Source: Thermoprotei archaeon (GTDB lineage Archaea; Thermoproteota; Thermoprotei_A; Sulfolobales; NBVN01). From it: a stretch of DNA of 41,753 nt. The notes beneath the pieces are model-generated. The model had not been told where the DNA came from and made no database searches. It saw nothing but the letters and a program-made list of their open reading frames with translations. The translations under genes were made by a program, and so were the position numbers. This document shows positions 1-41,753 of the stretch, in pieces; position 1 is the stretch's first letter; each line of letters opens with the position of its first letter. Location: contig QMWS01000002.1 of assembly GCA_003661745.1 (NCBI GenBank), forward strand, positions 1 to 41,753, given 5' to 3'.

Positions 1-830
1 ACCTTCTCCCGTCGTGAGCGTATTTTGTGCGATATGAGTTCCGCGAACCGGTGGATCTCCCGCGGCACCCTGTACGACTGCGCCAGAACACGCTCGCGGT
101 CGCCGGGCAATGGAGGGTCGAAGAATGCCCGTGGCTCCGCACCAGACCATTCATACAGCGATTGATCGTCGTCTCCGAACAGCGCCAGGAACCTGGTTCG
201 CCACGCTCGGAGCACGTCCAGTTGGAGCGGCGTATGATCCTGCGCCTCGTCCACGAGGACGACCTGCTGCGCCGGTAATACCCCGCCCCCGCGGCACGCC
301 TCGAGCCACATTGTATAGTCCATGTAGCCCGCGTCCTCACACCAGGCCTTCCAGTCTCTGTAGATCTCTCTCGCTTGCTCGTCCCACCGCGAGACCGGCC
401 ACATCCGCTGCCGATATTCCACCATACGTTCGAATGCGAGCGACCCGCGCGACATACGCGTCTCAGGCGCCTGTTCGTCCTCGTCGTCGTCGCTTACCCG
501 TCGGAGGCGCGGCACCTCGTCTGACCATCGCGCCGCGAAGCGCGGTACATCGAGGAACTCCTCGATCTTCGTCTCCGCCGGTGGCCCAGCCCCGAGCGCG
601 CGCTTGCACCGCGCGTGTAGCGTCGTCACGTTGTCCTTCCCCAGCAGCGTGACGAGATCAGTCCCGCTCCCATCGTCTCTGCCCGCCGCTTCGCGCACCG
701 CCGCACGCGTCAGGGAACAGACCGACACCTGGTCTTCTCCGAAGACGTCCGCCGCGCGAACCGCCCAGCGGGTTAGCTCTGTCGTCTTGCCCGTGCCAGG
801 TGGGCCGAAAATTCTATACTCCGCTGTCAT
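1..830 (-). CDS. SF1 (UvrD/RecD-like) DNA helicase, partial; C-terminus lies beyond the left edge
   Basis: This ORF is absent from the ORF track; I translated it by hand from the ATG at 830. It reads MTAEYRIFGPPGTGKTT (Walker A), VVLVDEAQD (Walker B/motif II), FGDDDQSLY (motif III) and LAQSYRVPREI (motif IV-like). The frame stays open to position 1. Confidence 0.8.
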   Translation of the reverse strand, partial: MTAEYRIFGPPGTGKTTELTRWAVRAADVFGEDQVSVCSLTRAAVREAAGRDDGSGTDLVTLLGKDNVTTLHARCKRALGAGPPAETKIEEFLDVPRFAARWSDEVPRLRRVSDDDEDEQAPETRMSRGSLAFERMVEYRQRMWPVSRWDEQAREIYRDWKAWCEDAGYMDYTMWLEACRGGGVLPAQQVVLVDEAQDHTPLQLDVLRAWRTRFLALFGDDDQSLYEWSGAEPRAFFDPPLPGDRERVLAQSYRVPREIHRFAELISHKIRSRREK

Positions 831-2223
831 TCCACTCTACTCCTCTCACTATCCGCGTCCTGCCCTCCACCGTCCGGAACTGGCGCCGTTCCGCGCCAGC
901 TGCGCCGAGACGCTGCGACGCCTGCCGGAGCGATATGTTAATCCGCCACCGTGCGGACATGTGCCTACAGAAGTCTTCCAGGCTGAACCACGCCTTGCCG
1001 TTGCGATAGAACGCCCCGCTCGCTGGCACCTCACCCTGCGCCATGGAGACCTCGGAGAGATAGAGTCGCACGTAGTGCATTATCTCCCCCGCCGCTGTGG
1101 CTTCGCCGCCGGTCTCCACATCCCGCGCTACATCCAGGATTCGCTGCGCGACCTGCTCGTGCGTAGGCACCGACGTGGCGCTCCGGCGACGGATAACAAT
1201 CTTTGTAGCCTCCGCGACCGCGGTCTGTAGCCCGCGCGGGCTCATCAGCTGCTGCGTGCTGACGGCCACCGACCCCTGGTCAAATACGAGCTCGAGCGTA
1301 GTTGGCTCGCCGGTGATTCTTCGGACGTCGCGCAGGCGCACCCCATCACCGAGGAGTGAAGAGATAATCTCAAGCTTCTGCTCTCTGTCCACCGTCTCCT
1401 CGTCTCTCTCGCGATGCATTATAGACTCGATGACGGTCGTCAGTTCATCACGTTCCAATGGAGGTTGACACTTCTCGTTCCACGCTGACAGAAGCGTCTC
1501 CGCCTCAGTCCTCGACAGCCCAAGCCCGAAATAACGCCCCGCCAGTCGCGCAGCAGTCTGGTTCCGCTTGCCGGTGGGCGTGCCATGCACCAGCGCACTG
1601 TCATACCACGACAGCGCCGCGTCATCCTGCGTACCATGACGACCGCGCCGCCGCTGGAAGACAGAGAGATCGATTTCCGGCAATTCAACGTCGAAGATGC
1701 TCCGGCCAGGCAGCCACTCGTATCGCGACCCGCTGGCATGCCTCGATGGCGGCACGACGACAAATGCGCCCTCGGCGCGGATATCCACGCCTGGCAGGAC
1801 GCGCACCCCCGTCCGCGGCGCCAAGGTCGCGTCCTTAGGCCAGCGAACGTACACATGCCACCCGCCGCCCCCCGTCCGCACCGTCGGCGCCAGCGGCAGC
1901 TCACCGTCCTTAAGCCCGAGCGCCTCGGACAGCGCCTCCTTGCCCTCCTCGCTGTCTATGTCGAGGACGATGACGCCTGAGACCTCTCCCGTGACCACTC
2001 CCAGATTCGAGTCCGGATGTCTTCTCAGTTCCGCCTCGATGATCTCCTCAGTCGCAGCGACGCTGCACCGTTCACGCCACCGCCCCCGGGGATGCTTCCC
2101 GGGGCGGTCGCAGTTTTCGTCACCGCACGTGCACGTGCCGTCGTCGTTAATTCCGTGCACGGCTACAACTGATAAGCCAGCTCTCACCAGTGCTTTCGCA
2201 TCATCTATGATGCTGTCGTGCAT
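814..2223 (-). CDS. bifunctional DNA primase-polymerase (AEP/PrimPol) with PriCT-like C-terminal region
   Basis: AEP motifs VLDIDS (DxD), GGGWHVY and VDIRAEGAFVVVPPS. A Cys/His cluster CTCGDENCDRPGKHPRGRW is present. I chose the ATG at 2223 because GGAGGAAGCGTA precedes it; the ORF-track start at 2271 has no comparable RBS. Confidence 0.85.
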   Translation of the reverse strand: MHDSIIDDAKALVRAGLSVVAVHGINDDGTCTCGDENCDRPGKHPRGRWRERCSVAATEEIIEAELRRHPDSNLGVVTGEVSGVIVLDIDSEEGKEALSEALGLKDGELPLAPTVRTGGGGWHVYVRWPKDATLAPRTGVRVLPGVDIRAEGAFVVVPPSRHASGSRYEWLPGRSIFDVELPEIDLSVFQRRRGRHGTQDDAALSWYDSALVHGTPTGKRNQTAARLAGRYFGLGLSRTEAETLLSAWNEKCQPPLERDELTTVIESIMHRERDEETVDREQKLEIISSLLGDGVRLRDVRRITGEPTTLELVFDQGSVAVSTQQLMSPRGLQTAVAEATKIVIRRRSATSVPTHEQVAQRILDVARDVETGGEATAAGEIMHYVRLYLSEVSMAQGEVPASGAFYRNGKAWFSLEDFCRHMSARWRINISLRQASQRLGAAGAERRQFRTVEGRTRIVRGVEWNDSGV

Positions 2224-2290
2224 TACGCTTCCTCCGAACTCACAGCGCGCGGGAGCCTGGTCGGCCCCCACGCGCGTTGATGCTGCTTAT

Positions 2291-2767
2291 TTAGAACGGT
2301 GGCATGTTGTCATCGTCATCTGCCGCCTGCTTCCTGGAGCGCGTGGCCTCCTCCCTCGCACCTCTCGGCGCCTGCTCCGAGTCGAGCGGCTCGACGCGCG
2401 AGACTCGATTGAAGTCACGCTCTTCGCCGTCGCGGCCGCGGCGTCGCTCTGTGGTGATTGTGAGAAGCGCACGGCGGCCGACGAAGTCGTCCGTGTCCCC
2501 GCTCCAGACGCCATCGAGCTCCTCTTTCACGAACGCTGCGATGTGCTGCTTCAGGTTGAACAGCGCGTGCTCCTGGAGACTCGTGTACGATCGGATCTGG
2601 CGCCCGGCATGCTCCCCCAGGGCAATCTCCCACTGCCACACCAGCATCGGATTCCCGGAGCTGCTCTCGCGCTCCTCAGTGCTAAGGAGCTGCGCGACGT
2701 ACTTCCCCGACGGTATCGCTTCCCACGCGGACTCGGCGTTCGACAAATCAATCACGATCTTAGGCAT
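2291..2767 (-). CDS. DUF669-type phage single-stranded DNA-binding protein
   Basis: N-terminus IDLSNAE..IPSGKY...GNPMLVWQWEI is typical of DUF669. The acidic C-terminal tail DDDDNMPPF resembles the bacterial SSB tip. RBS AGGAGGGTGAA precedes the ATG. The gene sits in the usual AAA_24/DUF669 synteny. Confidence 0.75.
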   Translation of the reverse strand: MPKIVIDLSNAESAWEAIPSGKYVAQLLSTEERESSSGNPMLVWQWEIALGEHAGRQIRSYTSLQEHALFNLKQHIAAFVKEELDGVWSGDTDDFVGRRALLTITTERRRGRDGEERDFNRVSRVEPLDSEQAPRGAREEATRSRKQAADDDDNMPPF

Positions 2768-2768
2768 T

Positions 2769-4109
2769 TCACCCTCCTAGGATATTTCTCGCGGCTTCTA
2801 TACCGCTTACTGCACATGCGACATGGCTATCTAGATAGCCGCTGGCATTTCCAACCACGTACACGCCTGGCACCCCGCTGACCTGCCAGCCGCGGTCAAC
2901 GGCAATGCGGTATCCATAATACTTCGCCTCGGGCGCGTAGATAACACCATTGGGCAACAAATCCGGCAACGCCTCCGACAGCGCTAAGATGAATCGCGCG
3001 AATGCACCGTGGACGCGCTTCGGAAGCACCCTGCCGAAATCGAACGCTATCGCCTTGTGATTCGTCCGCCGAAGCTTTCTCCTTCGGCCTCGCGCGACAC
3101 GGAGAAATTCCTCAATCGTCTGCACCGCCGTGCCGCCAGCCGCGTCGTTGACCCCTCGCGCCAGCGTGCGGACGTACTCCGGTGGGTCAGAGATCTCGTC
3201 CGTCTGCGCAATCCGCAGGATCAGTGCGAAATTACTGAACTGCGACTTCTTCTCGAGGAGATACGAGTGCCCGTTGACGTTTATGAAGCCCAGGCTCCGG
3301 TGGTTCTCGTTGACGACGAAACCACGCTGGTTGCAGCAGAATGTACGCACCTGCCAGTCGTCGTCGTCAGAGACCAATTTCCAGTCATAGAACTCCTCGA
3401 ACGCAGGCTCCAGCGCCTTCGCCGGTGCCTCGACCCGAAGGCCAAACCCCGCGTGCCCTGGCACCAGCGTGGCGCCCAAGCCGCGCAGCACCCGCTCGCT
3501 CCAGCCAGTCCCCGCGAGCCCGGTCGCGATCACCACAGCGTCGAATTCCTCTGTTCCATCTCGATGCTGAACAGCGACCTTGCCGCTCGACGGAAAGACG
3601 TCGTCAATCCCGCGCCGCACGAACTTGACGCCACGCTCGACGAGGTCGAGGATCTGCAATTGCGTCACAGCGCGGATCCCTTCCGTCCCGAAATGCAGGA
3701 GCGGGTAGGTCTGGAAGGTCAGCCCCGTCCCGCGCCAGTTCGGCGTCTTAGTTGACGAACTCGAAACCAACCGGTACGGGATCCCGCCCGAGCGCGCGAG
3801 CTCCACAAAGCGCTTCCCCACCGCCGCGAGGAGATCGTCGTATGTCGCGGGATCGAAGACATCGAGCCCTTGCGTCCCCCTGCCAAACGTGAGCTTCCCG
3901 TCACTCATACCGCCCGCGCCACCGTCGCCCTCGAGGATCGCGCACGTCTCGCACGGGCAATGGTCGAGCTCAGGCAGGCGGCACTCTGTCCGCGCGGACA
4001 TACGATCTCCGCGCTCGAAGATCGTCACGTCAACCTTGCCCACCAGGCCCTCGGCCGTGAAAAGCCCCGCTGGGCCAGCACCGATAATCGCAACTCGCCG
4101 CTTCCTCAC
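2769..4109 (-). CDS. FAD-dependent oxidoreductase (COG2509-like uncharacterised FAD dehydrogenase)
   Basis: Rossmann motif VAIIGAGPAGL near the N-terminus. GGAGGMSDGKL, RTFCCNQRGFVV and the C-terminal GVYVVGNASGY match the COG2509 pattern as I recall it. I prefer the GTG at 4109 because GGGAGGGG lies upstream and it shares one base with the upstream TAG; the ORF-track start is 4124. Confidence 0.75.
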   Translation of the reverse strand: MRKRRVAIIGAGPAGLFTAEGLVGKVDVTIFERGDRMSARTECRLPELDHCPCETCAILEGDGGAGGMSDGKLTFGRGTQGLDVFDPATYDDLLAAVGKRFVELARSGGIPYRLVSSSSTKTPNWRGTGLTFQTYPLLHFGTEGIRAVTQLQILDLVERGVKFVRRGIDDVFPSSGKVAVQHRDGTEEFDAVVIATGLAGTGWSERVLRGLGATLVPGHAGFGLRVEAPAKALEPAFEEFYDWKLVSDDDDWQVRTFCCNQRGFVVNENHRSLGFINVNGHSYLLEKKSQFSNFALILRIAQTDEISDPPEYVRTLARGVNDAAGGTAVQTIEEFLRVARGRRRKLRRTNHKAIAFDFGRVLPKRVHGAFARFILALSEALPDLLPNGVIYAPEAKYYGYRIAVDRGWQVSGVPGVYVVGNASGYLDSHVACAVSGIEAARNILGG

Positions 4110-4855
4110 TAGTTCCCCTCCCAAAGGCTCAGGATCTTGCTCATGTCCGGATCGAAAATCCCCCGCGCCTGCACCCCCCGTGCTTTGGCGAGGTAGCGCA
4201 TTTTCGTCTCCTCGGAGACATGCTCGCTCAGGAGCAGGTAGCGCCGGAGCCGCGTGTTGCCCTCGTCGTCCGTCTCCTCGAATGTGGTCAGCCTGGCCAA
4301 CACGTCCACAAACGCGCCAGCCTCAACGCCCAGCTGACCCGATAGCTGCGGGCACACCACGCCGAGCCGCTCGTCCGAACGCTCGTGCGCAAGCATTAAG
4401 ACGTGCATCCGCGCCTCCGGATCGTCCTGATACGCAAGATTCCTAAACGCCCTGATGACCTTGCGCATCTGGTCGCCCGTGCGCAACCAGTCCTGTCTGG
4501 TCGGCACTGGCGTTGCTTCGAGATCCTCCGCGCTCGCCCCACTGCCGACGATGCTCGCGAGACTCAACGCCCGCTGCATCTCGGTCAACGTGTCGAGCAC
4601 CACGCACCGATAGCCGCTCTTGCCCGAGGCGAGCATGTCGTAGACCTCCTGGACATCCGCCCACGACCGCGGCCGGACTATATCAACCGCCTTCCCGCGA
4701 ATCGTAAGCGTACCTGCCTCGAAGTCCACTAGCAGCACCGGCGACGTCGCCTCGCAGTCCGCCGCGGTGCCCGCGAGATGTGTCTTGCCAGACCCCGTCA
4801 CACCGTACACAAGGATGTTCAGGAACAGCGTGTCCTCTGCCGATACGATTTTCAT
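4109..4855 (-). CDS. AAA_24 / Sak4-like RecA-fold ATPase (recombination mediator)
   Basis: Walker A LVYGVTGSGKT and Walker B CVVLDTLTE. I chose the ATG at 4855 (MKIVSAED) because GGAGGG precedes it and it lies just after the upstream stop at 4857. The ORF-track start at 4915 would overlap the nuclease gene. Confidence 0.8.
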   Translation of the reverse strand: MKIVSAEDTLFLNILVYGVTGSGKTHLAGTAADCEATSPVLLVDFEAGTLTIRGKAVDIVRPRSWADVQEVYDMLASGKSGYRCVVLDTLTEMQRALSLASIVGSGASAEDLEATPVPTRQDWLRTGDQMRKVIRAFRNLAYQDDPEARMHVLMLAHERSDERLGVVCPQLSGQLGVEAGAFVDVLARLTTFEETDDEGNTRLRRYLLLSEHVSEETKMRYLAKARGVQARGIFDPDMSKILSLWEGN

Positions 4856-4856
4856 G

Positions 4857-5774
4857 CTACCCTCCAGTTTGAGTGTCGCCCGAGATATTACCACCGCCCC
4901 GCCCGTCTTGTTCATACTGTTTCCGACGGTGGTAAGATGTTCTGAGAATGAATTCCCAATCGCCGCCGCTCTGATACACGCGGCAGACCTCGCGGAAGTC
5001 GCACATCGCGCAGCGCACCTGCGCGGGTTGCGGATAGATCAGAACTTCCCTGCCGCGCGTCGCGATCAGCTCGCGATACTGCCCGTACGCGCGTGTCAGG
5101 AACACCTCGATGTGCCTCTTCGTACGCGAGACCACGTGCCGCTCAAACAGCCGCGACCGAACGCGCGGCCCTGGACGCTGCTTCCGCAAGCCGTTCCAGA
5201 TGACCCCTACTACGTGCTCCCCCTCGAGCCCGAGGTCGTCTGCCAGCGCCTGCCCCAACCACACCTGCGCGGACATCTGGTGATCGAGCTCGAGCCACGA
5301 CGGATCGAACCGCTGGAATGTCTTGTGCTCAAGGACGTAGAGATTTCCGTCCTCATAGCTGCGCACCAGGCCGTCCAGGCGCGCGTTGAGAATGCACGCC
5401 GTCCGCCGCCCCGACGGCGCAGGCAGCGGGCGACGAAGGACATGCTCCGTCGCGAGCACCTCGAAGTTGTCGCGATTCTTGTACGTCTCCCTGTACCCGC
5501 GGAGCATCGCGATCCCAAGATCCCGATGATCCCTGTACTCCGTGGGATCCAGGTCGTCCCTGCGCGCGTCCCAGACAGAGACGAAAACGTCCACAAGATC
5601 CCCGCGGCCAGCGTAGTATTCCTCGAGCGCGCGGTGGATCGCCGTGCCGAACTCGAGCGCCACCGCGCTGGCGATAGGCCGCCACCCCTCCCTATACCCA
5701 AGGTGCCATGCCAGCCGACACGACATCGCGTTCAGCTGGCTCGGACTCAGCGTCACTTGCCGTCGCTTTGCCAC
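4857..5774 (-). CDS. PD-(D/E)XK Cas4/RecB-like exonuclease with Fe-S cysteine set
   Basis: N-terminal LSPSQLNAMSC; catalytic-type RLDGLV ... YVLEHKT (D..ExK); C-terminal CAMCDFREVC. The overall pattern is C...CxxCx5C. GTG start preceded by GAGGAGG. Confidence 0.8.
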   Translation of the reverse strand: MAKRRQVTLSPSQLNAMSCRLAWHLGYREGWRPIASAVALEFGTAIHRALEEYYAGRGDLVDVFVSVWDARRDDLDPTEYRDHRDLGIAMLRGYRETYKNRDNFEVLATEHVLRRPLPAPSGRRTACILNARLDGLVRSYEDGNLYVLEHKTFQRFDPSWLELDHQMSAQVWLGQALADDLGLEGEHVVGVIWNGLRKQRPGPRVRSRLFERHVVSRTKRHIEVFLTRAYGQYRELIATRGREVLIYPQPAQVRCAMCDFREVCRVYQSGGDWEFILRTSYHRRKQYEQDGRGGGNISGDTQTGG

Positions 5775-7314
5775 TTCTCAACCTCCTCATCAGTTCATTC
5801 ACTTGCACTTCACGCTTTTGGCTGATAATGTCGAAGATGTGCTCCTCAATGCTGTCTCTCGTCAATATCACCACAGTTTCCACTTCCTCGGCCCTCTGCC
5901 CGATCCGATATATCCTGTCTTCCGCGTGGATATTCCCAGCCGGATGCCAGGCGAGGTCGAGAAAAATCGCCCGCCGAGCCGCGACCAGGTTGAGCCCCTC
6001 GCCACCGACGCCGTGCGTCGCTACCAGCGCCTGCGCGTCCTCCTCAAGCGCCGCAAGCGCACGCTCGCGCTCGCGTGGAGACACGCTCCCCGTGAGCAGC
6101 ACCGCGCGGATGCCCTCGGCGTTGAGCCGCTCGACGGCGCGCTTCGCGAGTTGCTCGAACATCGTGAAGACAACCGCCTTGCCGTCGCCCTCGCGGATGA
6201 CCTCGACCAGCGCGTCTAGCTTGCTGCCGCCCTTATAGTCAGGAAAGACCAGGGACGGATCCAGCGCCAGCTGCCGCAGGCGCGTGACCTCGCTAAGCGC
6301 GCCGTCCGACCACACTTCCTCGTTACCGAAGCGCACCCGGCCGGTCTCGAGCATCTCATCGTACAGCGCCGCCTGCCCAGCAGGCATCTGGTAGCTCACG
6401 ACCCGCCGCGTACGCGTCGGGAGCCCATCGAGCCTGTCCTTCTCCCGCCTTAGGACATACACCGAGAGGATACGCTCCAACGCCTCGCGCTCGCCGTCCT
6501 TGACCCCGCCGACCTTGATTCCGTAGCGCGTCTCGTGCACGTCGAAGAAGCGCCACGCGAACAACCAGTACGACGAAAAGCGCGCCGGATCGACAAGGTG
6601 GAGAAGGCTCCAAATATCCGACGCGACGTTGACCGTCGGGGACGCTGTCAGGAGGAATACCCAGTCCGCCTCCGCGCACATCCGCTTCAGCACGTCGAAT
6701 GTCTGCGTCTTCCGGTTCCGCGCATTGTGCGCCTCGTCCACGATGATGAGGTCAGCGTGCAGATCGTTCAGCAGAATCTGTGCGAAGTTGCAGATGAGGA
6801 ACTCATCAGTCCACGACCCCAGGATCTCCTGCCGCTCGTCCGCATTTCCCGTCAGCGCCAGCGGCGACCTGGTCGTCCAGCGACGGACGTGCTCCGCCCA
6901 GTCTGGGATCTTGGAGTCGTTACAAACGATAACCGCCCTGCGCGGCTTAGCAGCGTCTGCTGCAACTAGAGACATCACCGTTTTCCCAAGTCCTTGGCTA
7001 TCCGCCAGGATACCACGCCGCGCGGCCAGGAGCCAGCGCACCGCGACCCGCTGGTGCGGAAGAAGATCGTCGCGACCAGGGGCGTCGTCCTGCCCCGCGA
7101 GCGATAGGAGCTCCTCCTGACGCTCCCGTATCTCGCGGAACCGCACGCGCAGCGCAGGAGAGATTTGGACTCGACCGCGATTGTGCATGAGAATGCGGCG
7201 GGCGACGTCGCCGCATATAGGAAACGATCGAGGAGGTCTGCCGAAGGGGCAGATTTCTGGCGGGACGTCGCCCTTGAACATCATTCTATCACGATAGAGA
7301 TATAGCGTCCTCAT
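5692..7314 (-). CDS. SNF2-family helicase/translocase
   Basis: Motifs LADSQGLGKT (I), IIVDEAHNARN (II, DEAH), LLTASP (III), GGEGLNL (V) and AEDRIYRIGQ (VI). Its 3' end overlaps the next gene by 83 nt. Confidence 0.9.
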   Translation of the reverse strand: MRTLYLYRDRMMFKGDVPPEICPFGRPPRSFPICGDVARRILMHNRGRVQISPALRVRFREIRERQEELLSLAGQDDAPGRDDLLPHQRVAVRWLLAARRGILADSQGLGKTVMSLVAADAAKPRRAVIVCNDSKIPDWAEHVRRWTTRSPLALTGNADERQEILGSWTDEFLICNFAQILLNDLHADLIIVDEAHNARNRKTQTFDVLKRMCAEADWVFLLTASPTVNVASDIWSLLHLVDPARFSSYWLFAWRFFDVHETRYGIKVGGVKDGEREALERILSVYVLRREKDRLDGLPTRTRRVVSYQMPAGQAALYDEMLETGRVRFGNEEVWSDGALSEVTRLRQLALDPSLVFPDYKGGSKLDALVEVIREGDGKAVVFTMFEQLAKRAVERLNAEGIRAVLLTGSVSPRERERALAALEEDAQALVATHGVGGEGLNLVAARRAIFLDLAWHPAGNIHAEDRIYRIGQRAEEVETVVILTRDSIEEHIFDIISQKREVQVNELMRRLRSGKATASDAESEPAERDVVSAGMAPWV

Positions 7315-7601
7315 GCTCCGCGCTCCTCCGCGATCTCCGCGAGTTGCGAGGAATATTTTGGCATAGCGCGGAGGACGACGTTCATCTGTTTCTGAGAGAC
7401 CAGCTGGCCCGCGAGCACCCGCTCCGCGATGCTGGTCAGAATCTCCGCATCGCGGGCGTTGAAGCCCACGCCGTTACGATAGACCGTCCGGCCCGTCGCC
7501 TGCTCGTCGGCCTCCTGGCGCGCGTAGATGGCCAGCAGCGCGCGGATGGCCCACCGCGGGTCGCTGCTCACCTTCCGTCGAATCTCTTCCTGGCTGATCA
7601 T
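7311..7601 (-). CDS. hypothetical protein (replication module)
   Basis: 96-aa ORF preceded by RBS GGAGGGAAGC. ATGA overlap with the SNF2 start. GC-rich third codon positions. No motif recognised. Confidence 0.6.
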   Translation of the reverse strand: MISQEEIRRKVSSDPRWAIRALLAIYARQEADEQATGRTVYRNGVGFNARDAEILTSIAERVLAGQLVSQKQMNVVLRAMPKYSSQLAEIAEERGA

Positions 7602-7680
7602 GCTTCCCTCCGGAATCTCGTTTAGCTCAGCTTAGCACATCCTCGCCGCGAGAGAAATACCCTGCTCACTCCCGGAGGGC

Positions 7681-8052
7681 CTACTCGCCTCGCTGTTTAC
7701 GCCGCCACCGGAGGACATGCGCCAGCGCGTCGCGCGCGTGCCTTCCGCGTACCAGGGCGGCCGCGCACTGCCTGTCCAGCGCCCCCGCCCCAGGCGGCTG
7801 GAGGACGAGCCGTATGCCCTCCTCCTGGCATATCAGTGTGACCGCGCCGATGACCAGTAACGGATCCCTGTAATTGACCGCCCTGCCAGCCGTGCCGCGG
7901 AAGTCCTCCATGACCACGACGTCCGCGCCGCGGATCCAGTCGCGCAGCTCACCAAGCCCCCGGATCTCCGCCGACCGCACGACACCACCCTCCTCCCGCA
8001 CGACGCCCGTCGTCCCGCCAGGGTCAATCCCAACTACGATCTCGCTGCCCAT
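7681..8052 (-). CDS. RuvC-like Holliday junction resolvase
   Basis: VGIDPGGTTG and VVVMEDF acidic motifs of the RuvC/RNase H fold. I set the start at the ATG at 8052 (MGSEIV). The ORF-track extension to 8145 runs through the AT-rich repeat and is not credible. Confidence 0.75.
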   Translation of the reverse strand: MGSEIVVGIDPGGTTGVVREEGGVVRSAEIRGLGELRDWIRGADVVVMEDFRGTAGRAVNYRDPLLVIGAVTLICQEEGIRLVLQPPGAGALDRQCAAALVRGRHARDALAHVLRWRRKQRGE

Positions 8053-8056
8053 GCCC

Positions 8057-8152
8057 GAAATTCCCCCTTTATTTTTGAAGAGAGTGAATCTTATAAAGTT
8101 ATATATCGAACGCGCCTCAAAATTAAGGAGCGGATTGCTTGGCATTGTTTCC
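8057..8152 (-). promoter_or_regulatory. AT-rich promoter-like element, copy A, directly upstream of the replication operon
   Basis: About 95 bp and nearly identical to copy B. The core is shared with copy C at 38139. In minus orientation it reads ...GCGCGTTCGATATATAACTTTATAAGATTCACTCTCTTCAAAAATAAAGGGGGAATTTC. It contains TATATA and TATAAG -10-like hexamers and ends 5 nt before the RuvC ATG. Confidence 0.5.
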
Positions 8153-8165
8153 CCTCAGCCCGCCG

Positions 8166-8260
8166 GAAATTCCCCTTTATTTTTGAAGAAAGTGAATCTT
8201 ATAAAGTTATATATCGAACGCGCCTCTAATTTAAGGAGCGGATTGCTTGGCATTGTTTCC
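8166..8260 (-). promoter_or_regulatory. AT-rich promoter-like element, copy B (tandem with copy A, 109-bp offset)
   Basis: A direct repeat of copy A with only a few substitutions over about 95 bp, judged by eye. Confidence 0.5.
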
Positions 8261-8287
8261 TCGTAGCTCGCGCTCGCGCCGGAGGCG

Positions 8288-8327
8288 GAATCTGCACTCG
8301 GACGCCTCAATCTCCGAGTGCAGATTC
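8288..8327. terminator. perfect 15-bp-stem hairpin at the end of the late (structural/lysis) operon
   Basis: GAATCTGCACTCGGA-cgcctcaatc-TCCGAGTGCAGATTC. It lies 38 nt beyond the lysin stop and upstream of the tandem AT-rich elements. The T-run (TTCTTTG) follows on the plus strand only. Confidence 0.6.
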
Positions 8328-8364
8328 TTTGCTCCCCGGCCTAGTAGGTCAAGCCGGCGGCGGG

Positions 8365-10380
8365 TTACCATTCAGCGGCTACGATCGCATCCCACTCGCC
8401 TTCTCGGCAGTACAGCCAGCCCAGCGCGAATCCCTGCGCGGCATACACGACCTGGTTGATCGTCACACGGTGCTCCGTCGTCACCGGCACGCCGAGTTCG
8501 AGGGCCCTGGCCCGCTTCGGAAACGCCGCCTCAGGGTTGTACGGGACTCCGCCCGGATAGAGATGGTTCCAGAGGTAGTTGCGGATGTTCTCTACGACAT
8601 CGCCTACCAGGTCGTGCTCGGGTTCCACCACCAGTGCGAATTCCACGTCCACATGGTAGTGGTCTGTACCCACCAGCATGCCCAGGCCGTAGACGGCGTC
8701 AGATGGTGTAGAAGGGCTGATGACCCACGTCGCGTGCGGCCCTGGTTCACCAGGGTCGTGGTACGCGCCCGTCCCCATGCCCGGGCCGACCTCGCCGTTG
8801 CTATTGGTATACGCGACCAGGTAATTCGGCTCCCAATCGAATGCCGTCGGGCTCGGGTTCTCCTGCGGCGCGTCGGGCCAGTGCCATGCCACAGCCCGTC
8901 CCACGTCTGGTTCCCCGTTCGAAGTGACCCGGATGATCTCAGCAGCGTCCCCACGCTTTTCGCGTATCGCTACCAGCCTGAAGACCTCGTGGTCAGGGTC
9001 TGCCTCAGCCCTGCGGATCTCAATTCCGTATGTAGCTTGCAGCTCCTCGAGGGCCACTTCGTTTCCTTGCCAGTCATATGCTTTCACCTGCACTTGTGTC
9101 TCTCCTATCGGATCTGTGATTGGCAAATCTGCCCCGCGCACATACATCGCGAGCTCCCGTTCTATCCCGCTGCCGACGACGTCGAACCCCCGCTGCCGCC
9201 AGTCGTGCGCGGCGCCCGTCTCGAAAATCGCCGCGCAAAGCACCTGGGGATCTTGCTGCAATTGGCTGTCGTACCACTTCAGCCACTCCAGGTACCTGCG
9301 CTCGTCGCCGAACTTACGAAACCCTGCGTGCGGCCCGCCATCGGCCGCCGCCCTGTCCCAACCGACCTCAGTGATGAGGATCGGCGGCACTCGCGGGAAC
9401 CCCTTCAGAGTCTCTAGCGCACGCCTGTAGCGCAGCGTCCGCCAGCCGTCGTCGGGCAGGGACGGCCACCAATATTCGTGGAGCCCTAAATAATCCCCCT
9501 GGATTAGTGCATCCTTGTAATAATCCCAGTGCTCCAGACGTGGCCAGCCGACAGAGAAATTCCCGACCACGACCTTGAAGCCCGCCGCGTGGAATAGCTC
9601 GCATAGCCGCGCTTCGAAGTCGTTGAGACTTCGCATATCGCTTTCAGTCCACGGGATGAATTCGTTGACGCTCTCTACGATGTTGGTGATGTGCCGCCAT
9701 CGCTCGTACGCGCGGATCGTGTGCTCGAAGAAGTGCACCGCTCCAGCCTCGCCCTGACGCACCCAGTCGTCGCGGCTATCGTCAGTCCACTCGCGTCGCC
9801 AGACCAGCGGTCGCGGCCTCCCCGCGGCATCGTAGTGTGCCAGTAGGGCCTGGACGGCGCCGGGTGACACGTTACCCATGACCTTCATCGCCGGATATAG
9901 CGCCTGCTGGAGATGGGCCGTGGCTTGTGGATACGCCTCCTGCACGTGCGCGCCAAGCTTCGTTTGGATAGTCTGCATCAAGAACTCCTCCTCGGCCAGT
10001 TCGCGATATTTACGCAGGAACGGTTGCCAGTATATGCGGTCGAACGCGTCGTCACCAGCGCTCCGCCAACCGCCGCTGTAGTCCTTCACAGCCGACCGCA
10101 GGTCGTCGCGACGGTGGTCAAGGCACTGCCGTAGGATGCGCGCGCTCCAGTCGGCGTTGACCGCGGGATCCAGCAGCTCCTCGCTGTTCGGGCGGTCTGA
10201 GAACGCTCCGCCGTAATCGCTCGGAATGACCTGCCCAAGGCCGGTGGCCAGCGTGTGTGGGTTCACCGCCCGTGCATCCCACCGGCTCTCGATCCACCAA
10301 AGTGCCAGCAGCACCAACGGCCCGACCTGGTGCGTCCGCGCCGCCCCCTGCGCGATCGGCAGCAGTTGCTCTAGCGTCAT
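8365..10380 (-). CDS. two-catalytic-domain lysin: N-terminal lytic transglycosylase (SLT) plus clan GH-A-like TIM-barrel glycosidase plus unknown C-terminal region
   Basis: SLT signature LALWWIESRWDARAV ... TGLGQV. In the middle, ESVNEF and LITEVGW resemble the NE acid/base and E nucleophile strands of GH-A. It is the last gene of the structural operon. Confidence 0.8.
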   Translation of the reverse strand: MTLEQLLPIAQGAARTHQVGPLVLLALWWIESRWDARAVNPHTLATGLGQVIPSDYGGAFSDRPNSEELLDPAVNADWSARILRQCLDHRRDDLRSAVKDYSGGWRSAGDDAFDRIYWQPFLRKYRELAEEEFLMQTIQTKLGAHVQEAYPQATAHLQQALYPAMKVMGNVSPGAVQALLAHYDAAGRPRPLVWRREWTDDSRDDWVRQGEAGAVHFFEHTIRAYERWRHITNIVESVNEFIPWTESDMRSLNDFEARLCELFHAAGFKVVVGNFSVGWPRLEHWDYYKDALIQGDYLGLHEYWWPSLPDDGWRTLRYRRALETLKGFPRVPPILITEVGWDRAAADGGPHAGFRKFGDERRYLEWLKWYDSQLQQDPQVLCAAIFETGAAHDWRQRGFDVVGSGIERELAMYVRGADLPITDPIGETQVQVKAYDWQGNEVALEELQATYGIEIRRAEADPDHEVFRLVAIREKRGDAAEIIRVTSNGEPDVGRAVAWHWPDAPQENPSPTAFDWEPNYLVAYTNSNGEVGPGMGTGAYHDPGEPGPHATWVISPSTPSDAVYGLGMLVGTDHYHVDVEFALVVEPEHDLVGDVVENIRNYLWNHLYPGGVPYNPEAAFPKRARALELGVPVTTEHRVTINQVVYAAQGFALGWLYCREGEWDAIVAAEW

Positions 10381-10721
10381 TCGTCAGCCTCGTCGTCTTC
10401 TAGCTTAATCCCCAGCTGCTCGCAGAGATCAAGCACCTCGCGGCCGGACGCGGCGGGCCAGTCCTGCTTGGCCTCGACTCTCTGCTTGAGGAACGCGGCC
10501 AGATTGCGATCTTTGACCTCGATGTCCCATCTCTTGTTAGGATCGTTCCAGGTGAATCCTGTCGGAGTCGACCGCAGGCCGACCTCCTCCTGCTCGTCTT
10601 CGCTCATTTCGAGCAAGTCAATTAGCTTCAACGCCTTGTTGATCGTCCGCAGGTCGCCTTGGACAGAGTTCACAAGCATGAGCAGTTGCAACCGCTGCCA
10701 TGTCGTTAGATTGAGCTTCAT
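10377..10721 (-). CDS. hypothetical protein between fibre and lysin
   Basis: 114-aa ORF with RBS GGGAGG and an ATGA overlap with the lysin start. Acidic C-terminus. No transmembrane segment seen. Confidence 0.6.
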   Translation of the reverse strand: MKLNLTTWQRLQLLMLVNSVQGDLRTINKALKLIDLLEMSEDEQEEVGLRSTPTGFTWNDPNKRWDIEVKDRNLAAFLKQRVEAKQDWPAASGREVLDLCEQLGIKLEDDEADE

Positions 10722-10757
10722 CTCTACCTCCCTTGTGTGTATCGTTACAACAGCTGA

Positions 10758-13700
10758 TTAGCTGGCTGCTGCTAATCCGTGATGCTTTAGACATTCATTG
10801 ATTTGGCTGAGAAGTCGCCTTTCCTCATCACCATAAGTAGTATCAGGCTCTATGTCAAAGGCGCTATTTACATAGCGGCCATATACTACTCTGACACCAT
10901 TTACAAAATAAGCCCCTGAGCAATTGACATTACCGCTTACATCCAGCTGATGCTCGGGATCGAAATTACCGATACCAACCTTGCCGTTGAGAGTCATATA
11001 GATAGCGGTCTTGTCTATATCAGCTCCGGTTGCTACTATAATCCTACCCACATACGGTGCGCCGTGCGGAGCCTCTAGCCGGATGCTCCCTATTCCGTCT
11101 CTCTTTGCTCGTATCCTTGTCACAGCGTTTTTCCATACATCCAAATCCACGGCTGGAGAATATGTCCCAACACCGACATGTCCATCAGGATCGATGAATA
11201 AGGCGTCACTGCTTCCGTCATTTGTCAGCATGCGGATGTCATCTGCTTCTAAGGTCAGACGCCCATAGTTCAATCCCTTTTTGACCTTGATTGTCAGATA
11301 TCCCTCGCCTCCGGCGGGCCCACTGCTCTGAGCTATGTAGGCGACGGCATCGTCAAGAATATCCGAACCCCACTTGATCGCTCGGACATCATTGAACCCC
11401 CAGCCTGCTTGTAGCTTAATGCCCTTGGAATTCAGTTCGACTGCGCCTCCTCCTGCCATAGCCTTGCCAGTGGTGGCTTCGATGTAGAACTCTTTGGTGG
11501 TGGCGTCGCTGTAACCAGCAAGTTCACTGCTGCTTATTTCGATACGCGCTCCTCCAGGAATACCGACTGTAAGCTGACCATCGCAGGGATAGAATTCAAC
11601 ATCGTCAAAATACACAGTGGCCGCGTTGTCAGAGTCAATGTTCAAGGCAACTCTCGCGTAGCGTACTCCGTTGGGAGCAGTCGTTACTACCTCTTTTTTC
11701 TCCCAAGAGGTGCTGGCTGGAGAGACAATAGTCAGACTACCAATGACGGAACCAACGCGGTCATACCACTTTACACGGGCCCCCGCACCGCCCGTTCCAG
11801 TGCTATTCCTCACCCAAGCTGCTAAGTAGTAATTGCGACCCTCTTCTACGTAGATTGGTAAGGTATCTACTACTTCATAGCCGTTGACACCATCACCAGT
11901 AGCCTTTAGGCTATATCCGCCAGAGTGAGCTACTGTGTCATCAACCGTGGGAGTAAGTTCACGAATTCTCCACTCTGTTGTATCTCCTGTTTCGAATCCC
12001 GAGTTGGCTACAGCATTATGGCCACGCACGTTGATCTTGTTAGCAGTGATCGAGTGGGCATATATCTTGCCACCATCTATAAGGGTATAATCCTCGCTGT
12101 GTCGCCAATCGTCCGGTGACGTTGAACCTGAGATCAAGATGCGACCAGGTTCGATTAGAGTGGACGCTAAGTTGATCTTGTCTACAACCGTGTCAGCATC
12201 GACATTGCTCATGTCGGTTTTGGCTGCATCACCGCCGGTGACATATATCTGGCCCTGGACGATAAGAGCTGAACCGTTCCATTCGATCCGGTTGTCCCCG
12301 CTAGCATTGCCGAACCAGAAAGTTCCATCGGATGCGATATTGACCCGTTGAGTTGTGGCATCATATGCTTTGAGGCCATCATTGTCGATCTCGACTCGTG
12401 CACCGCCAGGAGAACCTACTAGTATTCGTCCATCTGCTAAATAGAACTCAGCGTCGTCGAAGTAGACGTTTGCGGTGTTCCCCGCCCGAATAGTCAGAAC
12501 AAACCATGCAGTTGTTGCTCCTGTGGGAGCTGTAACAACTGCTTCTTTTTTTGTCCAGGATGTTGAAGCACCGCTATAAGCTTGAGAGTAACTAATTACG
12601 GAGCCATCCTTGTCTCGCCATGTGATATAGCAACCCGCACTACCAGTTCCGGTGCTGTTGCGCACCCAAACACCGAAGTAGTACTTGCGTCCTTCTTCTA
12701 CTGCGAAACCTGTCTGTCTCGCTGGTATCACCTCAGAACCAGAGCTTCCCGTCGCTACTATCGAGTATTTACCGTTGTGAGGATTATACGTAGCGATACT
12801 ACCGGCTAGAGGATCCCAGGACGAGAGATCGCCGGTTTCGAATCCAGGATTTCCGAGCCAGTTTGCTCCATGAGCCAATAGAGCACTGGCTGTCACGGTG
12901 TTCGCATAGATATCTCCACCGTCAATCTTCGTAGTGTCGGTGGGATAAGCCCAGCCCGCCATGTCGTCCGCTGGCACGTCGTCGCTTCCGATGTAGACCA
13001 CGCCGTTGGCGTCAACTCTGAACCGTGGGTCGCTGGAGTTTGGCCCTAGCCAGAACAGAATGTCGCTACCTGACGCTGTTGGTAGCACCTCGCCTCGCAC
13101 GTTATCAGATGCGTCCACCCACTGCTGTTTGAGCCCGTGTATAATGGCGTTCTGGTCACTCAACAAGACATAATGGTCACTGTCCTTACCTGCCCAAAGA
13201 CCGTACTGCGCGCCGAGACCAGCCAGACCGTCTAGCTGCCCCAGACGCACGTGCGCCGTGTGGTTGGCGCCCGTGAATGGATCTGCTCCCTCCCAACTAA
13301 CCACGTCCAGGTACGGCGCGTAGTTGAGGTCAGCAGTGGCGAGCAAATAGCCCTGCCCGCTCTGGCCGTAGTCCGCCACCGCTACGCCCGCTTGGATCGT
13401 CACGCCTACGGAGCCGCTCTTGTGCGTGTACGTGTACCGCTGAGTGCCATCGCCCATGTCCGTCGGGTTGGTGACAACGCCCCACACGTCATACACGCCG
13501 TTGACGTACTCGCTCTTGATACGCACCCAATCGTTAGCGCTAAACAGGAAGCCGCCACCAGGTGGGTCGGTGATGTAGATGTAGGTGGTTCCATCGACCG
13601 CCGGCGTGGTGAAGTCCGCCGCCAGCTTGCCGCTGCTCTTGAAGATGCCCAACGTGCCTGCGTGCGCTTCTATCAGGTCTTTGACGAATACCGTGCAGTG

Positions 13701-15320
13701 CAGTTCGCCACGGATCCATGCGTTAGCGAATTCAACGTCGCCGTCGTGTGCAATCTGCCAGCCCTTGATCCCACTTTGGAAGTTAGCCGATTCGAGATCC
13801 CCCGCCTCGTTCACCTGGATCAGCGCGGTGCCGCCCTCGTCCTGCACCTCCCAGAGATTGGCAGTCTGGCTTCCGCTATTGCGCCGAACTGTGATGCCCT
13901 TGCGATCGTCGGCGCCAGTCCTCACGCCCAGGGCACCGTAGGTGCTTAGATCAGTACCAGCGTTGATACCGACCTTGTCGGCCGATGCGTCTACGAACAG
14001 CGTGTCCGTATCTACTGCAAGATCGTCATCCACCACGAGCGCGCCAGGCGTCCTCAGGATATTCGCTGCACTTCGATACAGCTGGGCATCTCCGCCGAGG
14101 AGGATGCCAGCGGCACTCCCCTGCGCAGGAAGTCTGAGCTGGCGGTTCGCGGTCAGCTCGAGGGCCGTGGCCCAGCTGCTGCCGTCATATGCCTCGATTG
14201 CGAAAGTCCGACCGGCGGCCGCGGCATTCGTGTAGTAGACAATGTTGACATTCCCACCATCGGTGGCGTGGTCGCCGCCGTAAAGCTCGATGTAGCCGCC
14301 GACCTGGTTGAAGCCGCCGAAGATCGAGATCGCCGACGCCGCGTCGCCGGACATGATTGTATCGACGGTCAAGTCCTGGTCTACTACGAGTGAATCCGGC
14401 GTCCTCAAGACGTTCGATGCGTCTCGATAGAGCTGAGTGTCTCCGCCGATGAACAGGCCATTGCTCGAACCCTGACCAGATATGCTGATAGTGCTGGTGG
14501 CTACCAGGTCTGGCAGGTTCAACGTCCCCGTCATTGTGTCGCCGGATTTTCTGACGAACAGATGCGAGAACGCCGCCGCGGCCACACGGAGTGCTACCCT
14601 GCTGTTGTAATCGCCCTCGCAGTAGAGTGTGACGGTAACATCGTTCCCAGAACCAGACACGTTCGCAAACAGCTTCAAGATCAGCCGATCGGACGTGTCG
14701 AGGTCAATGTCATTGGACACCGATGCGCTAAGAACCAGCTGGCTCAACGAGGATGAAAGTTCGTTGCTCTCCTCGCTGGTCATCAGTAAGGTCTCTGAGC
14801 CGAGCGCGTTGCGCTTATAAAGCTGCCAGTACAGCCTCGCGGTCTTGTTGCCTGATGCGAGCGCGAAGAACGTAGCGGTGTAGACGCCCAGGGACAAGAA
14901 CTCCAGTGACGGCTGCTCGCTCTCGGTGGCGAACGACCAGAGAAGTTGACCATCGCCGACCCCCAGCGGGCTGGAGACGAGGGTAGAAGCACTCTCGCCC
15001 GTCTCCTCGGGGAAGAGTGTGTAGTAGCCGCCGATATCGGAGCCGTTGTCTGATAAGAAGAAAGCCCAAGTAGATGCCGCGACCCCAATGTCAACATAGT
15101 TCTTCGTCGCGGCGTCCTGGTCTGCCTCGGGATCTTCCAAGTCTGTGATCTTGTGATCGCCCATTGAGAGATCGTCGGTCATCGGATCATTGCTGGCATC
15201 GAGCTTCAGATACGTACCGCTGAGATCCGGAATGTCCGATGTGGTGATGGTAGATATTATCTCAGTAGAGCTCTCCGTGATGGGCAGGTCGATCTCGCGT
15301 GGAGTTCTGCTCTTAGGCAT
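10758..15320 (-). CDS. tail fibre / receptor-binding protein with two carbohydrate-binding-module-like repeats
   Basis: 1520 aa, Gly/Ser/Thr-rich. It has repeated LYR(D/S)A.N.LRTP..LVVD.DL.VDT fibre motifs. Two GFETGD ... YFDD(A/V)EFY jelly-roll-like (CBM4/9-type) segments are present. It lies downstream of the tail genes. Confidence 0.85.
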   Translation of the reverse strand: MPKSRTPREIDLPITESSTEIISTITTSDIPDLSGTYLKLDASNDPMTDDLSMGDHKITDLEDPEADQDAATKNYVDIGVAASTWAFFLSDNGSDIGGYYTLFPEETGESASTLVSSPLGVGDGQLLWSFATESEQPSLEFLSLGVYTATFFALASGNKTARLYWQLYKRNALGSETLLMTSEESNELSSSLSQLVLSASVSNDIDLDTSDRLILKLFANVSGSGNDVTVTLYCEGDYNSRVALRVAAAAFSHLFVRKSGDTMTGTLNLPDLVATSTISISGQGSSNGLFIGGDTQLYRDASNVLRTPDSLVVDQDLTVDTIMSGDAASAISIFGGFNQVGGYIELYGGDHATDGGNVNIVYYTNAAAAGRTFAIEAYDGSSWATALELTANRQLRLPAQGSAAGILLGGDAQLYRSAANILRTPGALVVDDDLAVDTDTLFVDASADKVGINAGTDLSTYGALGVRTGADDRKGITVRRNSGSQTANLWEVQDEGGTALIQVNEAGDLESANFQSGIKGWQIAHDGDVEFANAWIRGELHCTVFVKDLIEAHAGTLGIFKSSGKLAADFTTPAVDGTTYIYITDPPGGGFLFSANDWVRIKSEYVNGVYDVWGVVTNPTDMGDGTQRYTYTHKSGSVGVTIQAGVAVADYGQSGQGYLLATADLNYAPYLDVVSWEGADPFTGANHTAHVRLGQLDGLAGLGAQYGLWAGKDSDHYVLLSDQNAIIHGLKQQWVDASDNVRGEVLPTASGSDILFWLGPNSSDPRFRVDANGVVYIGSDDVPADDMAGWAYPTDTTKIDGGDIYANTVTASALLAHGANWLGNPGFETGDLSSWDPLAGSIATYNPHNGKYSIVATGSSGSEVIPARQTGFAVEEGRKYYFGVWVRNSTGTGSAGCYITWRDKDGSVISYSQAYSGASTSWTKKEAVVTAPTGATTAWFVLTIRAGNTANVYFDDAEFYLADGRILVGSPGGARVEIDNDGLKAYDATTQRVNIASDGTFWFGNASGDNRIEWNGSALIVQGQIYVTGGDAAKTDMSNVDADTVVDKINLASTLIEPGRILISGSTSPDDWRHSEDYTLIDGGKIYAHSITANKINVRGHNAVANSGFETGDTTEWRIRELTPTVDDTVAHSGGYSLKATGDGVNGYEVVDTLPIYVEEGRNYYLAAWVRNSTGTGGAGARVKWYDRVGSVIGSLTIVSPASTSWEKKEVVTTAPNGVRYARVALNIDSDNAATVYFDDVEFYPCDGQLTVGIPGGARIEISSSELAGYSDATTKEFYIEATTGKAMAGGGAVELNSKGIKLQAGWGFNDVRAIKWGSDILDDAVAYIAQSSGPAGGEGYLTIKVKKGLNYGRLTLEADDIRMLTNDGSSDALFIDPDGHVGVGTYSPAVDLDVWKNAVTRIRAKRDGIGSIRLEAPHGAPYVGRIIVATGADIDKTAIYMTLNGKVGIGNFDPEHQLDVSGNVNCSGAYFVNGVRVVYGRYVNSAFDIEPDTTYGDEERRLLSQINECLKHHGLAAAS
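11495..12090 (-). repeat. internal duplication of the tail fibre, distal copy (approximate bounds)
   Basis: IDGGKIYAHSITAN...NSGFETGDTTEW...WVRNSTGTGGAG...YFDDVEFYPCDG...GGARIEI is parallel to the other copy. Confidence 0.7.
12340..12935 (-). repeat. internal duplication of the tail fibre, proximal copy (approximate bounds)
   Basis: IDGGDIYANTVTAS...NPGFETGDLSSW...WVRNSTGTGSAG...YFDDAEFYLADG...GGARVEI. The offset between copies is about 845 bp. Confidence 0.7.
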
Positions 15321-16716
15321 CGTAGTCCTCGTACGCGCACATTATCCAATTCTCATTCTCGTCCTGAATCTCATATTCCATTCCGTAGCTCAGCCAGGAT
15401 ATTTTGTCGAGATCTATCACGCTCGCCTCCCCGTCCGTGTCCGGGAGCCGATATGACAGGCTGCCATCGGCGCTCATTAGCGGGACGGCGCCCTGGCTTC
15501 GATAGCGCAAGTAACGCCATCGGTGAGTGAGCCGAACTCGGTAGTGATGCACCCCCCGCATGTAGGCCGAGTACCCGATATCTGGGTCACCAGGTGGCGC
15601 CGGACGCAGCAGTTGGTGCGGCTGGAAGTGATGTATCATCCACAGGGGACTCTCGCGGGAAGCATCCGGGTAGCAGTCGCTAAGGCTCCCCGCGATCACG
15701 TTCAGAGGTGCCGCCGCCAGCCGGTCGCCGTGCGCGAACGTTGCAGGGACGTGCGTCCGAGTCTCCGAGTCCAGGTCGTGGATATAGATCGTGTTGATCC
15801 CCACGAACGGCCCGTCCGGATAGATCCCCAGCTCAATCTGATAGCGCTCTCCTACGGTCAGCCCGTAAGCAGACAGATCGATGTCCCCGGAATAATCCCC
15901 GTCGGCGACGAAGTCCGCGAGCGGATTGCCCCCATTGAGTCGGCTATACCCCGTCACTGGGTATTTCTCCTCGTTCAGGAAGATCCTCACAAGATCCCCC
16001 GCCTCCATGCCCCACGTAGACAGGTTGTAATGGAGCGCCTTGCGCCCGTCGTAGACGAAACTCCATCGGAATAACGGCTCATAAGCATCTGGTTGCTCGT
16101 GATTGACCGTCCCGACAATGCTCCCGTAAGCGGGCTGCTTCGCGCGATCGTACAGATACTCCGACATCTGCTTCAGCGCGTTGAAGTCCGCTGCCGTCGG
16201 CTCGTTCCCGACCCCATCTGCGAACAGAGGGACGGAGCCTGGCCACGCGGTCAGGCCCACCTCGCCCTTCATCCAGGCCCGCGCGACGAGGGTGCACTCG
16301 CCCCCGCCAACGTAGAACCGTAACCGTAAGATGCCGTCCGACGGCAGGTCGAGGCCGGAGCAATCGAATTCGTTGTTCTCGACTCCGTTGAACCACCGAT
16401 CCCCGGCGTTCCCGTCCGACGCGATGGTCGTCCAGTTTCCTGAGCTGTTTACATACTCAAGATACGCCGCGCCGGATTCCCCCAAGTTGATCCGCGCGGA
16501 GAATACCAGCGTCGGATGCTCCGAGCGGTATTTCGTTTCACCAGCCCAGACCGTCGCGGGCGAGTACCAGCTCCATGTCTGGCGTTGCAGATACTGGATC
16601 GCGTGCGCCTGGCCGTATATCCAGTTCGCGCGCCTGGTCAAGGCGTTCAGCCACGTTGACGCCCCAAGGAATTCTCCATCGGTTAATTCGCGTAGTCCTG
16701 GCCACGCATGCAGCAT
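15313..16716 (-). CDS. minor tail protein (baseplate/tip region), function unknown
   Basis: Large ORF in the tail module. I prefer the ATG at 16716, which gives a TGATG overlap with the upstream stop. The ORF-track GTG at 16728 sits on top of the GGGAGG. Confidence 0.6.
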   Translation of the reverse strand: MLHAWPGLRELTDGEFLGASTWLNALTRRANWIYGQAHAIQYLQRQTWSWYSPATVWAGETKYRSEHPTLVFSARINLGESGAAYLEYVNSSGNWTTIASDGNAGDRWFNGVENNEFDCSGLDLPSDGILRLRFYVGGGECTLVARAWMKGEVGLTAWPGSVPLFADGVGNEPTAADFNALKQMSEYLYDRAKQPAYGSIVGTVNHEQPDAYEPLFRWSFVYDGRKALHYNLSTWGMEAGDLVRIFLNEEKYPVTGYSRLNGGNPLADFVADGDYSGDIDLSAYGLTVGERYQIELGIYPDGPFVGINTIYIHDLDSETRTHVPATFAHGDRLAAAPLNVIAGSLSDCYPDASRESPLWMIHHFQPHQLLRPAPPGDPDIGYSAYMRGVHHYRVRLTHRWRYLRYRSQGAVPLMSADGSLSYRLPDTDGEASVIDLDKISWLSYGMEYEIQDENENWIMCAYEDYDA

Positions 16717-18173
16717 CAGTAGACGCACCTCCCACCATCAGCGGTGCTCAGATGGCTGGTTCCGATGAGGAAGTATTCCGAATCCGCGTGCTCGTAGAAA
16801 TACGAGTAGTCTACCGCTGTTACATCCATGACCAGCGGGATCATTCCAGAGATGCTTATGCCGATTACGACCGCCGTCGTGTTCACGCCAGTCTGCGCGC
16901 CCGAGACCGATATCTTATCCCCGAGCTCAAGATTCGGGTTACACGGCAGACCCCGCAATCTTAGCACCATTGGCGGCGTAGAGAGTCGGTATTGGATAAG
17001 ATCCGCGAGGAGCCGTGCCTGCTCCGGTGTCTGGACGTACCAGTTGCCTCGGGTGCTGAGCTCCTTAGCGTCCGCCGATCCGGAGACGCTATTCGGATCT
17101 GCCGTATACGACTCGCTGGGACGGCCGACGAGCGCCCGGCCGGTGACGTTGAATTTCGTAATGAACGCCTCGTGCCGAGTGTTGTTGTTCGTAAATTCGA
17201 TCTCCCACGTCTGCGCCGACGCGGGACTGGCTGGGCTGATGCTCACGTCCGCCGAGATGTCCTCGCCCCCGCCAGTCACCGCGGCCATCTCGTACCCAGT
17301 GAACTCGGTTAGCGGGAACCTGAATGTCAGCGTTTCCGAACGGCTCTCCCCAGGCGGGATATGCAGCGCGCGGTGGAGTTGGTAAACAACCGCCGCCGCC
17401 GCCTCCTGTCGTGGCTCGTATTCCACGGTGACGACGTTGTATGTGCTGAAATAGTCGCGCTCCGGCACCAGTTCCTGGTAGAAGTCACCGTCCCATGAAT
17501 AGACGACGCTCTCCGTGAGCCAGTGCGTGTATGCCCAGAACCGTATACTGCCGCTCTTGTCCGTGAAGAGTACCCCCGCCTCTGACGCCGCCGCCTGGTT
17601 GAGCTCGTCCCACGCGTTGTCCTTCTCCGCGTATGCGTATGGTATGACGCAATGCGATTTCTCCAAGTCCCCCGCGCCCGGAGTGTACCCTGCCGCATTC
17701 AGCAGCGTCTCTATCCAGTCCCTGGTTGTCTGCTGCGTCGCCAGCGACGTCCGCACCGCCTGCCGCGCCACGTCCTCCCCAAGGTCGCGACAGACCAGCG
17801 TCGCCTCCACGGACGTCTCGCTCTCCCGCACGCCCGTGATGCGCCCGACGAATGCGACCGTGAGGTCTGACGAGTATCCCAGGCTAATCCGGATCTTCTT
17901 GTTGAAGATTCCGTATATATTCGCCTGGCTACCAGGCTTCGCTGCGCTATAGCGCCCATCGGCGTTCTGTACCTCTATGCTGGCCGTCCCGATCGGCGCC
18001 TGCCCCAGGCGGCCCAGGCTGCGGAGTGGATTCTGGAGTGAACGATCTATCCTCAGCCCACCGCTCGAAAGCCGCGACGTCTCATCTACCCATCCCGTCA
18101 CATCGCTCCAGTAGATCTCTACCTTAGCCGCCGGCTGTGCGACGTGATCGTCGTATAGCGTGTCAATGCTCAT
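16716..18173 (-). CDS. minor tail protein (Dit/Tal-region by position)
   Basis: 485-aa ORF, second gene after the tape measure and abutting the upstream stop. Called from position only. Confidence 0.6.
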   Translation of the reverse strand: MSIDTLYDDHVAQPAAKVEIYWSDVTGWVDETSRLSSGGLRIDRSLQNPLRSLGRLGQAPIGTASIEVQNADGRYSAAKPGSQANIYGIFNKKIRISLGYSSDLTVAFVGRITGVRESETSVEATLVCRDLGEDVARQAVRTSLATQQTTRDWIETLLNAAGYTPGAGDLEKSHCVIPYAYAEKDNAWDELNQAAASEAGVLFTDKSGSIRFWAYTHWLTESVVYSWDGDFYQELVPERDYFSTYNVVTVEYEPRQEAAAAVVYQLHRALHIPPGESRSETLTFRFPLTEFTGYEMAAVTGGGEDISADVSISPASPASAQTWEIEFTNNNTRHEAFITKFNVTGRALVGRPSESYTADPNSVSGSADAKELSTRGNWYVQTPEQARLLADLIQYRLSTPPMVLRLRGLPCNPNLELGDKISVSGAQTGVNTTAVVIGISISGMIPLVMDVTAVDYSYFYEHADSEYFLIGTSHLSTADGGRCVY

Positions 18174-18551
18174 TTACGACGCCGCCTCGATTGCCTCTAT
18201 GGTGAACGTGACCTTGTGCCGCACCACGCCGTCCGCCGTGTACGGCTCGTCTGTCCAATCGTAAACGATGACCGTGTAGGAATCCGTGTCCGTGGTGTCC
18301 CAACTCTCGAATGTAACGCCAGCCGCCGACGCCGCCGCTGCCTCGTACGCATCCAGAAGCGACGCGTAGTCGGAGCCCCCGACGTCGAATGTCGGCTCCC
18401 ACGTCCAGCGCGGCCCCGAACCCAAGGCGTGCTTCCGCGCCACTCCGCTCGCGGAGACGAAGACGCTGTATTGCTGCGCGTCCCGCCGCTCCTTCCCCTC
18501 ATCATCGAGCGGATTTACAAGATTGGTGTACGCCCCAAGTGTCCAACTCAT
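18174..18551 (-). CDS. small tail protein immediately after the tape measure
   Basis: 125-aa ORF with a TAATG overlap with the tape measure stop. Called from position only. Confidence 0.55.
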   Translation of the reverse strand: MSWTLGAYTNLVNPLDDEGKERRDAQQYSVFVSASGVARKHALGSGPRWTWEPTFDVGGSDYASLLDAYEAAAASAAGVTFESWDTTDTDSYTVIVYDWTDEPYTADGVVRHKVTFTIEAIEAAS

Positions 18552-20683
18552 TAAGGCACTCCCAGTAACTGCTTCACTATGGACGTCACCACTTCGGTCG
18601 CTACTGGAGTCATCTTCTTCACCAGCTGGCGCTTGAAATTCGGGTCATCCGCCGCGGTCAACACTCCGGTCTTCATCGAGTCTCCGATAGCGCTCCCAGA
18701 TGTGATCCAATCGTATCCCTCGATCTTCTCAGACAGGCCCTCTGCGATGTCCACTCCGGCATCGATCAGCGGCTGGCCGAACGCCTGAATCGCGAGGGGA
18801 GACATTGGCCCAAGGCCCATTTGGGACAATTGGCCTTGAACCGTCGTCATGATGTTCTCCCAATTGACCTTTGTGGTCATGGCCTCTTCGACGCTCCGGG
18901 CCAGGGCCTCCATGTTGATCGCCTCGGGATGCATCCCCATCTGCCACTCTTTCAGGAACTGCGCCGACGCCCGCTGGATCTCCCCGGGCTGCATTTCCGG
19001 CGTGATCCCTACCGTCGCGGCGTACTCCTCCCACCAACCTTCCTTCATGGCATTGGCCACGGCCTGGCCCGCGTCACCCAGGAAGCTCGCCGCCCGCCTG
19101 GCCATCTCGTCCCAGGTCTCCTCGCGCCCCAGGATCTCCTCAATCTGCTCGCTGAAGTCACCAGTGGTGGGCTGCATGATCGATTCTATGGCAGATTGAT
19201 ACGAGGAAAGGTACGACTCCCAGGCAGACTCCATTGCACTGAGCGCGCTCGCAGACCTACTCGCCATCTCATTCTGCGCGTCGCTGAATTGCGACGTGAC
19301 TTCCGTGTACTCTCTCCCCGCCCAGCGCCAGAGTGCGGCGACGTAGTCGAGTGTCCCCGCCCAACCCGCTTCGAACTCCTGCCGCCACGGCTTGTCAGTG
19401 CCAGCCACTGCCTTCTGGTACGATATGTACGCGCCCCGGATATCCGCGAGGCCCTCAATCGTGGCGTCGAAGTGTCCGCGCAGGCGGGAGAGTGCCCGCC
19501 CTAGTTGGGCGACGTCAACCGACGCCGCAGACATCGCGTCACCAACATCCTCTGTAGCGAACCGCAGTCTCTGTGCGGTGTTGATCATGTGTTCCTGCTC
19601 ACGCTTAGTGAGTAGCTGCTGCCTTCTCAAGTCCGCGAGTGCCTTACCGGCCTCGGCGGACACCTGGCCCACCCGCATGTGCATGCGCGTCCACTGCTCT
19701 GCTGAGAGGATCGTCAGGTCTGTGGCCCTGGCCATGCGGAGCATGGCCTCAGCATTTTCCTGCGGATATGCACCGAATGCTCTGAGAATGTCCGTTATGG
19801 CACTGAGGGGACTCCGAATGTCGGTTCCGAACTTAAGCATCGTAGTGAATGCCTCAGTCTGCGCCTCCGCCCACTCGTCCGTCCCCTTTGTCGCCCCGCG
19901 GAGGAACTCCGCGATTACTCCGGCAAGGGTGTCTATCGTCGGCGCGGCATCGCGCCGCATCTGATTCGTGAGATTCCCGACAGCCGCGCGCAGCTGCGCG
20001 ATCCCGCCCCCAGCGGTGCGTGCCGCGGTGTCCAGGGCTCCGAACTTGCTGATCGCGTCCGCAGTGACGGCGTTAAATAGCGCCTGTTGCTGCTCGGCCT
20101 TGGTCATCTCATCCACGGCCTTCCCCAGCGCCCGCGCGTGCGTCTCGTATGCCTCGGAAAGCTTCACGGTGAATCCGAGGTTGTCCAGGATCATTGGCGA
20201 GAGGCGGCCCAGGCCGACGACCAGGCTGTCCAGCAGGTACTGGAAATCGCCCATACCAGCCGCTGCGGCACGCTGCGCTATGGCGATGAGTTGCGGCATC
20301 TTGGACGCCATCTCCGAGCCCATCAGGAGATACGCCCGATTGTATTGCTGCATGAGCTGGACTTCGGTCAGCATCCCCTGAGATGCCGCCTGCATGGCGC
20401 TCAGGGCCGCCTCCCCGGACGTCCCCGCTGACCGCGCGAAGCGATCGAATGATCGCTCCAGATTTATCATCTGCGAGCCTACTTCGCCTAGCTCCAGGGC
20501 CTCGCCTATTAACTTCCCCGCGGTATAGAACGCCCCGACCAGCCCCCCAACGCCAAGCAGCCGCTTGCCCGTGGTGACAAACGACTGCAACGACTCCTCG
20601 CCCTTCGTGAGTCCGCGGTCTAACTCCCGATTGTCAGCGCTGATGCGGACGAGTAGGCGCGCAACTTCTCCTACAAGGGCCAC
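18551..20683 (-). CDS. tail tape measure protein
   Basis: 710 aa, Ala/Gln/Met-rich and helical in character, with hydrophobic segments near the N-terminus. It lies directly after the chaperone pair. GTG start. Confidence 0.85.
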   Translation of the reverse strand: MALVGEVARLLVRISADNRELDRGLTKGEESLQSFVTTGKRLLGVGGLVGAFYTAGKLIGEALELGEVGSQMINLERSFDRFARSAGTSGEAALSAMQAASQGMLTEVQLMQQYNRAYLLMGSEMASKMPQLIAIAQRAAAAGMGDFQYLLDSLVVGLGRLSPMILDNLGFTVKLSEAYETHARALGKAVDEMTKAEQQQALFNAVTADAISKFGALDTAARTAGGGIAQLRAAVGNLTNQMRRDAAPTIDTLAGVIAEFLRGATKGTDEWAEAQTEAFTTMLKFGTDIRSPLSAITDILRAFGAYPQENAEAMLRMARATDLTILSAEQWTRMHMRVGQVSAEAGKALADLRRQQLLTKREQEHMINTAQRLRFATEDVGDAMSAASVDVAQLGRALSRLRGHFDATIEGLADIRGAYISYQKAVAGTDKPWRQEFEAGWAGTLDYVAALWRWAGREYTEVTSQFSDAQNEMASRSASALSAMESAWESYLSSYQSAIESIMQPTTGDFSEQIEEILGREETWDEMARRAASFLGDAGQAVANAMKEGWWEEYAATVGITPEMQPGEIQRASAQFLKEWQMGMHPEAINMEALARSVEEAMTTKVNWENIMTTVQGQLSQMGLGPMSPLAIQAFGQPLIDAGVDIAEGLSEKIEGYDWITSGSAIGDSMKTGVLTAADDPNFKRQLVKKMTPVATEVVTSIVKQLLGVP

Positions 20684-20904
20684 TAACGTCTCCTCAATTC
20701 ACTCTTCGCCTTCTCGATCAGTTCTTGCTCGGTCTCCTCCCTGTCGCGCAGCGCTTTGCGGTAGCGATAAAACCCTATCCACCGCACGAATTCAGGCATG
20801 TCCATACTCCGCTCGAGCTGCGCCACGGTCATGTGCAGATTCTCTGCCAGCTGATACGTGGCGAAGAGGATGCTATCCTTCGCGAAACGACTGCTCCGCT
20901 TCTT
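20683..20904 (-). CDS. putative tail assembly chaperone extension (gpT-like), reached by +1/-2 recoding from 20873..21247, or an independent small ORF
   Basis: The 190-nt gap between chaperone and tape measure is filled by an open frame reading ...KDSILFATYQLAENLHMTVAQLERSMDMPEFVRWIGFYRYRKALRDREETEQELIEKAKSELRRR. Its TAG shares one base with the tape measure GTG. Relative to the chaperone it is the +1 frame. Confidence 0.4.
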   Translation of the reverse strand, partial: KKRSSRFAKDSILFATYQLAENLHMTVAQLERSMDMPEFVRWIGFYRYRKALRDREETEQELIEKAKSELRRR

Positions 20905-21247
20905 TCACTGCCTCGACAGTCACCTGGCCGTAGGTGTTCATCCCGGACAGCGCCCAGACCCTGTTCAGCAGCTGCTGGACAGGGCCCCAGACCTTCTCTC
21001 GCAACTCCTGCGCCTGCTCCAGGGTCAGCTCAGGCTCTGCCAGGCCGTACTTCAGCGCCAGCGCTTCCATGCGCTCGGGATTGATCTCCCCAGATTCGTC
21101 CTGCGCCTCTCGAAGCATCTTCGTATGATCCGCTTTGCTGAACGCGCGGATCTTGACGAGTCCGAGCCCAGGCAGATCCACGATCTCCGTTACCGCGTCT
21201 GCCCTCGGCGCGGCGAGCAGCTCCTCAGCAGTTAGGAACTTCGTCAT
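20873..21247 (-). CDS. tail assembly chaperone (gpG-like)
   Basis: 124-aa acidic ORF between the tail tube genes and the tape measure. ATGA overlap with the upstream gene. Confidence 0.65.
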   Translation of the reverse strand: MTKFLTAEELLAAPRADAVTEIVDLPGLGLVKIRAFSKADHTKMLREAQDESGEINPERMEALALKYGLAEPELTLEQAQELREKVWGPVQQLLNRVWALSGMNTYGQVTVEAVKEAEQSFREG

Positions 21248-21642
21248 GAGACAGTGCCTCGCGTTACCGCGCCGTCGCTCACGATATCGAAACTGTACTT
21301 CACCGCATCAGCACCAGCAGGGCCTGGTCTGAATGAGGTGATACGGCAGTTCCCGCTGAATTTGACCTTGCCTGACGAGTTGCCCTGAGGATAGTACGTC
21401 CACGCCACTGCCGAGTCGCCGTCCCACGCGCTCCAGACAGCATCGTCCAGCGTCGGATCGTAGTCGCCACTGACCGAAATGCTGGCCATCTTGTGTCCCG
21501 CGAGCCGCTGTACCCACGCGGAGCCAAGGATCCTCAAATCCGCGATCTCACGCTCGAACGTCGGGTCGATGCTCTCGATATAGTCGAGGATGCTCACTCC
21601 CGCCAGTTCGAAATCGGCATCAATGCCGTGCCCAAAAGCCAT
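21244..21642 (-). CDS. tail tube-like protein, short paralog
   Basis: It shares FGHGI, Y(I/V)ES(I/V)DPTFER(E/D)IAD(L/I)R(I/V)L, WVQR(L/V)AG and YxPQG(N/D)S with the adjacent 240-aa protein. Confidence 0.65.
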   Translation of the reverse strand: MAFGHGIDADFELAGVSILDYIESIDPTFEREIADLRILGSAWVQRLAGHKMASISVSGDYDPTLDDAVWSAWDGDSAVAWTYYPQGNSSGKVKFSGNCRITSFRPGPAGADAVKYSFDIVSDGAVTRGTVS

Positions 21643-21649
21643 CCCTTAC

Positions 21650-22372
21650 CTACCTCCTGCCAAATGCTATGAAGAATGTTGCAGCACTTCCCAACGACAG
21701 CGTCCACGCCGCGCGAATATAGCGCTCGACTGCCGTCTCTGCTGCCACAACCTTCTGTTCACTTGTCTCAGATGTTACGTCAGAGAACGCGACCAGGTCG
21801 CTCCAATCGCTTCCGTTGTCGCTATGCTGAATCTTCGCGGACAGCGTCGCGCCTCCATCTAGCGCTGTCACGATAAGATACGCGCCGCCGCCGTTGGCGG
21901 ATGCGCTTCCGCTATCCACGGTACTTCCTGCGTCCTCGCTACCAGTCCCCGTCTCCTCGCCGAGCGTATGCAAGATCTCCGCCCTGTCCGCGGACGTTGA
22001 GCCGATGACGGTCACGGGCATACGCACTGCATCGTCTCCTGCGGTTATGCTCTCCGAACTCACCAGGTTGACGCTGCAATACGCCACGCCGCCCAACGAA
22101 TCCCCCTGCGGCAGATATGCGAACACCCGCCCCGTGACGCCGTCGAAGATAGACCATACGCTCGGCCCGATGGCGCCCGCCGACGGGTCGTGTACCCCCG
22201 CCAGGGCGATGGTAATCGCCTTGCGACCCGCGACCCGCTGCACCCACGGCGTCGCGAGGACGCGGATATCCGCGATATCGCGCTCGAACGTCGGATCTAC
22301 GCTCTCGACGTATTGCGACAGGTCTACCGTGTGATAATAGACCTTGCTGCTTATTCCGTGGCCAAAGCTCAT
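21650..22372 (-). CDS. major tail (tube) protein, long paralog with Ser/Thr/Gly-rich linker and extra C-terminal domain
   Basis: It lies directly after the tail terminator-like gene. Its N-terminal ~130 aa are homologous to 21244..21642. These are followed by GEETGTGSEDAGSTVDSGSASANGGG and a further ~80-aa domain. Confidence 0.7.
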   Translation of the reverse strand: MSFGHGISSKVYYHTVDLSQYVESVDPTFERDIADIRVLATPWVQRVAGRKAITIALAGVHDPSAGAIGPSVWSIFDGVTGRVFAYLPQGDSLGGVAYCSVNLVSSESITAGDDAVRMPVTVIGSTSADRAEILHTLGEETGTGSEDAGSTVDSGSASANGGGAYLIVTALDGGATLSAKIQHSDNGSDWSDLVAFSDVTSETSEQKVVAAETAVERYIRAAWTLSLGSAATFFIAFGRR

Positions 22373-22773
22373 TCGCTCACCTCAATCGCAAAATCTGCGA
22401 TCACATGCTGATAAACGACTCCCGAATCGTTCTCTACGAACTCGAAGCTGCCGCGCCTCTCCGCGAACCAGAAGGCGCCGTCGGCGACGGCCAGATCTTG
22501 TCTCGTCAGCAGCGTGTCAACTCTGGCCATCGCCTGGTCTGCCGTCTCCTTGCTGAGGCCCTCGTCAACGCACCGAATTTGATAGTGGTACCCTACAACC
22601 AGCCTGGTTCCAAGCGTGTACGAGTCCGTGCTGCTGATCAGGTTGATCACGATGTATGGCAACACAGCGTCGTCTGGAGCTATGCCGCGATAGACGCCGT
22701 TCACCAGGTTCATGAGTTCGGTGTCGCTGGTCAGCTTGTTGTATAGCGCCGTCTCAACTGCGAACGCCGTCAT
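22369..22773 (-). CDS. tail terminator / tail completion protein (DUF3168-like)
   Basis: N-terminus ALYNKLTSDTELMNLVNGVYRGIAPDDAVLPYIVI fits the DUF3168 pattern. It lies just before the tube gene. Confidence 0.65.
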   Translation of the reverse strand: MTAFAVETALYNKLTSDTELMNLVNGVYRGIAPDDAVLPYIVINLISSTDSYTLGTRLVVGYHYQIRCVDEGLSKETADQAMARVDTLLTRQDLAVADGAFWFAERRGSFEFVENDSGVVYQHVIADFAIEVSE

Positions 22774-23192
22774 CGCACTACGGCCTTGAACGCTTTTCCG
22801 AAGATGCCCGCGATCTTCTTGCTCGTCTGCTCTATCGCAGGCCGCAGGAACGGCCTCGGGGCCATCTTCCTCGTTCCGAGCTCAAGATACGCGCCGTATT
22901 CCACGCCGATGATATCGTATTGCAACTTCCCAGACCTCTCGGCCTTCAAACTCGCCGCCAGGGTGCCAGTGTCCGTGGCAGGCGCCTCGCCTGGTGCCGA
23001 TGCGATGTGCACGATCCCACGGTGGCGATACTCGCGCCCGGTCTTCGGCGGGTAATGGATGCGTCGCACCGCGTCCGCGATGATCATCTCGGCGATGATG
23101 TACAGGATCTTCCCCATTTCCACTGGCAACGCCGCGCGCGCCTTCGGGAAATGATCATACTCTACCTCAATCGCCAGTCCCTTGCCGACCAC
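22770..23192 (-). CDS. HK97 gp10-like head-tail joining protein
   Basis: ASAPGEAPATDTGTLAASL matches the gp10-family AP..TG.L motif. I prefer the GTG at 23192 because AGGAGG lies 4 nt upstream; the ORF-track start is 23243. Confidence 0.65.
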   Translation of the reverse strand: MVGKGLAIEVEYDHFPKARAALPVEMGKILYIIAEMIIADAVRRIHYPPKTGREYRHRGIVHIASAPGEAPATDTGTLAASLKAERSGKLQYDIIGVEYGAYLELGTRKMAPRPFLRPAIEQTSKKIAGIFGKAFKAVVR

Positions 23193-23200
23193 GACGCCTC

Positions 23201-23560
23201 CTACTCTACCAGCGCGACGATGACCCTGCGCGCCGTCGCCCACGCGCCGCCGGAGACCATGCCGACGACCTCATATGTGCTCCCGGATAATTCTACCCTG
23301 TCCTGCGCGGAGATATCCTCGTCAGCCTCCAGCGTGAGCACCCACACGGTCTTCCCCTGCATCTGCTCGGCGATCACGCGCTCCTCTGGCCTGCGCGCGC
23401 TCGCGATGCGACACGCGACGTCCGTCGCGATGACGCTCCACGCTTCCGTGTATCCGCCCGCGCCGTCGCTCGTCAACGACTTGCGCTTTATCGTGCACGT
23501 GCTCGGAAGCGCTTCCTCCTGCACCGAGCGCATTGACAGGATTTCCGCTTCAGTAAGCAT
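23201..23560 (-). CDS. head closure / head-tail adaptor protein
   Basis: 119 aa. Size, position and general pattern fit phage head-tail joining proteins. TAATG overlap upstream. Confidence 0.55.
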   Translation of the reverse strand: MLTEAEILSMRSVQEEALPSTCTIKRKSLTSDGAGGYTEAWSVIATDVACRIASARRPEERVIAEQMQGKTVWVLTLEADEDISAQDRVELSGSTYEVVGMVSGGAWATARRVIVALVE

Positions 23561-23778
23561 TAGCTCCTTATCCCCAGATATGCAGCCACCGCTGCCAGGA
23601 CTGTTGACAAGCTCCCCTGGAGCACCGTGCTGACCGTCTGCCGCTCTTTAATCCTGACGATCTCGCGATCGTGCTCCCGGACGGATCCGTTTATCACCGC
23701 GAGCCTGTCGTTGATTTCGTGCAGACTCTGATGGATCATATCCAAGCGCGCGTCCAAGGACTCCAATGTGACCTGCAT
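23560..23778 (-). CDS. small coiled-coil protein with C-terminal membrane anchor
   Basis: 72 aa. The polar helical N-terminal part is followed by the hydrophobic stretch VSTVLQGSLSTVLAAVAAYLGI. Confidence 0.5.
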   Translation of the reverse strand: MQVTLESLDARLDMIHQSLHEINDRLAVINGSVREHDREIVRIKERQTVSTVLQGSLSTVLAAVAAYLGIRS

Positions 23779-23779
23779 G

Positions 23780-24037
23780 CTATTTCCTCGCTACCGTCCT
23801 CCCGCCTGAGTACAGCCCGCTTGCCGATAGACCGGACAGTAGTCCGAGGAGCTCTACCTGCAACCAGGGCCCCAGGTCGGGCTGGCTCAGCTTAGCCAGC
23901 GTCGCCAGGACGATGCCGAGCGCAGCCGCCAGCGGGGCCGCCCAGCGATTCGGGAGGCCGAAGCTACGCTTCGACATTTCCACCAATGCGATGATCACGC
24001 CCGCTGCCGGAATTCCGTATATCACTAAGCTATCCAT
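23780..24037 (-). CDS. holin-like membrane protein (about three hydrophobic segments, basic C-terminus)
   Basis: 85 aa with hydrophobic segments LVIYGIPAAGVIIALV, WAAPLAAALGIVLATLA and LLGLLSGLSASGLY, ending in GGRTVARK. Confidence 0.5.
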   Translation of the reverse strand: MDSLVIYGIPAAGVIIALVEMSKRSFGLPNRWAAPLAAALGIVLATLAKLSQPDLGPWLQVELLGLLSGLSASGLYSGGRTVARK

Positions 24038-24236
24038 TAGCCACCACCAGTCTCTCTGTCTCTGTCACGTACTCGATGGGATCCCAGGCATTGTCGCTGA
24101 CGAGCGGCTTCACAGACTCATAGAGTTCGTCGTACGCCGACGCCGAGCCCGCCAGCGCCTTCCAGCGCTCTAGCGCCGCGCGCTCCCTACTCTGCGCCTG
24201 CTCGCGGAATAGCTCCGCACGCTCTTCCTCAGTCAC
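24030..24236 (-). CDS. hypothetical protein
   Basis: 68-aa ORF with a GTG start preceded by GGAGG. Tightly packed in the operon. Confidence 0.5.
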   Translation of the reverse strand: MTEEERAELFREQAQSRERAALERWKALAGSASAYDELYESVKPLVSDNAWDPIEYVTETERLVVANG

Positions 24237-24590
24237 CTACGCCTCCGTGGCCAGCGGGCCAGGAAGTTCGACATTGCTCGTGATCCTTCTGCTGTATTGT
24301 CGCGCCATGCGTTCGCAATGCTCAGTTATCTGAGAACGGTCGAATGACGCACCGTCCGCAGTAAAGTCGAAGCGCGAGGCGGCCTTGGCTGCCTTCCAGC
24401 GCCAGCCCTCTGCCGCCCCGCGGTTCAAGTCCCAGGTGGGCTCCCAGTCCTCATCGTCCGGAGCCCGCCCGTCCGCGTCCATTACCTTGCACATCGAGAG
24501 GAGATCGTCCAGTTCCTCGGCGGTCAGCTCAGGATCATTCGAGGACGCAGTCATCCGACTAAGCCTCACCAAAGCCTCCGCCTCGGTCAT
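24237..24590 (-). CDS. hypothetical structural-module protein (possible head-tail connector)
   Basis: 117-aa ORF directly after the capsid gene. No motif assigned. Confidence 0.45.
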   Translation of the reverse strand: MTEAEALVRLSRMTASSNDPELTAEELDDLLSMCKVMDADGRAPDDEDWEPTWDLNRGAAEGWRWKAAKAASRFDFTADGASFDRSQITEHCERMARQYSRRITSNVELPGPLATEA

Positions 24591-24591
24591 G

Positions 24592-25545
24592 CTATGACCC
24601 CTCTTCAGTTAGCAGGACGCCGAACGGATAGCGCTCCGACTCGTCCTCTTCCATGCGATTGATCGGGTTGGGAACCTGCCATGCGATCCGCATGACCGCC
24701 CGCAACGCCACCATATCCTGTTGCGGCAGGTTGTAGACGATGTTCCCGTCCGCATCCTGGATCACTGCCTCAGTCAGCACCTTGTAACTGATGTCCTGCC
24801 TGAGCGCATAGATCATTTGCGACCAATCGCCGCAGATGAGCATCGCGTTCTGCCCGTTGAAGACGCCGTTACGCGGGAACTCGACCGGCTCACCGTCGAG
24901 TTCGTAGCGGTTCCTCTCCTGGACGTTCCTGGAGAAGATCAGCTGCCCGTCAGTCGCGCGCAGTCCCCGCAGGATCCCGCGCATCGAGACGTCCGCGATG
25001 TGACCGGTGATGAAGTACCCGTCCGCCTCGACCAGGCTCACGACTCCGTTCTCAGAGAGAAGGTCGTCGTAGATGTCCGGATTGGTTCCGTAGACTACGC
25101 TGTTACCAGCGGCTACAGCCGCCGTCACGACGTCAGTCGGCCAGGTCGCAGGTGCGTTCGTGCCGAACAGGACGGCCATGTCAAACACCCTGCCCATGGC
25201 CTCAACGATCCGCGGGCGGATCTCGCCCCACACGTCGTAGTCCTGGTCGTCGAGCACAGCCTCCGGAATCGGGACGATGCACGCGAGCTCCTCGGCGTTG
25301 AGATACTTGTTCTCCCACGCCTGCTCGGTGGTCTGCTTCAGGCCGATATCACCAGATACGAAGTACGCCGTTGGCAGCGCACTTAGCACTGGGATGCTCC
25401 GCTGCGCCCTCGGCATGTCCGGCGCGCGGGTGGCCAGGCGCATCACCGCACTCGACTCGGTGACGCCCTGTACGATCTCACGGCTGGTATCCGGTGGGAT
25501 GAGCGCAGCCGCATCACTCCTGCTTATAAGCGAATTGTACGCCAT
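24592..25545 (-). CDS. major capsid protein (HK97 fold family)
   Basis: 317 aa, placed after the scaffold gene. The N-terminus and overall pattern fit phage major capsid proteins. RBS GGAGAGG. Confidence 0.85.
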   Translation of the reverse strand: MAYNSLISRSDAAALIPPDTSREIVQGVTESSAVMRLATRAPDMPRAQRSIPVLSALPTAYFVSGDIGLKQTTEQAWENKYLNAEELACIVPIPEAVLDDQDYDVWGEIRPRIVEAMGRVFDMAVLFGTNAPATWPTDVVTAAVAAGNSVVYGTNPDIYDDLLSENGVVSLVEADGYFITGHIADVSMRGILRGLRATDGQLIFSRNVQERNRYELDGEPVEFPRNGVFNGQNAMLICGDWSQMIYALRQDISYKVLTEAVIQDADGNIVYNLPQQDMVALRAVMRIAWQVPNPINRMEEDESERYPFGVLLTEEGS

Positions 25546-25555
25546 TTATCCTCTC

Positions 25556-26131
25556 CTACCTTCCTGCTGCTCGTCTGATAAAGTCGTTCATTCCGCCGGA
25601 CACTGGTGGCGTCTCGTTCCCAGCGGAGCCGTCCGCTGAACCAGTCGTCGTGCGGAAGAGATCTGGATAGCGCTTCTTCAATGTCTTGAAGTCGTGATCG
25701 CTGACTTCCCCGTCGTCGTAGCTCCCGAGGAGGCCATCTGCCTGCGCAGCTAGATATGCGAGTTGCAGATTCGTCACTCCCTCTCGGAGTGCCTTCTCGA
25801 CGAAGTCCGCGCGCACCTCAGCCGCGGCCACCCTGGCCTCGGCATCGAGCGCCTTGCGCTCCTCCTCAGCCAGCCTGCTGGACAGTTTCTCGAGCTCGGT
25901 CTTCCCCGCTTCCTCGCGCTCCCGCTTGATCTCGTCGAGCTCGCGCTTAAGCGCCTTGGCCTGCTTCTCGAACTGTCGCAGTTTGCGGATAGTCGCTAAC
26001 GCGCGCTCCTTGTCGAAGTCCTCCCCGTCGTCCCCCTGGTCGTCAGACGCCTGGTCTGCCGCCGTGGGCTCCGCGTCGTCGGGTTCCACTACCTGAGTGG
26101 CGTCATCGTTCACATTGTCATCCGGTGGCAT
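25556..26131 (-). CDS. scaffolding protein
   Basis: Highly charged Glu/Lys/Ala-rich coiled-coil sequence between MuF and the capsid gene. I prefer the ATG at 26131 because GGGAGG precedes it; the ORF-track TTG is at 26143. Confidence 0.7.
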   Translation of the reverse strand: MPPDDNVNDDATQVVEPDDAEPTAADQASDDQGDDGEDFDKERALATIRKLRQFEKQAKALKRELDEIKREREEAGKTELEKLSSRLAEEERKALDAEARVAAAEVRADFVEKALREGVTNLQLAYLAAQADGLLGSYDDGEVSDHDFKTLKKRYPDLFRTTTGSADGSAGNETPPVSGGMNDFIRRAAGR

Positions 26132-26173
26132 CTCGCCTCCCAATTAAGCCCGCGCACCTGTCGCGGCATGTGT

Positions 26174-26497
26174 TTATAGTCTCGCCAGCCTCCGAACCGC
26201 CTCTGGCGGCTCTTCGTCCAGCTCTCTGTACAACCTGATAAGCTTCCGTGCGGCCTTCCGCTTCTCAGCCGCCGGTGCATCTACACCGCCTCGCGCTCCC
26301 GCGAGGACACCAGCTGCCGCGTGCACCGCGTTGCGATTCAGCGCGCCGCCTGGCTCGTACACCGGCAGTTTGCAATTGGCCTTCACCTTAGTCTCACCTG
26401 AGGGATTGAGGTCGATGAGGCAGGCTTTGCAGAACGCCGCCGCGCTGCGGTAATCCGCCGCCGTGATCGGCCCCCACGGTTTGTTACTAACAGCCAT
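26174..26497 (-). CDS. hypothetical protein
   Basis: 107-aa ORF with RBS GGAGG. Reads KPWGPITAADY...KLPVYEPGGALNRNAVHAAAGVLAGARGGV. No function assigned. Confidence 0.6.
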   Translation of the reverse strand: MAVSNKPWGPITAADYRSAAAFCKACLIDLNPSGETKVKANCKLPVYEPGGALNRNAVHAAAGVLAGARGGVDAPAAEKRKAARKLIRLYRELDEEPPEAVRRLARL

Positions 26498-26593
26498 TTA
26501 TGACCTCCGCAGTAAAAGCCCAGACGGAACCCCAATATCAGTCTATCAGCTCCCAGGGGCTTCTGTAAATACCCGTTGGAAGATGATCGTGCA

Positions 26594-26788
26594 TCACTCC
26601 TCTCCGCTCCGCTCGCGTAGCGTGACCGACCACTCCCCGCGCTCCGCCGCCTCCCGGTCGAAGCGCGTCGGGATCTTCTTCCCGTCCGTCCCAATGTCGC
26701 GCCTAACTCGCTTGATCCAGTCTTCGTTTTCAGGCAACCTGTCCAGGTTGCCGATGAACCTCACCCTCTGCCATTTCCTACGCGCCAA
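26594..26788 (-). CDS. hypothetical small protein (uncertain)
   Basis: Only TTG or GTG starts are available and the RBS is weak. Third codon positions are GC-rich. Confidence 0.35.
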   Translation of the reverse strand: MARRKWQRVRFIGNLDRLPENEDWIKRVRRDIGTDGKKIPTRFDREAAERGEWSVTLRERSGEE

Positions 26789-28679
26789 CTCTGTTTGCCC
26801 CCTCGTCGAACATTGTCACGACAGACGTCGTGTCCACTATTCCGCCAAGCAATACTACCTCACCTTCCGGCAGGCAGCCAGCGCCTGTCACTGAGGTCGA
26901 GAAGATACGCTCCGCTGGCACCTGAATCCTAAGAACGACTCCCCGGTGGCCCTCCTCCGCACCATACTTCGAGCCCGCGAAGAATTCCGCGGTATCCCTG
27001 TGCACCGTCCAGCTCGACAGCGGGTTGCTTGTATGTGCGATCATGTCGCCGATGCTCATCGACCTCGCCTCTTCAAGAGGCAGGTCTAATCCTCGGAGCA
27101 CTGTGACCGTCCTAATCCCCCGCTCGCGCAGCTCTTCCTGGGTGATCTCATACACCGCGCGCAGGTACGCTCCTGCCTTCTTCTTCGCATCCTCGTAGCT
27201 CCCCCACCCATAAAACGCCATCCGCTCTTCCTGCTCCTTCCACAACCTCCGCGCTCTCTCCTCGGTGTAGAACCCACTGGACGGCAGGCCGAACACTTCC
27301 TGCGCGGTGGTCTGCAACACGACGCTCAGTGGTACCTCGTCGCCGCTCGACGCCGCCCAGGTCGCTGTAAGCTTGTCAGCGACCTCGTAGTCCAGGCCAG
27401 ATCGCTCGCTGACCTGCGTGACGATGCGGTCTTTGAGTTTGGAATATCGCTCACCGGATATGACGTCCTTCGCCTGCTGGATGAGGTCATCTGCACTCAG
27501 TCCTTCAGGGGCAGTCTCCAAGGTGGAGCGCTCATACAGCAGCTGACCAAGGCTGTCCGTATCGTCCAGCCCGCTGGACGGCGTCCCAGGCTGCAACCAG
27601 CCTGGCTGCGTCGGCGGGCCACTCACGGGCGCGCCCAAAACGCTGCGCAAGCTTTTAGCGTAGAAAGTGCGCCCCCAGCGTGGATCCTCGCGCTCGCCGA
27701 CGAAGTCTCTCAGCGTGACCTCGCCCCTCTTCCACGCCTCGTAGCCTGCGTTACCCAGCACGGCCCTCTGCACGTCCTCCGGCTGCTCTCTAAAGATACT
27801 CTCCCCTGGCTCCACGACCACCCGTGTATCTGGCGCCCCTTCGAAGCCCAACTCTTCCCACGATGCCACCCAGGGGATCATGGTGCACCGTCCATTCGGA
27901 TGGTCACCAAGCGTCTCGTCTAGCCCGTGCTGCGTCCCGTGCATCGCCCAGCACATCGGGCACGTGCGCCTGTCCAACGCCGCGTGCCAGATCCAGCCCT
28001 TGACGATGTCGCTGTTCGCCTGGTAGCTGCGCCTCGTAGCCTCGCGATATGCCCGCATGGTCTCCGTCCGCGCGATCCGCAGCGCCCGAACCAGGCCCAC
28101 CCCCGCCGCTCGCCGTATCCGCCTGGATATTTCGCGCGAGTTCAGGCCGAGCGCTACGCCCTGCACCAGCTCGTCCGCCACCGCCTGCCCAGCCTGGCCA
28201 GGTAGCTCATCCAGCAGCGCCCGCAGCGGCGAGCCGTCGTGCAGGAATCCTACCAAGTCCTGCGTCGCCTCTATCGGAAGTCTGTTCCAGTGCACGCGGA
28301 CGCCCTCCGGCGGCGCCAGCAAATCCTCCAGAACGAGTTTCTCAGAGTGCTCCTGCGCAGCCCGTACCGCCTCTCCCTGCTGCTCCAGGATCTGGCTCTC
28401 CGCGAACCCGACGAAGTTGCGCAGCTCCGCCTCCACCTGCTCTTGCAGCTCCTCTAACCTGCGATATCGGAACAGCCACGCAGGGCTCACCTCCTCGCCC
28501 GCATCTTTGGCCTCGCGGATCATCCGTAGGAGATCGTCAGCTTGCTCCTTGATCCGCCGCCAGGTCTGGCCATAGTAGTGCACCATCTCCGACGCCGCGC
28601 GGCGCTCGCTGCGCAGCAGCTCACGACGGAATTTCTCGACTGTCTCGTATATCTGCCCCGGCGACTTCGCCTCTGGCAT
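26778..28679 (-). CDS. MuF / SPP1 gp7-like head morphogenesis protein fused to a C-terminal ADP-ribosyltransferase-like domain
   Basis: MuF core RIARTETMRAYREA...WHAALDRRTCPMCWAMHG. The C-terminus has an R-S-E arrangement: TVLRG, NPLSSWT and CLPEGEVVLLGG. Confidence 0.85.
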   Translation of the reverse strand: MPEAKSPGQIYETVEKFRRELLRSERRAASEMVHYYGQTWRRIKEQADDLLRMIREAKDAGEEVSPAWLFRYRRLEELQEQVEAELRNFVGFAESQILEQQGEAVRAAQEHSEKLVLEDLLAPPEGVRVHWNRLPIEATQDLVGFLHDGSPLRALLDELPGQAGQAVADELVQGVALGLNSREISRRIRRAAGVGLVRALRIARTETMRAYREATRRSYQANSDIVKGWIWHAALDRRTCPMCWAMHGTQHGLDETLGDHPNGRCTMIPWVASWEELGFEGAPDTRVVVEPGESIFREQPEDVQRAVLGNAGYEAWKRGEVTLRDFVGEREDPRWGRTFYAKSLRSVLGAPVSGPPTQPGWLQPGTPSSGLDDTDSLGQLLYERSTLETAPEGLSADDLIQQAKDVISGERYSKLKDRIVTQVSERSGLDYEVADKLTATWAASSGDEVPLSVVLQTTAQEVFGLPSSGFYTEERARRLWKEQEERMAFYGWGSYEDAKKKAGAYLRAVYEITQEELRERGIRTVTVLRGLDLPLEEARSMSIGDMIAHTSNPLSSWTVHRDTAEFFAGSKYGAEEGHRGVVLRIQVPAERIFSTSVTGAGCLPEGEVVLLGGIVDTTSVVTMFDEGANRVGA

Positions 28680-28681
28680 CG

Positions 28682-28810
28682 CTAATTCTTACGCTCCACG
28701 TCTATCACGCCGAACTGCCAGAAGAGTCTGGCGAACGTCCAATTGCTGATGACCAGCACCTGGTTTATCGCCCAGGCGACCCACGGATTCATAATCACGC
28801 GCACAATCAC
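28682..28810 (-). CDS. possible 42-aa hydrophobic peptide between portal and MuF
   Basis: Hand translation gives VIVRVIMNPWVAWAINQVLVISNWTFARLFWQFGVIDVERKN. Its GTG overlaps the portal TGA, and its TAG lies 2 nt before the MuF ATG, which has no RBS of its own. Confidence 0.3.
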   Translation of the reverse strand: MIVRVIMNPWVAWAINQVLVISNWTFARLFWQFGVIDVERKN

Positions 28811-30141
28811 ACCCCCCTCTCGAATTGTGTCAGCAGCTTCTCCCCCAGCTCTGCGTCACCAGCCGTCCGCTCCTCCGCCATACGCTCGATCTCCTCAGGA
28901 CTGTAGCCAAGCTCCGCCAGTAGCTGCTCGCGGCTCACGCCCACCTGCTGCTTGAGCAGCGCCGTCTCAGCCTCCGCCCGCGGATTCCGCGGTGCAGCGT
29001 CTTCCCAGACTGTTGATAACCTGTAGTCTCCCTCGATCTCGCGCATCCGAAGCGCCAGGCTCATGCAGTCTTCCCAGACATCGCCGAACGTCTCCTGCAA
29101 ATTCGTGACGATCGTCGTGAGCCGCGCCTCCGCGGTCTTCATCGCCTCGCCCGAAGGCCAGCCGCCCGGGTCAAGCATGAGGTAGTGAAACGGGACTCCA
29201 GAGACACGCGCGATCTCCGCGCGGAAGGAATTCTGGACTTCCAGGAACTGCTTCAGATTCGCAGGGTCGAACTGACCGAACCGCACGTCGGGATCGCCGA
29301 CCGTCCAGATTCGCTCCACCCCAGGAGTGAATGGCGCCTTCGGCTTGCCCGTGACAGGATCAACCTCGACCTCAAGGCCGGTCGCCCACCGCTGCGGCAG
29401 TGAGACGTACTCCATTGCGACGAGCATATCCGCAACCGATTTGTTGAGTGCGTTCTGGAGCGGAATCACGTCCGCCAGCGCCGACCGCCCGAAGTTCGAC
29501 TCCCCCGTGCTGTCGTTCGCGAAGTGGAATACCGGAACCTGTCCCCAGGGATTCGGCACCACCGGCTCGTCCTCCAGCGGGACGTACCCCCGCGCGTCGC
29601 TAAGCGTGCCGTCCACCGCGCGCGACGTCACGTACTTCTCTATCCTATCTGGGTAGTAGAGATTTAGTCGAATCCGACCATCCTCAAGCCGCCACATCCG
29701 CGCCGCGCGCGTTATCTCGCCGTTCCCCTCGTCGCTGTACGCCACCGACATCCGGATAGCGCAGTTCGGATGAATCATCGGCAGTCCGTCCTGGCCGGGC
29801 CAAACAATCACGTACGCGTCACCATCCCTGAGCGCCATCCGATGCACGACACGTGACTTCCGCCCCATGCGGTTCTCTTGCCAAATGCCCCACGCCACGC
29901 CCGGCACCACGTCCTCCCCAGACTCCGCGCCGAAGCCGATTACAATCAGCCTGTCCGCCAGCGTGTCCACCACGACGCCGCAGAGGTTGTCTGCAAATGC
30001 ACTGAAGAACGATCCGAACGCGTTCCTGAAGCGCTCTGTCGCGAATGTAAGCTTGTGCTCGCCGTTGTAGTACTGCTGCGCAATCCTGTACCCCGGCTCG
30101 CGCGAGAGGATTGAATCTATCGCCCATTTGATGTCGCTCAT
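28807..30141 (-). CDS. portal protein (SPP1 gp6-like)
   Basis: 444 aa with an N-terminus typical of SPP1-type portals (YRIAQQYYNGEHKL...). It lies upstream of MuF. Confidence 0.9.
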   Translation of the reverse strand: MSDIKWAIDSILSREPGYRIAQQYYNGEHKLTFATERFRNAFGSFFSAFADNLCGVVVDTLADRLIVIGFGAESGEDVVPGVAWGIWQENRMGRKSRVVHRMALRDGDAYVIVWPGQDGLPMIHPNCAIRMSVAYSDEGNGEITRAARMWRLEDGRIRLNLYYPDRIEKYVTSRAVDGTLSDARGYVPLEDEPVVPNPWGQVPVFHFANDSTGESNFGRSALADVIPLQNALNKSVADMLVAMEYVSLPQRWATGLEVEVDPVTGKPKAPFTPGVERIWTVGDPDVRFGQFDPANLKQFLEVQNSFRAEIARVSGVPFHYLMLDPGGWPSGEAMKTAEARLTTIVTNLQETFGDVWEDCMSLALRMREIEGDYRLSTVWEDAAPRNPRAEAETALLKQQVGVSREQLLAELGYSPEEIERMAEERTAGDAELGEKLLTQFERGV

Positions 30142-30746
30142 CTTTGCCTCACTCTCTTCCGTATGTCAGGCCCGCGTCGGCTACCATGCGGCTCACGCGT
30201 GATCGGTGACCACGGCCTCCTGCGCCTCCGCGACGGCCGCACCTCCACGCGCTCCTGCTTGAGCTCCCCAGCCGTTGCGTATACCAGCCATGACTGCGGC
30301 AAGATACACGCCCGCGGCTTCACGATGTGGAAAGCCCTGAGGAACGCCAGCCGCTCGTCCTCGCCCTTCAGACATTCCGACCGCCACGTGACCAGGAACT
30401 CCCGCCCCGCATCGTCGTTGCGCACGAACAGCAGCTCGTACCCGTGGAGCAGCTGCCTCAAGTCAAGCACAACCGACCTGGTTAGCTTTCGCTCATCCAC
30501 CGTGCCCACGTCCGCTGCAAGAGTACCGTAGTTCCAGAGTGGAACTGCCATCTCCCAGGTGTCAAGAAACGAGAAGCCAGCGTCGAGCAGTCTGACAGGT
30601 ATCTTCATCCCGTGCGCAAGGAACAGCGTCTTGTCACCCGACAGCTCCCAATCGTCCGCGCCGCTCCGCACACGGATGCTGTACGGCGCTCCGAGTTGGT
30701 TCGCGATGCCACTGGCGTCGTCTATCGTCGCGATCACATTCGTCAT
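30138..30746 (-). CDS. hypothetical protein, last gene of the glycan cassette
   Basis: I set the start at the ATG at 30746 (MTNVIATIDD), which gives an ATGA overlap with the methyltransferase stop. Its own stop overlaps the portal ATG. Arg-rich C-terminal tail. No motif recognised. Confidence 0.6.
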   Translation of the reverse strand: MTNVIATIDDASGIANQLGAPYSIRVRSGADDWELSGDKTLFLAHGMKIPVRLLDAGFSFLDTWEMAVPLWNYGTLAADVGTVDERKLTRSVVLDLRQLLHGYELLFVRNDDAGREFLVTWRSECLKGEDERLAFLRAFHIVKPRACILPQSWLVYATAGELKQERVEVRPSRRRRRPWSPITREPHGSRRGPDIRKRVRQR

Positions 30747-31195
30747 TTGCGCACCCTCATCCGCGCCAGGAAGCTCGTCTCGGCGTTGTTCAGCCAGGGC
30801 CCCTTGACAATCTCCCACTTCCGCGGCGTATACCAGTGGTACGCGCGCCCCGCCTTCCGATCAGGGTCGAAATAGTCGAGCGCCCCCGGCGAGAGATGCC
30901 AGACATGCGTCGGATCCCTGTACGAGGTCTCGCTGTTCCACATGGGCAGCTTGATGAACAGCTCCGCGCCAGGCCGCAGGATGCGCCAGCACTCGTCCAG
31001 CGCCTCGACCAGCGTGATCCGGAGATGCTCGAACACCGAATGCGCGATGACCACGTCGAACGACTCGTCCGACCAGGGCCACGGTCGCTCGTTGAGGTCG
31101 TGCGTCACGTCGATCTCCTCGCGGTGCTTGACGAGATCGTGGTTCACCGCCCCACTGACGATCGAATTCCCTGCTCCAAGATTCAGGATCTTCAC
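30743..31195 (-). CDS. class I SAM-dependent methyltransferase
   Basis: Motif I KILNLGAGN and FDVVIAHSVFEHL of Methyltransf_11 type. I prefer the GTG at 31195 because GAGGAGGAGG precedes it and it gives a GTGA overlap; the ORF-track start is 31369. Confidence 0.75.
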   Translation of the reverse strand: MKILNLGAGNSIVSGAVNHDLVKHREEIDVTHDLNERPWPWSDESFDVVIAHSVFEHLRITLVEALDECWRILRPGAELFIKLPMWNSETSYRDPTHVWHLSPGALDYFDPDRKAGRAYHWYTPRKWEIVKGPWLNNAETSFLARMRVRK

Positions 31196-31965
31196 GCCTC
31201 CTCCTCTTCGAGCCATACTGCATATGGCGTCCGCTCTATCTCCGCCCGCACGGCGCCCCAGTTCTCGATGATCTCCGGCAGCGGCTGTGGGTTCACGCGG
31301 CGCAAATGGCAATGCAACATAGCCTGCGGCACGCCGAGGAAGTCGCAGATGCGGCTCGACACGTCCCACGGGATCCCCGTCGCCTCACCGTGCCCTGACC
31401 ACGCGATATCCTCGTATGTGAGCTCGAGCAGCTGAGAGAACTCCGCCAGTTTCGTCTTCGCGAACTCGTCCTGCTCACGCAGTTCTTCAATAGCCCTGAT
31501 GATAGACCGCGGCGCCAAGGACACCCGCTCGCGCATCGTGACCGCGCGGAATGTGTGTTGCGGCAGCGTAATGTGACCCGCGCGCGCCTTGCAGTTCAGC
31601 AGGAAGCTCACGGCCTGACGCAGGTAGTTTTCGCGCCGAAGATGAATCACAGCAGGCTGCGCCCTCACCAGGTACTCCCAGACGCCGTCTAGGAATGCCT
31701 GCCGGTATGTGAGTTTGCACATGCTCACATGATAACCAGTTTGGTCGAGCAGCGCCTGCAAGAGATCTACGCGGGTGATCCCGTCTAGGCAGTCGAGCCA
31801 CACGCTCCTGTAATGCAGCGGCTCGCCGCGGTCGCAGAAGATGTGCGGGTGATTACTCAGGCAATGTGCCAGGAACGTCCCCCCGCTTCGCAGCGACGCG
31901 ATGATTACCGCCGGTCGTGCGATGCCCCTGGTCATGTCGTTCTCGGTTATGCTCTCCGCTATCAT
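31192..31965 (-). CDS. Stf0-like sulfotransferase
   Basis: VIIASLRSGGTFL resembles a 5'-phosphosulfate-binding loop. HLRRENYLRQAVS resembles a 3'-phosphate-binding RR..Q.VS motif. I set the start at the ATG at 31965, which gives an ATGA overlap with the upstream stop. Confidence 0.7.
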   Translation of the reverse strand: MIAESITENDMTRGIARPAVIIASLRSGGTFLAHCLSNHPHIFCDRGEPLHYRSVWLDCLDGITRVDLLQALLDQTGYHVSMCKLTYRQAFLDGVWEYLVRAQPAVIHLRRENYLRQAVSFLLNCKARAGHITLPQHTFRAVTMRERVSLAPRSIIRAIEELREQDEFAKTKLAEFSQLLELTYEDIAWSGHGEATGIPWDVSSRICDFLGVPQAMLHCHLRRVNPQPLPEIIENWGAVRAEIERTPYAVWLEEEEA

Positions 31966-32789
31966 CTCCTCAGCTCCTCGTTGTACGCTCGAACCGCCTC
32001 GATGAGCCGCGCCGGCCGCCCCGTCCTCCTTGCCCACGCGCACAGGTTCGCCGTGTCCTTCGGCAAGCACTTGCCGCCGAAGCCGCGGTTCTCCGGATAC
32101 ACATAGGTGTGACTCCGCGACACCCGCGGGTCAGCCAGCCACAGCTCGCGCAGCTCGTGCCAGTCTACACCAGCCGCCGCGGCGAGATCATAGAATTGAT
32201 TGCAAAATGCGACCTTCGTCGCCAGCCAGGAGTTTTCCATCAACTTGCACAGCTCCGCCGTGCGCGCATCGGTCTGGTAGATGCGCAGCGACGAGTTGGT
32301 GACCAGCGTCCACGCCGTCGCGAATGCCCGCGTCACCTGCCGCGGCCCGCCCAGGATCACGAATGGCAGGCTGTTGCGGAGCGGGTGGTCAACCGTCTCG
32401 CCGTAGTACTCCGGCGAGAAGCAGGTGTTGCTCCCCAGCCACTCGGTCGTCCCGACCTCGACCGTGCTCTTAACGCACCAGTAGCGTACGCGATAATTCC
32501 AGCGCTCATACGCGTGGATGACTTCCGAGCAGTCGCAGCTCCCATCCTCCGCCTCGGGCGTCGGCACGCAGATGAACCCGAGCTCCCAATCCTTACGCTC
32601 ACCCTCAGGGAACGCCGCCAGGTCGTCCGCCACCCGCCGGACGACGCCGTCTACGTCCACGTAGTCCGCATCCGCGAAGAACCGCCCGATCTGCCGACCG
32701 ACATGGCCATAGCCGACGATGAGCGTCGGCGGGTGATGATTGACAACCTCTGGATGCGGCTTAGGCACCATGCTTTCGCTCCCACTCAC
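31962..32789 (-). CDS. nucleotide-sugar (UDP-glucose/GDP-mannose type) dehydrogenase, short form
   Basis: LIVGYGHVGRQIG is the Rossmann motif. GFGGKCLPKD is the catalytic Cys motif. The ORF ends about 30 aa after that motif. The start is either the GTG at 32789 or the ATG at 32771. Confidence 0.75.
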   Translation of the reverse strand: MSGSESMVPKPHPEVVNHHPPTLIVGYGHVGRQIGRFFADADYVDVDGVVRRVADDLAAFPEGERKDWELGFICVPTPEAEDGSCDCSEVIHAYERWNYRVRYWCVKSTVEVGTTEWLGSNTCFSPEYYGETVDHPLRNSLPFVILGGPRQVTRAFATAWTLVTNSSLRIYQTDARTAELCKLMENSWLATKVAFCNQFYDLAAAAGVDWHELRELWLADPRVSRSHTYVYPENRGFGGKCLPKDTANLCAWARRTGRPARLIEAVRAYNEELRR

Positions 32790-34443
32790 TCACCTTCCTC
32801 CACGCCCTTTCACTGTCGATCCGCCCCGGGATTGCGCCCGACCACCTGCGCGCCTGCTTCGGGAAATGCAGAATGCCCGCGGTCTCCACGCCCTCGGAGT
32901 ATGCCGGGAACGTGTTCCACTCGTTCCCCAGGACAAGCGTCCGCGGCGGGTCAGCATACAGCGCCATAAGCAGCGGCCCCTGGTCGCGCTGCGCAAACAC
33001 CTCCCACTCCTCGCGCCACCGCTTGAAGAACCGCTCCACACGCTCGCAGCGCCTGAACGCCCACACGCCACCATTCAGCTGAATCGTGTGAAGTGTCTTG
33101 ACAGCCCTACGCACCTTCCGCATCTCCGCGGCGTTATTTCGCCTGCGGTACGAGAACATCGTGTCCATGAGGTGCGGGTCTTTGCAGATGATGAATTCCC
33201 AACCGTCCTCGATCCACTCGAAGAACCGATACACCGGCGCGGTCACCAGGGTGTCGGCGTCGAGGTACAGCACCGATTCCCACTCCGCCGGACTCAGCTC
33301 GTATGCGCGAAGCTTAGCCCGCCTGCCGCCGATGTCACTGTCCTCCTGCTGGACGAAGACGTCCTCCAGCCCCAGCGGCTCCGCGCCGCATAGGCAAACG
33401 GGGATGTCCGGCATATGCTCCTTGATGCTCTCCAAGAGTCTGCTTGCGCACTTGCGCGCAGGGCCGCCGAACGCGACGACGTAAATCCCCCGCGTCGAGC
33501 CCGTGCCGTGATCTATCGGGTCAGCCATCTTGACCTTCACCTTCGCCTTCTTCCGCACCGTCTGGCGAACCCGCGGCGCGATAGCCTGGAACGCCTGGTC
33601 GTGCGCGGCGACGAAGTTCTCGACAGAGTGCTCCGCCGTCGCGTCACGGAGCGCATCTCTGTCAACACTCCTGCACGTGTCCATGGCCAGGAGCAGCGCC
33701 AGTATCATGCTCTTCGCGTCGCCGCGATTGAAGCGATGTATGCCATTGACGTCCGGCAGCTCATCGTGGAGCCCGACGCCCTTCGAGATCACCACGGGCA
33801 CGCCGCACGCCAGCGCCTCCAGGGTCGGCATCGGGATCCCCTCGACCCGCGACGGCACCAGCAGGATGTCCAAGCCGCGATAGAAGTCAGGCATCTCCGC
33901 CCACTTGTAGCGCCTCGTCGGCACCGGCCAGCCACGGCCGCTCGCTCGCCACTCCACGCGCCCGCCCAGCACCCCCGCCGCGAAGCGAACCAGATTCTCG
34001 CCCTTCCGCTGATTACGATACGTATACCCCGAGACGCCTATGACCACCGGCCCCGACCGCTTGCTCCTGGCGGGCGTGAATCGATCCCGCTCAACCGGCG
34101 CGGGCACCTGCACCGTCGGCCCGCGCGGAGACAGCAGGTCGGTGTAGATCCCAGCGGTGGTTATCCGCAGATCCACCCGCCGCCCCACCGAATCGAATAA
34201 CTTCGCCTTCGAGTTACCAGGGGGCTCCTCCTCGCGATGCGTGAAATACGCCGCCACAGGGACGTCGGGCCAGGGCTTCAGCCGCTGCGCCTCGAAATAC
34301 GCAAGCATGTACAGCGCGTCCGCGTCGTCCTCGATCACGCCATATCGCAGGCTCCATCCCAGGCGCTCCGCTAGATACCTCGCCATGCGCGGGATCACGC
34401 GGTCGTCCCGCCAGTTTCGGCACCAAATCTGCACGTTCACCAC
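32761..34443 (-). CDS. two-domain glycosyltransferase (GT-B/GT4-like N-terminal half plus GT-A/GT8-like C-terminal half)
   Basis: N-terminal half: LLVPSRVEGIPMPTLEALACGVPVV (EX7E). C-terminal half: VLYLDADTLV (DxD) and NGGVWAF. The GTG start overlaps the TerL stop. Confidence 0.8.
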   Translation of the reverse strand: MVNVQIWCRNWRDDRVIPRMARYLAERLGWSLRYGVIEDDADALYMLAYFEAQRLKPWPDVPVAAYFTHREEEPPGNSKAKLFDSVGRRVDLRITTAGIYTDLLSPRGPTVQVPAPVERDRFTPARSKRSGPVVIGVSGYTYRNQRKGENLVRFAAGVLGGRVEWRASGRGWPVPTRRYKWAEMPDFYRGLDILLVPSRVEGIPMPTLEALACGVPVVISKGVGLHDELPDVNGIHRFNRGDAKSMILALLLAMDTCRSVDRDALRDATAEHSVENFVAAHDQAFQAIAPRVRQTVRKKAKVKVKMADPIDHGTGSTRGIYVVAFGGPARKCASRLLESIKEHMPDIPVCLCGAEPLGLEDVFVQQEDSDIGGRRAKLRAYELSPAEWESVLYLDADTLVTAPVYRFFEWIEDGWEFIICKDPHLMDTMFSYRRRNNAAEMRKVRRAVKTLHTIQLNGGVWAFRRCERVERFFKRWREEWEVFAQRDQGPLLMALYADPPRTLVLGNEWNTFPAYSEGVETAGILHFPKQARRWSGAIPGRIDSERAWRKVSEWERKHGA

Positions 34444-35642
34444 GCTACGATCCTTCGGCTCCGTTGAGGCGTGCTGACCATCGCAAACGCCCCCGCGACC
34501 GCGTCCACCTGGTCGTCGTGCGTAGAGCCATCGCCTGTGAACGATACGAACTCGTCAATAAAATCTCTCACCCAATCTCCTCGCACCAGCGTCAGCTTGC
34601 CCTGCTCCGCCCGCGCAGCCACCGGTAACGCGCGCGTTAACTTGTCCTTGTCGACATCGATACCGCGGACGGAGATGCGCGCCAGCTCGCGACGCCGCAG
34701 CAGCGTCTGCACCGCCGCAATGCCGTGAAGCGACTTCTCGATGCCCTGCTCCACACCAGTGCCTTCAAGCAGCATAGTCTGCAACATAATCCGCTCCTGG
34801 TCTGGCCACTCCCACCGACCACGGATCACGTCGCGCACGTAGACAGTGCCATCGTCCGCCTGCGCCACGGCCGCGGATGCGGTGTAGTCCGCGCTCGTCT
34901 TTGTACTCGCCGCCAAGTCCCAGTACCGCGCCCAGCGCAGCCCACCCGGGGCCGCGTCCACAATGCGGAACCACTCGCGCCTGAACAGCGTCCCCGCCTG
35001 ATCGATGAACTCGCCCTCGAGCTCCTGCTTCGCGAAGAACTCAGTGTACTGACTCCTCACCGCTTCGTAGAATCCCTCTGGCAGGAACGGGTTCTCCAGC
35101 GTCCGGATCCGGAACAGCTCCGTACCTTCCCTGCCGCTGCCGAAGACCTCGTACGTCCAGTGCGCCCGCCCTTTAGGCGTGAACGTCGCAGACAGCCAGC
35201 CAGGCTTGCCACCACCGCCGCGGAGGGACGCGATGACGATCTCGAACGCGTCGCGCTTCATGAGACTCGCCTCGTCCAACCACGCGCCCGCCAGGTTCGG
35301 CCCGCGCGCGCGCTCCGGATCGTCCAACGATCGACAGATGATCTCCGCACCATTCCCAAGCTTGAGCATCATATCGCTCAGATTGATGCTGCGCAGGCAG
35401 TGCATCTGGTCGCAGATTGTGGTCAATGCCCTGAACGTCGCGTCTTTGAGCATTCCGTATGTCGGTGCGTACACACCGAAAAGCAGGCCGCGCGAGTCCG
35501 CAGACATCGCGCGTACCGCCATATCCAATGCTCCAACGTATGTCTTGCCGCTGCCGCGCCCGCCGACCAGCGCGCGGAAGGTCGCCTTTGAGTCCCTAAA
35601 CGCTTTCTGCTTCGGACTCAGCTTGATCCTCAGCTCCCGCAA
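34437..35642 (-). CDS. terL: terminase large subunit
   Basis: Walker A GGRGSGKT, Walker B AWLDEAS, and C-terminal nuclease-type acidic residues (YWDLAAS, THDDQVDA). There is no ATG start. I prefer the TTG at 35642, 6 nt after AGGAGG; the ORF-track TTG is at 35657. Confidence 0.9.
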   Translation of the reverse strand: MRELRIKLSPKQKAFRDSKATFRALVGGRGSGKTYVGALDMAVRAMSADSRGLLFGVYAPTYGMLKDATFRALTTICDQMHCLRSINLSDMMLKLGNGAEIICRSLDDPERARGPNLAGAWLDEASLMKRDAFEIVIASLRGGGGKPGWLSATFTPKGRAHWTYEVFGSGREGTELFRIRTLENPFLPEGFYEAVRSQYTEFFAKQELEGEFIDQAGTLFRREWFRIVDAAPGGLRWARYWDLAASTKTSADYTASAAVAQADDGTVYVRDVIRGRWEWPDQERIMLQTMLLEGTGVEQGIEKSLHGIAAVQTLLRRRELARISVRGIDVDKDKLTRALPVAARAEQGKLTLVRGDWVRDFIDEFVSFTGDGSTHDDQVDAVAGAFAMVSTPQRSRRIVAW

Positions 35643-36033
35643 CCACGACCTCCTCAACCAGCTTCAGCTTCACCTCGCCGTCGTGCATGTGCCGAACCCG
35701 CTGGCCGTACACCTCGGGACGGCGTGATGTGAGAATAAACGTCAATAATTTATCGCTACTTTCTTGAGCACGCTTCCAGGCAATAGCCTCGAGACCATCC
35801 AGCGCCTCTTCCAGCGCCTCGTCCCACGCCGCCTCGAACGTCTTCCAGCGCCGTCGCGCACAGTACGCACCGCCTCGCGTAATACCAGCGGCCTGACAGG
35901 CGGCGCGCACGTTCGCGGTGTTCCGCAGCGCCGCGATAAACCTGGCCATCCACGGCCGCGGCAAGTCGCGCCTCCGGCCGATCAGCGGCCCCAGCTCCCC
36001 TGTACCGCCTTTTCTGCTCTCCCTCTTGCTCAT
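35596..36033 (-). CDS. terS: terminase small subunit (HTH type)
   Basis: 145 aa directly upstream of terL. It has an HTH-like segment NVRAACQAAGITRGGAYCARR. Confidence 0.7.
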   Translation of the reverse strand: MSKRESRKGGTGELGPLIGRRRDLPRPWMARFIAALRNTANVRAACQAAGITRGGAYCARRRWKTFEAAWDEALEEALDGLEAIAWKRAQESSDKLLTFILTSRRPEVYGQRVRHMHDGEVKLKLVEEVVVAGAEDQAESEAESV

Positions 36034-37487
36034 ACCTCCAACTCCGGATTCAAACCATCATCTGCGAATCTCTCCAGGGCGACGGCGACGTAGCGAGGCT
36101 CGCGTTCTGTGGCTATGCATCTCCGCCGCAATCGCTCGCACGCCAGAAGCGTCGTCCCCGACCCGAGGAACGGCTCCCACACCAGGTCGCCCTGCTCGCT
36201 ATAGACCTCGATCGCGCGCAGCGGCAGCTCCAGCGGGAACGCTGCGACGTGATATCGCAACGGCGAGCCTTCGGCGTCGTGCGTACTCCAGACTGCGTGG
36301 ACGGACATGCGCCACTTCCGGCGTGGCAGGCGGCGCTCCTTGCCGCCCTTCGACCTGAACGTCCATACGAAATCATATCCCTCGATGGGCACTCCTGAAA
36401 ATACCCTCCACAAATTCTCCAGCCACTGCTGGGCTACAATATCGTCCTCCAGCAACTCCGTGGATCGTTGCGGCACCCGCCTGATAACCAGCTCCTCCGG
36501 CTCGTCGTCCTCGCCCCCGGGCGCGCGGAACGACCACACGTACTCCCACTCCTGATGGTGTGGGATCGTTGAGTGGTACGACCAGAACGGTGCCGGAAGG
36601 CGCTCGAAGGGCTTCCGCCAGATCCGATTCGCCCAAAGCTTCCAACCGTGACGACGGAAGCGCTCGTTGTAGATGCACGACATCAGGAAGACGCCGTAAC
36701 TCGCGTCCCCCGTAATGCGCTCGACGATGCTCTTGACGTAGATGTCGCCGAAGTTGACGACGAAGTAGCCGCCAGGAATCACAACACGCGCGCCGACCTC
36801 AGCAGTCTTGTCGATCAGCTCCACCAGGTCGCCGAACGCCTCCCCCTCCTCGTACTCCTTACCCACGCCGTAGGGCGGCGACGTCACCGCCATGCGCGCC
36901 CGCTCACCAGCGAAAAGCGCCTCCACCGCCTCGATGTCCGTGCAGTCGCCCACAAGCAGCTTGTGCTCCCCGACCCGCCAGACCTGACCAGGCTCGACCC
37001 CCCACTTCTCGCGCAGCTCCTCCGCCTCGTCCACGCGCGGCTCAGCGGTCTCGTCGGAGTCCGAATCGAACTCCCTACCTATCCCTTCCGCAAGGCTGTC
37101 GAGCAAGTCGCGCACCGCGTCGTTGCCCGTCTGCACGTCGCTCAGAAGATCCGCCAGCGCCTCGGGATCCGTCTCCGCCGCCGCAGCCAGCGGATCCAGC
37201 GTCGCGAGCGTAAGCTTCTCCTCGTCCTCATCGAGGTCAACGTACAGGACAGGTATGGTCGGCTCTTTGCGTGACAGGGCCAGCGCCACGCGCAGGTGGC
37301 CGTCCAGGATGAAGCCGGTGCGCTTGTTCACGATGACCTGCTGCACCCAGCCAACCTCGTCAAGAACGCCCTCCAACGCTCCCCGCTGCGCATCAGGGTG
37401 CGCGCGCCAGTTCCGCGGATTCGCGACGAGATCGCCAGGTGGCACGTCCGCACTACCAACTATCCGATTCCTCCAACGTCGCTTCAC
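36030..37487 (-). CDS. ParB-like nuclease domain fused to a beta-class N6A/N4C DNA methyltransferase
   Basis: N-terminus: NPRNWRAHP...VIVNKRTGFILDGHLRV (ParB/Srx fold). Middle: VTSPPYG (motif IV). C-terminus: VWEPFLGSGTT (motif I). Confidence 0.85.
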   Translation of the reverse strand: MKRRWRNRIVGSADVPPGDLVANPRNWRAHPDAQRGALEGVLDEVGWVQQVIVNKRTGFILDGHLRVALALSRKEPTIPVLYVDLDEDEEKLTLATLDPLAAAAETDPEALADLLSDVQTGNDAVRDLLDSLAEGIGREFDSDSDETAEPRVDEAEELREKWGVEPGQVWRVGEHKLLVGDCTDIEAVEALFAGERARMAVTSPPYGVGKEYEEGEAFGDLVELIDKTAEVGARVVIPGGYFVVNFGDIYVKSIVERITGDASYGVFLMSCIYNERFRRHGWKLWANRIWRKPFERLPAPFWSYHSTIPHHQEWEYVWSFRAPGGEDDEPEELVIRRVPQRSTELLEDDIVAQQWLENLWRVFSGVPIEGYDFVWTFRSKGGKERRLPRRKWRMSVHAVWSTHDAEGSPLRYHVAAFPLELPLRAIEVYSEQGDLVWEPFLGSGTTLLACERLRRRCIATEREPRYVAVALERFADDGLNPELEV

Positions 37488-37855
37488 TCTACTAACCTCA
37501 CTGCAACCTCGACCACAGCGTTCAGGCCCGCCTCACGAGCCTCCCGCACCAGCCGCCTAGCATCTCCACGCGACAGGCCGCGCACCACGCCCTGTTCGCG
37601 CAGGAGCTCAAGGTCGTTCGTTCGACCGAGCCACGCCCGCGCCGCGTCCTCCACGGAGCGCGCCGTCTGGTAGATCGTTCCCTCTGCGCGGTCAGGGCAC
37701 ATCTCGCGGTGCACCTCCACCGCCGCCTTCCAGGCGCTCTCGCCATCAATCATCTTCATGAGGATCGCGCGGCGCACTTCGCTCCAGTGCTCCGCCGCCT
37801 CACGGAAGAAGCGCATTCGCTCCTCGTACGGCACCGACATCAGTATGTTCGACAC
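37484..37855 (-). CDS. hypothetical protein
   Basis: 123-aa ORF with a GTG start after AGGAGGG and a GTGA overlap with the next gene. Confidence 0.6.
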   Translation of the reverse strand: MSNILMSVPYEERMRFFREAAEHWSEVRRAILMKMIDGESAWKAAVEVHREMCPDRAEGTIYQTARSVEDAARAWLGRTNDLELLREQGVVRGLSRGDARRLVREAREAGLNAVVEVAVRLVE

Positions 37856-37874
37856 TTTTCCCTCCTGTCTATGT

Positions 37875-38087
37875 CTACTGCCCTACTGCCAGGGCAAGTG
37901 ATAGGACGAGCCAAAGTAGAACCGCCAGACCGGCCAGCAGCTGGTCGCCCTCGTCGTACTCCTGCCCGCCGCGCACCCACAGCACGACCTTACCGGCGGC
38001 AACCGCGACCAGCGCGCCGACCAGGACGATCACGTGGATCGCCAACCATCTCAGCAGCACTCCAGATAGCGTCGTGTCCATGCCCAC
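37875..38087 (-). CDS. small membrane protein (two hydrophobic helices)
   Basis: LLRWLAIHVIVLVGALVAVAA and LLAGLAVLLWLVLSLALAV. It is the first ORF after AT-rich element copy C. Confidence 0.55.
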   Translation of the reverse strand: MGMDTTLSGVLLRWLAIHVIVLVGALVAVAAGKVVLWVRGGQEYDEGDQLLAGLAVLLWLVLSLALAVGQ

Positions 38088-38138
38088 AAATCTACCACAT
38101 CTCCCGCCAGCGATATAACAGCATTTCCTCGCCCGCGC

Positions 38139-38215
38139 GAAATTTCCCCTTTATTTTTGAAGAGAATGAATCTTATAAAGTTATATATCGAACGCGCCCT
38201 TAGTTTAAGAAGGCA
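38139..38215 (-). promoter_or_regulatory. AT-rich promoter-like element, copy C, upstream of the packaging/structural operon
   Basis: It shares the ~62-bp core GAAATT(T)CCCCTTTATTTTTGAAGAG(A/G)(A/G)TGAATCTTATAAAGTTATATATCGAACGCGCC with copies A and B. The distal part diverges. Confidence 0.5.
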
Positions 38216-38297
38216 TTTTGAGCGGATGATCAGATACGCCAATCGCCCCGGTGCATTTACACGCCAGGGCGATTAGGCTACAATCCTGGTAGACCCC

Positions 38298-38335
38298 GGC
38301 GCGAGGCCACCGCCCCCTCCCGGTGGCCCCGCGCC
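38298..38335 (-). terminator. GC-rich hairpin after the 38354 gene (terminator-like, no U-tract)
   Basis: GGCGCGAGGCCACCG-ccccctcc-CGGTGGCCCCGCGCC, with one mismatch. It lies between an early gene stop and element copy C. Confidence 0.45.
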
Positions 38336-38353
38336 GTCCACCACGAACCTGGT

Positions 38354-38680
38354 CTAGCAGGCGAGGAAGAACTTGCTTATCTCCTTCGCGAGCGTCGCCT
38401 TCTCCTCGCTGCCCAGTGCCAGTTCTTCGAGGAGCTCGACCGCCGCTTGCAGCGCCTCGTTGTAGCGCGTCTCCGCCGCGCGCAGCTCGTCGCGGAGCCC
38501 CCTGGTGAATGCCGCGTACTCTTTCCGCGTCATCCCGAGCTCCTCTCGCATCTCGTCCGCCGTCTCCCAGTCCAGTTCGTCGTACGGAACTGGGAAGTCC
38601 TCCGCGCGCTCCTGCGCGCGTAGCTTGGCGCCTGTCGCTTTTTCCAGCTCTTCGACGATCCTCTTGGCCTTGGCTTTCAT
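38354..38680 (-). CDS. hypothetical protein
   Basis: I prefer the ATG at 38680 (MKAKAKRIVE) because GAGGAGG precedes it. The sequence is charged and helical in character. Confidence 0.6.
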   Translation of the reverse strand: MKAKAKRIVEELEKATGAKLRAQERAEDFPVPYDELDWETADEMREELGMTRKEYAAFTRGLRDELRAAETRYNEALQAAVELLEELALGSEEKATLAKEISKFFLAC

Positions 38681-38731
38681 CGTTGCCTCCTCGTTCGTTA
38701 TCACCACCATCATATCACATGGTGTAAATAC

Positions 38732-39079
38732 CTAGACGACCGCGAGCGCGCGAGCGCCGAGGATCCGTCCGTTCTCGTCCCGGATCAGCGCCGCCGGAAT
38801 CACGACCAGGTAGCCAGCGTCCTCCGGCGTCGGCCCGAGCGCCTGCGCCAGGAGCGCCGAGACCACGTAGACGTGGCCCGGCCTGAACTCTGGCAGGCCC
38901 TGCGGCTTGCCGAAACGCTTCCGGATCACCGGCACGTCCACGCCCTCCGCGCAGACCGTGCCGACGACCTCTGTCTCCTCCTCCAGCCGCGGCGGGCTGT
39001 CGCAGCGGTCGATCGTGATCGACAGCCCGTTGCCGTTGCAGATGGTCACCGGGTGTGGAGTTAGATTAACAATCTTCAT
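38732..39079 (-). CDS. hypothetical protein whose RBS and first codons form the terminal copy of the 69-bp array
   Basis: MKIVNLTPHPVTICNG... RBS GGAGTTGGAGTG. The ORF is also open upstream to 39151 and 39205 through two degenerate repeat units. Confidence 0.65.
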   Translation of the reverse strand: MKIVNLTPHPVTICNGNGLSITIDRCDSPPRLEEETEVVGTVCAEGVDVPVIRKRFGKPQGLPEFRPGHVYVVSALLAQALGPTPEDAGYLVVIPAALIRDENGRILGARALAVV

Positions 39080-39862
39080 CACTCCAACTCCATCCGGTCG
39101 TGGCGCGTCGGCTGGCACCAAGTCTGGATTTGAACTAATTAATTTCATCATTTCAACTCCATCGAGCCGCGGCGCTCGGCGGCGCCCCTGGTCGGCGTCG
39201 GGCATGGAGTTGAACTAATTAATTTCATCAACTCAACTCTAGACTCCGTGTCGACCTCGGCTGACGCGAAGTCTCGACTTAGACTGATTAATTTCATCAA
39301 CTCAACTCCATCGCGCGCTGCGCCTCCGGCCGACCCGAAGTCTCGACTTAGACTAATTAATTTCATCAATTCAACTCTAGACTTCGCGGCGTCCCCGGTC
39401 GACGCGAAGTCTCGACTTAGACTAATTAATTTCATCAACTCAACTCTAGACTTCGCGTCGCCCTCGGTCGACCCGAAGTCTCGACTTAGACTAATTAATT
39501 TCATCAACTCAACTCCATCGCGCGCGGCGTCCTCGGCCAACGCCAGATCTAGACTTAGACTAATTAATTTCATCAACTCAACTCTAGACTTCGTGCCGAC
39601 CTCGGCCAGCGCCAGATCTAGACTTAGACTAATTAATTTCATCAACTCAACTCTAGACTTCGTGCCGACCTCGGCCGACCCGAAGTCTCGACTTAGACTA
39701 ATTAATTTCATCAACTCAACTCGAGACTTCTGGTCGGCCTCGGCCGACCAGAAGTCTCGACTTAGACTAATTAATTTCATCAACTCAACTCTAGACTTCG
39801 TGCCGACCTCGGCCAACGCGAAGTCTCGACTTAGACTAATTAATTTCATCAACTCAACTCCG
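39061..39862 (-). repeat. tandem array of 12 units of about 69 bp
   Basis: Units start at 39061, 39130, 39210, 39279, 39348, 39417, 39486, 39555, 39624, 39693, 39762 and 39831. Each has a conserved AT-rich core TTAGACTAATTAATTTCATCAACTCAACTC plus a variable GC-rich segment flanked by inverted arms. Confidence 0.95.
39148..39849 (-). other. open frame through ten array units (23-aa repeat MKLISLSRDFxSAExxxKSRVEL); coding status unresolved
   Basis: The period is 69 bp, which is 23 codons. The ATG at 39849 shares one base with the upstream TGA, and the stop overlaps the next ATG. Against coding: the core uses AT-rich codons (TTA, CTA, ATT, AGT, AAA) and the opposite strand is also open. Confidence 0.3.
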
Positions 39863-40580
39863 GATCCAGGTGCTCTGCGGTGTACCCCGCGGGTACCGCG
39901 ACCCGCATGCTGACGTGCCCGCCGTGGTACCCCCTGCTGTGCACCACGGACAAGACCTTAACGGCGTCCGTGTCGCCGTCAATCTCCAAGAGATCTAACT
40001 GCCACTCCTTGTACCGCCCCCCTGGTGAGATATAGGCCGCCACGCGGCCATCGTGATCCCGGACAACCACCGGCATCTCCCAGAAGCCCGCGCCGATTTG
40101 ACGGTTCGTCGGCCCGCCGAAGTTGACGGCGACGATTTCCACGTCCGCGTTCTCCTCGGTCTCCTCAATCGCCATCAGCTCCTCTTCGACCCTGTCCAAC
40201 CTCTTGGCGTCGCCGGGCCAATGCGCGCGGACGTACTCCTGCGCCGCCGGGATCGTGACGCGGAGGGCCTCGGCGACGTCGATCCATCGATCGATCGGCC
40301 GTGGGAAGCCGACCGCTTTCCGGAGACCTTCGACGAAGCGGCCGGTCTCCCAGCCCTCGTACCCTGCGATCGCCCGCACGCCCGGGGCCAGCTTCATGCG
40401 ATAATGGTTCGCCGACCACTTGCCGTTTTTCGTGTACCCGTGGCCGACGACCACGGCCACGCCGGGGATCGTCTCCCCGCAGAAGTGGTGCACGCGGTCG
40501 TCCTTGATCAGGACGAGCCACCGCTCACGCCGCCGGTTCCCGATCCCGTCCGACCACTCTAATCCTCTTTCTTCCGCCAT
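39849..40580 (-). CDS. hypothetical protein
   Basis: 243-aa ORF with RBS AGGAGGACAGAA. Its last codons lie in the first array unit. No motif recognised. Confidence 0.65.
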   Translation of the reverse strand: MAEERGLEWSDGIGNRRRERWLVLIKDDRVHHFCGETIPGVAVVVGHGYTKNGKWSANHYRMKLAPGVRAIAGYEGWETGRFVEGLRKAVGFPRPIDRWIDVAEALRVTIPAAQEYVRAHWPGDAKRLDRVEEELMAIEETEENADVEIVAVNFGGPTNRQIGAGFWEMPVVVRDHDGRVAAYISPGGRYKEWQLDLLEIDGDTDAVKVLSVVHSRGYHGGHVSMRVAVPAGYTAEHLDPELS

Positions 40581-40630
40581 TTCTGTCCTCCTGTCGTTTT
40601 GTCGTCTTGCGGCTAGTGTGCCGCCACCAA

Positions 40631-40650
40631 GGCTGTAGTCGCCTACAGCC
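40631..40650 (-). other. small intergenic hairpin
   Basis: GGCTGTAG-tcgc-CTACAGCC, between the 40666 stop and the 40580 start. Confidence 0.3.
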
Positions 40651-40665
40651 CTGGCGGGCGACGCG

Positions 40666-40854
40666 CTAGCTGGCCTCTTCGCGCTTGCAATAGACGTTGA
40701 TAACCAGGTCGAAGAACGCCCGCGCGCTCTCGTCGGCGTCCCCCTCGAACCGCATCGGCGGGCCGAGGAAAAGAGTGCCCACGAGGGTGTCGTCCTTGAA
40801 GAACTTGATCGTGGCCGCTTCTCGCCCGAGCTCGATCCGTTGGCCTTCGTTCAT
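40666..40854 (-). CDS. hypothetical small protein
   Basis: MNEGQRIELG..., 62 aa, preceded by GAGAGGAGGAAG. The longer 188-aa ORF-track version overlaps the zinc-ribbon gene and is Arg/Ala/Gly-rich. Confidence 0.55.
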   Translation of the reverse strand: MNEGQRIELGREAATIKFFKDDTLVGTLFLGPPMRFEGDADESARAFFDLVINVYCKREEAS

Positions 40855-40904
40855 CTGCTTCCTCCTCTCGTCGTATTCGGCGGCGCCCGCGCGCCGCTCG
40901 TCTC

Positions 40905-41237
40905 TTAACTGGTTTCCGGCCAGCCCCACAGGTACCGTCCACGTTCGGACACCGGTACGTCCCGTCGGCGCCAGCGCGTCGGCACGTATGTCGTCACCTG
41001 GTCGTAGACCGCACCTCGTATTGGTTCGAAGAAGCGCTCGATTTTCCGCACGTTCCCGTCCTCGCACTCGGCGAGCGCCGCCGCAATCCGCAGCCGCCAC
41101 GGCCGCGCGACCAGCTCGGCGCCGCAGTCCGGACACTCCTCCCGAACCGCGCGAAGCTCCGCGATCTCGTCTGCCCCGAACTCGTACCGCTCCATGTGCT
41201 CGCAGCGCGTGCAATAGAGCTCGAAGTCCCACCTCAC
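40905..41237 (-). CDS. zinc-ribbon protein
   Basis: CTRC ... CPDC cysteine pairs. GTG start preceded by AAGGAGG. Confidence 0.6.
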   Translation of the reverse strand: MRWDFELYCTRCEHMERYEFGADEIAELRAVREECPDCGAELVARPWRLRIAAALAECEDGNVRKIERFFEPIRGAVYDQVTTYVPTRWRRRDVPVSERGRYLWGWPETS

Positions 41238-41318
41238 GTCTTCCTCCTTGTCTTCGTCGGCGCCCGCCCCGTCCCGCCGCGTCCGTCGCGCCCCGCGCGG
41301 TCGCGCTCGAGAAGAAGC

Positions 41319-41350
41319 GGTCGCCGGAGCCGTTCCCGGCTCCGGCGACC
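41319..41350 (-). terminator. rho-independent-type terminator
   Basis: GGTCGCCGGAGCC-gttccc-GGCTCCGGCGACC is a perfect 13-bp stem. On the minus strand it is followed by GCTTCTTCTC and begins 8 nt after the 41358 stop. Confidence 0.6.
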
Positions 41351-41357
41351 CTCGCCG

Positions 41358-41627
41358 CTAGGCGAGGACTACCACCGCGTTCCCGACCTCGTCCACCAGG
41401 ATCGCGTCCCCCGCTTCGACCGCGGTCGTCCGCGCGGTGAGGCCCTCGTGCGCTTCCTCGCCGAACGCCCAGATCGCGTCGGTTAGGAGCTCTCCGAGCG
41501 GCGCCTCCCAGGTCTCGCCCCAGCGGTCGCCGACGTGTCGGACGCGTGCGTCCTCGCCGTACCTCTTAACTACCTCTCCGAACGCTCCCGGCCAGTTCTC
41601 CTCGAACCGAACTTCTGCTTTTTCCAC
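41358..41627 (-). CDS. hypothetical protein
   Basis: I prefer the GTG at 41627 (VEKAEVRFEENW) because AGGAGAAG precedes it. The upstream part of the 128-aa ORF is Arg-rich and of low complexity. Confidence 0.5.
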   Translation of the reverse strand: MEKAEVRFEENWPGAFGEVVKRYGEDARVRHVGDRWGETWEAPLGELLTDAIWAFGEEAHEGLTARTTAVEAGDAILVDEVGNAVVVLA

Positions 41628-41753
41628 CGTTCTTCTCCTGTTAAGGTTCTTGCGGCGTTCGCGCCGCCGCCGCTTCCGGAGCTCCGCTCCGGCCGTCGCG
41701 GCGGTTCGCCCGCCCGTCCCGTCCGTTCGAGAACAATTTACCACGTTTCGGCC

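Follow-up and report, generated by a model that had tools for sequence, protein, structure and literature searches.

A candidate virion-glycosylation cassette with a predicted sulfotransferase lies between the terminase and portal genes of a tailed phage

The five genes that separate the large terminase (TerL) gene from the portal gene in the 41,753-nucleotide stretch of uncultivated-phage DNA analyzed here (the window) probably constitute a phage-encoded virion-glycosylation module, which would place an O-glycan on the C-terminal Gly-Ser of the capsid protein. The most likely product is a methylated, possibly sulfated sugar chain on the C terminus of the phage's own capsid. A first-pass annotation of the same DNA had named virion proteins, the host envelope, and DNA as possible targets without choosing among them; the evidence now favors virion proteins, and specifically the capsid C terminus.

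An ORF and coordinate check confirmed that five minus-strand genes (30138-34443) fill the entire TerL-to-portal interval, and all five product lengths recurred in a gene call made independently for the source contig (ENA ERZ1742239 NODE_900; Table 1), so the cassette was borne out as first annotated. Many homologs were found for each gene, which argues that the genes are real. Overlaps were present at all 6 of the junctions from TerL through portal. The initial description of every junction as GTGA or ATGA was slightly overstated. It holds for DH/ST (ATGA), ST/MT (GTGA), MT/UNK (ATGA), and UNK/portal (ATGA, with the portal ATG over the UNK stop), but not for GT/DH, where the overlap is 11 nt (ATG at 32771, TAA at 32761), and TerL/GT reads GTGGTGA and overlaps by 4 or 7 nt depending on which GTG starts GT. 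No promoter-like or terminator-like sites above background were found within the cassette, and its genes would be expressed late in infection along with the head genes.

Table 1. Cassette genes, flanking genes, and the capsid gene (positions in the window)
Feature	Position	Strand	Basis or remark
TerL, large terminase	34437-35657	-	Pfam Terminase_6N + Terminase_6C; upstream boundary, stop overlaps GT start
GT, two-domain glycosyltransferase, 560 aa	32761-34443	-	Pfam GT4 domains + GT8-like GT-A half
DH, truncated UDP-glucose/GDP-mannose-dehydrogenase-family protein, 269 aa	31962-32771	-	Pfam UDPG_MGDP_dh
ST, predicted PAPS-type sulfotransferase, 257 aa	31192-31965	-	Motifs + fold
MT, small class-I SAM-dependent methyltransferase, 150 aa	30743-31195	-	Pfam Methyltransf_11
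UNK, conserved cassette partner, 202 aa	30138-30746	-	Large uncharacterized family
Portal, SPP1-type	28807-30141	-	Pfam SPP1_portal 110 bits, phrog_104; downstream boundary
Major capsid protein, HK97-type, 317 aa	24592-25545	-	PF05065, phrog_10

The capsid C termini carry the argument for the predicted acceptor. In the window, the capsid protein ends in ...RYPFGVLLTEEGS (...TEEGS), with the terminal Gly-Ser codons at 24595-24600; a point against a role as acceptor is that the codons GAA GAG GGG ahead of the stop of this gene may also act as a ribosome-binding site for the gene that follows. The 11 cassette-less relatives of this capsid protein end in ...VLTA, ...VLAP, or ...PPAAGAAD, and GS was found in none of them (0/11). 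Of the 60 capsid proteins in a large cassette-bearing clade, 48 terminate in G-S, 2 in G-T, and the 10 exceptions in ...LS, ...LA, or ...AT; a G-S or G-T ending was seen in 0 of 23 outgroup capsid proteins without nearby GT genes. A third cassette-bearing lineage is represented by locus L001, whose capsid protein (phrog_1005) ends in ...ESGS and has 2 relatives ending in ...DLVQ or ...DLVK. Overall, cassette-bearing phages of three lineages have Gly-Ser capsid ends, compared with 0 of 36 cassette-less relatives, while the capsid protein of one further cassette-bearing locus, L128, ends in ...TVAT. The presence of the cassette thus co-occurs with a Gly-Ser capsid C terminus, an association that is partly clade-structured, as the large clade may represent one or few evolutionary events.

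Among the relatives, 12 of 14 major tail proteins likewise had a GS end, against a background of 15 of 877 other ORFs (1.7%). In the window the ending is confined to the capsid protein, and the two tail-tube-like proteins end in ...FGRR and ...GTVS. Terminal Gly was encoded by all four of its codons and Ser by both codon families (AGC, AGT, TCC, TCG, and TCA); because synonymous codons vary at both positions, selection acts on the protein, and the ending is not a by-product of a Shine-Dalgarno sequence. We infer from these patterns that the C-terminal Gly-Ser of the capsid protein is the glycan acceptor.

The C-terminal GS signature of the window also occurs in phages that are reported to be glycosylated. 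The mycobacteriophage system (Freeman et al. 2023), known from Che8 (gp108-110), Corndog (gp35-38), and Myrna, uses phage-encoded soluble glycosyltransferases, as the window does. The capsid protein of Che8, gp6, ends in ...NKTGS and its gp11 in ...YSDGS, and the capsid protein of Corndog, gp41, ends in ...PLVGS, so that a capsid GS is common to both phages and the window; the ending is absent from the control phages L5 and Bxb1. According to the account in PMC12619734, which cites Freeman 2023, the mycobacteriophage glycans are carried on the C termini of capsid and tail-tube subunits, in agreement with the earlier statement that virion glycosylation by phage genes is known from a few mycobacteriophages. 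By comparison, the tail-tube proteins of the window lack a GS end.

Homology of the window enzymes to Che8 gp108-110 or Corndog gp35-38 was not detectable, as BLASTP gave no match at E<0.01, and hhalign comparison of the GT-A half of GT and of the UNK family with Che8 gp110 gave probabilities of 0.1% or less. The gene content differs as well. Where Che8 and Corndog encode three shorter, separate glycosyltransferases, the window encodes a GT4 and GT8-like fusion; the methyltransferase families of the window and the Corndog-type system are different, and the window adds the sulfotransferase, the truncated dehydrogenase, and the 202-aa family. By analogy, the window system is best read as an analogous form of virion O-glycosylation with added sulfation and methylation.

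The cassette block is an insertion in this lineage, as TerL abuts the portal gene in L016, L017, and L019, the three closest relatives by portal protein (54 to 55% identity), in which the TerL stop lies about 10 nt or less from the portal start or overlaps it. The premise that TerL and portal genes are usually adjacent therefore holds for this lineage, but the stress that was placed on the TerL-portal position is misplaced, since the module is capsid-adjacent in most relatives and a head-block site was already known from Corndog. There, an O-methyltransferase and three glycosyltransferases lie between portal and protease, inside the head block. In approximately 60 IMG/VR loci and 3 metagenome-assembled (MAG) contigs, the module is located directly 3' of an HK97-type capsid gene and 5' of the head-tail adaptor gene, and the TerL and portal proteins of these more than 60 uncultivated phage contigs are unrelated to those of the window. 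The module comes after the connector genes in L001 and sits in the head block, three genes past the capsid gene, in L128; ST and DH are optional components of the module in related loci. Together, these data demonstrate that the module is mobile and normally resides beside the capsid gene. The modification genes of Che8 lie at the far genome end, so linkage to structural genes is no strict criterion for the family.

The N-terminal half of GT is a GT-B/GT4 domain that scored 43.5 bits for Glyco_trans_1_4 and 39.9 bits for Glycos_transf_1 (Pfam cut-offs of 27 and 26.4) and contains the E-x7-E motif as EGIPMPTLE. Its C-terminal half (approximately residues 310 to 560) is a GT8-like GT-A domain with an invariant DxD motif, LDADT. 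This half matches Glyco_transf_8 below threshold (18.7 bits, cut-off of 24.3; E=1.4e-3), with 8 of 10 homologs matching this family and 5 of 10 matching Nucleotid_trans. The proposed GT4-like/GT8-like fusion is accordingly firm for the GT4 half, which passes the Pfam cut-offs, and sub-threshold for the GT8 assignment. The two halves are encoded as separate genes in L014, L015, L041, and L056, and GT homologs form at least 564 clusters, all metagenomic.

MT scored 36.6 bits for Methyltransf_11 (cut-off of 21.2) and matched the methyltransferase family phrog_6636, upholding its annotation as a SAM methyltransferase; the feature tested at its N terminus, glycine-rich motif I, reads ILNLGAGN. In most related loci MT is a neighbor of GT and UNK, and UNK lies downstream of GT in most complete cassettes. 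UNK consists of a core (approximately residues 30 to 155) and an arginine-rich C-terminal tail. Searches of Pfam, PHROG, NCBIfam, and PDB returned no matches to UNK, whose family comprises 503 representative clusters, among them a fusion to Methyltransf_24 (P0299) and others with C-terminal HhH motifs. Alignment of UNK with the GT-A half by hhalign (probability of 42%, E=2.7e-4, 79 columns) suggests that UNK may be a DxD-less relative of that domain; its AF2 model was poor (pLDDT of 58).

ST was assigned from motifs and fold. Its 5'-phosphosulfate loop is RSGGT (R26, G28, and T30) and its 3'-phosphate motif R111...S120, and both PAPS-binding motifs (5'-PSB and 3'-PB) are invariant in 30 homologs. 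When the AF2 model (pLDDT of 94.6) was compared with PDB using Foldseek, the best 31 matches were all of the sulfotransferase fold (E down to 5e-6, TM of about 0.5) and included 3rnl, heparan-sulfate 3-OSTs, TPST, the CurM ST, and NDST. By sequence the matches are weak (E of about 4e-3): profiles of OLS/CurM ST, Stf0, and TPST matched weakly, and Pfam scores were sub-threshold for both Stf0 (17.2, cut-off of 22) and Sulfotransfer_3 (18, cut-off of 27). The bacterial carbohydrate sulfotransferases Stf0 and NodH and the PKS sulfotransferase CurM ST have the PAPS-binding motifs and sulfotransferase fold in common with ST, and some database sources label ST homologs "LPS sulfotransferase NodH." ST is thus confidently predicted, by motifs and modeled fold, to be a PAPS-dependent sulfotransferase, while by score it falls in neither Pfam family; the first-pass label of Stf0-like sulfotransferase is sustained for the enzyme class and weak for the family. 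ST and its homologs make up a phage-associated family of their own, with at least 157 clusters. Literature searches found no characterized phage sulfation system, in line with the earlier remark that no description of a phage cassette adding sulfation was known; a computational precedent does exist, as Iyer et al. 2013, according to a paper that cites it, predicted phage systems that modify nucleotides by means of glycosyltransferases and sulfotransferases.

DH retains a Rossmann motif (GxGxxG) along with the central domain, and its catalytic Cys lies in the motif GFGGKCLPKD. It scored 82.5 bits for the UDPG_MGDP_dh central domain and 26.6 for the N-domain, against a Pfam cut-off of 27 for the latter; it covers positions 74 to 295 of 413 in TIGR03026 and aligns to approximately residues 80 to 310 of the 450 to 478 in PDB UGDH structures. 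The C-terminal nucleotide-sugar-binding domain was absent from the Pfam, TIGR03026, and PDB UGDH alignments, and the same short form, 72 to 77% identical, is present in L001, L002, and L118. DH is therefore a truncated relative and not a canonical three-domain UDP-glucose/GDP-mannose dehydrogenase. Because this entire domain is missing, formation of a uronic acid from a free NDP-sugar by DH is doubtful. With this reservation, the gene content given by the first-pass annotation was largely upheld.

In the proposed virion-glycosylation pathway, the soluble GT4/GT-A enzyme would build a short O-linked glycan on the capsid Gly-Ser tail in the cytoplasm, MT and the PAPS-dependent ST would then decorate it, in an order we infer, and DH may oxidize a sugar. 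UNK would serve as an accessory subunit, possibly as a catalytically degenerate GT-A-like domain that aids substrate recognition. No hydrophobic segments were found in the cassette proteins (maximum KD19 of 1.43), which fits cytoplasmic protein modification. The benefit to the phage might be, for example, shielding of the particle surface or a change in its charge.

An alternative that we consider unlikely is that the cassette acts on a glycan of the host envelope (LPS core, capsule, or wall polysaccharide precursor) at the cytoplasmic face and so changes the phage receptor, which would serve superinfection exclusion or keep progeny from being wasted on cell debris. The classic soluble LPS-core transferases (WaaG and WaaJ-type) belong to GT4 and GT8, a point in favor of this explanation. 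LPS-core enzymes (WaaG and WaaI/J-type) share CAZy-type folds and the E-x7-E and DxD motifs with GT and, like it, are soluble or peripheral and use nucleotide sugars; the likeness is at the domain level only, and GT differs in fusing its two domains within a phage head operon, with other LPS genes absent nearby. NCBIfam gave weak GT matches to LPS 1,6-galactosyltransferase and EPS GT4 enzymes, all far below cut-off, which together with the NodH naming of ST homologs also point toward the envelope. Moreover, the 1520-aa tail protein of the phage has a carbohydrate-binding module, and the receptor may therefore be a glycan. Set against this, in all contexts seen, the module is part of the late head-gene block, away from lysogeny or early genes; a flippase, a polyprenyl-phosphate transferase, and membrane segments are all absent; and envelope modification predicts neither the Gly-Ser capsid tails nor the match to Che8 and Corndog. 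Gtr seroconverting cassettes are also phage genes that alter a glycan, but they use integral membrane proteins (a flippase, a bactoprenol glycosyltransferase, and a periplasmic glycosyltransferase), whereas the five proteins of the window lack membrane segments. The contig also showed no integrase and no lysogeny module.

It is also rather improbable that ST, perhaps with MT, directly targets tyrosine or other side chains of proteins rather than a glycan, or that the set makes a small sulfated, methylated glycoconjugate apart from the virion. Tyrosylprotein sulfotransferases are among the best structural matches of ST (ranks 6, 8, 9, and 12 to 15), but carbohydrate sulfotransferases are among them too, with equal or better scores. 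The substrate of the Stf0 family is a free disaccharide, which together with the optional status of ST and DH would suit such a product; ST homologs in the contexts examined, however, always adjoin glycosyltransferase genes.

Hypermodification of the phage DNA against restriction, with a modified base being glycosylated and also methylated or sulfated near the time of packaging (hence the terminase adjacency), is very improbable: phage DNA-glycosylating glycosyltransferases are described as diverse (Pyle 2024, cited in PMC12619734), those of the T4 alpha/beta-GT type are, like GT, phage encoded and dispensable for host metabolism, the Iyer et al. predictions concern nucleotides, a DNA methylase gene lies two genes upstream, and DNA-binding HhH motifs in some UNK homologs and the Arg-rich tail of the window UNK are compatible with it, but hydroxymethylase, thymidylate-synthase-like, TET/JBP, and base-kinase genes were undetected by Pfam and PHROG on the 41.8-kb contig, many ORFs of which have no matches, the module sits in the head block and, in more than 60 relatives, between capsid and adaptor genes, away from replication and nucleotide-metabolism genes, and the protein-level Gly-Ser signature is left unexplained.

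Returning to virion glycosylation, we tentatively suggest a broader possibility, namely, that a large, unrecognized group of environmental tailed phages O-glycosylates a two-residue C-terminal Gly-Ser tag on the capsid, and often on the tail tube, with its own enzymes, that the glycan is sulfated by a phage-encoded PAPS sulfotransferase in a subset including this phage, and that the tag is convergent with that of mycobacteriophages. If this is true, the phage described here would be the first bacteriophage whose virion carries a sulfated glycoprotein. A 2023 mycobacteriophage study reportedly established bacteriophage virion glycosylation and found few signs of it among phages at large; if the virion-glycosylation reading is right, uncultivated phages would widely carry an analogous system that uses other enzymes, with hundreds of glycosyltransferase, sulfotransferase, and partner-protein clusters. 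The system would pass between phage lineages as a module, and its decoration variants (methylation, sulfation, extra GT2 genes, and the truncated dehydrogenase) would be comparable to those of O-antigen gene clusters. Because the tag would be convergent with that of unrelated mycobacteriophage enzymes, virion glycosylation would become predictable from sequence alone, with the common Gly-Ser capsid end serving both as a simple sequence predictor and as an acceptor site open to direct testing. Sulfation of the capsid surface would, in turn, alter the charge and interactions of the particle and could be used for phage-surface engineering.

The window represents nearly the whole of a 41.8-kb metagenomic contig (ENA ERZ1742239 NODE_900), and a 5.7-kb stretch of it was found identical in SRR6823441. 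Almost every gene is encoded on the minus strand. Independent gene calling on the source contig reproduced all five cassette products, namely the glycosyltransferase (GT), dehydrogenase (DH), sulfotransferase (ST), methyltransferase (MT), and a 202-aa protein (UNK), confirming the claim of the first-pass annotation that a cassette lies between TerL and portal. That annotation had also described every junction as a GTGA or ATGA overlap; all six junctions from TerL to portal do overlap, and four are of this 4-nt type, whereas the TerL/GT junction reads GTGGTGA and GT and DH overlap by 11 nt. No promoter-like or terminator-like signals above background were detected within the cassette block, and its GC content is that of the flanks. 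In the phage loci with the nearest portal relatives (L016, L017, and L019; 54 to 55% identity), a full-length TerL homologue stops no more than about 10 nt from the portal start or overlaps it, and the 4.3 kb therefore constitute an insertion relative to the window's lineage.

Features of the window and of related phage contigs
Feature	Sequence	Coordinates	Strand	Length (aa)	Description
Oxidoreductase	window	2769-4124	-	451	FAD/NAD(P)-binding Rossmann N-terminus
Tail protein	window	10758-15320	-	1520	contains the low-GC stretch at 11-13 kb
Tandem paralogues	window	21244-22372	-	240 and 132	both match major-tail-protein PHROGs
Major capsid protein	window	24592-25545	-	317	HK97-type
MuF-family head protein	window	26778-28679	-	633	MuF domain at residues 166-267 only
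Portal	window	28807-30141	-		SPP1-type; downstream boundary
UNK	window	30138-30746	-	202	
MT	window	30743-31195	-	150	small class-I SAM methyltransferase
ST	window	31192-31965	-	257	
DH	window	31962-32771	-	269	
GT	window	32761-34443	-	560	
TerL	window	34437-35657	-		Terminase_6N/6C; upstream boundary
N6/N4 DNA methylase	window	36030-37487	-	485	domain at residues 198-471
Low-GC region at 39-40 kb	window	39000-40000			
Polyprotein-like ORF	L001	8-3778		1256	
Portal/MuF fusion gene	L013	5-2131			apparently intein-interrupted
Decoration cluster	L115	1-14300			phage-like contig

Several other genes of the window are unusual. The DNA methylase gene is the immediate upstream neighbor of the putative small terminase, and contig L112 has a homologue in the same position; the N-terminal ~195 aa of the window protein have no Pfam match. 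The ~300-aa C-terminal extension of the MuF protein likewise has no match in Pfam; by eye it displays an R / S-T-S / E-x-E pattern (FSTSVTG...LPEGEVVL), reminiscent of the ADP-ribosyltransferase toxin domains found as fusion partners of MuF proteins. The oxidoreductase (DAO, 33 bits; Pyr_redox_2, 30 bits) occupies an unusual place in the replication/recombination module, between a Sak4-like AAA_24 gene and DUF669. GC content drops to ~0.51-0.52 in two regions, compared to ~0.62 elsewhere, and the dip at 11-13 kb falls in a tail protein with a CBM_4_9 carbohydrate-binding module; exchange of a receptor-binding region is a possible cause.

The enzyme assignments made at first reading were mostly right, except that the dehydrogenase proved truncated and the GT8 match fell below threshold. 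In GT, residues ~160-295 exceed the Pfam cut-offs for GT4 families and include an E-x7-E motif. A GT-A domain whose DxD (LDADT) is invariant spans residues ~310-560; it scores 18.7 bits against GT8 (cut-off, 24.3), and 8 of 10 homologues show this match. Several relatives encode the two halves as separate genes. The central domain of DH scores 82.5 bits in the UDP-glucose/GDP-mannose dehydrogenase family, with GxGxxG and the catalytic GFGGKCLPKD present, and the protein ends at the expected start of the C-terminal nucleotide-sugar-binding domain. Because this short form is conserved in three related loci (L001, L002, and L118; 72 to 77% identity), DH appears to be a functional variant of uncertain substrate rather than a pseudogene. 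Although Pfam matches to ST are weak (E about 4e-3), the ST family spans at least 157 metagenomic clusters in which an RSGGT loop and an R...S motif are invariant. AF2 modeled ST with high confidence (pLDDT 94.6), and each of the 31 top structural matches in PDB has the sulfotransferase fold, carbohydrate and tyrosylprotein sulfotransferases among them; the fold alone does not separate a glycan acceptor from a protein side chain. No membrane-like segment was found in any of the five cassette proteins.

UNK returned no match in sequence searches of Pfam, PHROG, NCBIfam, and PDB, its AF2 model was poor (pLDDT 58), and the Foldseek matches of that model were meaningless. The family nevertheless comprises 503 representatives at 50% identity. 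A first hhalign comparison between UNK and the GT-A half gave no significant result (probability 2%), whereas deeper alignments matched the UNK core (residues 81-159) to the distal portion of the GT-A half (probability 42%, E=2.7e-4); this relationship is suggestive only, and the position corresponding to the GT DxD has no acidic residues in UNK. In rare cases UNK is fused to Methyltransf_24 or carries C-terminal helix-hairpin-helix (HhH) motifs. Five longer homologues (P0260, P0264, P0271, P0282, and P0349) contain one or two 'PLVRVEI-PGR-V-K' motifs followed by an HhH domain, and the motif also occurs in the UNK tails of the related loci L005 and L013; such additions could indicate DNA or RNA binding or a role in assembly.

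Among GenBank phages, neither blastn with 6.9 kb nor tblastn with GT returned a match. Homologues of the GT fusion make up at least 564 clusters, all metagenomic and many on ~40-kb contigs. In about 60 loci fetched from IMG/VR, TerL, portal/MuF, protease, and an HK97-type capsid gene are followed by the cassette in the order GT, two GT2 genes, DH, ST, MT, and UNK (all between GT and UNK being optional), and then by head-tail adaptor, head closure, neck, tail terminator, and major tail protein genes. The terminases and portals of these loci have no match to those of the window. Three MAG contigs share the IMG/VR layout, one of them (L118) with all five gene types; in L001, GT and DH come after the connector genes of a further, different head module; and in contigs L128 and L115, ST homologues lie within glycosyltransferase and methyltransferase clusters beside head genes. 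The cassette is thus a mobile module, always found in the head/late block. GT is its core, UNK joins it in most loci, and the set of decorating genes changes from locus to locus; the placement between TerL and portal is one insertion site, unique so far. A genome scan in search of the host returned matches only on phage-sized MAG contigs, in bins of unrelated phyla (Pseudomonadota, Dehalococcoidia, Sideroxydans), and MAG labels of ST homologues were equally mixed.

Individual loci contained further variants. The ~14-kb cluster of L115, an 84-kb Logan contig, carries two paralogous ST genes with several methyltransferases, two nucleotidyltransferases, GT2 and GT4 genes, a phosphonate-binding protein, an ABC permease, and a metallo-beta-lactamase-fold protein, and can be seen as a far more elaborate form of the decoration module. 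The polyprotein-like ORF of L001 combines a methyltransferase-like segment (residues ~267-364, similar to MT), a ligase-like segment, and a C-terminal head-maturation-protease domain. In L013, LAGLIDADG-like motifs (LLGDGNV, LDSDGSV) mark the portal/MuF insert, whose last residues are ...VVHNS.

Capsid proteins of cassette-bearing phages have a short C-terminal extension ending in Gly-Ser (GS). In the large clade of cassette-bearing IMG/VR relatives, 48 of 60 capsids end this way, typically as ...(E/T/A)(S/A)GS, and 2 more end in Gly-Thr, compared to 0 of 23 in a cassette-less outgroup (41 to 49% identity, no GT genes nearby; ends ...DLTA, ...TLP, ...VTAV). The window capsid, which lacks BLAST-level similarity to the clade capsids yet shares phrog_10 with them, ends ...RYPFGVLLTEEGS, whereas 11 cassette-less relatives end ...VLTA, ...VLAP, ...VLTT, or ...PPAAGAAD. 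Similarly, the L001 capsid (phrog_1005) ends ...NVLESGS, versus ...KDLVQ or ...KDLVK in two cassette-less relatives. Exceptions are 10 cassette-bearing clade capsids and that of L128, which have no GS end. The background among other ORFs of the large-clade loci is 15/877 (1.7%). All four Gly codons and both Ser families (AGC, AGT, TCC, TCG, TCA) are used at the capsid terminus, and spacers vary, which places selection at the protein level and rules out that the ending merely follows from the ribosome-binding site or overlapping start codon of the downstream gene; in the window, GAA GAG GGG near the capsid stop may double as a ribosome-binding site. GS also ends the clade's major tail protein (phrog_1407) in 12 of 14 cases and its head-closure protein in 10 of 21, the latter being weak evidence, since a GTG start overlaps its terminal TCG TGA. 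The window itself encodes two tandem tail-protein paralogues, of which one or both may form the tail tube.

Mycobacteriophage glycosyltransferases modify capsid and tail tube, according to PMC10877033, which cites Freeman et al. 2023; further papers citing the same work place the glycans at the C-termini of both subunits (PMC12619734), name Che8 gp110 and Corndog gp38 as the essential transferases (PMC12363180), and describe an O-methyltransferase followed by three GT genes in cluster O phages (PMC11600133). The Che8 and Corndog genomes were examined only after the Gly-Ser hypothesis had been formed. In Che8, capsid gp6 ends ...NKTGS and tail gp11 ends ...YSDGS; in Corndog, gp41 (410 aa, the presumed capsid, unannotated in the record) ends ...PLVGS and gp49, the presumed tail tube, ends ...IKGDS, with gp35-38 located between presumed portal gp34 and protease gp39. 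The control phages L5 and Bxb1 have no GS end. Thus, 3 of the 4 capsids examined after the hypothesis (L001, Che8, Corndog, and L128) end in GS, against a background of ~2%. No homology was detectable between the window enzymes and those of Che8 or Corndog, and the cassette would therefore be a functional analogue built from other gene families.

The most likely function, which we hold with moderate confidence, is O-glycosylation of the virion, specifically the capsid, with methyl and sulfate decoration. On enzyme family alone, modification of the host envelope is plausible, as GT4 and GT8 are LPS-core glycosyltransferase families, but it predicts neither the linkage to the head block, nor the absence of membrane components, nor the capsid tails. 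DNA hypermodification is improbable. Three observations speak for it, namely that UNK has HhH fusions, that a DNA methylase is encoded nearby, and that a 2013 prediction, as cited, describes nucleotide-modification systems with a sulfotransferase, but the contig has no recognizable base-hydroxymethylating or related enzyme, and the module sits among head genes rather than nucleotide-metabolism genes.

Virion glycosylation itself is already known. What this analysis would add is the enzyme set, with a predicted phage sulfotransferase family; the apparent breadth of the module among uncultivated phages and its modular mobility; and a candidate Gly-Ser terminal signature common to experimentally glycosylated mycobacteriophages.

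Follow-up and report, generated by a model that had tools for sequence, protein, structure and literature searches.

A 257-residue protein encoded by an uncultured tailed phage has the predicted fold of the PAPS-dependent sulfotransferase superfamily, and its gene lies in a compact glycosylation cassette among the head genes. We propose that this protein, referred to here as ST, is probably a cytoplasmic PAPS-dependent O-sulfotransferase that serves as an optional tailoring enzyme of a phage glycan cassette, the glycan being possibly carried on the virion. The cassette context among the head genes is the most informative feature of the ST gene, and it was not part of a first-pass annotation of this DNA, which had described the gene as a phage-encoded Stf0-type sulfotransferase.

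Phage genome

The analysed stretch of DNA, called the window, is 41,753 nucleotides long, comes from a contig of 41,803 bp and is the near-complete genome of an uncultured tailed phage. Its head and packaging genes encode TerS, the large terminase subunit (TerL), an SPP1-type portal, a MuF-like protein, a scaffold and an HK97-type capsid. Other genes encode head-completion and tail-completion proteins, a tail tube, a primase-polymerase, an SNF2 helicase and a 710-residue protein that resembles minor-tail or tape-measure proteins. The capsid gene lies at 24592-25545, and two ORFs, at 21244-21642 and 21650-22372, are candidates for the tail tube. The presence of the TerS, TerL, portal, capsid and tail genes confirms that ST is encoded by a phage. 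A DNA methylase gene is located immediately upstream of TerS, and no tRNA gene was found in the window. A search of the window for a PAPS-synthesis gene found none, so ST would have to use PAPS made by the host, as the first-pass annotation had supposed. Kyte-Doolittle hydropathy over 19 residues exceeded 1.6 only in orf485 (1.89) and in the portal (1.63), in one stretch each; no multi-pass membrane protein was evident among the window ORFs by this measure, and none of the cassette proteins contained a 19-residue segment above 1.6, so that no route for export was seen.

Sequence motifs of the sulfotransferase

The ST gene occupies positions 31192..31965 of the minus strand, with an ATG at 31965 and a TGA at 31192-31194. 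The mechanical ORF extends upstream to a GTG at 32070. Two observations support the ATG at 31965 as the start: the N-termini of the homologues lie within a few residues of it, and it overlaps the stop codon of the upstream gene as ATGA. Both motifs that had been quoted for this protein are present in the ORF, VIIASLRSGGTFL as residues 20-32 and HLRRENYLRQAVS as residues 108-120.

The first of these contains the loop R26-S-G-G-T30 (codons at 31876..31890, minus strand), which would bind the 5'-phosphosulfate (5'-PSB) and lies between strand 1 and helix 1 (residues 17-23 and 29-37, respectively, in the AF2 model). In an alignment of 35 ST relatives, R26, G28 and T30 do not vary, and 34 of the 35 have G29; Ser occurs at position 27 in 26 relatives, and Ser or Thr in 32. 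The loop can be aligned with its counterparts, RSGST or RSGTT, in Stf0, the CurM sulfotransferase, the OLS sulfotransferase and TPST1/2, and it has the form (K/R)xGxT after strand 1 that characterizes the superfamily. The second superfamily trait, an Arg followed by a Ser about 8–9 residues further on, is present as R111 and S120 in the candidate 3'-phosphate-binding (3'-PB) motif R111-ENYLRQAV-S120 (31606..31635, minus strand), which was placed by conservation and by its alignment to HRPDVVSQAVS of Stf0 (PDB entry 1TEX). R111, R116 and S120 are each conserved in 35 of 35 relatives, whereas the other positions of the motif vary more (N113, 33/35; Q117, 30/35; V119, 28/35; R110, 19/35).

Conservation points to E48, H39, H51 and H137 as candidates for the catalytic base. 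The first two are invariant, as are R46 and H137, while H51 is kept in 31 of the 35 relatives, K84 in 33 and C44 in 33. The most likely candidate is E48 (codon at 31822..31824, minus strand), the invariant Glu that follows the segment HPxIFC(D)RGE. The HPxIxC segment that precedes it aligns with HPDIRC of TPST1, the alignment extending up to the Cys, and E48 is presumably equivalent to the catalytic Glu of TPST. ST falls in a distinct and well-populated subfamily, the invariant residues of which include H137, Y184, N225 and NW235-236. Taken as a motif, the N-terminal segment is as similar to tyrosylprotein sulfotransferases as to carbohydrate sulfotransferases.

Relationship to known sulfotransferases

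The family is large. Database searches gave 157 proteins that match ST at E≤1e-3, the best match other than ST itself having E~5e-72 and ~50% identity, and when a profile was run against 1.84 billion cluster representatives, 189 matched at E≤1e-30 and 2601 at E≤1e-10. At the sequence level this signal lies far beyond chance. The matches to named families are weaker. Pfam Sulfotransfer_3 (PF13469) matched only residues 18-48, with 18.7 bits (E=0.0022) against a gathering threshold of 27 bits, and the Stf0 family (PF09037) matched only residues 101-186, with 17.8 bits (E=0.0026) against a threshold of 22 bits. Both Pfam matches fall below threshold. Because 30 of the 35 relatives match PF13469 at E≤0.01 (best, 2.5e-8) while the window protein itself scores below the threshold, we regard the family as related to Sulfotransfer_3 and the window protein as not a formal member. 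There was no match of ST to NCBIfam, PHROG or PADLOC profiles, and a single-sequence phmmer search against the PDB returned only noise. One relative showed a weak match to NoeE.

The AF2 model of ST has a pLDDT of 95.1 and a pTM of 0.91, and all of the 30 highest-ranking Foldseek matches in the PDB are PAPS sulfotransferases or the sulfotransferase-fold retinol dehydratase, with probabilities of 0.93-1.00, a best E value of 2.1e-6 and moderate TMq values of 0.37-0.55. They include the bacterial sulfotransferase 3RNL (E=2e-6), heparan-sulfate 3-O-sulfotransferases, TPST1/2, the CurM sulfotransferase and NDST. The model therefore places ST within the PAPS-dependent sulfotransferase superfamily, and the earlier description of the protein as a sulfotransferase holds in this general form.

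The more specific designation as Stf0-type is not established by these comparisons. Stf0, the trehalose 2-sulfotransferase of Mycobacterium smegmatis, shares with ST the RSG(S/G)T loop, the R-x4/5-QAVS motif and a small, soluble form of ~250-290 residues. If ST were a true Stf0 orthologue, it would produce trehalose-2-sulfate or another free sugar sulfate and would act as an auxiliary metabolic gene for the sulfolipid or sulfur metabolism of the host. The 3'-PB region, which gives the only PF09037 match, and the rank of 1TEX as the top PDB sequence-profile match with both motifs aligned speak for such an orthologue; however, the latter match has an E value of 0.053, PF09037 is matched by only 4 of the 35 relatives, and 1TEX is not among the best 50 Foldseek matches of the model. 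The genomic context is likewise different, with a cassette for a protein- or glycan-type glycosyltransferase (GT) in place of trehalose, lipid or sulfolipid-pathway genes, and the likely hosts differ as well, since the metagenome-assembled genomes (MAGs) that carry the cassette are mostly assigned to Chloroflexota and not to mycobacteria. We consider Stf0 orthology extremely improbable. The sub-threshold Pfam scores and the position of 1TEX outside the best 50 structural matches instead identify ST as a divergent sulfotransferase.

The N-terminal half of ST resembles enzymes of the TPST or CurM type in its RSGxT...HPxIxC pattern. Like the Sulfotransfer_3 group, to which TPST1/2, the sulfotransferase domains of CurM and OLS and many uncharacterised proteins of bacteria and phages belong, ST has an N-terminal strand, an RSGxT loop, a helix, an HPxIxC(x)E segment and the same overall fold, but its subfamily differs from that group in having its own invariant residues and, in the genome, a GT cassette as its fixed partner. 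This resemblance raises the alternative that ST is of the tyrosylprotein type and, without involvement of the GT, directly sulfates a protein side chain, either in a virion protein or, like RaxST, in a secreted peptide. The N-terminal profile RSGGTfLahcLSnHPdifC aligns with TPST1, its sole PDB matches are TPST1/2, the CurM sulfotransferase and the OLS sulfotransferase, and TPSTs are among the top Foldseek matches (E=5e-5 to 4e-4). These N-terminal sequence matches are not significant (E=0.16-1.2), however, and the Foldseek TM values favor the carbohydrate 3-O-sulfotransferases (0.51-0.55) over the TPSTs (0.41-0.44). The position of ST beside GTs in every locus of sufficient length, where it is interchangeable with sugar-tailoring genes, also argues against a protein substrate, and we judge the tyrosylprotein alternative to be rather improbable.

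The closest solved structures to ST are those of the heparan-sulfate enzymes 3-OST-1/3/5 and of 3RNL (Foldseek E=2e-6 to 5e-4; TMq 0.48-0.55), at a sequence identity of 14-18%. The 3-OSTs are eukaryotic Golgi enzymes that act on glycosaminoglycans. As O-sulfotransferases for carbohydrates, they have a Lys/Arg loop and use Glu as the base, and ~22 residues separate the loop from the Glu; in ST, the distance from R26 to E48 is 22 residues.

P-loop kinases appear in the Foldseek list from rank 31 onwards, at E≥8e-3, and a 5-hmdU DNA kinase also gives a weak structural match (E=0.014). Phage GTs can glycosylate DNA, according to the overview in PMC12619734, and the methylase gene near TerS would also suit a cassette that hypermodifies phage DNA by base glycosylation and decoration, or a protein that is in fact a P-loop kinase for DNA or nucleotides. 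ST, on the other hand, lacks the Walker A motif GxxxxGK[ST] and has the sulfotransferase-type loop RSGGT, and the kinase matches are far weaker than those to sulfotransferases. Neither a hydroxymethylase nor a thymidylate-synthase-like gene was found in the window, and the cassette is linked to capsid genes rather than to replication genes. We therefore regard DNA or nucleotides as very improbable targets.

The glycosylation cassette

In the window, ST is the third of five genes placed between TerL and the portal gene, all on the minus strand, in the order TerL, GT, UGDH-like, ST, MT, orf202 and portal. The upstream boundary is TerL (34437..35657; Pfam Terminase_6N, Terminase_3 and Terminase_6C, and PHROGs), and the downstream boundary is the portal gene (28807..30141; SPP1_portal, E=1.3e-31). 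All of the junctions from TerL to the portal overlap (GTGGTGA, ATGA, GTGA, ATGA and ATGA). The TerL stop overlaps the GT start, the methyltransferase starts with a GTG that overlaps the ST stop (GTGA), the ATG of orf202 overlaps the methyltransferase stop, and the stop of orf202 overlaps the portal ATG. The cassette and the remainder of the genome are similar in GC3.

The core gene of the cassette encodes a two-domain GT of 560 residues (32761..34443; Glyco_trans_1_4, Glycos_transf_1 and GT4-conflict), whose N-terminal domain is of the GT4 (GT-B) type and whose C-terminal domain, of the GT-A type, carries the DxD motif YLDADT. D95 and D97 are invariant in alignment A3 of the C-terminal domain, for which the only PDB matches are two weak ones to GT8 enzymes, the Skp1 alpha-galactosyltransferase (E=0.078) and glycogenin-2 (E=0.28). 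Judged by these matches, both domains are too divergent for the sugar or the acceptor to be named. The next gene (31962..32789) encodes a short protein of 275 residues, or 269 if translated from the ATG at 32771, that is similar to UDP-glucose/GDP-mannose dehydrogenases (UGDH-like; UDPG_MGDP_dh, E=2.4e-23; phrog_9148). It has a partial N-terminal domain, keeps the Cys motif GGKCLPKD and ends after the central domain.

ST is followed by a putative SAM-dependent methyltransferase (MT) of 150 residues (30743..31195; Methyltransf_11, E=7e-9; phrog_6636) and by a conserved protein of 202 residues (30138..30746; labelled orf226 or orf202), which is kept beside the GT in almost all loci. The latter has 10 homologues with 30 invariant positions and gave no match to Pfam, PHROG or PADLOC. 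Comparison with the GT-A domain by hhalign was weak and merely suggestive (E=0.0047, probability 7.5%). Its AF2 model, built from 10 sequences, is poor (pLDDT 58), and no Foldseek match to it fell below E=0.67.

Conservation of the cassette in related loci

The same cassette was found in more than 50 loci of uncultured phages or prophages. When the window proteins were compared by tblastn with 56 related loci, both domains of the GT, the MT and orf202 were found beside ST in almost every locus that had been collected with ST as the query. In the loci collected with the GT domain, the GT and orf202 are constant and the MT is frequent, whereas ST occurs in only 3 of 12. The GT is kept in essentially all related loci at 40-70% identity, and the MT, at 45-61% identity, adjoins ST or the GT in most of them. 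Counterparts of the UGDH-like gene are confined to L044 and L056 (270 residues, 71% identity) and to L045, which has a relative at 35% identity; no other locus has the gene. In related loci, the slot that separates the GT from the MT is occupied by one to four GT2 genes, by two NAD sugar epimerase/dehydratases, by Methyltransf_24 genes and by a gene for a Sulfotransfer_4 enzyme (E=1.3e-31), contents that have the apparent make-up of a locus for glycan biosynthesis and tailoring. ST adjoins GTs in every locus that is long enough (other GTs in the case of L005). It is an optional part of the cassette and appears to be one of several interchangeable sugar-tailoring genes.

Among the 44 loci for which upstream sequence is available, 43 have an HK97-type capsid gene that ends 17-962 bp upstream of the cassette; the exceptions to this proximity are L042, with a gap of 2.6 kb, and L005, in which the capsid gene is not recognisable. 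The window phage is an outlier, with an unrelated capsid of 317 residues and the cassette placed between TerL and the portal. We also considered whether the cassette hops freely between unrelated phage backbones and rejected this, because the capsids of most carriers are recognisable by tblastn with capsids of the loci as queries, which form two groups (type A and type B).

Searches by tblastn with the GT, ST and orf202 against 50,697 deposited phage genomes (INPHARED) gave no match, nor did megablast with the 5 kb cassette region (window positions 30000-35000) against the same collection. A scan of GTDB genomes recovered cassette loci when it was seeded with the GT-A domain and no relative when it was seeded with ST. 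At least one of the elements that bear the cassette is an integrated prophage with an integrase, located in a 198.5-kb Caldilineaceae contig.

This prophage is of interest for the alternative that the cassette, including ST, modifies a glycan of the host envelope (O-antigen, S-layer glycan, exopolysaccharide or wall polymer), either to block superinfection or to change the surface of the lysogen. Serotype conversion is a known role of phage GTs in the summary given in PMC12619734, and the hypervariable tailoring slot is similar to O-antigen loci. Nevertheless, the cassette is within the late head-gene operon and translationally coupled to it, the capsid gene is less than 1 kb upstream in nearly all loci as described above, and the cassette is not close to an integrase or immunity region. 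Furthermore, neither a flippase nor a polymerase, a lipid-carrier priming transferase or any other membrane protein was seen in the cassette. Modification of the host envelope is thus unlikely, although it deserves more weight than the other alternatives considered here.

A Gly-Ser acceptor at the C-terminus of the capsid was examined as a mark of the cassette and was found not to be specific, as the capsids of the cassette-less phages Raymond7 (...SSGS) and Butters (...MASS) also end in Ser. Among 38 distinct cassette-linked capsids (37 from the loci and that of the window), 30 end in Ser or Thr and 8 do not; such ends also occur in 2 of 4 cassette-less actinophage relatives, and 6 of 41 examined window proteins end in Ser.

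Proposed function of ST

Modules of GT genes, with or without MT genes, inside the structural operon are a trait of phages that glycosylate their virions, and the window cassette shows this arrangement between TerL and the portal. In mycobacteriophage Corndog, genes 35-38 for an O-methyltransferase, two GTs and a GlcNAc-transferase lie between the genes for the portal and the protease, as described in the relevant part of PMC4351075. Capsid and tail-tube subunits of mycobacteriophages carry glycans (Freeman 2023, as summarised in PMC12619734). The modules of Corndog and of Che8 and Myrna (Freeman 2023) resemble the window cassette in placing GT and MT genes inside a siphovirus head-morphogenesis operon, but the deposited genomes in which the window GT, ST and orf202 had no tblastn match include those phages. 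For these modules no sulfotransferase has been reported, and none is listed for Corndog in the section of PMC4351075 on these genes. The window cassette differs also in its own fused GT4 plus GT8-like enzyme, its obligatory 202-residue partner and its hypervariable tailoring slot; virion glycans have been reported for the actinophages and are a proposal for the window cassette.

In the mechanism that we propose, the RSGGT loop would hold the 5'-phosphosulfate of host-made PAPS through R26 and T30, and R111 and S120 would bind the 3'-phosphate. A sugar hydroxyl would be deprotonated by an invariant residue, acidic or basic and most likely E48 with the help of K84, and would then attack the sulfuryl group. 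Because the gene sits in a sugar-building cassette among head genes, ST most likely sulfates a glycan made by the phage. The acceptor would be the glycan built by the adjacent GT4 plus GT8-like enzyme with its 202-residue partner. The neighboring MT would also O-methylate this glycan, and in the window phage the UGDH-like enzyme may supply a sugar of the uronic-acid type for it. The translational coupling of the cassette to the head genes and its proximity to the capsid gene in relatives suggest that the glycan is most likely synthesized late during infection and joined to proteins of the virion (the capsid, the tail or both); gene position is the evidence for attachment, which we accordingly put forward as a possible step. 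The particles would thereby gain a methylated and negatively charged coat of sulfated sugars.

More tentatively, a large group of uncultured tailed phages, including at least some prophages of Chloroflexota, might carry a capsid-linked, hypervariable "virion O-antigen" locus. It would have a constant core of the GT4 plus GT8-like enzyme and the 202-residue protein, and swappable tailoring genes that give rise to diverse particle glycans, which would be sulfated and methylated in the ST-bearing subset that includes the window phage. The modular variability of the cassette suggests diversifying selection on the phage surface.

To our knowledge, virion glycosylation has been demonstrated only in actinobacteriophages. 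If the proposed function is correct, such glycosylation would extend to environmental phages whose MAG assignments are mostly to Chloroflexota, and no sulfated glycoconjugate would have been described on a bacterial virus before the glycan of the window phage. An anionic, sulfated coat would be a new chemistry for virions and could alter how the particles are charged, aggregate, adhere to polysaccharide matrices or are recognised by hosts. The ST gene has a fixed address, the tailoring slot of a head-operon glycosylation cassette, in dozens of independent uncultured phages. Even if the proposed function is not correct, ST represents a new and well-delimited subfamily of sulfotransferases that are small and soluble, and it has a high-confidence model and defined partners.

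The proposal would also provide a function for phage-encoded sulfotransferases that have so far been unexplained. Phrase searches of the literature on phage-encoded or viral sulfotransferases found no papers. The earlier statement that such enzymes are rare in phages was nonetheless too strong: Sulfotransfer_3 genes occur in genomes of marine OM43 phages, with no function assigned in the part of PMC10580990 that describes them, and among predicted structures of viral proteins there are some annotated as sulfotransferases, from Synechococcus phage S-SCSM1, Xanthomonas phage FoX4 and uncultured marine phages.

The sulfotransferase-fold gene and its predicted PAPS-binding motifs

The sulfotransferase-fold gene (ST) lies at 31192-31965 on the minus strand and has 257 codons. 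The mechanical ORF reaches further upstream, to a GTG at 32070; we take the ATG at 31965 as the true start, because the homologues start within a few residues of it, it and the stop codon of the upstream gene overlap in ATGA, and a GAGGAG stands 8 nt upstream. The two strings that the first-pass annotation had likened to the 5'-phosphosulfate-binding loop (5'-PSB) and the 3'-phosphate-binding motif (3'-PB) were both found in this ORF, VIIASLRSGGTFL as residues 20-32 and HLRRENYLRQAVS as residues 108-120.

As a single sequence, the ST protein matched both Pfam models suggested for its verification below threshold: Sulfotransfer_3 with 18.7 bits (cut-off 27) over residues 18-48, and Stf0 (PF09037) with 17.8 bits (cut-off 22) over residues 101-186. 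Single-sequence searches of PHROGs, NCBIfam and the PDB gave no match. A word-indexed search returned 157 homologous proteins at ~50% identity (E~1e-72 to 1e-38), and the ST profile, searched against 1.84 billion representatives, matched 189 clusters at E<=1e-30 and 2601 at E<=1e-10. The motif positions, whose lack of conservation in homologues had been named beforehand as evidence against the assignment, are conserved: in a 35-sequence alignment R26, G28, T30, L32, L36, H39, R46, E48, R111, R116, S120, H137, Y184, L210 and N225 are invariant, and G29, C44, K84 and N113 nearly so. Among these 35 relatives, 30 matched Sulfotransfer_3 (best E=2.5e-8), four Stf0 and one Sulfotransfer_1. Three longer database proteins from the profile search, P0158 (1047 aa), P0227 (1143 aa) and P0243 (732 aa), contain two to four ST-profile stretches or carry the domain inside a much longer chain, so tandem or fused architectures exist in the family.

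The AF2 model computed from the alignment (pLDDT 95.1, pTM 0.91) was compared with the PDB by Foldseek. Ranks 1-30 were all sulfotransferases, namely 3RNL (E=2e-6), 3-OST-3/5/1, TPST1/2, CurM ST, NDST1, SULTs and Teg14, and a viral structure library returned phage and giant-virus sulfotransferases. Motifs and model together indicate, with high confidence, that the enzyme has the sulfotransferase fold and that its PAPS-binding signature is intact. P-loop kinases appeared in the PDB ranking from rank 31 only; a kinase or DNA-hypermodification function is spoken against by the loop type and by the lack of any hydroxymethylase gene found in the window.

The sulfotransferase part of the earlier label "Stf0-type sulfotransferase" is thus upheld, but membership in the Stf0 family was not shown, the PF09037 score being below its cut-off. 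When the family profile was searched against the PDB, mycobacterial Stf0 (1TEX) came first with both motifs aligned, though at E=0.053 only, followed by CurM ST, OLS ST and TPST1. The likeness to Stf0 is confined to the 3'-PB segment, whereas the N-terminal half resembles the TPST/CurM group (RSGGTfLahcLSnHPdifC). A true Stf0 or trehalose role is spoken against by the threshold, structural-neighbour and context tests alike. The TPST-like N-terminus suggests that the enzyme may sulfate tyrosine directly; however, the sequence matches to TPST lack significance, the structure is matched better by carbohydrate sulfotransferases, and the gene behaves as a sugar-tailoring module.

Organization of the cassette in the window

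The minus-strand gene order is TerS, TerL, GT, UGDH-like, ST, MT, orf202 and portal, and each junction is an overlap. The glycosyltransferase GT (560 aa) has two domains, GT4 at the N-terminus and, at the C-terminus, a GT-A domain with a DxD motif, whose sole PDB matches are weak ones to GT8 enzymes; MT is a 150-aa SAM methyltransferase. The UDP-glucose/GDP-mannose-dehydrogenase-like protein (UGDH-like; 31962-32789, minus strand, 275 aa) ends after the central domain. Proteins of this short form (270-275 aa), with counterparts at L044 7968-8780 and L045 10438-11193, keep the GGKCLPKD catalytic-Cys motif and miss the usual C-terminal UDP-binding domain. That the short form is genuine and no truncation artefact is shown by a 270-aa counterpart with 71% identity on a Sideroxydans-binned phage contig.

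The conserved 202-aa protein orf202 (30138-30746, minus strand) matched no family. It accompanies GT in nearly every locus, more constantly than ST or MT, and in some of them (type B, see below) it adjoins an extra GT-A paralogue. In its alignment (A2) 30 residues do not vary, such as those of GDDERLAFLRALHIVKP..LP.SW; AF2 gave a poor model (pLDDT 58), and the similarity of its profile to the C-terminal half of GT-A is no more than weak. The GC3 of the cassette genes is like that of the rest of the genome, so the cassette is no fresh insertion.

Distribution of the cassette and its linkage to capsid genes

ST homologues were found in 37 viral loci of IMG/VR and, by protein look-ups, on four further long contigs. 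In tblastn with the window proteins, nearly all of these loci carry GT (both domains), MT and orf202 beside ST in varying order, and none matched the window's TerL, portal, MuF or capsid. A GTDB scan seeded with ST found no relative; seeded with the GT-A domain, it found 12 MAG contigs, binned to Anaerolineae/Anaerolineales (5), Caldilineaceae, Dehalococcoidia and Aggregatilinea, and to Zixibacteria, Gamma- or other Pseudomonadota and Sideroxydans. The GT-seeded loci always contain GT and orf202, usually MT, and ST in 3/12; the UGDH-like gene is present in two distinct elements.

The genes in the interval between GT and MT differ from phage to phage: L047, L053 and L012 have one to four GT2 genes there, L010 has two NAD-dependent sugar epimerase/dehydratases with a Methyltransf_24, and L025 has another Methyltransf_24. 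In L024 this interval contains a second, unrelated sulfotransferase (Sulfotransfer_4, E=1.3e-31; 1738-2742) with a fused Methyltransf_24-like N-terminus, next to the ST family member. Two ST-family paralogues occur in L005 (6133-6837 and 8073-8795) and in L031-L033 (in L032, 6228-6923 and 10001-10714). Judged by gene content, the cassette behaves as a glycan biosynthesis locus with a constant core and interchangeable tailoring enzymes, of which ST is predicted to be one.

Among the 44 loci with sequence upstream of the cassette, 43 have an HK97-type major capsid gene that ends 17-962 bp before it. The capsids fall into two tblastn query groups. In type A loci the capsid gene ends 17-103 bp ahead of the cassette; type B loci have 540-962 bp in between, with space for one or two small ORFs. 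Exceptions are L042, where the gap is 2.6 kb, and L005 (84 kb, with other sugar genes), where no capsid gene could be recognised. The sole physical host link found is L049, a prophage (locus 71-17711) integrated in the 198.5-kb Caldilineaceae MAG contig CAZAPG010000007.1, which points to Chloroflexota, as do most of the other MAG assignments. The prophage genes run in the order integrase, TerS, TerL, portal, protease, capsid, [GT, MT, orf202] and tail genes, with no ST. Its type-A capsid is 45-49% identical to those of cluster-N mycobacteriophages and of Gordonia and Arthrobacter phages, which are without the cassette. The window phage is an outlier, with an unrelated 317-aa capsid and the cassette between TerL and portal; this difference implies at least one transfer of the cassette to another backbone, once more into the head operon.

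A possible role in virion glycosylation

From gene content and motifs we infer the following steps. ST would take host PAPS; R26 and T30 would act on its 5'-phosphosulfate, R111 and S120 on its 3'-phosphate. None of the window ORFs of sufficient size was found to encode an APS kinase or ATP sulfurylase. The base is probably E48, which follows the HPxIxC segment at what we take to be the position of the TPST catalytic Glu; it stands 22 residues after the loop Arg, a spacing like that of 3-O-sulfotransferases. With its partner, the GT4 + GT8-like enzyme would build a cytoplasmic glycan; ST would O-sulfate a sugar of this glycan, MT would methylate the same glycan, and the product may be attached to virion proteins during head assembly. 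Alternatively, the cassette may modify a host-surface glycan or serve lysogenic conversion. This is plausible, since some carriers are prophages, but the position in the late operon and the lack of membrane or export components agree with it poorly: no cassette protein of the window has a predicted transmembrane segment, and no flippase or polymerase-like membrane protein was seen in the window.

The nearest precedent for attachment to the virion is found in actinobacteriophages. In Corndog, genes for an O-methyltransferase, two GTs and a GlcNAc-transferase lie between portal and protease (PMC4351075), capsid and tail-tube subunits of mycobacteriophages are reported to carry C-terminal glycans (Freeman 2023, as related in PMC12619734), and GT + MT pairs of Rhodococcus phages are now likewise read as virion glycosylation (PMC13313380). 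The texts searched mention no sulfotransferase for these modules. By analogy, the cassette appears akin to such modules.

We also considered the C-terminal Gly-Ser of the capsid as an acceptor signature. Endings in ...SGS, ...AGS or ...GGS are common among cassette-linked capsids, the window capsid ends in ...EEGS (24592-24609, minus strand), and 30 of 38 distinct tails (37 locus capsids and the window's) end in Ser/Thr. However, eight type-A capsids end in ...ELA or ...LWA, and among four cassette-less relatives Raymond7 (...SSGS) and Butters (...MASS) also end in Ser, while Faith5x5 and MargaretKali end in Ala; 6/41 window proteins examined end in Ser. The signature was rejected as non-specific, and it is therefore not counted as support.

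The first-pass annotation had called sulfotransferases rare in phage genomes; the viral structure library and published phage genomes show that a phage-borne one is not new per se, and the fold and motifs of ST are standard. Three points are new: the subfamily is well defined and gave no tblastn match when 50,697 deposited phage genomes were searched; ST has a fixed role, that of an optional tailoring gene, in a putative glycan cassette that is widespread and linked to capsid/head genes; and from this follows the hypothesis, open to test, that virion glycans may be sulfated.

Other features of the phage genome

The window is a near-complete tailed-phage genome (source contig 41,803 bp; GC 61.6%; no tRNA genes in the window). 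It encodes TerS, TerL, an SPP1-type portal, a MuF-like protein, a scaffold, an HK97-type capsid, head-completion, tail-completion and tail-tube proteins, a 710-aa minor-tail/tape-measure-like ORF, an SLT-domain protein and, in its replication module, a primase-polymerase, an SNF2 helicase and AAA_24. The gene for a further protein, of 1520 aa and containing CBM_4_9 carbohydrate-binding domains (10758-15320, minus strand), is markedly low in GC (54.9%; GC3 60%, vs ~62% and 75-80% in the rest of the genome), which suggests a recently acquired host-recognition module.

Two adjacent tail-tube-like paralogues (21244-21642 and 21650-22372, minus strand) share a homologous N-terminal region of ~50 residues; the 132-aa protein has a weak Phage_tail_2 match, and the 240-aa protein is longer by a Gly/Ser/Asp-rich linker (GTGSEDAGSTVDSGSASANGGG) and one more domain at the C-terminus. 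A 485-aa N6/N4 DNA methyltransferase (36030-37487, minus strand) lies directly upstream of TerS with a 4-nt overlap. In the replication module, DUF669 and AAA_24 flank the gene (2769-4124, minus strand) of a 451-aa protein whose N-terminus has a Rossmann motif for FAD/NAD(P) binding (DAO and Pyr_redox_2 over residues 10-43 only); this is an unusual site for an oxidoreductase.

Follow-up and report, generated by a model that had tools for sequence, protein, structure and literature searches.

A variable 69-nt tandem array, derived from the start of a Crn4b-like ring nuclease gene, as a possible coding minisatellite in a phage operon

The tandem array described here (Table 1) looks more like a translated repeat that feeds ribosomes into a ring nuclease gene than like a replication origin. 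It lies in a window of 41,753 nt (the whole stretch of DNA that was analysed) with all genes on the minus strand, and we put at roughly 0.45 the probability that it is a young, hypervariable coding minisatellite lodged in the translational coupling chain of the nuclease. On the coding strand the array has an open frame of 23 codons per unit, and its ORF is linked to the genes on either side by a TGATG overlap upstream and an ATGA overlap at the nuclease gene. Both the number and the sequence of the units vary between strains whose flanks are nearly identical, and comparison of the units with the neighbouring gene shows that the array descended from the start region of the nuclease gene itself.

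The array comprises 11 units and a degenerate 12th, separated on the minus strand by nine spacings of 69 nt and then one of 80. On the plus strand the units begin at 39061, 39130 and 39210 and thereafter at 69-nt steps up to 39831, reproducing the succession of 69, 80 and nine times 69 bp given by the initial annotation. Tandem Repeats Finder returns 39214-39860 with a period of 69, 9.4 copies, 86% matches and a score of 905, a repeat search finds 9-10 array copies in the 69-nt register, and the 15-mer GATGAAATTAATTAG occurs 11 times in the window, always within 39135-39850, where shuffled sequences lead one to expect 0.15 and none holds 11. Composition sets the block apart from its surroundings, as had been noticed, with a GC content of 0.49-0.53 against about 0.62 elsewhere in the window. 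Each unit joins a constant part of 33 nt to a variable part of 36 nt and runs, on the minus strand, from an SD-like GAG/GGAG through an ATG and AT-rich codons into a GC-rich imperfect palindrome; the AT-rich core (19% GC) with its AATTAATT and the GC-rich segment are as first described. Inverted arms, which were said to be usually present, occur in 7 of 9 regular units, the right arm being missing from those at 39519-39587 and 39312-39380, both of which end in GCGCGCGATGG. Between the regular units u1-u9, mean identity is about 98.5% in the core and about 79% in the GC-rich half. The initial description was accurate; what does not hold is its verdict that no standard feature class fits, since the minus-strand block is an ORF predicted by gene callers and clearly derived from the 5' end of the Crn4b-like gene. 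What had been missed is that the minus strand is open in a frame of 23 codons per unit, that all units hold an SD-like motif and an ATG, and that the next gene really starts in the 12th unit.

Table 1. Positions of the array, its units and the flanking genes in the window
Feature	Position	Strand	Remarks
Crn4b-like ring nuclease gene, 115 aa	38732..39079	-	ATG 39079; alternative in-frame start 39151
Unit u12	39025..39093	-	real SD GGAGTTGGAGTG, ATG 39079, first codons MKIVNLTPH of the Crn4b-like gene
Whole tandem array	39061..39862	-	11 units with core GAGTTGAGTTGATGAAATTAATTAGTCTAAGTC plus degenerate 12th, the true gene start
Unit u11, 69 nt	39094..39162	-	in frame with the ring nuclease gene
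Array ORF, 233 aa	39148..39849	-	23-aa repeats MKLISLS(R/L)D(F/L)xxxxxxx(K/R/E)(S/D)(R/G)VEL
Unit u10, 80 nt	39163..39242	-	reads MKLISSTPCPTPT...; the gene's counterpart is MKIVNLTPHPVTI
12-bp near-palindrome, 16 copies	39235..39832	.	AAGTCTCGACTT / AACTCTAGACTT on the plus strand
Regular units u1-u9, 69 nt each	39243..39863	-	starts 39863, 39794, 39725, 39656, 39587, 39518, 39449, 39380, 39311
Perfect 17+17 palindrome, unit u2	39723..39758	.	GAGACTTCTGGTCGGCC-nn-GGCCGACCAGAAGTCTC
Upstream gene, 243 aa	39849..40580	-	last codons ..PELS + TGA lie within u1

At 69 nt, or 23 codons, per unit, the array is open on the gene-bearing strand. The initial ATG of its ORF (39849), with GGAG 8 nt ahead of it, shares bases with the TGA that ends the upstream gene (TGATG), and its final TGA (39150-39148) shares bases with an ATG at 39151 that is in frame with the nuclease gene (ATGA), the additional 11 nt of u10 having shifted the frame into this junction. 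Lying in u11, ATG 39151 gives the 139-aa form of the nuclease reported by gene callers. The array ORF is called at 233 aa here and at 142 aa in another strain; three chained genes are predicted in both alleles, and the start, the SD-like motif and the chained neighbours recur in the second, allele B. Overlaps of 4 nt and 1 nt are common between genes elsewhere in the window. Units of 69 nt without stops keep any such ORF open automatically. In the encoded repeat of 23 residues the conserved hydrophobic half reads RVELMKLISLS and the loops are hypervariable; the core codons TTA, ATT, AGT and CTA are rare for this genome, and most internal SD-like motifs are weak (AGAG). RNA folding predicts the SD and start regions to be mostly paired (unpaired probability 0.02-0.32), and the idea that they are kept open in the RNA found no support.

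The gene downstream likely encodes a Crn4b-type ring nuclease, a candidate anti-type-III-CRISPR and anti-CBASS enzyme and as such a likely phage weapon against CRISPR/CBASS signalling. Its product matches Crn4b (PDB 9r7b) over the full length (E 8e-8, residues 2-114 against 8-115) and Crn4a (9sma) at E 2.4e-6. The T-x-H and Arg motifs are kept: NLTPH near the N-terminus and IRDENGRI align with their Crn4b and Crn4a counterparts, IRDENGRILGARAL lies near the C-terminus, and an N-terminal MxIVNLTPH is conserved among the gene's homologues. Where the nuclease has T-x-H, the array units have S-x-D. Unit u12 shares 50 of 69 nt with u11 and as many with a regular unit, exceeding shuffles by more than 5 sd. 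Aligned to the true start of the gene, the units score 11-21 against -11 +/- 4.5 for shuffled sequences, and likeness to the gene falls off across u11 and u10 towards the regular units. Since the Crn4b-like gene truly begins in the 12th copy, the array arose by serial duplication of this gene's translation-start region; the AT-richness of the core has the same source, because the start of the nuclease gene is itself AT-rich, the most so among the 41 genes of the window (24% GC against a median of 52%). The duplicated 69-nt piece comprised the last 13 nt of the upstream gene, holding the SD-like GAG/GGAG and the overlapping stop, followed by the ATG and the first ~19 nuclease codons.

Variant strains, found by protein look-up, differ in the array: other assemblies carry 7 cores against 11 here, between flanks that are 99.4-100% identical (959/959 and 336/338 for allele B). 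The source samples are ERZ1742239, ERZ27227320, JGI 3300033150/3300033156 and SRR6823441. Allele B was recovered as the same sequence from two independent samples; its GC segments are reshuffled and one of its units is 72 nt long, an addition of 3 nt that preserves the frame. Both alleles have kept the older units u10 and u11, u10 with its 80 nt, as well as the ATGA junction. Megablast and blastn with the array and its core against phages and plasmids gave no match, the collections evidently lacking the variant strains, and exact two-copy core patterns were absent from viral, metagenome and genome collections; both results are uninformative on close relatives. No similar arrays were found beside homologues of the 243-aa gene (about 50% identity; L005-L009) or beside phage Crn4b homologues (P318, Scottie, Mgbh1). 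Variation within the units is uneven, with polymorphism at 3 of 30 core sites and 23 of 39 sites of the variable half (P=2.3e-5). Each of the three polymorphic sites in the core occupies the third position of its codon (P about 0.03); with the inter-allele differences of u10 added, this holds for five of six changes, the sixth being a conservative I>V (P about 0.02-0.03), an argument from codon phase that draws on only six substitutions, with third positions coinciding on both strands. For the variable half the ORF frame gives a pN/pS of 1.8, so that no purifying selection is shown there; the other minus-strand frames give 0.5-0.8, and the plus-strand frame that shares third positions gives 2.0.

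From these observations a chain of events can be proposed in which the array would be co-transcribed with its neighbours and ribosomes ending the 243-aa gene would restart at its first ATG. Some ribosomes may also initiate internally at the units bearing GGAG; translation through the repeats would melt the hairpins, and ribosomes stopping at the ATGA would then re-initiate on the nuclease gene. In this manner the array would determine how many ribosomes arrive at crn4b, and unequal crossing-over between units, with copy numbers of 7 to 11 observed, would allow dosage to be adjusted quickly; a helical polypeptide of 23-residue repeats would be a co-product. Published work shows that ring nuclease dosage can be both protective and self-defeating, and the dosage of Crn4 matters both ways in that Crn4 can trigger Panoptes guard systems (PMC13577387). 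A stronger version, in which the array is a purpose-built, rapidly adjustable expression device, seems improbable to us; a bank of start modules with hairpins would there load ribosomes onto the nuclease gene or time their arrival, and the copy number of 7-11 would be a contingency-style rheostat balancing cOA destruction against the tripping of guards that sense cOA depletion or, in a variant, the transcript would be a decoy RNA acting with the nuclease against type III CRISPR.

At the opposite pole the block may be a functionless by-product, a neutral or selfish minisatellite built by slippage and unequal crossing-over at a quasi-palindrome and tolerated as 69-nt units spare the operon frames. 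We hold this to be rather unlikely. It would account for a copy number and unit order that vary between near-identical strains, for the want of any homologue in the sequence collections searched, for covariation limited to unit u2, and for u2 itself, a perfect palindrome with five clustered differences from u3, typical of template-switch 'correction', in a register where the other units have 2-10 mismatches. It accommodates less well the uneven variation, which requires that the core be constrained or that a mutation hotspot be confined to the GC half, the codon phase of the core substitutions, and the presence of the 80-nt unit, the ATGA junction and u10-u11 in both alleles. Core changes that are only synonymous or conservative, a variable-half pN/pS above one in the ORF frame and an indel that preserves the frame would equally suit an independent repeat protein, a multivalent binder or anti-defence factor made of 23-residue repeats whose coupling to crn4b is incidental. 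The 'unusual repeat protein' listed last among the four roles first suggested is indeed the closest of them, given the 233-aa ORF, and the array sits within a conserved cassette with an anti-defence gene; yet no relatives of the ORF were found among 1.84 billion representatives, an exhaustive search gave three unrelated repeat proteins, and the single-sequence AlphaFold model, which predicts regular 19-residue helices, is poor and uninformative (pLDDT 47). Furthermore, the codons are unusual for the genome, the variable residues coincide with the DNA palindrome and near-identity of the core nucleotides is equally expected from recent homogenisation, so that for an orphan of this kind such a role appears improbable. 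Pfam and PHROG matches to the ORF were dismissed as repeat artefacts with 0 matched stretches, and a word-index protein search with it gave no match, itself included, probably owing to repeat or bias filtering.

Readings that look to the nucleic acid instead of the polypeptide fare no better. Structured RNA modules in the operon transcript, with long GC hairpins between AU-rich single-stranded cores, could be processed by RNase III, stabilise the mRNA or supply a decoy RNA to aid the nuclease against type III CRISPR effectors. They are suggested by a minus-strand fold of -277.9 kcal/mol (z -15.5 against shuffles; plus strand z -8.4), by single units folding at -16 to -41 kcal/mol, by the greater stability of u1-u9 on the minus strand (u10 is the exception), by 18 G.T against 8 A.C at mismatched positions, and by a 33 + 36 nt layout sized like a CRISPR repeat and spacer beside an anti-CRISPR candidate. 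Against them, pairing reaches 83.5% where column shuffles give 82.4% and 37 of 500 shuffles attain the observed value, the double changes come mainly from one unit, the right arm is lost in 3 of 14 regular units, the recombinant unit B5 carries more mismatches, and the array has no terminator tails. The palindrome exists, but the structured-RNA role proposed at the outset has been weakened to the point where we think it decidedly improbable. A known structured RNA family was rejected for want of covariation support and of any Rfam match to the array at the gathering threshold, matches at E<=10 being sub-threshold miRNA hairpins only. A CRISPR array or Racr mimic was likewise rejected: the Rfam CRISPR-DR family gives no match even at E<=10, two two-copy core patterns searched for in 185,579 species genomes revealed no CRISPR array with either core half, and the would-be spacers are mutually related (mean identity 79%). 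Cis-acting DNA sites, whether an iteron origin, a sopC-like centromere or an operator array bound through the AT-rich core or the 12-bp boxes, with the 243-aa protein as candidate binder, are in our estimation very improbable. The boxes number 17 near-palindromic 12-mers confined to the array, two per unit at spacings alternating between 34 and 35 bp (the 17th copy is at 39120-39131; the one other match in the window, at 29229, is consistent with chance), and the AATTAATT palindrome lies in an AT-rich island of a GC-rich genome. The 243-aa protein, a member of a conserved family without assigned function, has an HTH-like stretch and weak matches to the Lac-repressor headpiece (E 0.7-0.8), and the window has PrimPol and SNF2 helicase genes on the same strand at 814-7314. 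The lambda origin, too, lies inside coding sequence. The units, however, descend from a gene start and not from a binding site, boxes and core are absent from promoter-like regions and the remaining genome, copy number varies freely, homologues of the 243-aa gene lack an adjacent array, and 69 bp is 6.57 turns, which places successive units on different sides of the helix. No ParA occurs among the 20 proteins scanned, and the sole ParB-like domain (ParB-N) is fused to an N6/N4 methyltransferase (36030-37487), 1.5 kb away. The array's neighbours are the Crn4b-like gene and the 243-aa gene, with no initiator adjacent; the array holds no parS-like sites, no DnaA boxes lie within 4 kb of it, and cumulative GC skew across the window is monotonic without inflection, weak evidence as all genes are co-oriented. 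With core changes that follow codon phase besides, the iteron origin or centromere first proposed has drawn no positive support. A test for the window being a simple circle was negative, a 75-nt extension of another contig past its end being unmatched at the other end, and no tRNAs were found in it. An array of promoters or terminators was rejected, neither sigma-70-like hexamers nor hairpins with T-tracts being found inside the array, and the phage's own promoter-like element (3 copies) is unrelated to it. Integron attC sites were rejected by eye: GTTGAGT conforms to GTTRRRY, but the presumptive R' and R'' boxes lack complementarity.

Should the array prove to be a translated minisatellite coupled to the nuclease, it would offer a clear natural case of the birth of an ORF, and possibly of a new regulatory layer, by repeated duplication of a start region, within an anti-CRISPR/anti-CBASS cassette and still changing among co-circulating strains. 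It would also provide a testable link between tandem-repeat instability and viral ring nuclease dosage, and a warning to annotators that an apparent 'iteron array' may be a coding minisatellite. If inert, it would be a mere curiosity of phage genome plasticity.

Among known systems, F plasmid sopC (twelve 43-bp repeats) and iteron origins (lambda ori, P1, P4 crr) likewise set about a dozen direct repeats in AT-rich surroundings, with an inverted repeat in every copy, but the array lacks an adjacent binding-protein gene, is out of helical phase, and has units homologous to a gene start with codon-phased substitutions. Enterobacterial REP/BIME elements share GC-rich imperfect palindromes with conserved linkers in an operon, in up to about 12 copies; they are dispersed at many loci in alternating orientation, whereas the core and 12-bp box here belong to a single locus with all copies direct, and this class was rejected. 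CRISPR mini-arrays and Racr (PMC10651486) resemble the alternation of 33-nt constant and 36-nt variable parts on a phage beside an anti-CRISPR candidate, and differ in that the variable parts here are interrelated and palindromic and the core has no CRISPR match. Some phage and plasmid Crn4b orthologues carry N-terminal extensions of 60-80 aa without assigned function (Chi et al. 2025, PMC12830947), and the gene here is likewise a Crn4b-type phage gene, but the additional sequence here consists of repeats read in another frame, u11 excepted; the extensions of Paenibacillus phage Scottie and Bacillus phage Mgbh1 contain no repeats and are unrelated. Translational coupling in phage operons by TGATG and ATGA is matched at both array junctions, such overlaps being frequent in the window; what differs is that a repetitive ORF of 700 nt, in which the same start context recurs internally up to ten times, is interposed between originally coupled genes. 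Coding minisatellites and contingency repeats share a unit that is a multiple of 3 nt, a frame kept in both alleles (the +3-nt unit included), a copy number and unit order that differ between near-identical strains, and a place in a cassette of host-parasite conflict. The array departs from them in repeating its neighbour's translation-start region, each unit a potential start, and in forming an ORF separate from and coupled to that neighbour instead of a domain inside a gene. Poxvirus 'genomic accordions' amplify the anti-host gene K3L, and are akin to the array as variable-copy tandem amplifications at an anti-defence locus; the accordions amplify a whole gene, whereas the array amplifies the start region only.

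The 69-bp tandem array derives, by a lineage-specific expansion, from the translation-start region of the Crn4b-like ring nuclease gene that lies downstream of it. The true start of that gene is the array's twelfth copy, which is also the most degenerate and reads GGAGTTGGAGTG ATG AAG ATT GTT AAT CTA ACT CCA CAC (MKIVNLTPH). Aligned with unit 11, and likewise with a regular unit, the 69 nt around this start are identical at 50/69 positions (alignment scores 21 and 11; shuffles -11 +/- 4.5), and units 11 (MKLISSNPDLV) and 10 (MKLISSTPCPT) are intermediate between the gene start and the regular units. Among the 41 gene starts of the window, this gene's first 21 nt are the most AT-rich (24% GC against a median of 52%), and the 'foreign' AT-rich composition of the array is thus inherited from the gene start. 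The array itself, as described in the initial annotation, was borne out by Tandem Repeats Finder (39214-39860, period 69, 9.4 copies, 86% matches, score 905) and by a repeat search returning 9-10 in-register copies, and the unit spacing of 69, 80, then nine times 69 bp proved correct. The 15-mer GATGAAATTAATTAG occurs 11 times, always within 39135-39850, where shuffles expect 0.15. GC is 0.49-0.53 in the block vs ~0.62 outside it; the core of the unit (19% GC) has a mean pairwise identity of 98.5%, and the GC-rich variable half 79%.

All convincing genes of the window lie on the minus strand, and the array was therefore read on that strand, where each unit runs from an SD-like GAG/GGAG to an ATG 8 nt on, followed by AT-rich codons and an imperfect palindrome. 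As 69 nt make 23 codons, the block is an open frame, and it is chained to both neighbours. Upstream, the 243-aa gene ends in a TGA whose last base is also the first base of the array ORF's ATG (TGATG). The 80-nt tenth unit shifts the frame, after which the ORF ends at a TGA overlapping an ATG (ATGA, 39151); this ATG lies in the reading frame of the downstream gene, 23 codons ahead of the conserved start at 39079. In public assemblies, gene callers give exactly these three chained genes, and stop/start overlaps are frequent across this genome.

Features of the array, its neighbours and other parts of the window
Feature	Position	Strand	Detail
Array	39061-39862	minus	units u1-u12
Unit part 1		minus	(C/A)T(A/G/C)GAGTTGAGTTG
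Unit part 2		minus	ATG AAA TTA ATT AGT CTA AGT
Unit part 3		minus	GC-rich segment, ~36 nt
Unit part 4		minus	...AAGT
Upstream gene	39849..40580	minus	243 aa
Array ORF	39849..39148	minus	233 aa; repeats MKLISLS(R/L)D(F/L)...(K/R)(S/D)(R/G)VEL
Crn4b-like gene	38732..39079	minus	115 aa
AT-rich ~75-nt element, three copies	8045-8260 and 38135-38215	minus	GGCGCGTTCGATATATAACTTTATAAGATTCAyTyTCTTCAAAAATAAAGGGGAATTTC
Hairpins directly upstream of the elements	~8290-8325 and ~38300-38330
1520-aa ORF	10758-15320		presumably tape measure or tail protein
Low-GC stretch	10400-13200		GC down to 0.47-0.56
Sugar-modification genes	30746-34443	minus	glycosyltransferase, UDP-glucose dehydrogenase-like gene, methyltransferase
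ParB-N domain fused to N6/N4 DNA methyltransferase	36030-37487	minus	directly before small terminase

Look-ups by exact protein match found the locus in other assemblies as well. One ENA contig is the same as the window, and a second allele, identical in two JGI samples, has 7 cores vs 11 in the window, with GC segments that differ and are mosaic and with one in-frame 72-nt unit (+3 nt); in a third sample the flank runs straight into a unit-4-type segment before the assembly breaks inside the array. Flanks are nearly identical between alleles (959/959 and 336/338), as are units 10-11 (162/165), and 26 of 69 sites are polymorphic across 13 regular units, the 30-site core accounting for only 3 of them (hypergeometric P=2.3e-5). 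Copy number and the GC half are thus unstable. The variable half (GC3 0.74 vs 0.60-0.62 at positions 1 and 2) has a pN/pS of 1.8 in the ORF frame, reflecting either diversifying selection or no constraint. The second strain diverges sharply, by ~15%, beyond 960 nt upstream (L003 1-281, a locus from another assembly) and again from ~379 nt past the crn4b ATG (L012, likewise). The 243-aa gene, array and crn4b are near-identical between strains despite these diverged surroundings, behaving together like a conserved cassette carried by mosaic genomes.

Most likely, we infer, the array is translated as part of a coupling chain, and its translation would thereby affect how many ribosomes arrive at the ring nuclease gene; on this reading, copy number would be an adjustable parameter. 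The likeliest of four other readings is that the array is a functionless minisatellite, followed by an independent repeat protein. All three polymorphic core sites fall at third codon positions (ATT/ATC, GAG/GAA, GTT/GTC; P about 0.03); two of the three inter-allele differences in units 10-11 lie outside these sites and are synonymous (TGC/TGT) or conservative (I>V), and a further change (AGA/CGA) is synonymous. This pattern speaks modestly for protein-level constraint, with the choice of strand resting on context since third positions coincide on both strands, but homology searches gave the ORF no relatives and its AlphaFold model no confident fold. An array of RNA modules is less probable again: the predicted transcript is very structured, more so on the minus strand (z -15.5 vs -8.4 on the plus), where the predicted hairpins of u1-u9 are also stronger, yet unit pairing is no better than in column shuffles (83.5 vs 82.4%), one perfect-palindrome unit supplies essentially all the double changes, an arm is missing from 3 of 14 regular units and no Rfam family matches. 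Nor does the predicted structure leave the start regions open. Least likely is an array of DNA sites, despite two 12-bp near-palindromes per unit, at 34/35-bp spacing and confined to the array; nothing ties them to a binding protein, and the iteron origin or partition site proposed in the initial annotation gains no positive support, with no parS, DnaA box, partition pair or skew change. The array contains neither promoter-like nor terminator-like sites, and a search of genomes for a CRISPR-like counterpart found none.

Elsewhere in the window, the ~75-nt elements, two of whose copies form a 108-bp tandem duplication, look like promoters of the two transcription units, with a spacing that does not fit sigma-70. 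The low-GC stretch covers the 3' (C-terminal) half of the 1520-aa ORF and suggests a mosaic or acquired segment. The interval between large terminase and portal gene is an unusual location for sugar-modification genes, and the ParB-N/methyltransferase fusion is no partition protein of the usual kind. A locus from another assembly (L004 1-75) extends 75 nt past the window's last base with sequence absent from the other end, so the window as given does not close into a simple circle; its ends have only a short CGCGGAACT motif in common. P0150, an unrelated metagenomic protein of 546 aa, has about eight 57-aa repeats, each starting MMSAF..., and may be another tandem duplication of a gene start.

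The family of the upstream protein has at least 114 members (41-53% identity), several from Patescibacteria MAGs. AlphaFold models the protein with confidence (pLDDT 92.9), and Foldseek matched it to no solved structure (best E 0.2). An HTH-like stretch lies at about residues 97-136. This may be a further gene for anti-defence or regulation. Among solved structures, the downstream product matches Crn4b (9r7b, E 8e-8; residues 2-114 align with 8-115) and Crn4a (9sma, E 2.4e-6), and its NLTPH and RDxxGRIxGxRAL motifs align with those of the solved Crn4 proteins. Phage and metagenome homologues start at MxIVNLTPH; the array copies lack the Thr and His of this motif, with S-x-D in their place. Crn4 is a ring nuclease that degrades cyclic oligoadenylates, with conserved Thr, His and Arg residues; Crn4b, a likely anti-CRISPR, is found in a few phages and plasmids, some of whose orthologues bear N-terminal extensions with no function assigned (Chi et al., PMC12830947). 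Guard systems can also be triggered by Crn4 activity (PMC13577387), which would provide a rationale for tuning its dosage.

Follow-up and report, generated by a model that had tools for sequence, protein, structure and literature searches.

Tandem copies of a gene start region directly precede a probable phage crn4b ring nuclease gene and may form an mRNA leader

In the window (the whole 41,753-nucleotide stretch of contig QMWS01000002.1 analysed here), we found a crn4b-type CRISPR ring nuclease gene with about 11 tandem copies of its own 69-base start region directly on its 5' side (Table 1). A profile of the 115-residue protein matched Crn4b (PDB 9r7b, E = 1e-27) and Crn4a (9sma, E = 7e-19), and PADLOC assigned the protein to Unk_01 (E = 3e-17). 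The AF2 model reached a pLDDT of 94.7, and in a Foldseek search with this model the only significant PDB matches were Crn4 entries (E about 1e-8, TM 0.68-0.74). The residues T13, H15 and R112 of Crn4a are conserved, and H15 and R112 are essential for catalysis (PMC12830947). Their counterparts in our protein are T7, H9 and R100, all of which are invariant among 31 homologues. By sequence and predicted fold the protein is a Crn4b-type ring nuclease, and probably an anti-type-III-CRISPR or anti-cOA enzyme.

Table 1. Coordinates of the features at the crn4 locus (window positions)
Feature	Position	Strand	Remarks
Gene A, 243 aa	39849..40580	-	From the ORF list; directly upstream of the array
Array reading frame, 234 codons	39148..39852	-	23-aa repeat MKLISLSRDF..SRVEL; open through ten units
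Nine canonical 69-nt units	39240..39860	-	Each a 33-nt AU-rich core plus a 36-nt GC-rich quasi-palindrome
Best inter-core hairpin (unit 2)	39723..39758	-	Perfect 16-bp stem, loop CGAG (own 16-pair scheme)
Unit 10 (ATG 39228), 80 nt	39160..39239	-	Still carries TCAACTCC, the 3' arm of the ancestral hairpin at the start site
Unit 11 (ATG 39151 and 39148), 69 nt	39091..39159	-	In frame with crn4
crn4 translation initiation region	39056..39092	-	Twelfth, degenerate unit; extended hairpin, GGAG at the base, AUG close to the loop
crn4b-type CRISPR ring nuclease gene, 115 aa	38732..39079	-	Possible in-frame 139-aa form from 39151
Acidic protein gene, 108 aa	38354..38680	-	Downstream of crn4, final gene of the block; helical by reading
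GC hairpin GGCCACCG-N8-CGGTGGCC	38305..38328	-	3' of the block, without U-tract; read from sequence

The gene A product belongs over its full length to a family of 393 representatives (homologues align to its residues 7-240), and it had no match in Pfam, PHROG, PADLOC or the PDB. We rejected a fusion of this family to Crn4, as the extra C-terminal parts of longer homologues lack, by eye, the NLTPH motif of Crn4. The 108-residue acidic protein had no family or PDB match, and neither of the two flanking proteins had relatives in IMG/VR. The array itself contained no sigma-70-like promoter, intrinsic terminator or tRNA and matched no known RNA family; inspection by eye gave no convincing match of its core to an IHF site or a promoter. 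The phage genome has a GC content of 62%, and its only AT-rich spots are the array cores and three promoter-like elements. An AT-rich promoter-like element lies at 38215-38147, beyond the GC hairpin that follows the acidic protein gene. Because this hairpin lacks a U-tract, we infer the boundary: the transcription unit that contains the array probably ends there. A putative promoter on the plus strand (38256-38284) may give rise to antisense RNA. Other proteins of the phage include a 110-residue zinc-ribbon protein and TerS.

Twelve in-register modules with a 69-nt period occupy the interval between the stop codon of the 243-residue gene and the start of the 115-residue gene, and TRF detected the array at 39214-39860 (69-nt, 9.4 copies, score 905). 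The module ATGs are located at 39849, 39780, 39711, 39642, 39573, 39504, 39435, 39366, 39297, 39228, 39148 and 39079, which are the twelve positions listed in a preliminary description of the sequence. A 17-nt motif, GGAGTTGAGTTGATGAA, occurred 12 times with up to three mismatches (chance expectation, 0.09), always in register and only in the array, with the crn4 start itself as one of the occurrences; this confinement led us to reject the motif as a dispersed 'start-associated sequence'. The preliminary description had every unit read AGT-CTA-AGT, but units 10 and 11 (39228 and 39148) read AGT-TCA-A(C/A)T. Unit 10 is 80 nt long rather than 69, with 11 extra nucleotides that shift the reading frame.

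The central claim of that description, that the array consists of tandem copies of the start region of the downstream gene, was borne out by the common register and by the ancestral N terminus found in homologues. These are about 110 residues long and start with MKIVNLTPH, with N5-L6-T7-P8-H9 invariant. As the homologues begin in this way, 39079 is the true start of crn4, and the array descends from the 5' end of the gene rather than the gene from the array. We also agree that the final, degenerate unit contains the beginning of the gene, as units 39228 and 39148 show graded similarity to the real start, and a recount again gave 19 identities among the first 27 coding nucleotides of the gene and a canonical unit. 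An origin of the unit tail from the 3' end of gene A was unsupported (at most 15 of 24 identities, compared with a null maximum of 17).

One explanation for the array would be an assembly artefact, in which variants of a shorter repeat that coexist in the population were joined end to end. The contig comes from a short-read metagenome with about 14x coverage, and identical blocks of 33-49 nt blur the order and copy number of the units. However, a sister copy on contig ERZ1742239 NODE_900 carries an identical array despite one SNP elsewhere (window 33337), and each of the nine distinct variable segments would have required its own junction reads. We therefore consider an artefact extremely improbable.

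The array is without counterpart in the data searched and was seen in a single phage lineage. Searches of the array region with blastn gave no match among 50,697 phage records or 72,556 plasmids, and scans of IMG/VR for the exact 33-mer, a two-copy pattern and hairpin patterns returned nothing related; the lone pattern match proved to be a simple repeat of 15 nt with no relation to the array. The two-copy pattern, which was too permissive for scans of metagenome contigs and GTDB genomes, hit 89 loci there, none of which matched the core within seven mismatches. The other crn4 loci (15 from IMG/VR, 5 from ENA and 2 from Thermobifida phages) had no upstream tandem array or duplicated start region, and the TerL relatives (57-70% identity; 7 loci from 5 proteins) had neither crn4 nor the array. 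REP/BIME-type palindromes were rejected as well, as the hairpin motif was found inside the array only and in no viral contig.

The two parts of the canonical units differ sharply in conservation. The core, GAGTTGAGTTGATGAAATTAATTAGTCTAAGTC, is an AU-rich sequence of 33 nt that contains TGATG; 31 of its 33 columns are invariant, compared with 13 of 36 in the variable GC-rich part (Fisher p = 3e-7). Mean pairwise divergence among canonical units was 1.3% in the core and 26.6% in the variable part, a 20-fold difference, and eleven near-identical 33-bp cores were counted across the array. The variable 36 nt retain a hairpin in seven of the nine canonical units. In unit 2, all 16 of the 16 pairs are Watson-Crick, with two-sided compensatory changes relative to other units; RNAfold extends this pairing into the loop and flanks, and the whole unit folds at −40.1 kcal/mol (z = −8.4). 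Across the variable parts, 77.8% of cells were paired, compared with 32-46% when the partners were slid, and five pairs were altered on both sides, compared with 2.3 +/- 1.1 in shuffles. The sense strand was always the more stable one, and G-U pairs outnumbered A-C pairs by 13 to 5. These two asymmetries point to RNA rather than DNA, although a G-rich sense strand may be partly behind both. On the strength of these patterns, the array looks to be under nucleotide-level selection.

A functionless tandem repeat would account for some of the same features. Slippage or unequal crossover could have amplified a 69-bp segment, tolerated since the frame and the coupling junctions were kept, with array turnover making the cores uniform and template-switch mutation at quasi-palindromes, together with reshuffling, diversifying the variable parts. 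Template switching can, in the absence of selection, produce perfect palindromes like the one in unit 2. The units are also mosaic (u3 and u8 share an identical left half, and u1, u3 and u4 an identical right half), which indicates active unequal exchange, and the restriction to one phage lineage, the weak Shine-Dalgarno (SD) sequences in most units and a pN/pS of about 1 (both described below) fit the same account. By contrast, a 20-fold divergence gap between adjacent unit halves is hard to obtain through whole-unit turnover, pairing was kept well above the slid controls, and the part that is conserved is the start-like segment. We regard such a repeat as unlikely, though not far-fetched.

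If the array acted as DNA, it could be an iteron array serving as a replication origin, a sopC-like partition site or a packaging-protein site, with the AT-rich core being bound or unwound. The F sopC site comprises 12 copies of 43 bp, and P1 incA is another iteron/centromere array; like them, our array has about a dozen tandem direct repeats with a conserved site in each, amounting to 11 conserved AT-rich sites in tandem in a genome of 62% GC. Cruciform extrusion of the GC palindromes is possible, the phage has genes for a primase-polymerase, for helicases and for a methylase with a fused ParB-like domain, and partner genes may be missing from a contig that is not closed. Unlike these DNA sites, however, the array is strand-asymmetric, its structures being dependent on G-U pairs and weaker on the other strand; its 69-bp spacing, about 6.6 helical turns, gives non-integral phasing; and its conserved block is derived from a gene start region, which DNA binding would not need. 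No initiator gene or ParA/ParB pair is adjacent on this incomplete contig, and the ParB-like domain occurs only within the methylase 1.7 kb away, which is of a common phage type. We consider a DNA site improbable.

Although the twelve AUGs are in register, the proposal in the preliminary description that they form twelve SD-AUG modules with a conserved SD-like sequence holds for fewer than half of them. GGAG is present in only 5 of the 12 modules (39849, 39504, 39297, 39148 and 39079), with AGAG in six others and CGAG in one. Anti-SD energies were −5.9 to −6.1 for the GGAG modules, compared with a median of −7.2 for the genes of the phage. Six of the seven modules without GGAG formed anti-SD duplexes of −2.4 to −2.5 kcal/mol, compared with a stronger genome background of −4.2; in the seventh (39228), the sole pairing of −6.1 sits 15 nt upstream, which is too distant. 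A usable SD is thus absent from 7 of the 12 modules, and as sequences the modules are mostly poor conventional initiation sites.

Ten of the ATGs, from 39849 to 39228, share one frame, which differs from the crn4 frame and ends at the TGA at 39150-39148. At its 5' end, the gene A stop codon TGA (39851-39849) and the first-unit ATG overlap by one A to give TGATG at 39851-39847; at its 3' junction, which reads ATGATG (39151-39146), the stop TGA overlaps both ATGs, as ATGA and as TGATG. These same-strand overlaps (−1 or −4) are of the type, ATGA or TGATG, that drives termination-reinitiation coupling (PMC6728339). As in such coupled pairs, the link between gene A and the array frame is TGATG and that between the array frame and the crn4 frame is ATGA/TGATG, and GGAG lies upstream of the overlap at each end. 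The difference is that the relay frame here is a 700-nt unconstrained repeat between two genes that were presumably once coupled directly. To our knowledge, there is no precedent for a relay frame of this kind.

One possible explanation for the open frame is a genuine gene for a 23-residue-repeat protein, born by duplication of the crn4 N terminus. The frame is 234 codons long with a unit length of 69 = 23 x 3, it is coupled at its start to one neighbouring gene and at its stop to the other, and the only two core substitutions that exist are both synonymous in it. The sister contig also has it annotated as a gene: there, an independent gene caller chained genes of 243, 233 and 139 residues and began the 139-residue Crn4 at unit 11. 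However, the pN/pS of the frame was 0.99, indicating no protein-level constraint; its GC3 was 0.56, compared with 0.75-0.85 in real genes; about 30% of its codons are rare in this phage (TTA 2.8, AAA 5.6 and AGT 6.1 per 1000); and the invariant NLTPH motif has been lost. The encoded polypeptide had no homologues among 5.8 billion proteins and no single significant stretch in Pfam or PHROG, and its AF2 pLDDT was 47, which is weak evidence because the model came from a single sequence. A repeat protein therefore seems to us quite improbable. The nested N-terminal isoforms envisaged earlier are conceivable for Crn4 itself only as forms starting from ATG 39148 or 39151 (and 39205), whereas the other ten ATGs are out of the crn4 frame and could yield only forms of the unconstrained 234-residue repeat polypeptide. 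Natural N-terminal extensions of Crn4, as well as N-terminal fusions, exist (PMC12830947).

The genuine crn4 start is predicted to be locked in a hairpin of −17.4 kcal/mol (z = −4.3), one arm of which is CUAACUCC and which is more stable on the sense than on the antisense strand (−14.9 versus −7.2). Its predicted accessibility was the lowest among all modules and 18 other genes (SD 0.09, AUG 0.21), so that in silico it resembles the sequestered starts served by ribosome standby. In the canonical units, the equivalent segment folds at only −3.4 to −6.1 kcal/mol and the predicted accessibility of the AUG is comparable to that in ordinary genes; the start-site hairpin of unit 10 folds at −11.9 kcal/mol. 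The cores were mostly unpaired in local in silico folds, placing single-stranded stretches with flanking structure 5' of the locked start. An anti-sequestering role of the units, whose 5' halves would compete for the real hairpin's 3' arm, was judged unlikely by hand, since the native hairpin is local and has more G-C pairs.

We tentatively favour the possibility that the array acts in cis as an mRNA leader, loading or relaying ribosomes onto the locked start of crn4, although we hold it with less than even confidence. In this one lineage, the stop-start junction and start region of a phage crn4b gene would have been amplified in tandem, creating a structured leader within a polycistronic mRNA. 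The hairpin at the genuine start would bury the SD sequence and AUG, and the canonical units, being without this hairpin, would offer their AU-rich 33-nt cores as single-stranded platforms between GC hairpins. Two compatible routes, relay and standby, would both drive ribosomes in cis into crn4. In the relay, ribosomes ending gene A would reinitiate at the overlapping TGATG and others would enter at the three internal GGAG units; their translation of the array frame would melt the array structure before termination at the TGA at 39150-39148, whereupon reinitiation on the overlapping in-frame ATG would give the 139-residue Crn4 and the opened hairpin would permit starts at 39079. In the standby route, the AU-rich single-stranded cores would act as 30S/S1 standby sites beside the sequestered start, similar to those of tisB and the MS2 coat gene.

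Standby sites, which combine a single-stranded stretch with 5' structure, rescue sequestered starts (PMC6690012, PMC5934652). The known cases (the MS2 coat gene and tisB +42 mRNA; PMC5934652, PMC6690012) share with crn4 a hairpin-locked start region and upstream single-stranded stretches with structure on the 5' side of each, and the AU-richness here would suit S1. They differ in having one site rather than about eleven in tandem, and the predicted platforms at our locus are start-region copies with AUGs in an open frame. The lack of a usable SD in 7 of the 12 modules counts against the leader proposal, which has further costs. The relay needs the first and last junctions only and leaves the invariance of every internal core unexplained; it would be slowed by the codons of the array frame that are rare in this phage; and the 80-nt unit had roughly a one-in-three chance of producing a relay-compatible frame. 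The array is in none of the 22 other crn4 loci and in no related phage, so comparison lends the proposal no support. What the analysis establishes is the anatomy and homology of the array, the Crn4 identity, the predicted structures, the reading frames and the divergence pattern; a single mRNA across the region, ribosome binding or translation of the units, and raised Crn4 output are steps that we infer.

The invariant cores might instead be a multi-site binding array, acting as a sponge (an idea raised in the preliminary description for ribosomes or a translational repressor) or operator for a sequence-specific RNA- or DNA-binding regulator such as an Aca-like repressor of the crn4 start region or a host factor, with 11 decoy sites buffering or delaying repression of the anti-CRISPR gene. 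Csr/Rsm sponge RNAs (CsrB, RsmY/Z) carry many short conserved single-stranded motifs between hairpins, and the array is likewise predicted to display an invariant single-stranded motif 11 times between hairpins; its motif differs in being 33 nt long and AU-rich rather than GGA, and in its putative embedding in an mRNA between two genes. In the control of acr genes, Aca1 and Aca2 bind structured RNA at acr 5' regions, comparable to the structure over the anti-CRISPR ribosome-binding site here, and it has been suggested that additional copies of the motif titrate the regulator (bioRxiv 10.64898/2026.07.27.740549). In other phages, crn4 directly precedes an HTH_3 gene in an acr-aca-like layout. 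By contrast, we found no Aca-like gene here and no recognisable HTH or other nucleic-acid-binding gene adjoining crn4, the copies number 11 instead of one or two, and the canonical ones lack the hairpin of the real start and would be invisible to a hairpin-specific binder. The motif is also absent elsewhere in the genome. We consider a sponge or operator distinctly unlikely.

The array could also be an RNA anti-defence element beside Crn4, whether a CRISPR-repeat mimic (a Racr or viral mini-array), a type III pseudo-antitoxin or a decoy for an RNA effector. Blower et al. are said to have described, in 2012, phages able to expand RNA repeats that mimic ToxI. The division into 33 invariant and 36 variable nucleotides gives CRISPR-like dimensions, and an anti-CRISPR gene is adjacent, as for many Racrs (PMC10651486). 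Unlike spacers, however, the variable parts are mutually homologous (about 73% identity on average) and share one hairpin design, and are not acquired sequences; this does not fit a CRISPR array or a Racr mimic. There was no match to Rfam CRISPR-DR or ToxI families, even at E <= 10, and no host array with the motif in 185,579 species genomes or the metagenome set, where all matches were due to chance. The repeat is, moreover, demonstrably derived from the gene's own start. A ToxIN-like type III toxin-antitoxin system was rejected because the gene after the array is crn4 and resembles no ToxN, no terminator separates the two and no ToxI family matched. An element of these known kinds is, in our view, very improbable. 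In a broader version, the array RNA would itself be an anti-defence or regulatory RNA working with Crn4. Cleavage at the hairpins might release units of roughly 69 nt, and the units would load ribosomes on the anti-CRISPR message or decoy a host RNA-binding immune or regulatory factor; we think this version improbable.

To destroy the cyclic oligoadenylates that serve as alarm signals, viral ring nucleases must be produced rapidly and in large amounts, and how phages tune their expression is barely known beyond Aca repressors. Phage Crn4b is rare (11 of 28,137 phage genomes; PMC12830947), and the locus provides one more example. It is also a compact, synthesisable test case, in which a hairpin-locked start lies behind eleven 'unlocked' copies. 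If the array does nothing, it would still be a clear snapshot of the amplification and remodelling of a start region, and if its RNA has an anti-defence or regulatory role of its own, it would represent a new class of cis- or trans-acting RNA device that arose from the start region of a gene. Should the array boost or time the synthesis of Crn4, it would provide the first natural example of a multi-copy leader for ribosome loading or relay, a new form of anti-CRISPR gene regulation and a possible part for synthetic biology.

We found that the tandem 69-nt units between gene A and crn4 share one register with the start of crn4 itself. The motif GGAGTTGAGTTGATGAA, with at most three mismatches, occurred 12 times in the window, always within the array and in register, the real crn4 start included (chance expectation 0.09), and the twelve minus-strand ATGs listed in the preliminary description lie exactly where it placed them. 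TRF called 9.4 copies of the 69-nt repeat, and unit spacing was constant apart from one 80-nt unit (ATG 39228). Counting by hand reproduced the reported 19/27 identity between the first 27 coding nucleotides of the gene and those of a canonical unit. The units had been taken to be all alike; the register is indeed common to 12/12, but units 39228 and 39148 are intermediate, retaining ..TCAACTCCA and ..TCAAATCCA. Homologues of the downstream protein (~110 aa) begin with MKIVNLTPH, in which N-L-T-P-H is invariant, so 39079 is the genuine crn4 start and the repeat is derived from the gene. Shared register, sequence identity, homologue N termini and intermediate units thus bear out the proposal that the crn4 start region was amplified, and firmly identify the array as a tandem amplification of the gene A–crn4 junction and start region.

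Every gene in the window, a siphovirus-like phage contig of 41.7 kb and 62% GC, lies on the minus strand. At one end, an ORF that encodes UvrD-like helicase motifs (GPPGTGKT, DEAQD, QSYRVP) is cut off beyond motif IV; the contig therefore represents neither a closed nor a complete genome. A sister contig (ENA ERZ1742239 NODE_900; 41,803 nt) extends this end by 50 nt and differs by one SNP (window 33337) within the 17.3 kb compared. Repeats can arise in assembly, but the array is identical in both contigs, and we consider an artefact of this kind extremely unlikely. Pfam marks in the sister contig show that the terminase and portal genes are separated by glycosyltransferase, UDP-glucose dehydrogenase-like and methyltransferase genes, an unusual insertion in the structural module.

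Positions of features in the window and in contigs carrying crn4 homologues
Feature	Contig	Position	Strand	Remark
Gene A	window	39849-40580	minus	243 aa
crn4	window	38732-39079	minus	115 aa
69-nt repeat (TRF)	window	39214-39860	minus	
crn4 start hairpin (predicted)	window	39092-39056	minus	
AT-rich elements (~70 nt)	window	38147-38215, 8168-8232, 8060-8125	minus	..CGATATATAACTTTATAAGATTCAC/TT..TTCAAAAATAAAGGGGAATTTC
Sigma-70-like promoter match	window	38256-38284	plus	TTTACA-17-TACAAT, 10/12
Terminator-like site	window	41319-41350	minus	
Helicase-motif ORF	window	1-830	minus	
Sugar/methyltransferase block	window	30138-34443	minus	
TerS start region	window	36033-36047	minus	GGAGTTGGAGGTATG
Primase-polymerase, Sak4, helicase, lysin, tape measure, major tail, capsid, portal, TerL, TerS, ParB-domain methylase	window		minus	recognisable genes
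crn4	L016, L019	5001-5333		ENA contigs
crn4	L017	2462-2794		ENA contig
Tandem crn4 paralogues	L015 (IMGVR_UViG_3300031788_000819)	~3530-4465		

A profile of 31 homologues matched the solved ring nucleases Crn4b (E = 1e-27) and Crn4a (E = 7e-19), and the AF2 model of the downstream protein (pLDDT 94.7) had Crn4 entries as its only PDB matches. Its T7, H9 and R100 correspond to T13, H15 and R112 of PMC12830947, and PADLOC called the gene Unk_01, the former name of Crn4 (PMC12830947). By every feature testable here, in sequence and model, the gene is a Crn4 family member. Phage and plasmid Crn4b are probably anti-CRISPRs; some carry N-terminal extensions, and Crn4 is also found fused to the C terminus of effector proteins (PMC12830947). 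In an abundant group of 38-43-kb phages unrelated to the window phage (L016, L017 and L019), a 154-aa HTH_3 gene lies immediately 3' of crn4, which sits in the early region. This order is that of the classic acr-aca layout and supports an anti-CRISPR role for phage Crn4b. Another homologue locus, L015, has two ATGAAAATCATAAACCTGACACCGCAC starts 469 nt apart, the second upstream of the first; here the whole gene is duplicated, not the start region. Gene A belongs, over its full length, to a family of 393 representatives (50% identity level) and, being coupled to crn4, may have an anti-defence or early function. The family is uncharacterised and lacks known domains; its members are typically 215-245 aa, some with long N- or C-terminal additions.

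The nine canonical units (u1-u9) align without gaps and fall into two parts. Columns 1-33, the core (GAGTTGAGTTGATGAAATTAATTAGTCTAAGTC, 30% GC), are invariant except for two substitutions, whereas 23 of the 36 columns from 34 to 69 (64% GC) vary (Fisher p = 3e-7), and mean pairwise divergence is 1.3% in the core against 26.6% in the variable part. A window-wide motif search found no copy of core or hairpin elsewhere in the genome. Invariant, evenly spaced cores could serve as binding sites for a regulator or host factor, yet such sites would be confined to the array, and we regard this as distinctly unlikely. The variable part is a quasi-palindrome predicted to form a hairpin with a ~16-bp stem in 7/9 units; the right arm of units 5 and 8 differs (..GCGCGCGATG), and neither is predicted to form it. 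Predicted folding energies per unit ranged from -22 to -40 kcal/mol (z = -2.4 to -8.4). In the 16-pair helix, 77.8% of cells were paired, compared with 32-46% when partners were slid, and two-sided changes affected 5 pairs, where shuffles gave 2.3 +/- 1.1; for nine related sequences, this covariation is suggestive but not conclusive. The units combine left and right halves of the variable part in different ways (the left is common to u3 and u8, the right to u1, u3 and u4), so the array evolves by unequal exchange. Remodelling has clearly given the array an invariant AU-rich core and a structurally conserved hairpin, two halves under very different evolutionary regimes. Fixed single-stranded motifs with freely covarying stems are the usual signature of functional structured RNA, which the divergence pattern matches; a functionless repeat, which unequal exchange might maintain, is unlikely.

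Mismatched helix cells comprised 13 G-U against 5 A-C, and no hairpin or start-site stem was less stable on the sense strand than on the other. Both observations favour structure at the RNA level, although the G-richness of the sense strand may contribute to them. Tandem conserved cores might suit a DNA iteron array, but we strongly doubt this given the RNA-level signs. A position beside crn4 could suit an anti-defence RNA mimic, but the repeat stems from the crn4 start itself, and we find such a mimic highly implausible.

The open frame across the array could encode a repeat protein. The final A of the gene A stop, TGA, is the first A of the unit 1 ATG, and ATGs 39849 to 39228 share one 234-codon frame, whose stop (TGA 39150-39148) overlaps ATG 39151 (ATGA) and ATG 39148 (TGATG). 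The crn4 frame is shared only by 39148 and 39151 (and 39205), and the gene caller on the sister contig chained genes of 243, 233 and 139 aa. However, the array frame is unlike a gene in its behaviour: pN/pS was 0.99, GC3 was 0.56 against 0.75-0.85 in real genes, 7 of the 23 codons per unit are rare in this phage, no homologues were found with the frame as protein query, and its AF2 model was poor. Both core substitutions are synonymous in this frame, a sample (n = 2) too small to weigh. A real repeat protein is thus very improbable.

An SD-like sequence had been thought to be conserved in every unit, which did not hold: only the modules at 39849, 39504, 39297, 39148 and 39079 carry GGAG, and the SD position reads AGAG in six of the remaining modules and CGAG in one. 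Six of these seven pair with the anti-SD at -2.4 to -2.5 kcal/mol, less strongly than random positions of the phage genome do (-4.2), and the sole GGAG of module 39228 lies 15 nt upstream of its ATG. GGAG modules reach about -6 kcal/mol, with a phage gene median of -7.2. The crn4 start is predicted to form a long hairpin, interrupted by a single internal mismatch, in which GGAG lies at the base and AUG beside the loop (-17.4 kcal/mol, z = -4.3), and local-folding calculations gave it the lowest accessibility among the 12 modules and 18 other genes. Other crn4 genes have a weaker form of this SD pairing with the Thr-Pro codons, far less stable than here. Units 39228 (-11.9 kcal/mol) and 39148 (-9.5 kcal/mol) keep weaker versions, and the 3' arm is gone (TCAACTCC to TCTAAGTC) from the canonical units, whose cores are predicted to be largely open between GC hairpins. 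The TerS start region is identical to that of crn4 (GGAGTTGGAGTGATG) at 13/15 positions.

The ribosomal small subunit would be the most natural partner for an open, AU-rich, start-derived 33-nt segment, and the adjoining crn4 start would be unusable without help. On these two grounds we favour, tentatively, a cis-acting translational role: ribosomes might be relayed through the two stop-start overlaps (PMC6728339), the units might act as standby platforms (PMC6690012, PMC5934652), or both. We hold this reading as possible rather than probable because most units lack a usable SD, a relay leaves the invariance of internal cores unexplained, and such an array is found in no second lineage. CRISPR arrays, type III toxin-antitoxin loci and REP elements were rejected, as the array lacks the features that define each. 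Its design recalls standby sites, coupling junctions and sponge RNAs, but the array is a member of no described family; the known kinds on which it varies are the tandem repeat and the translational leader.

AT-rich sequence is confined in this genome to the array cores and three ~70-nt elements, each preceded by a GC hairpin and followed by an SD and start codon, which are probably phage promoters or operon boundaries. A strong sigma-70-like match points antisense into a 108-aa gene, crn4 and the array, and could yield antisense RNA or be a chance match. A perfect 14-bp GC hairpin with a T-rich tail, the sole terminator-like site in the region, lies upstream of a 110-aa zinc-ribbon gene; the array-containing transcription unit may begin there. 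In the single lineage that carries it, and with a putative function, the array combines a striking anatomy with a topical context.
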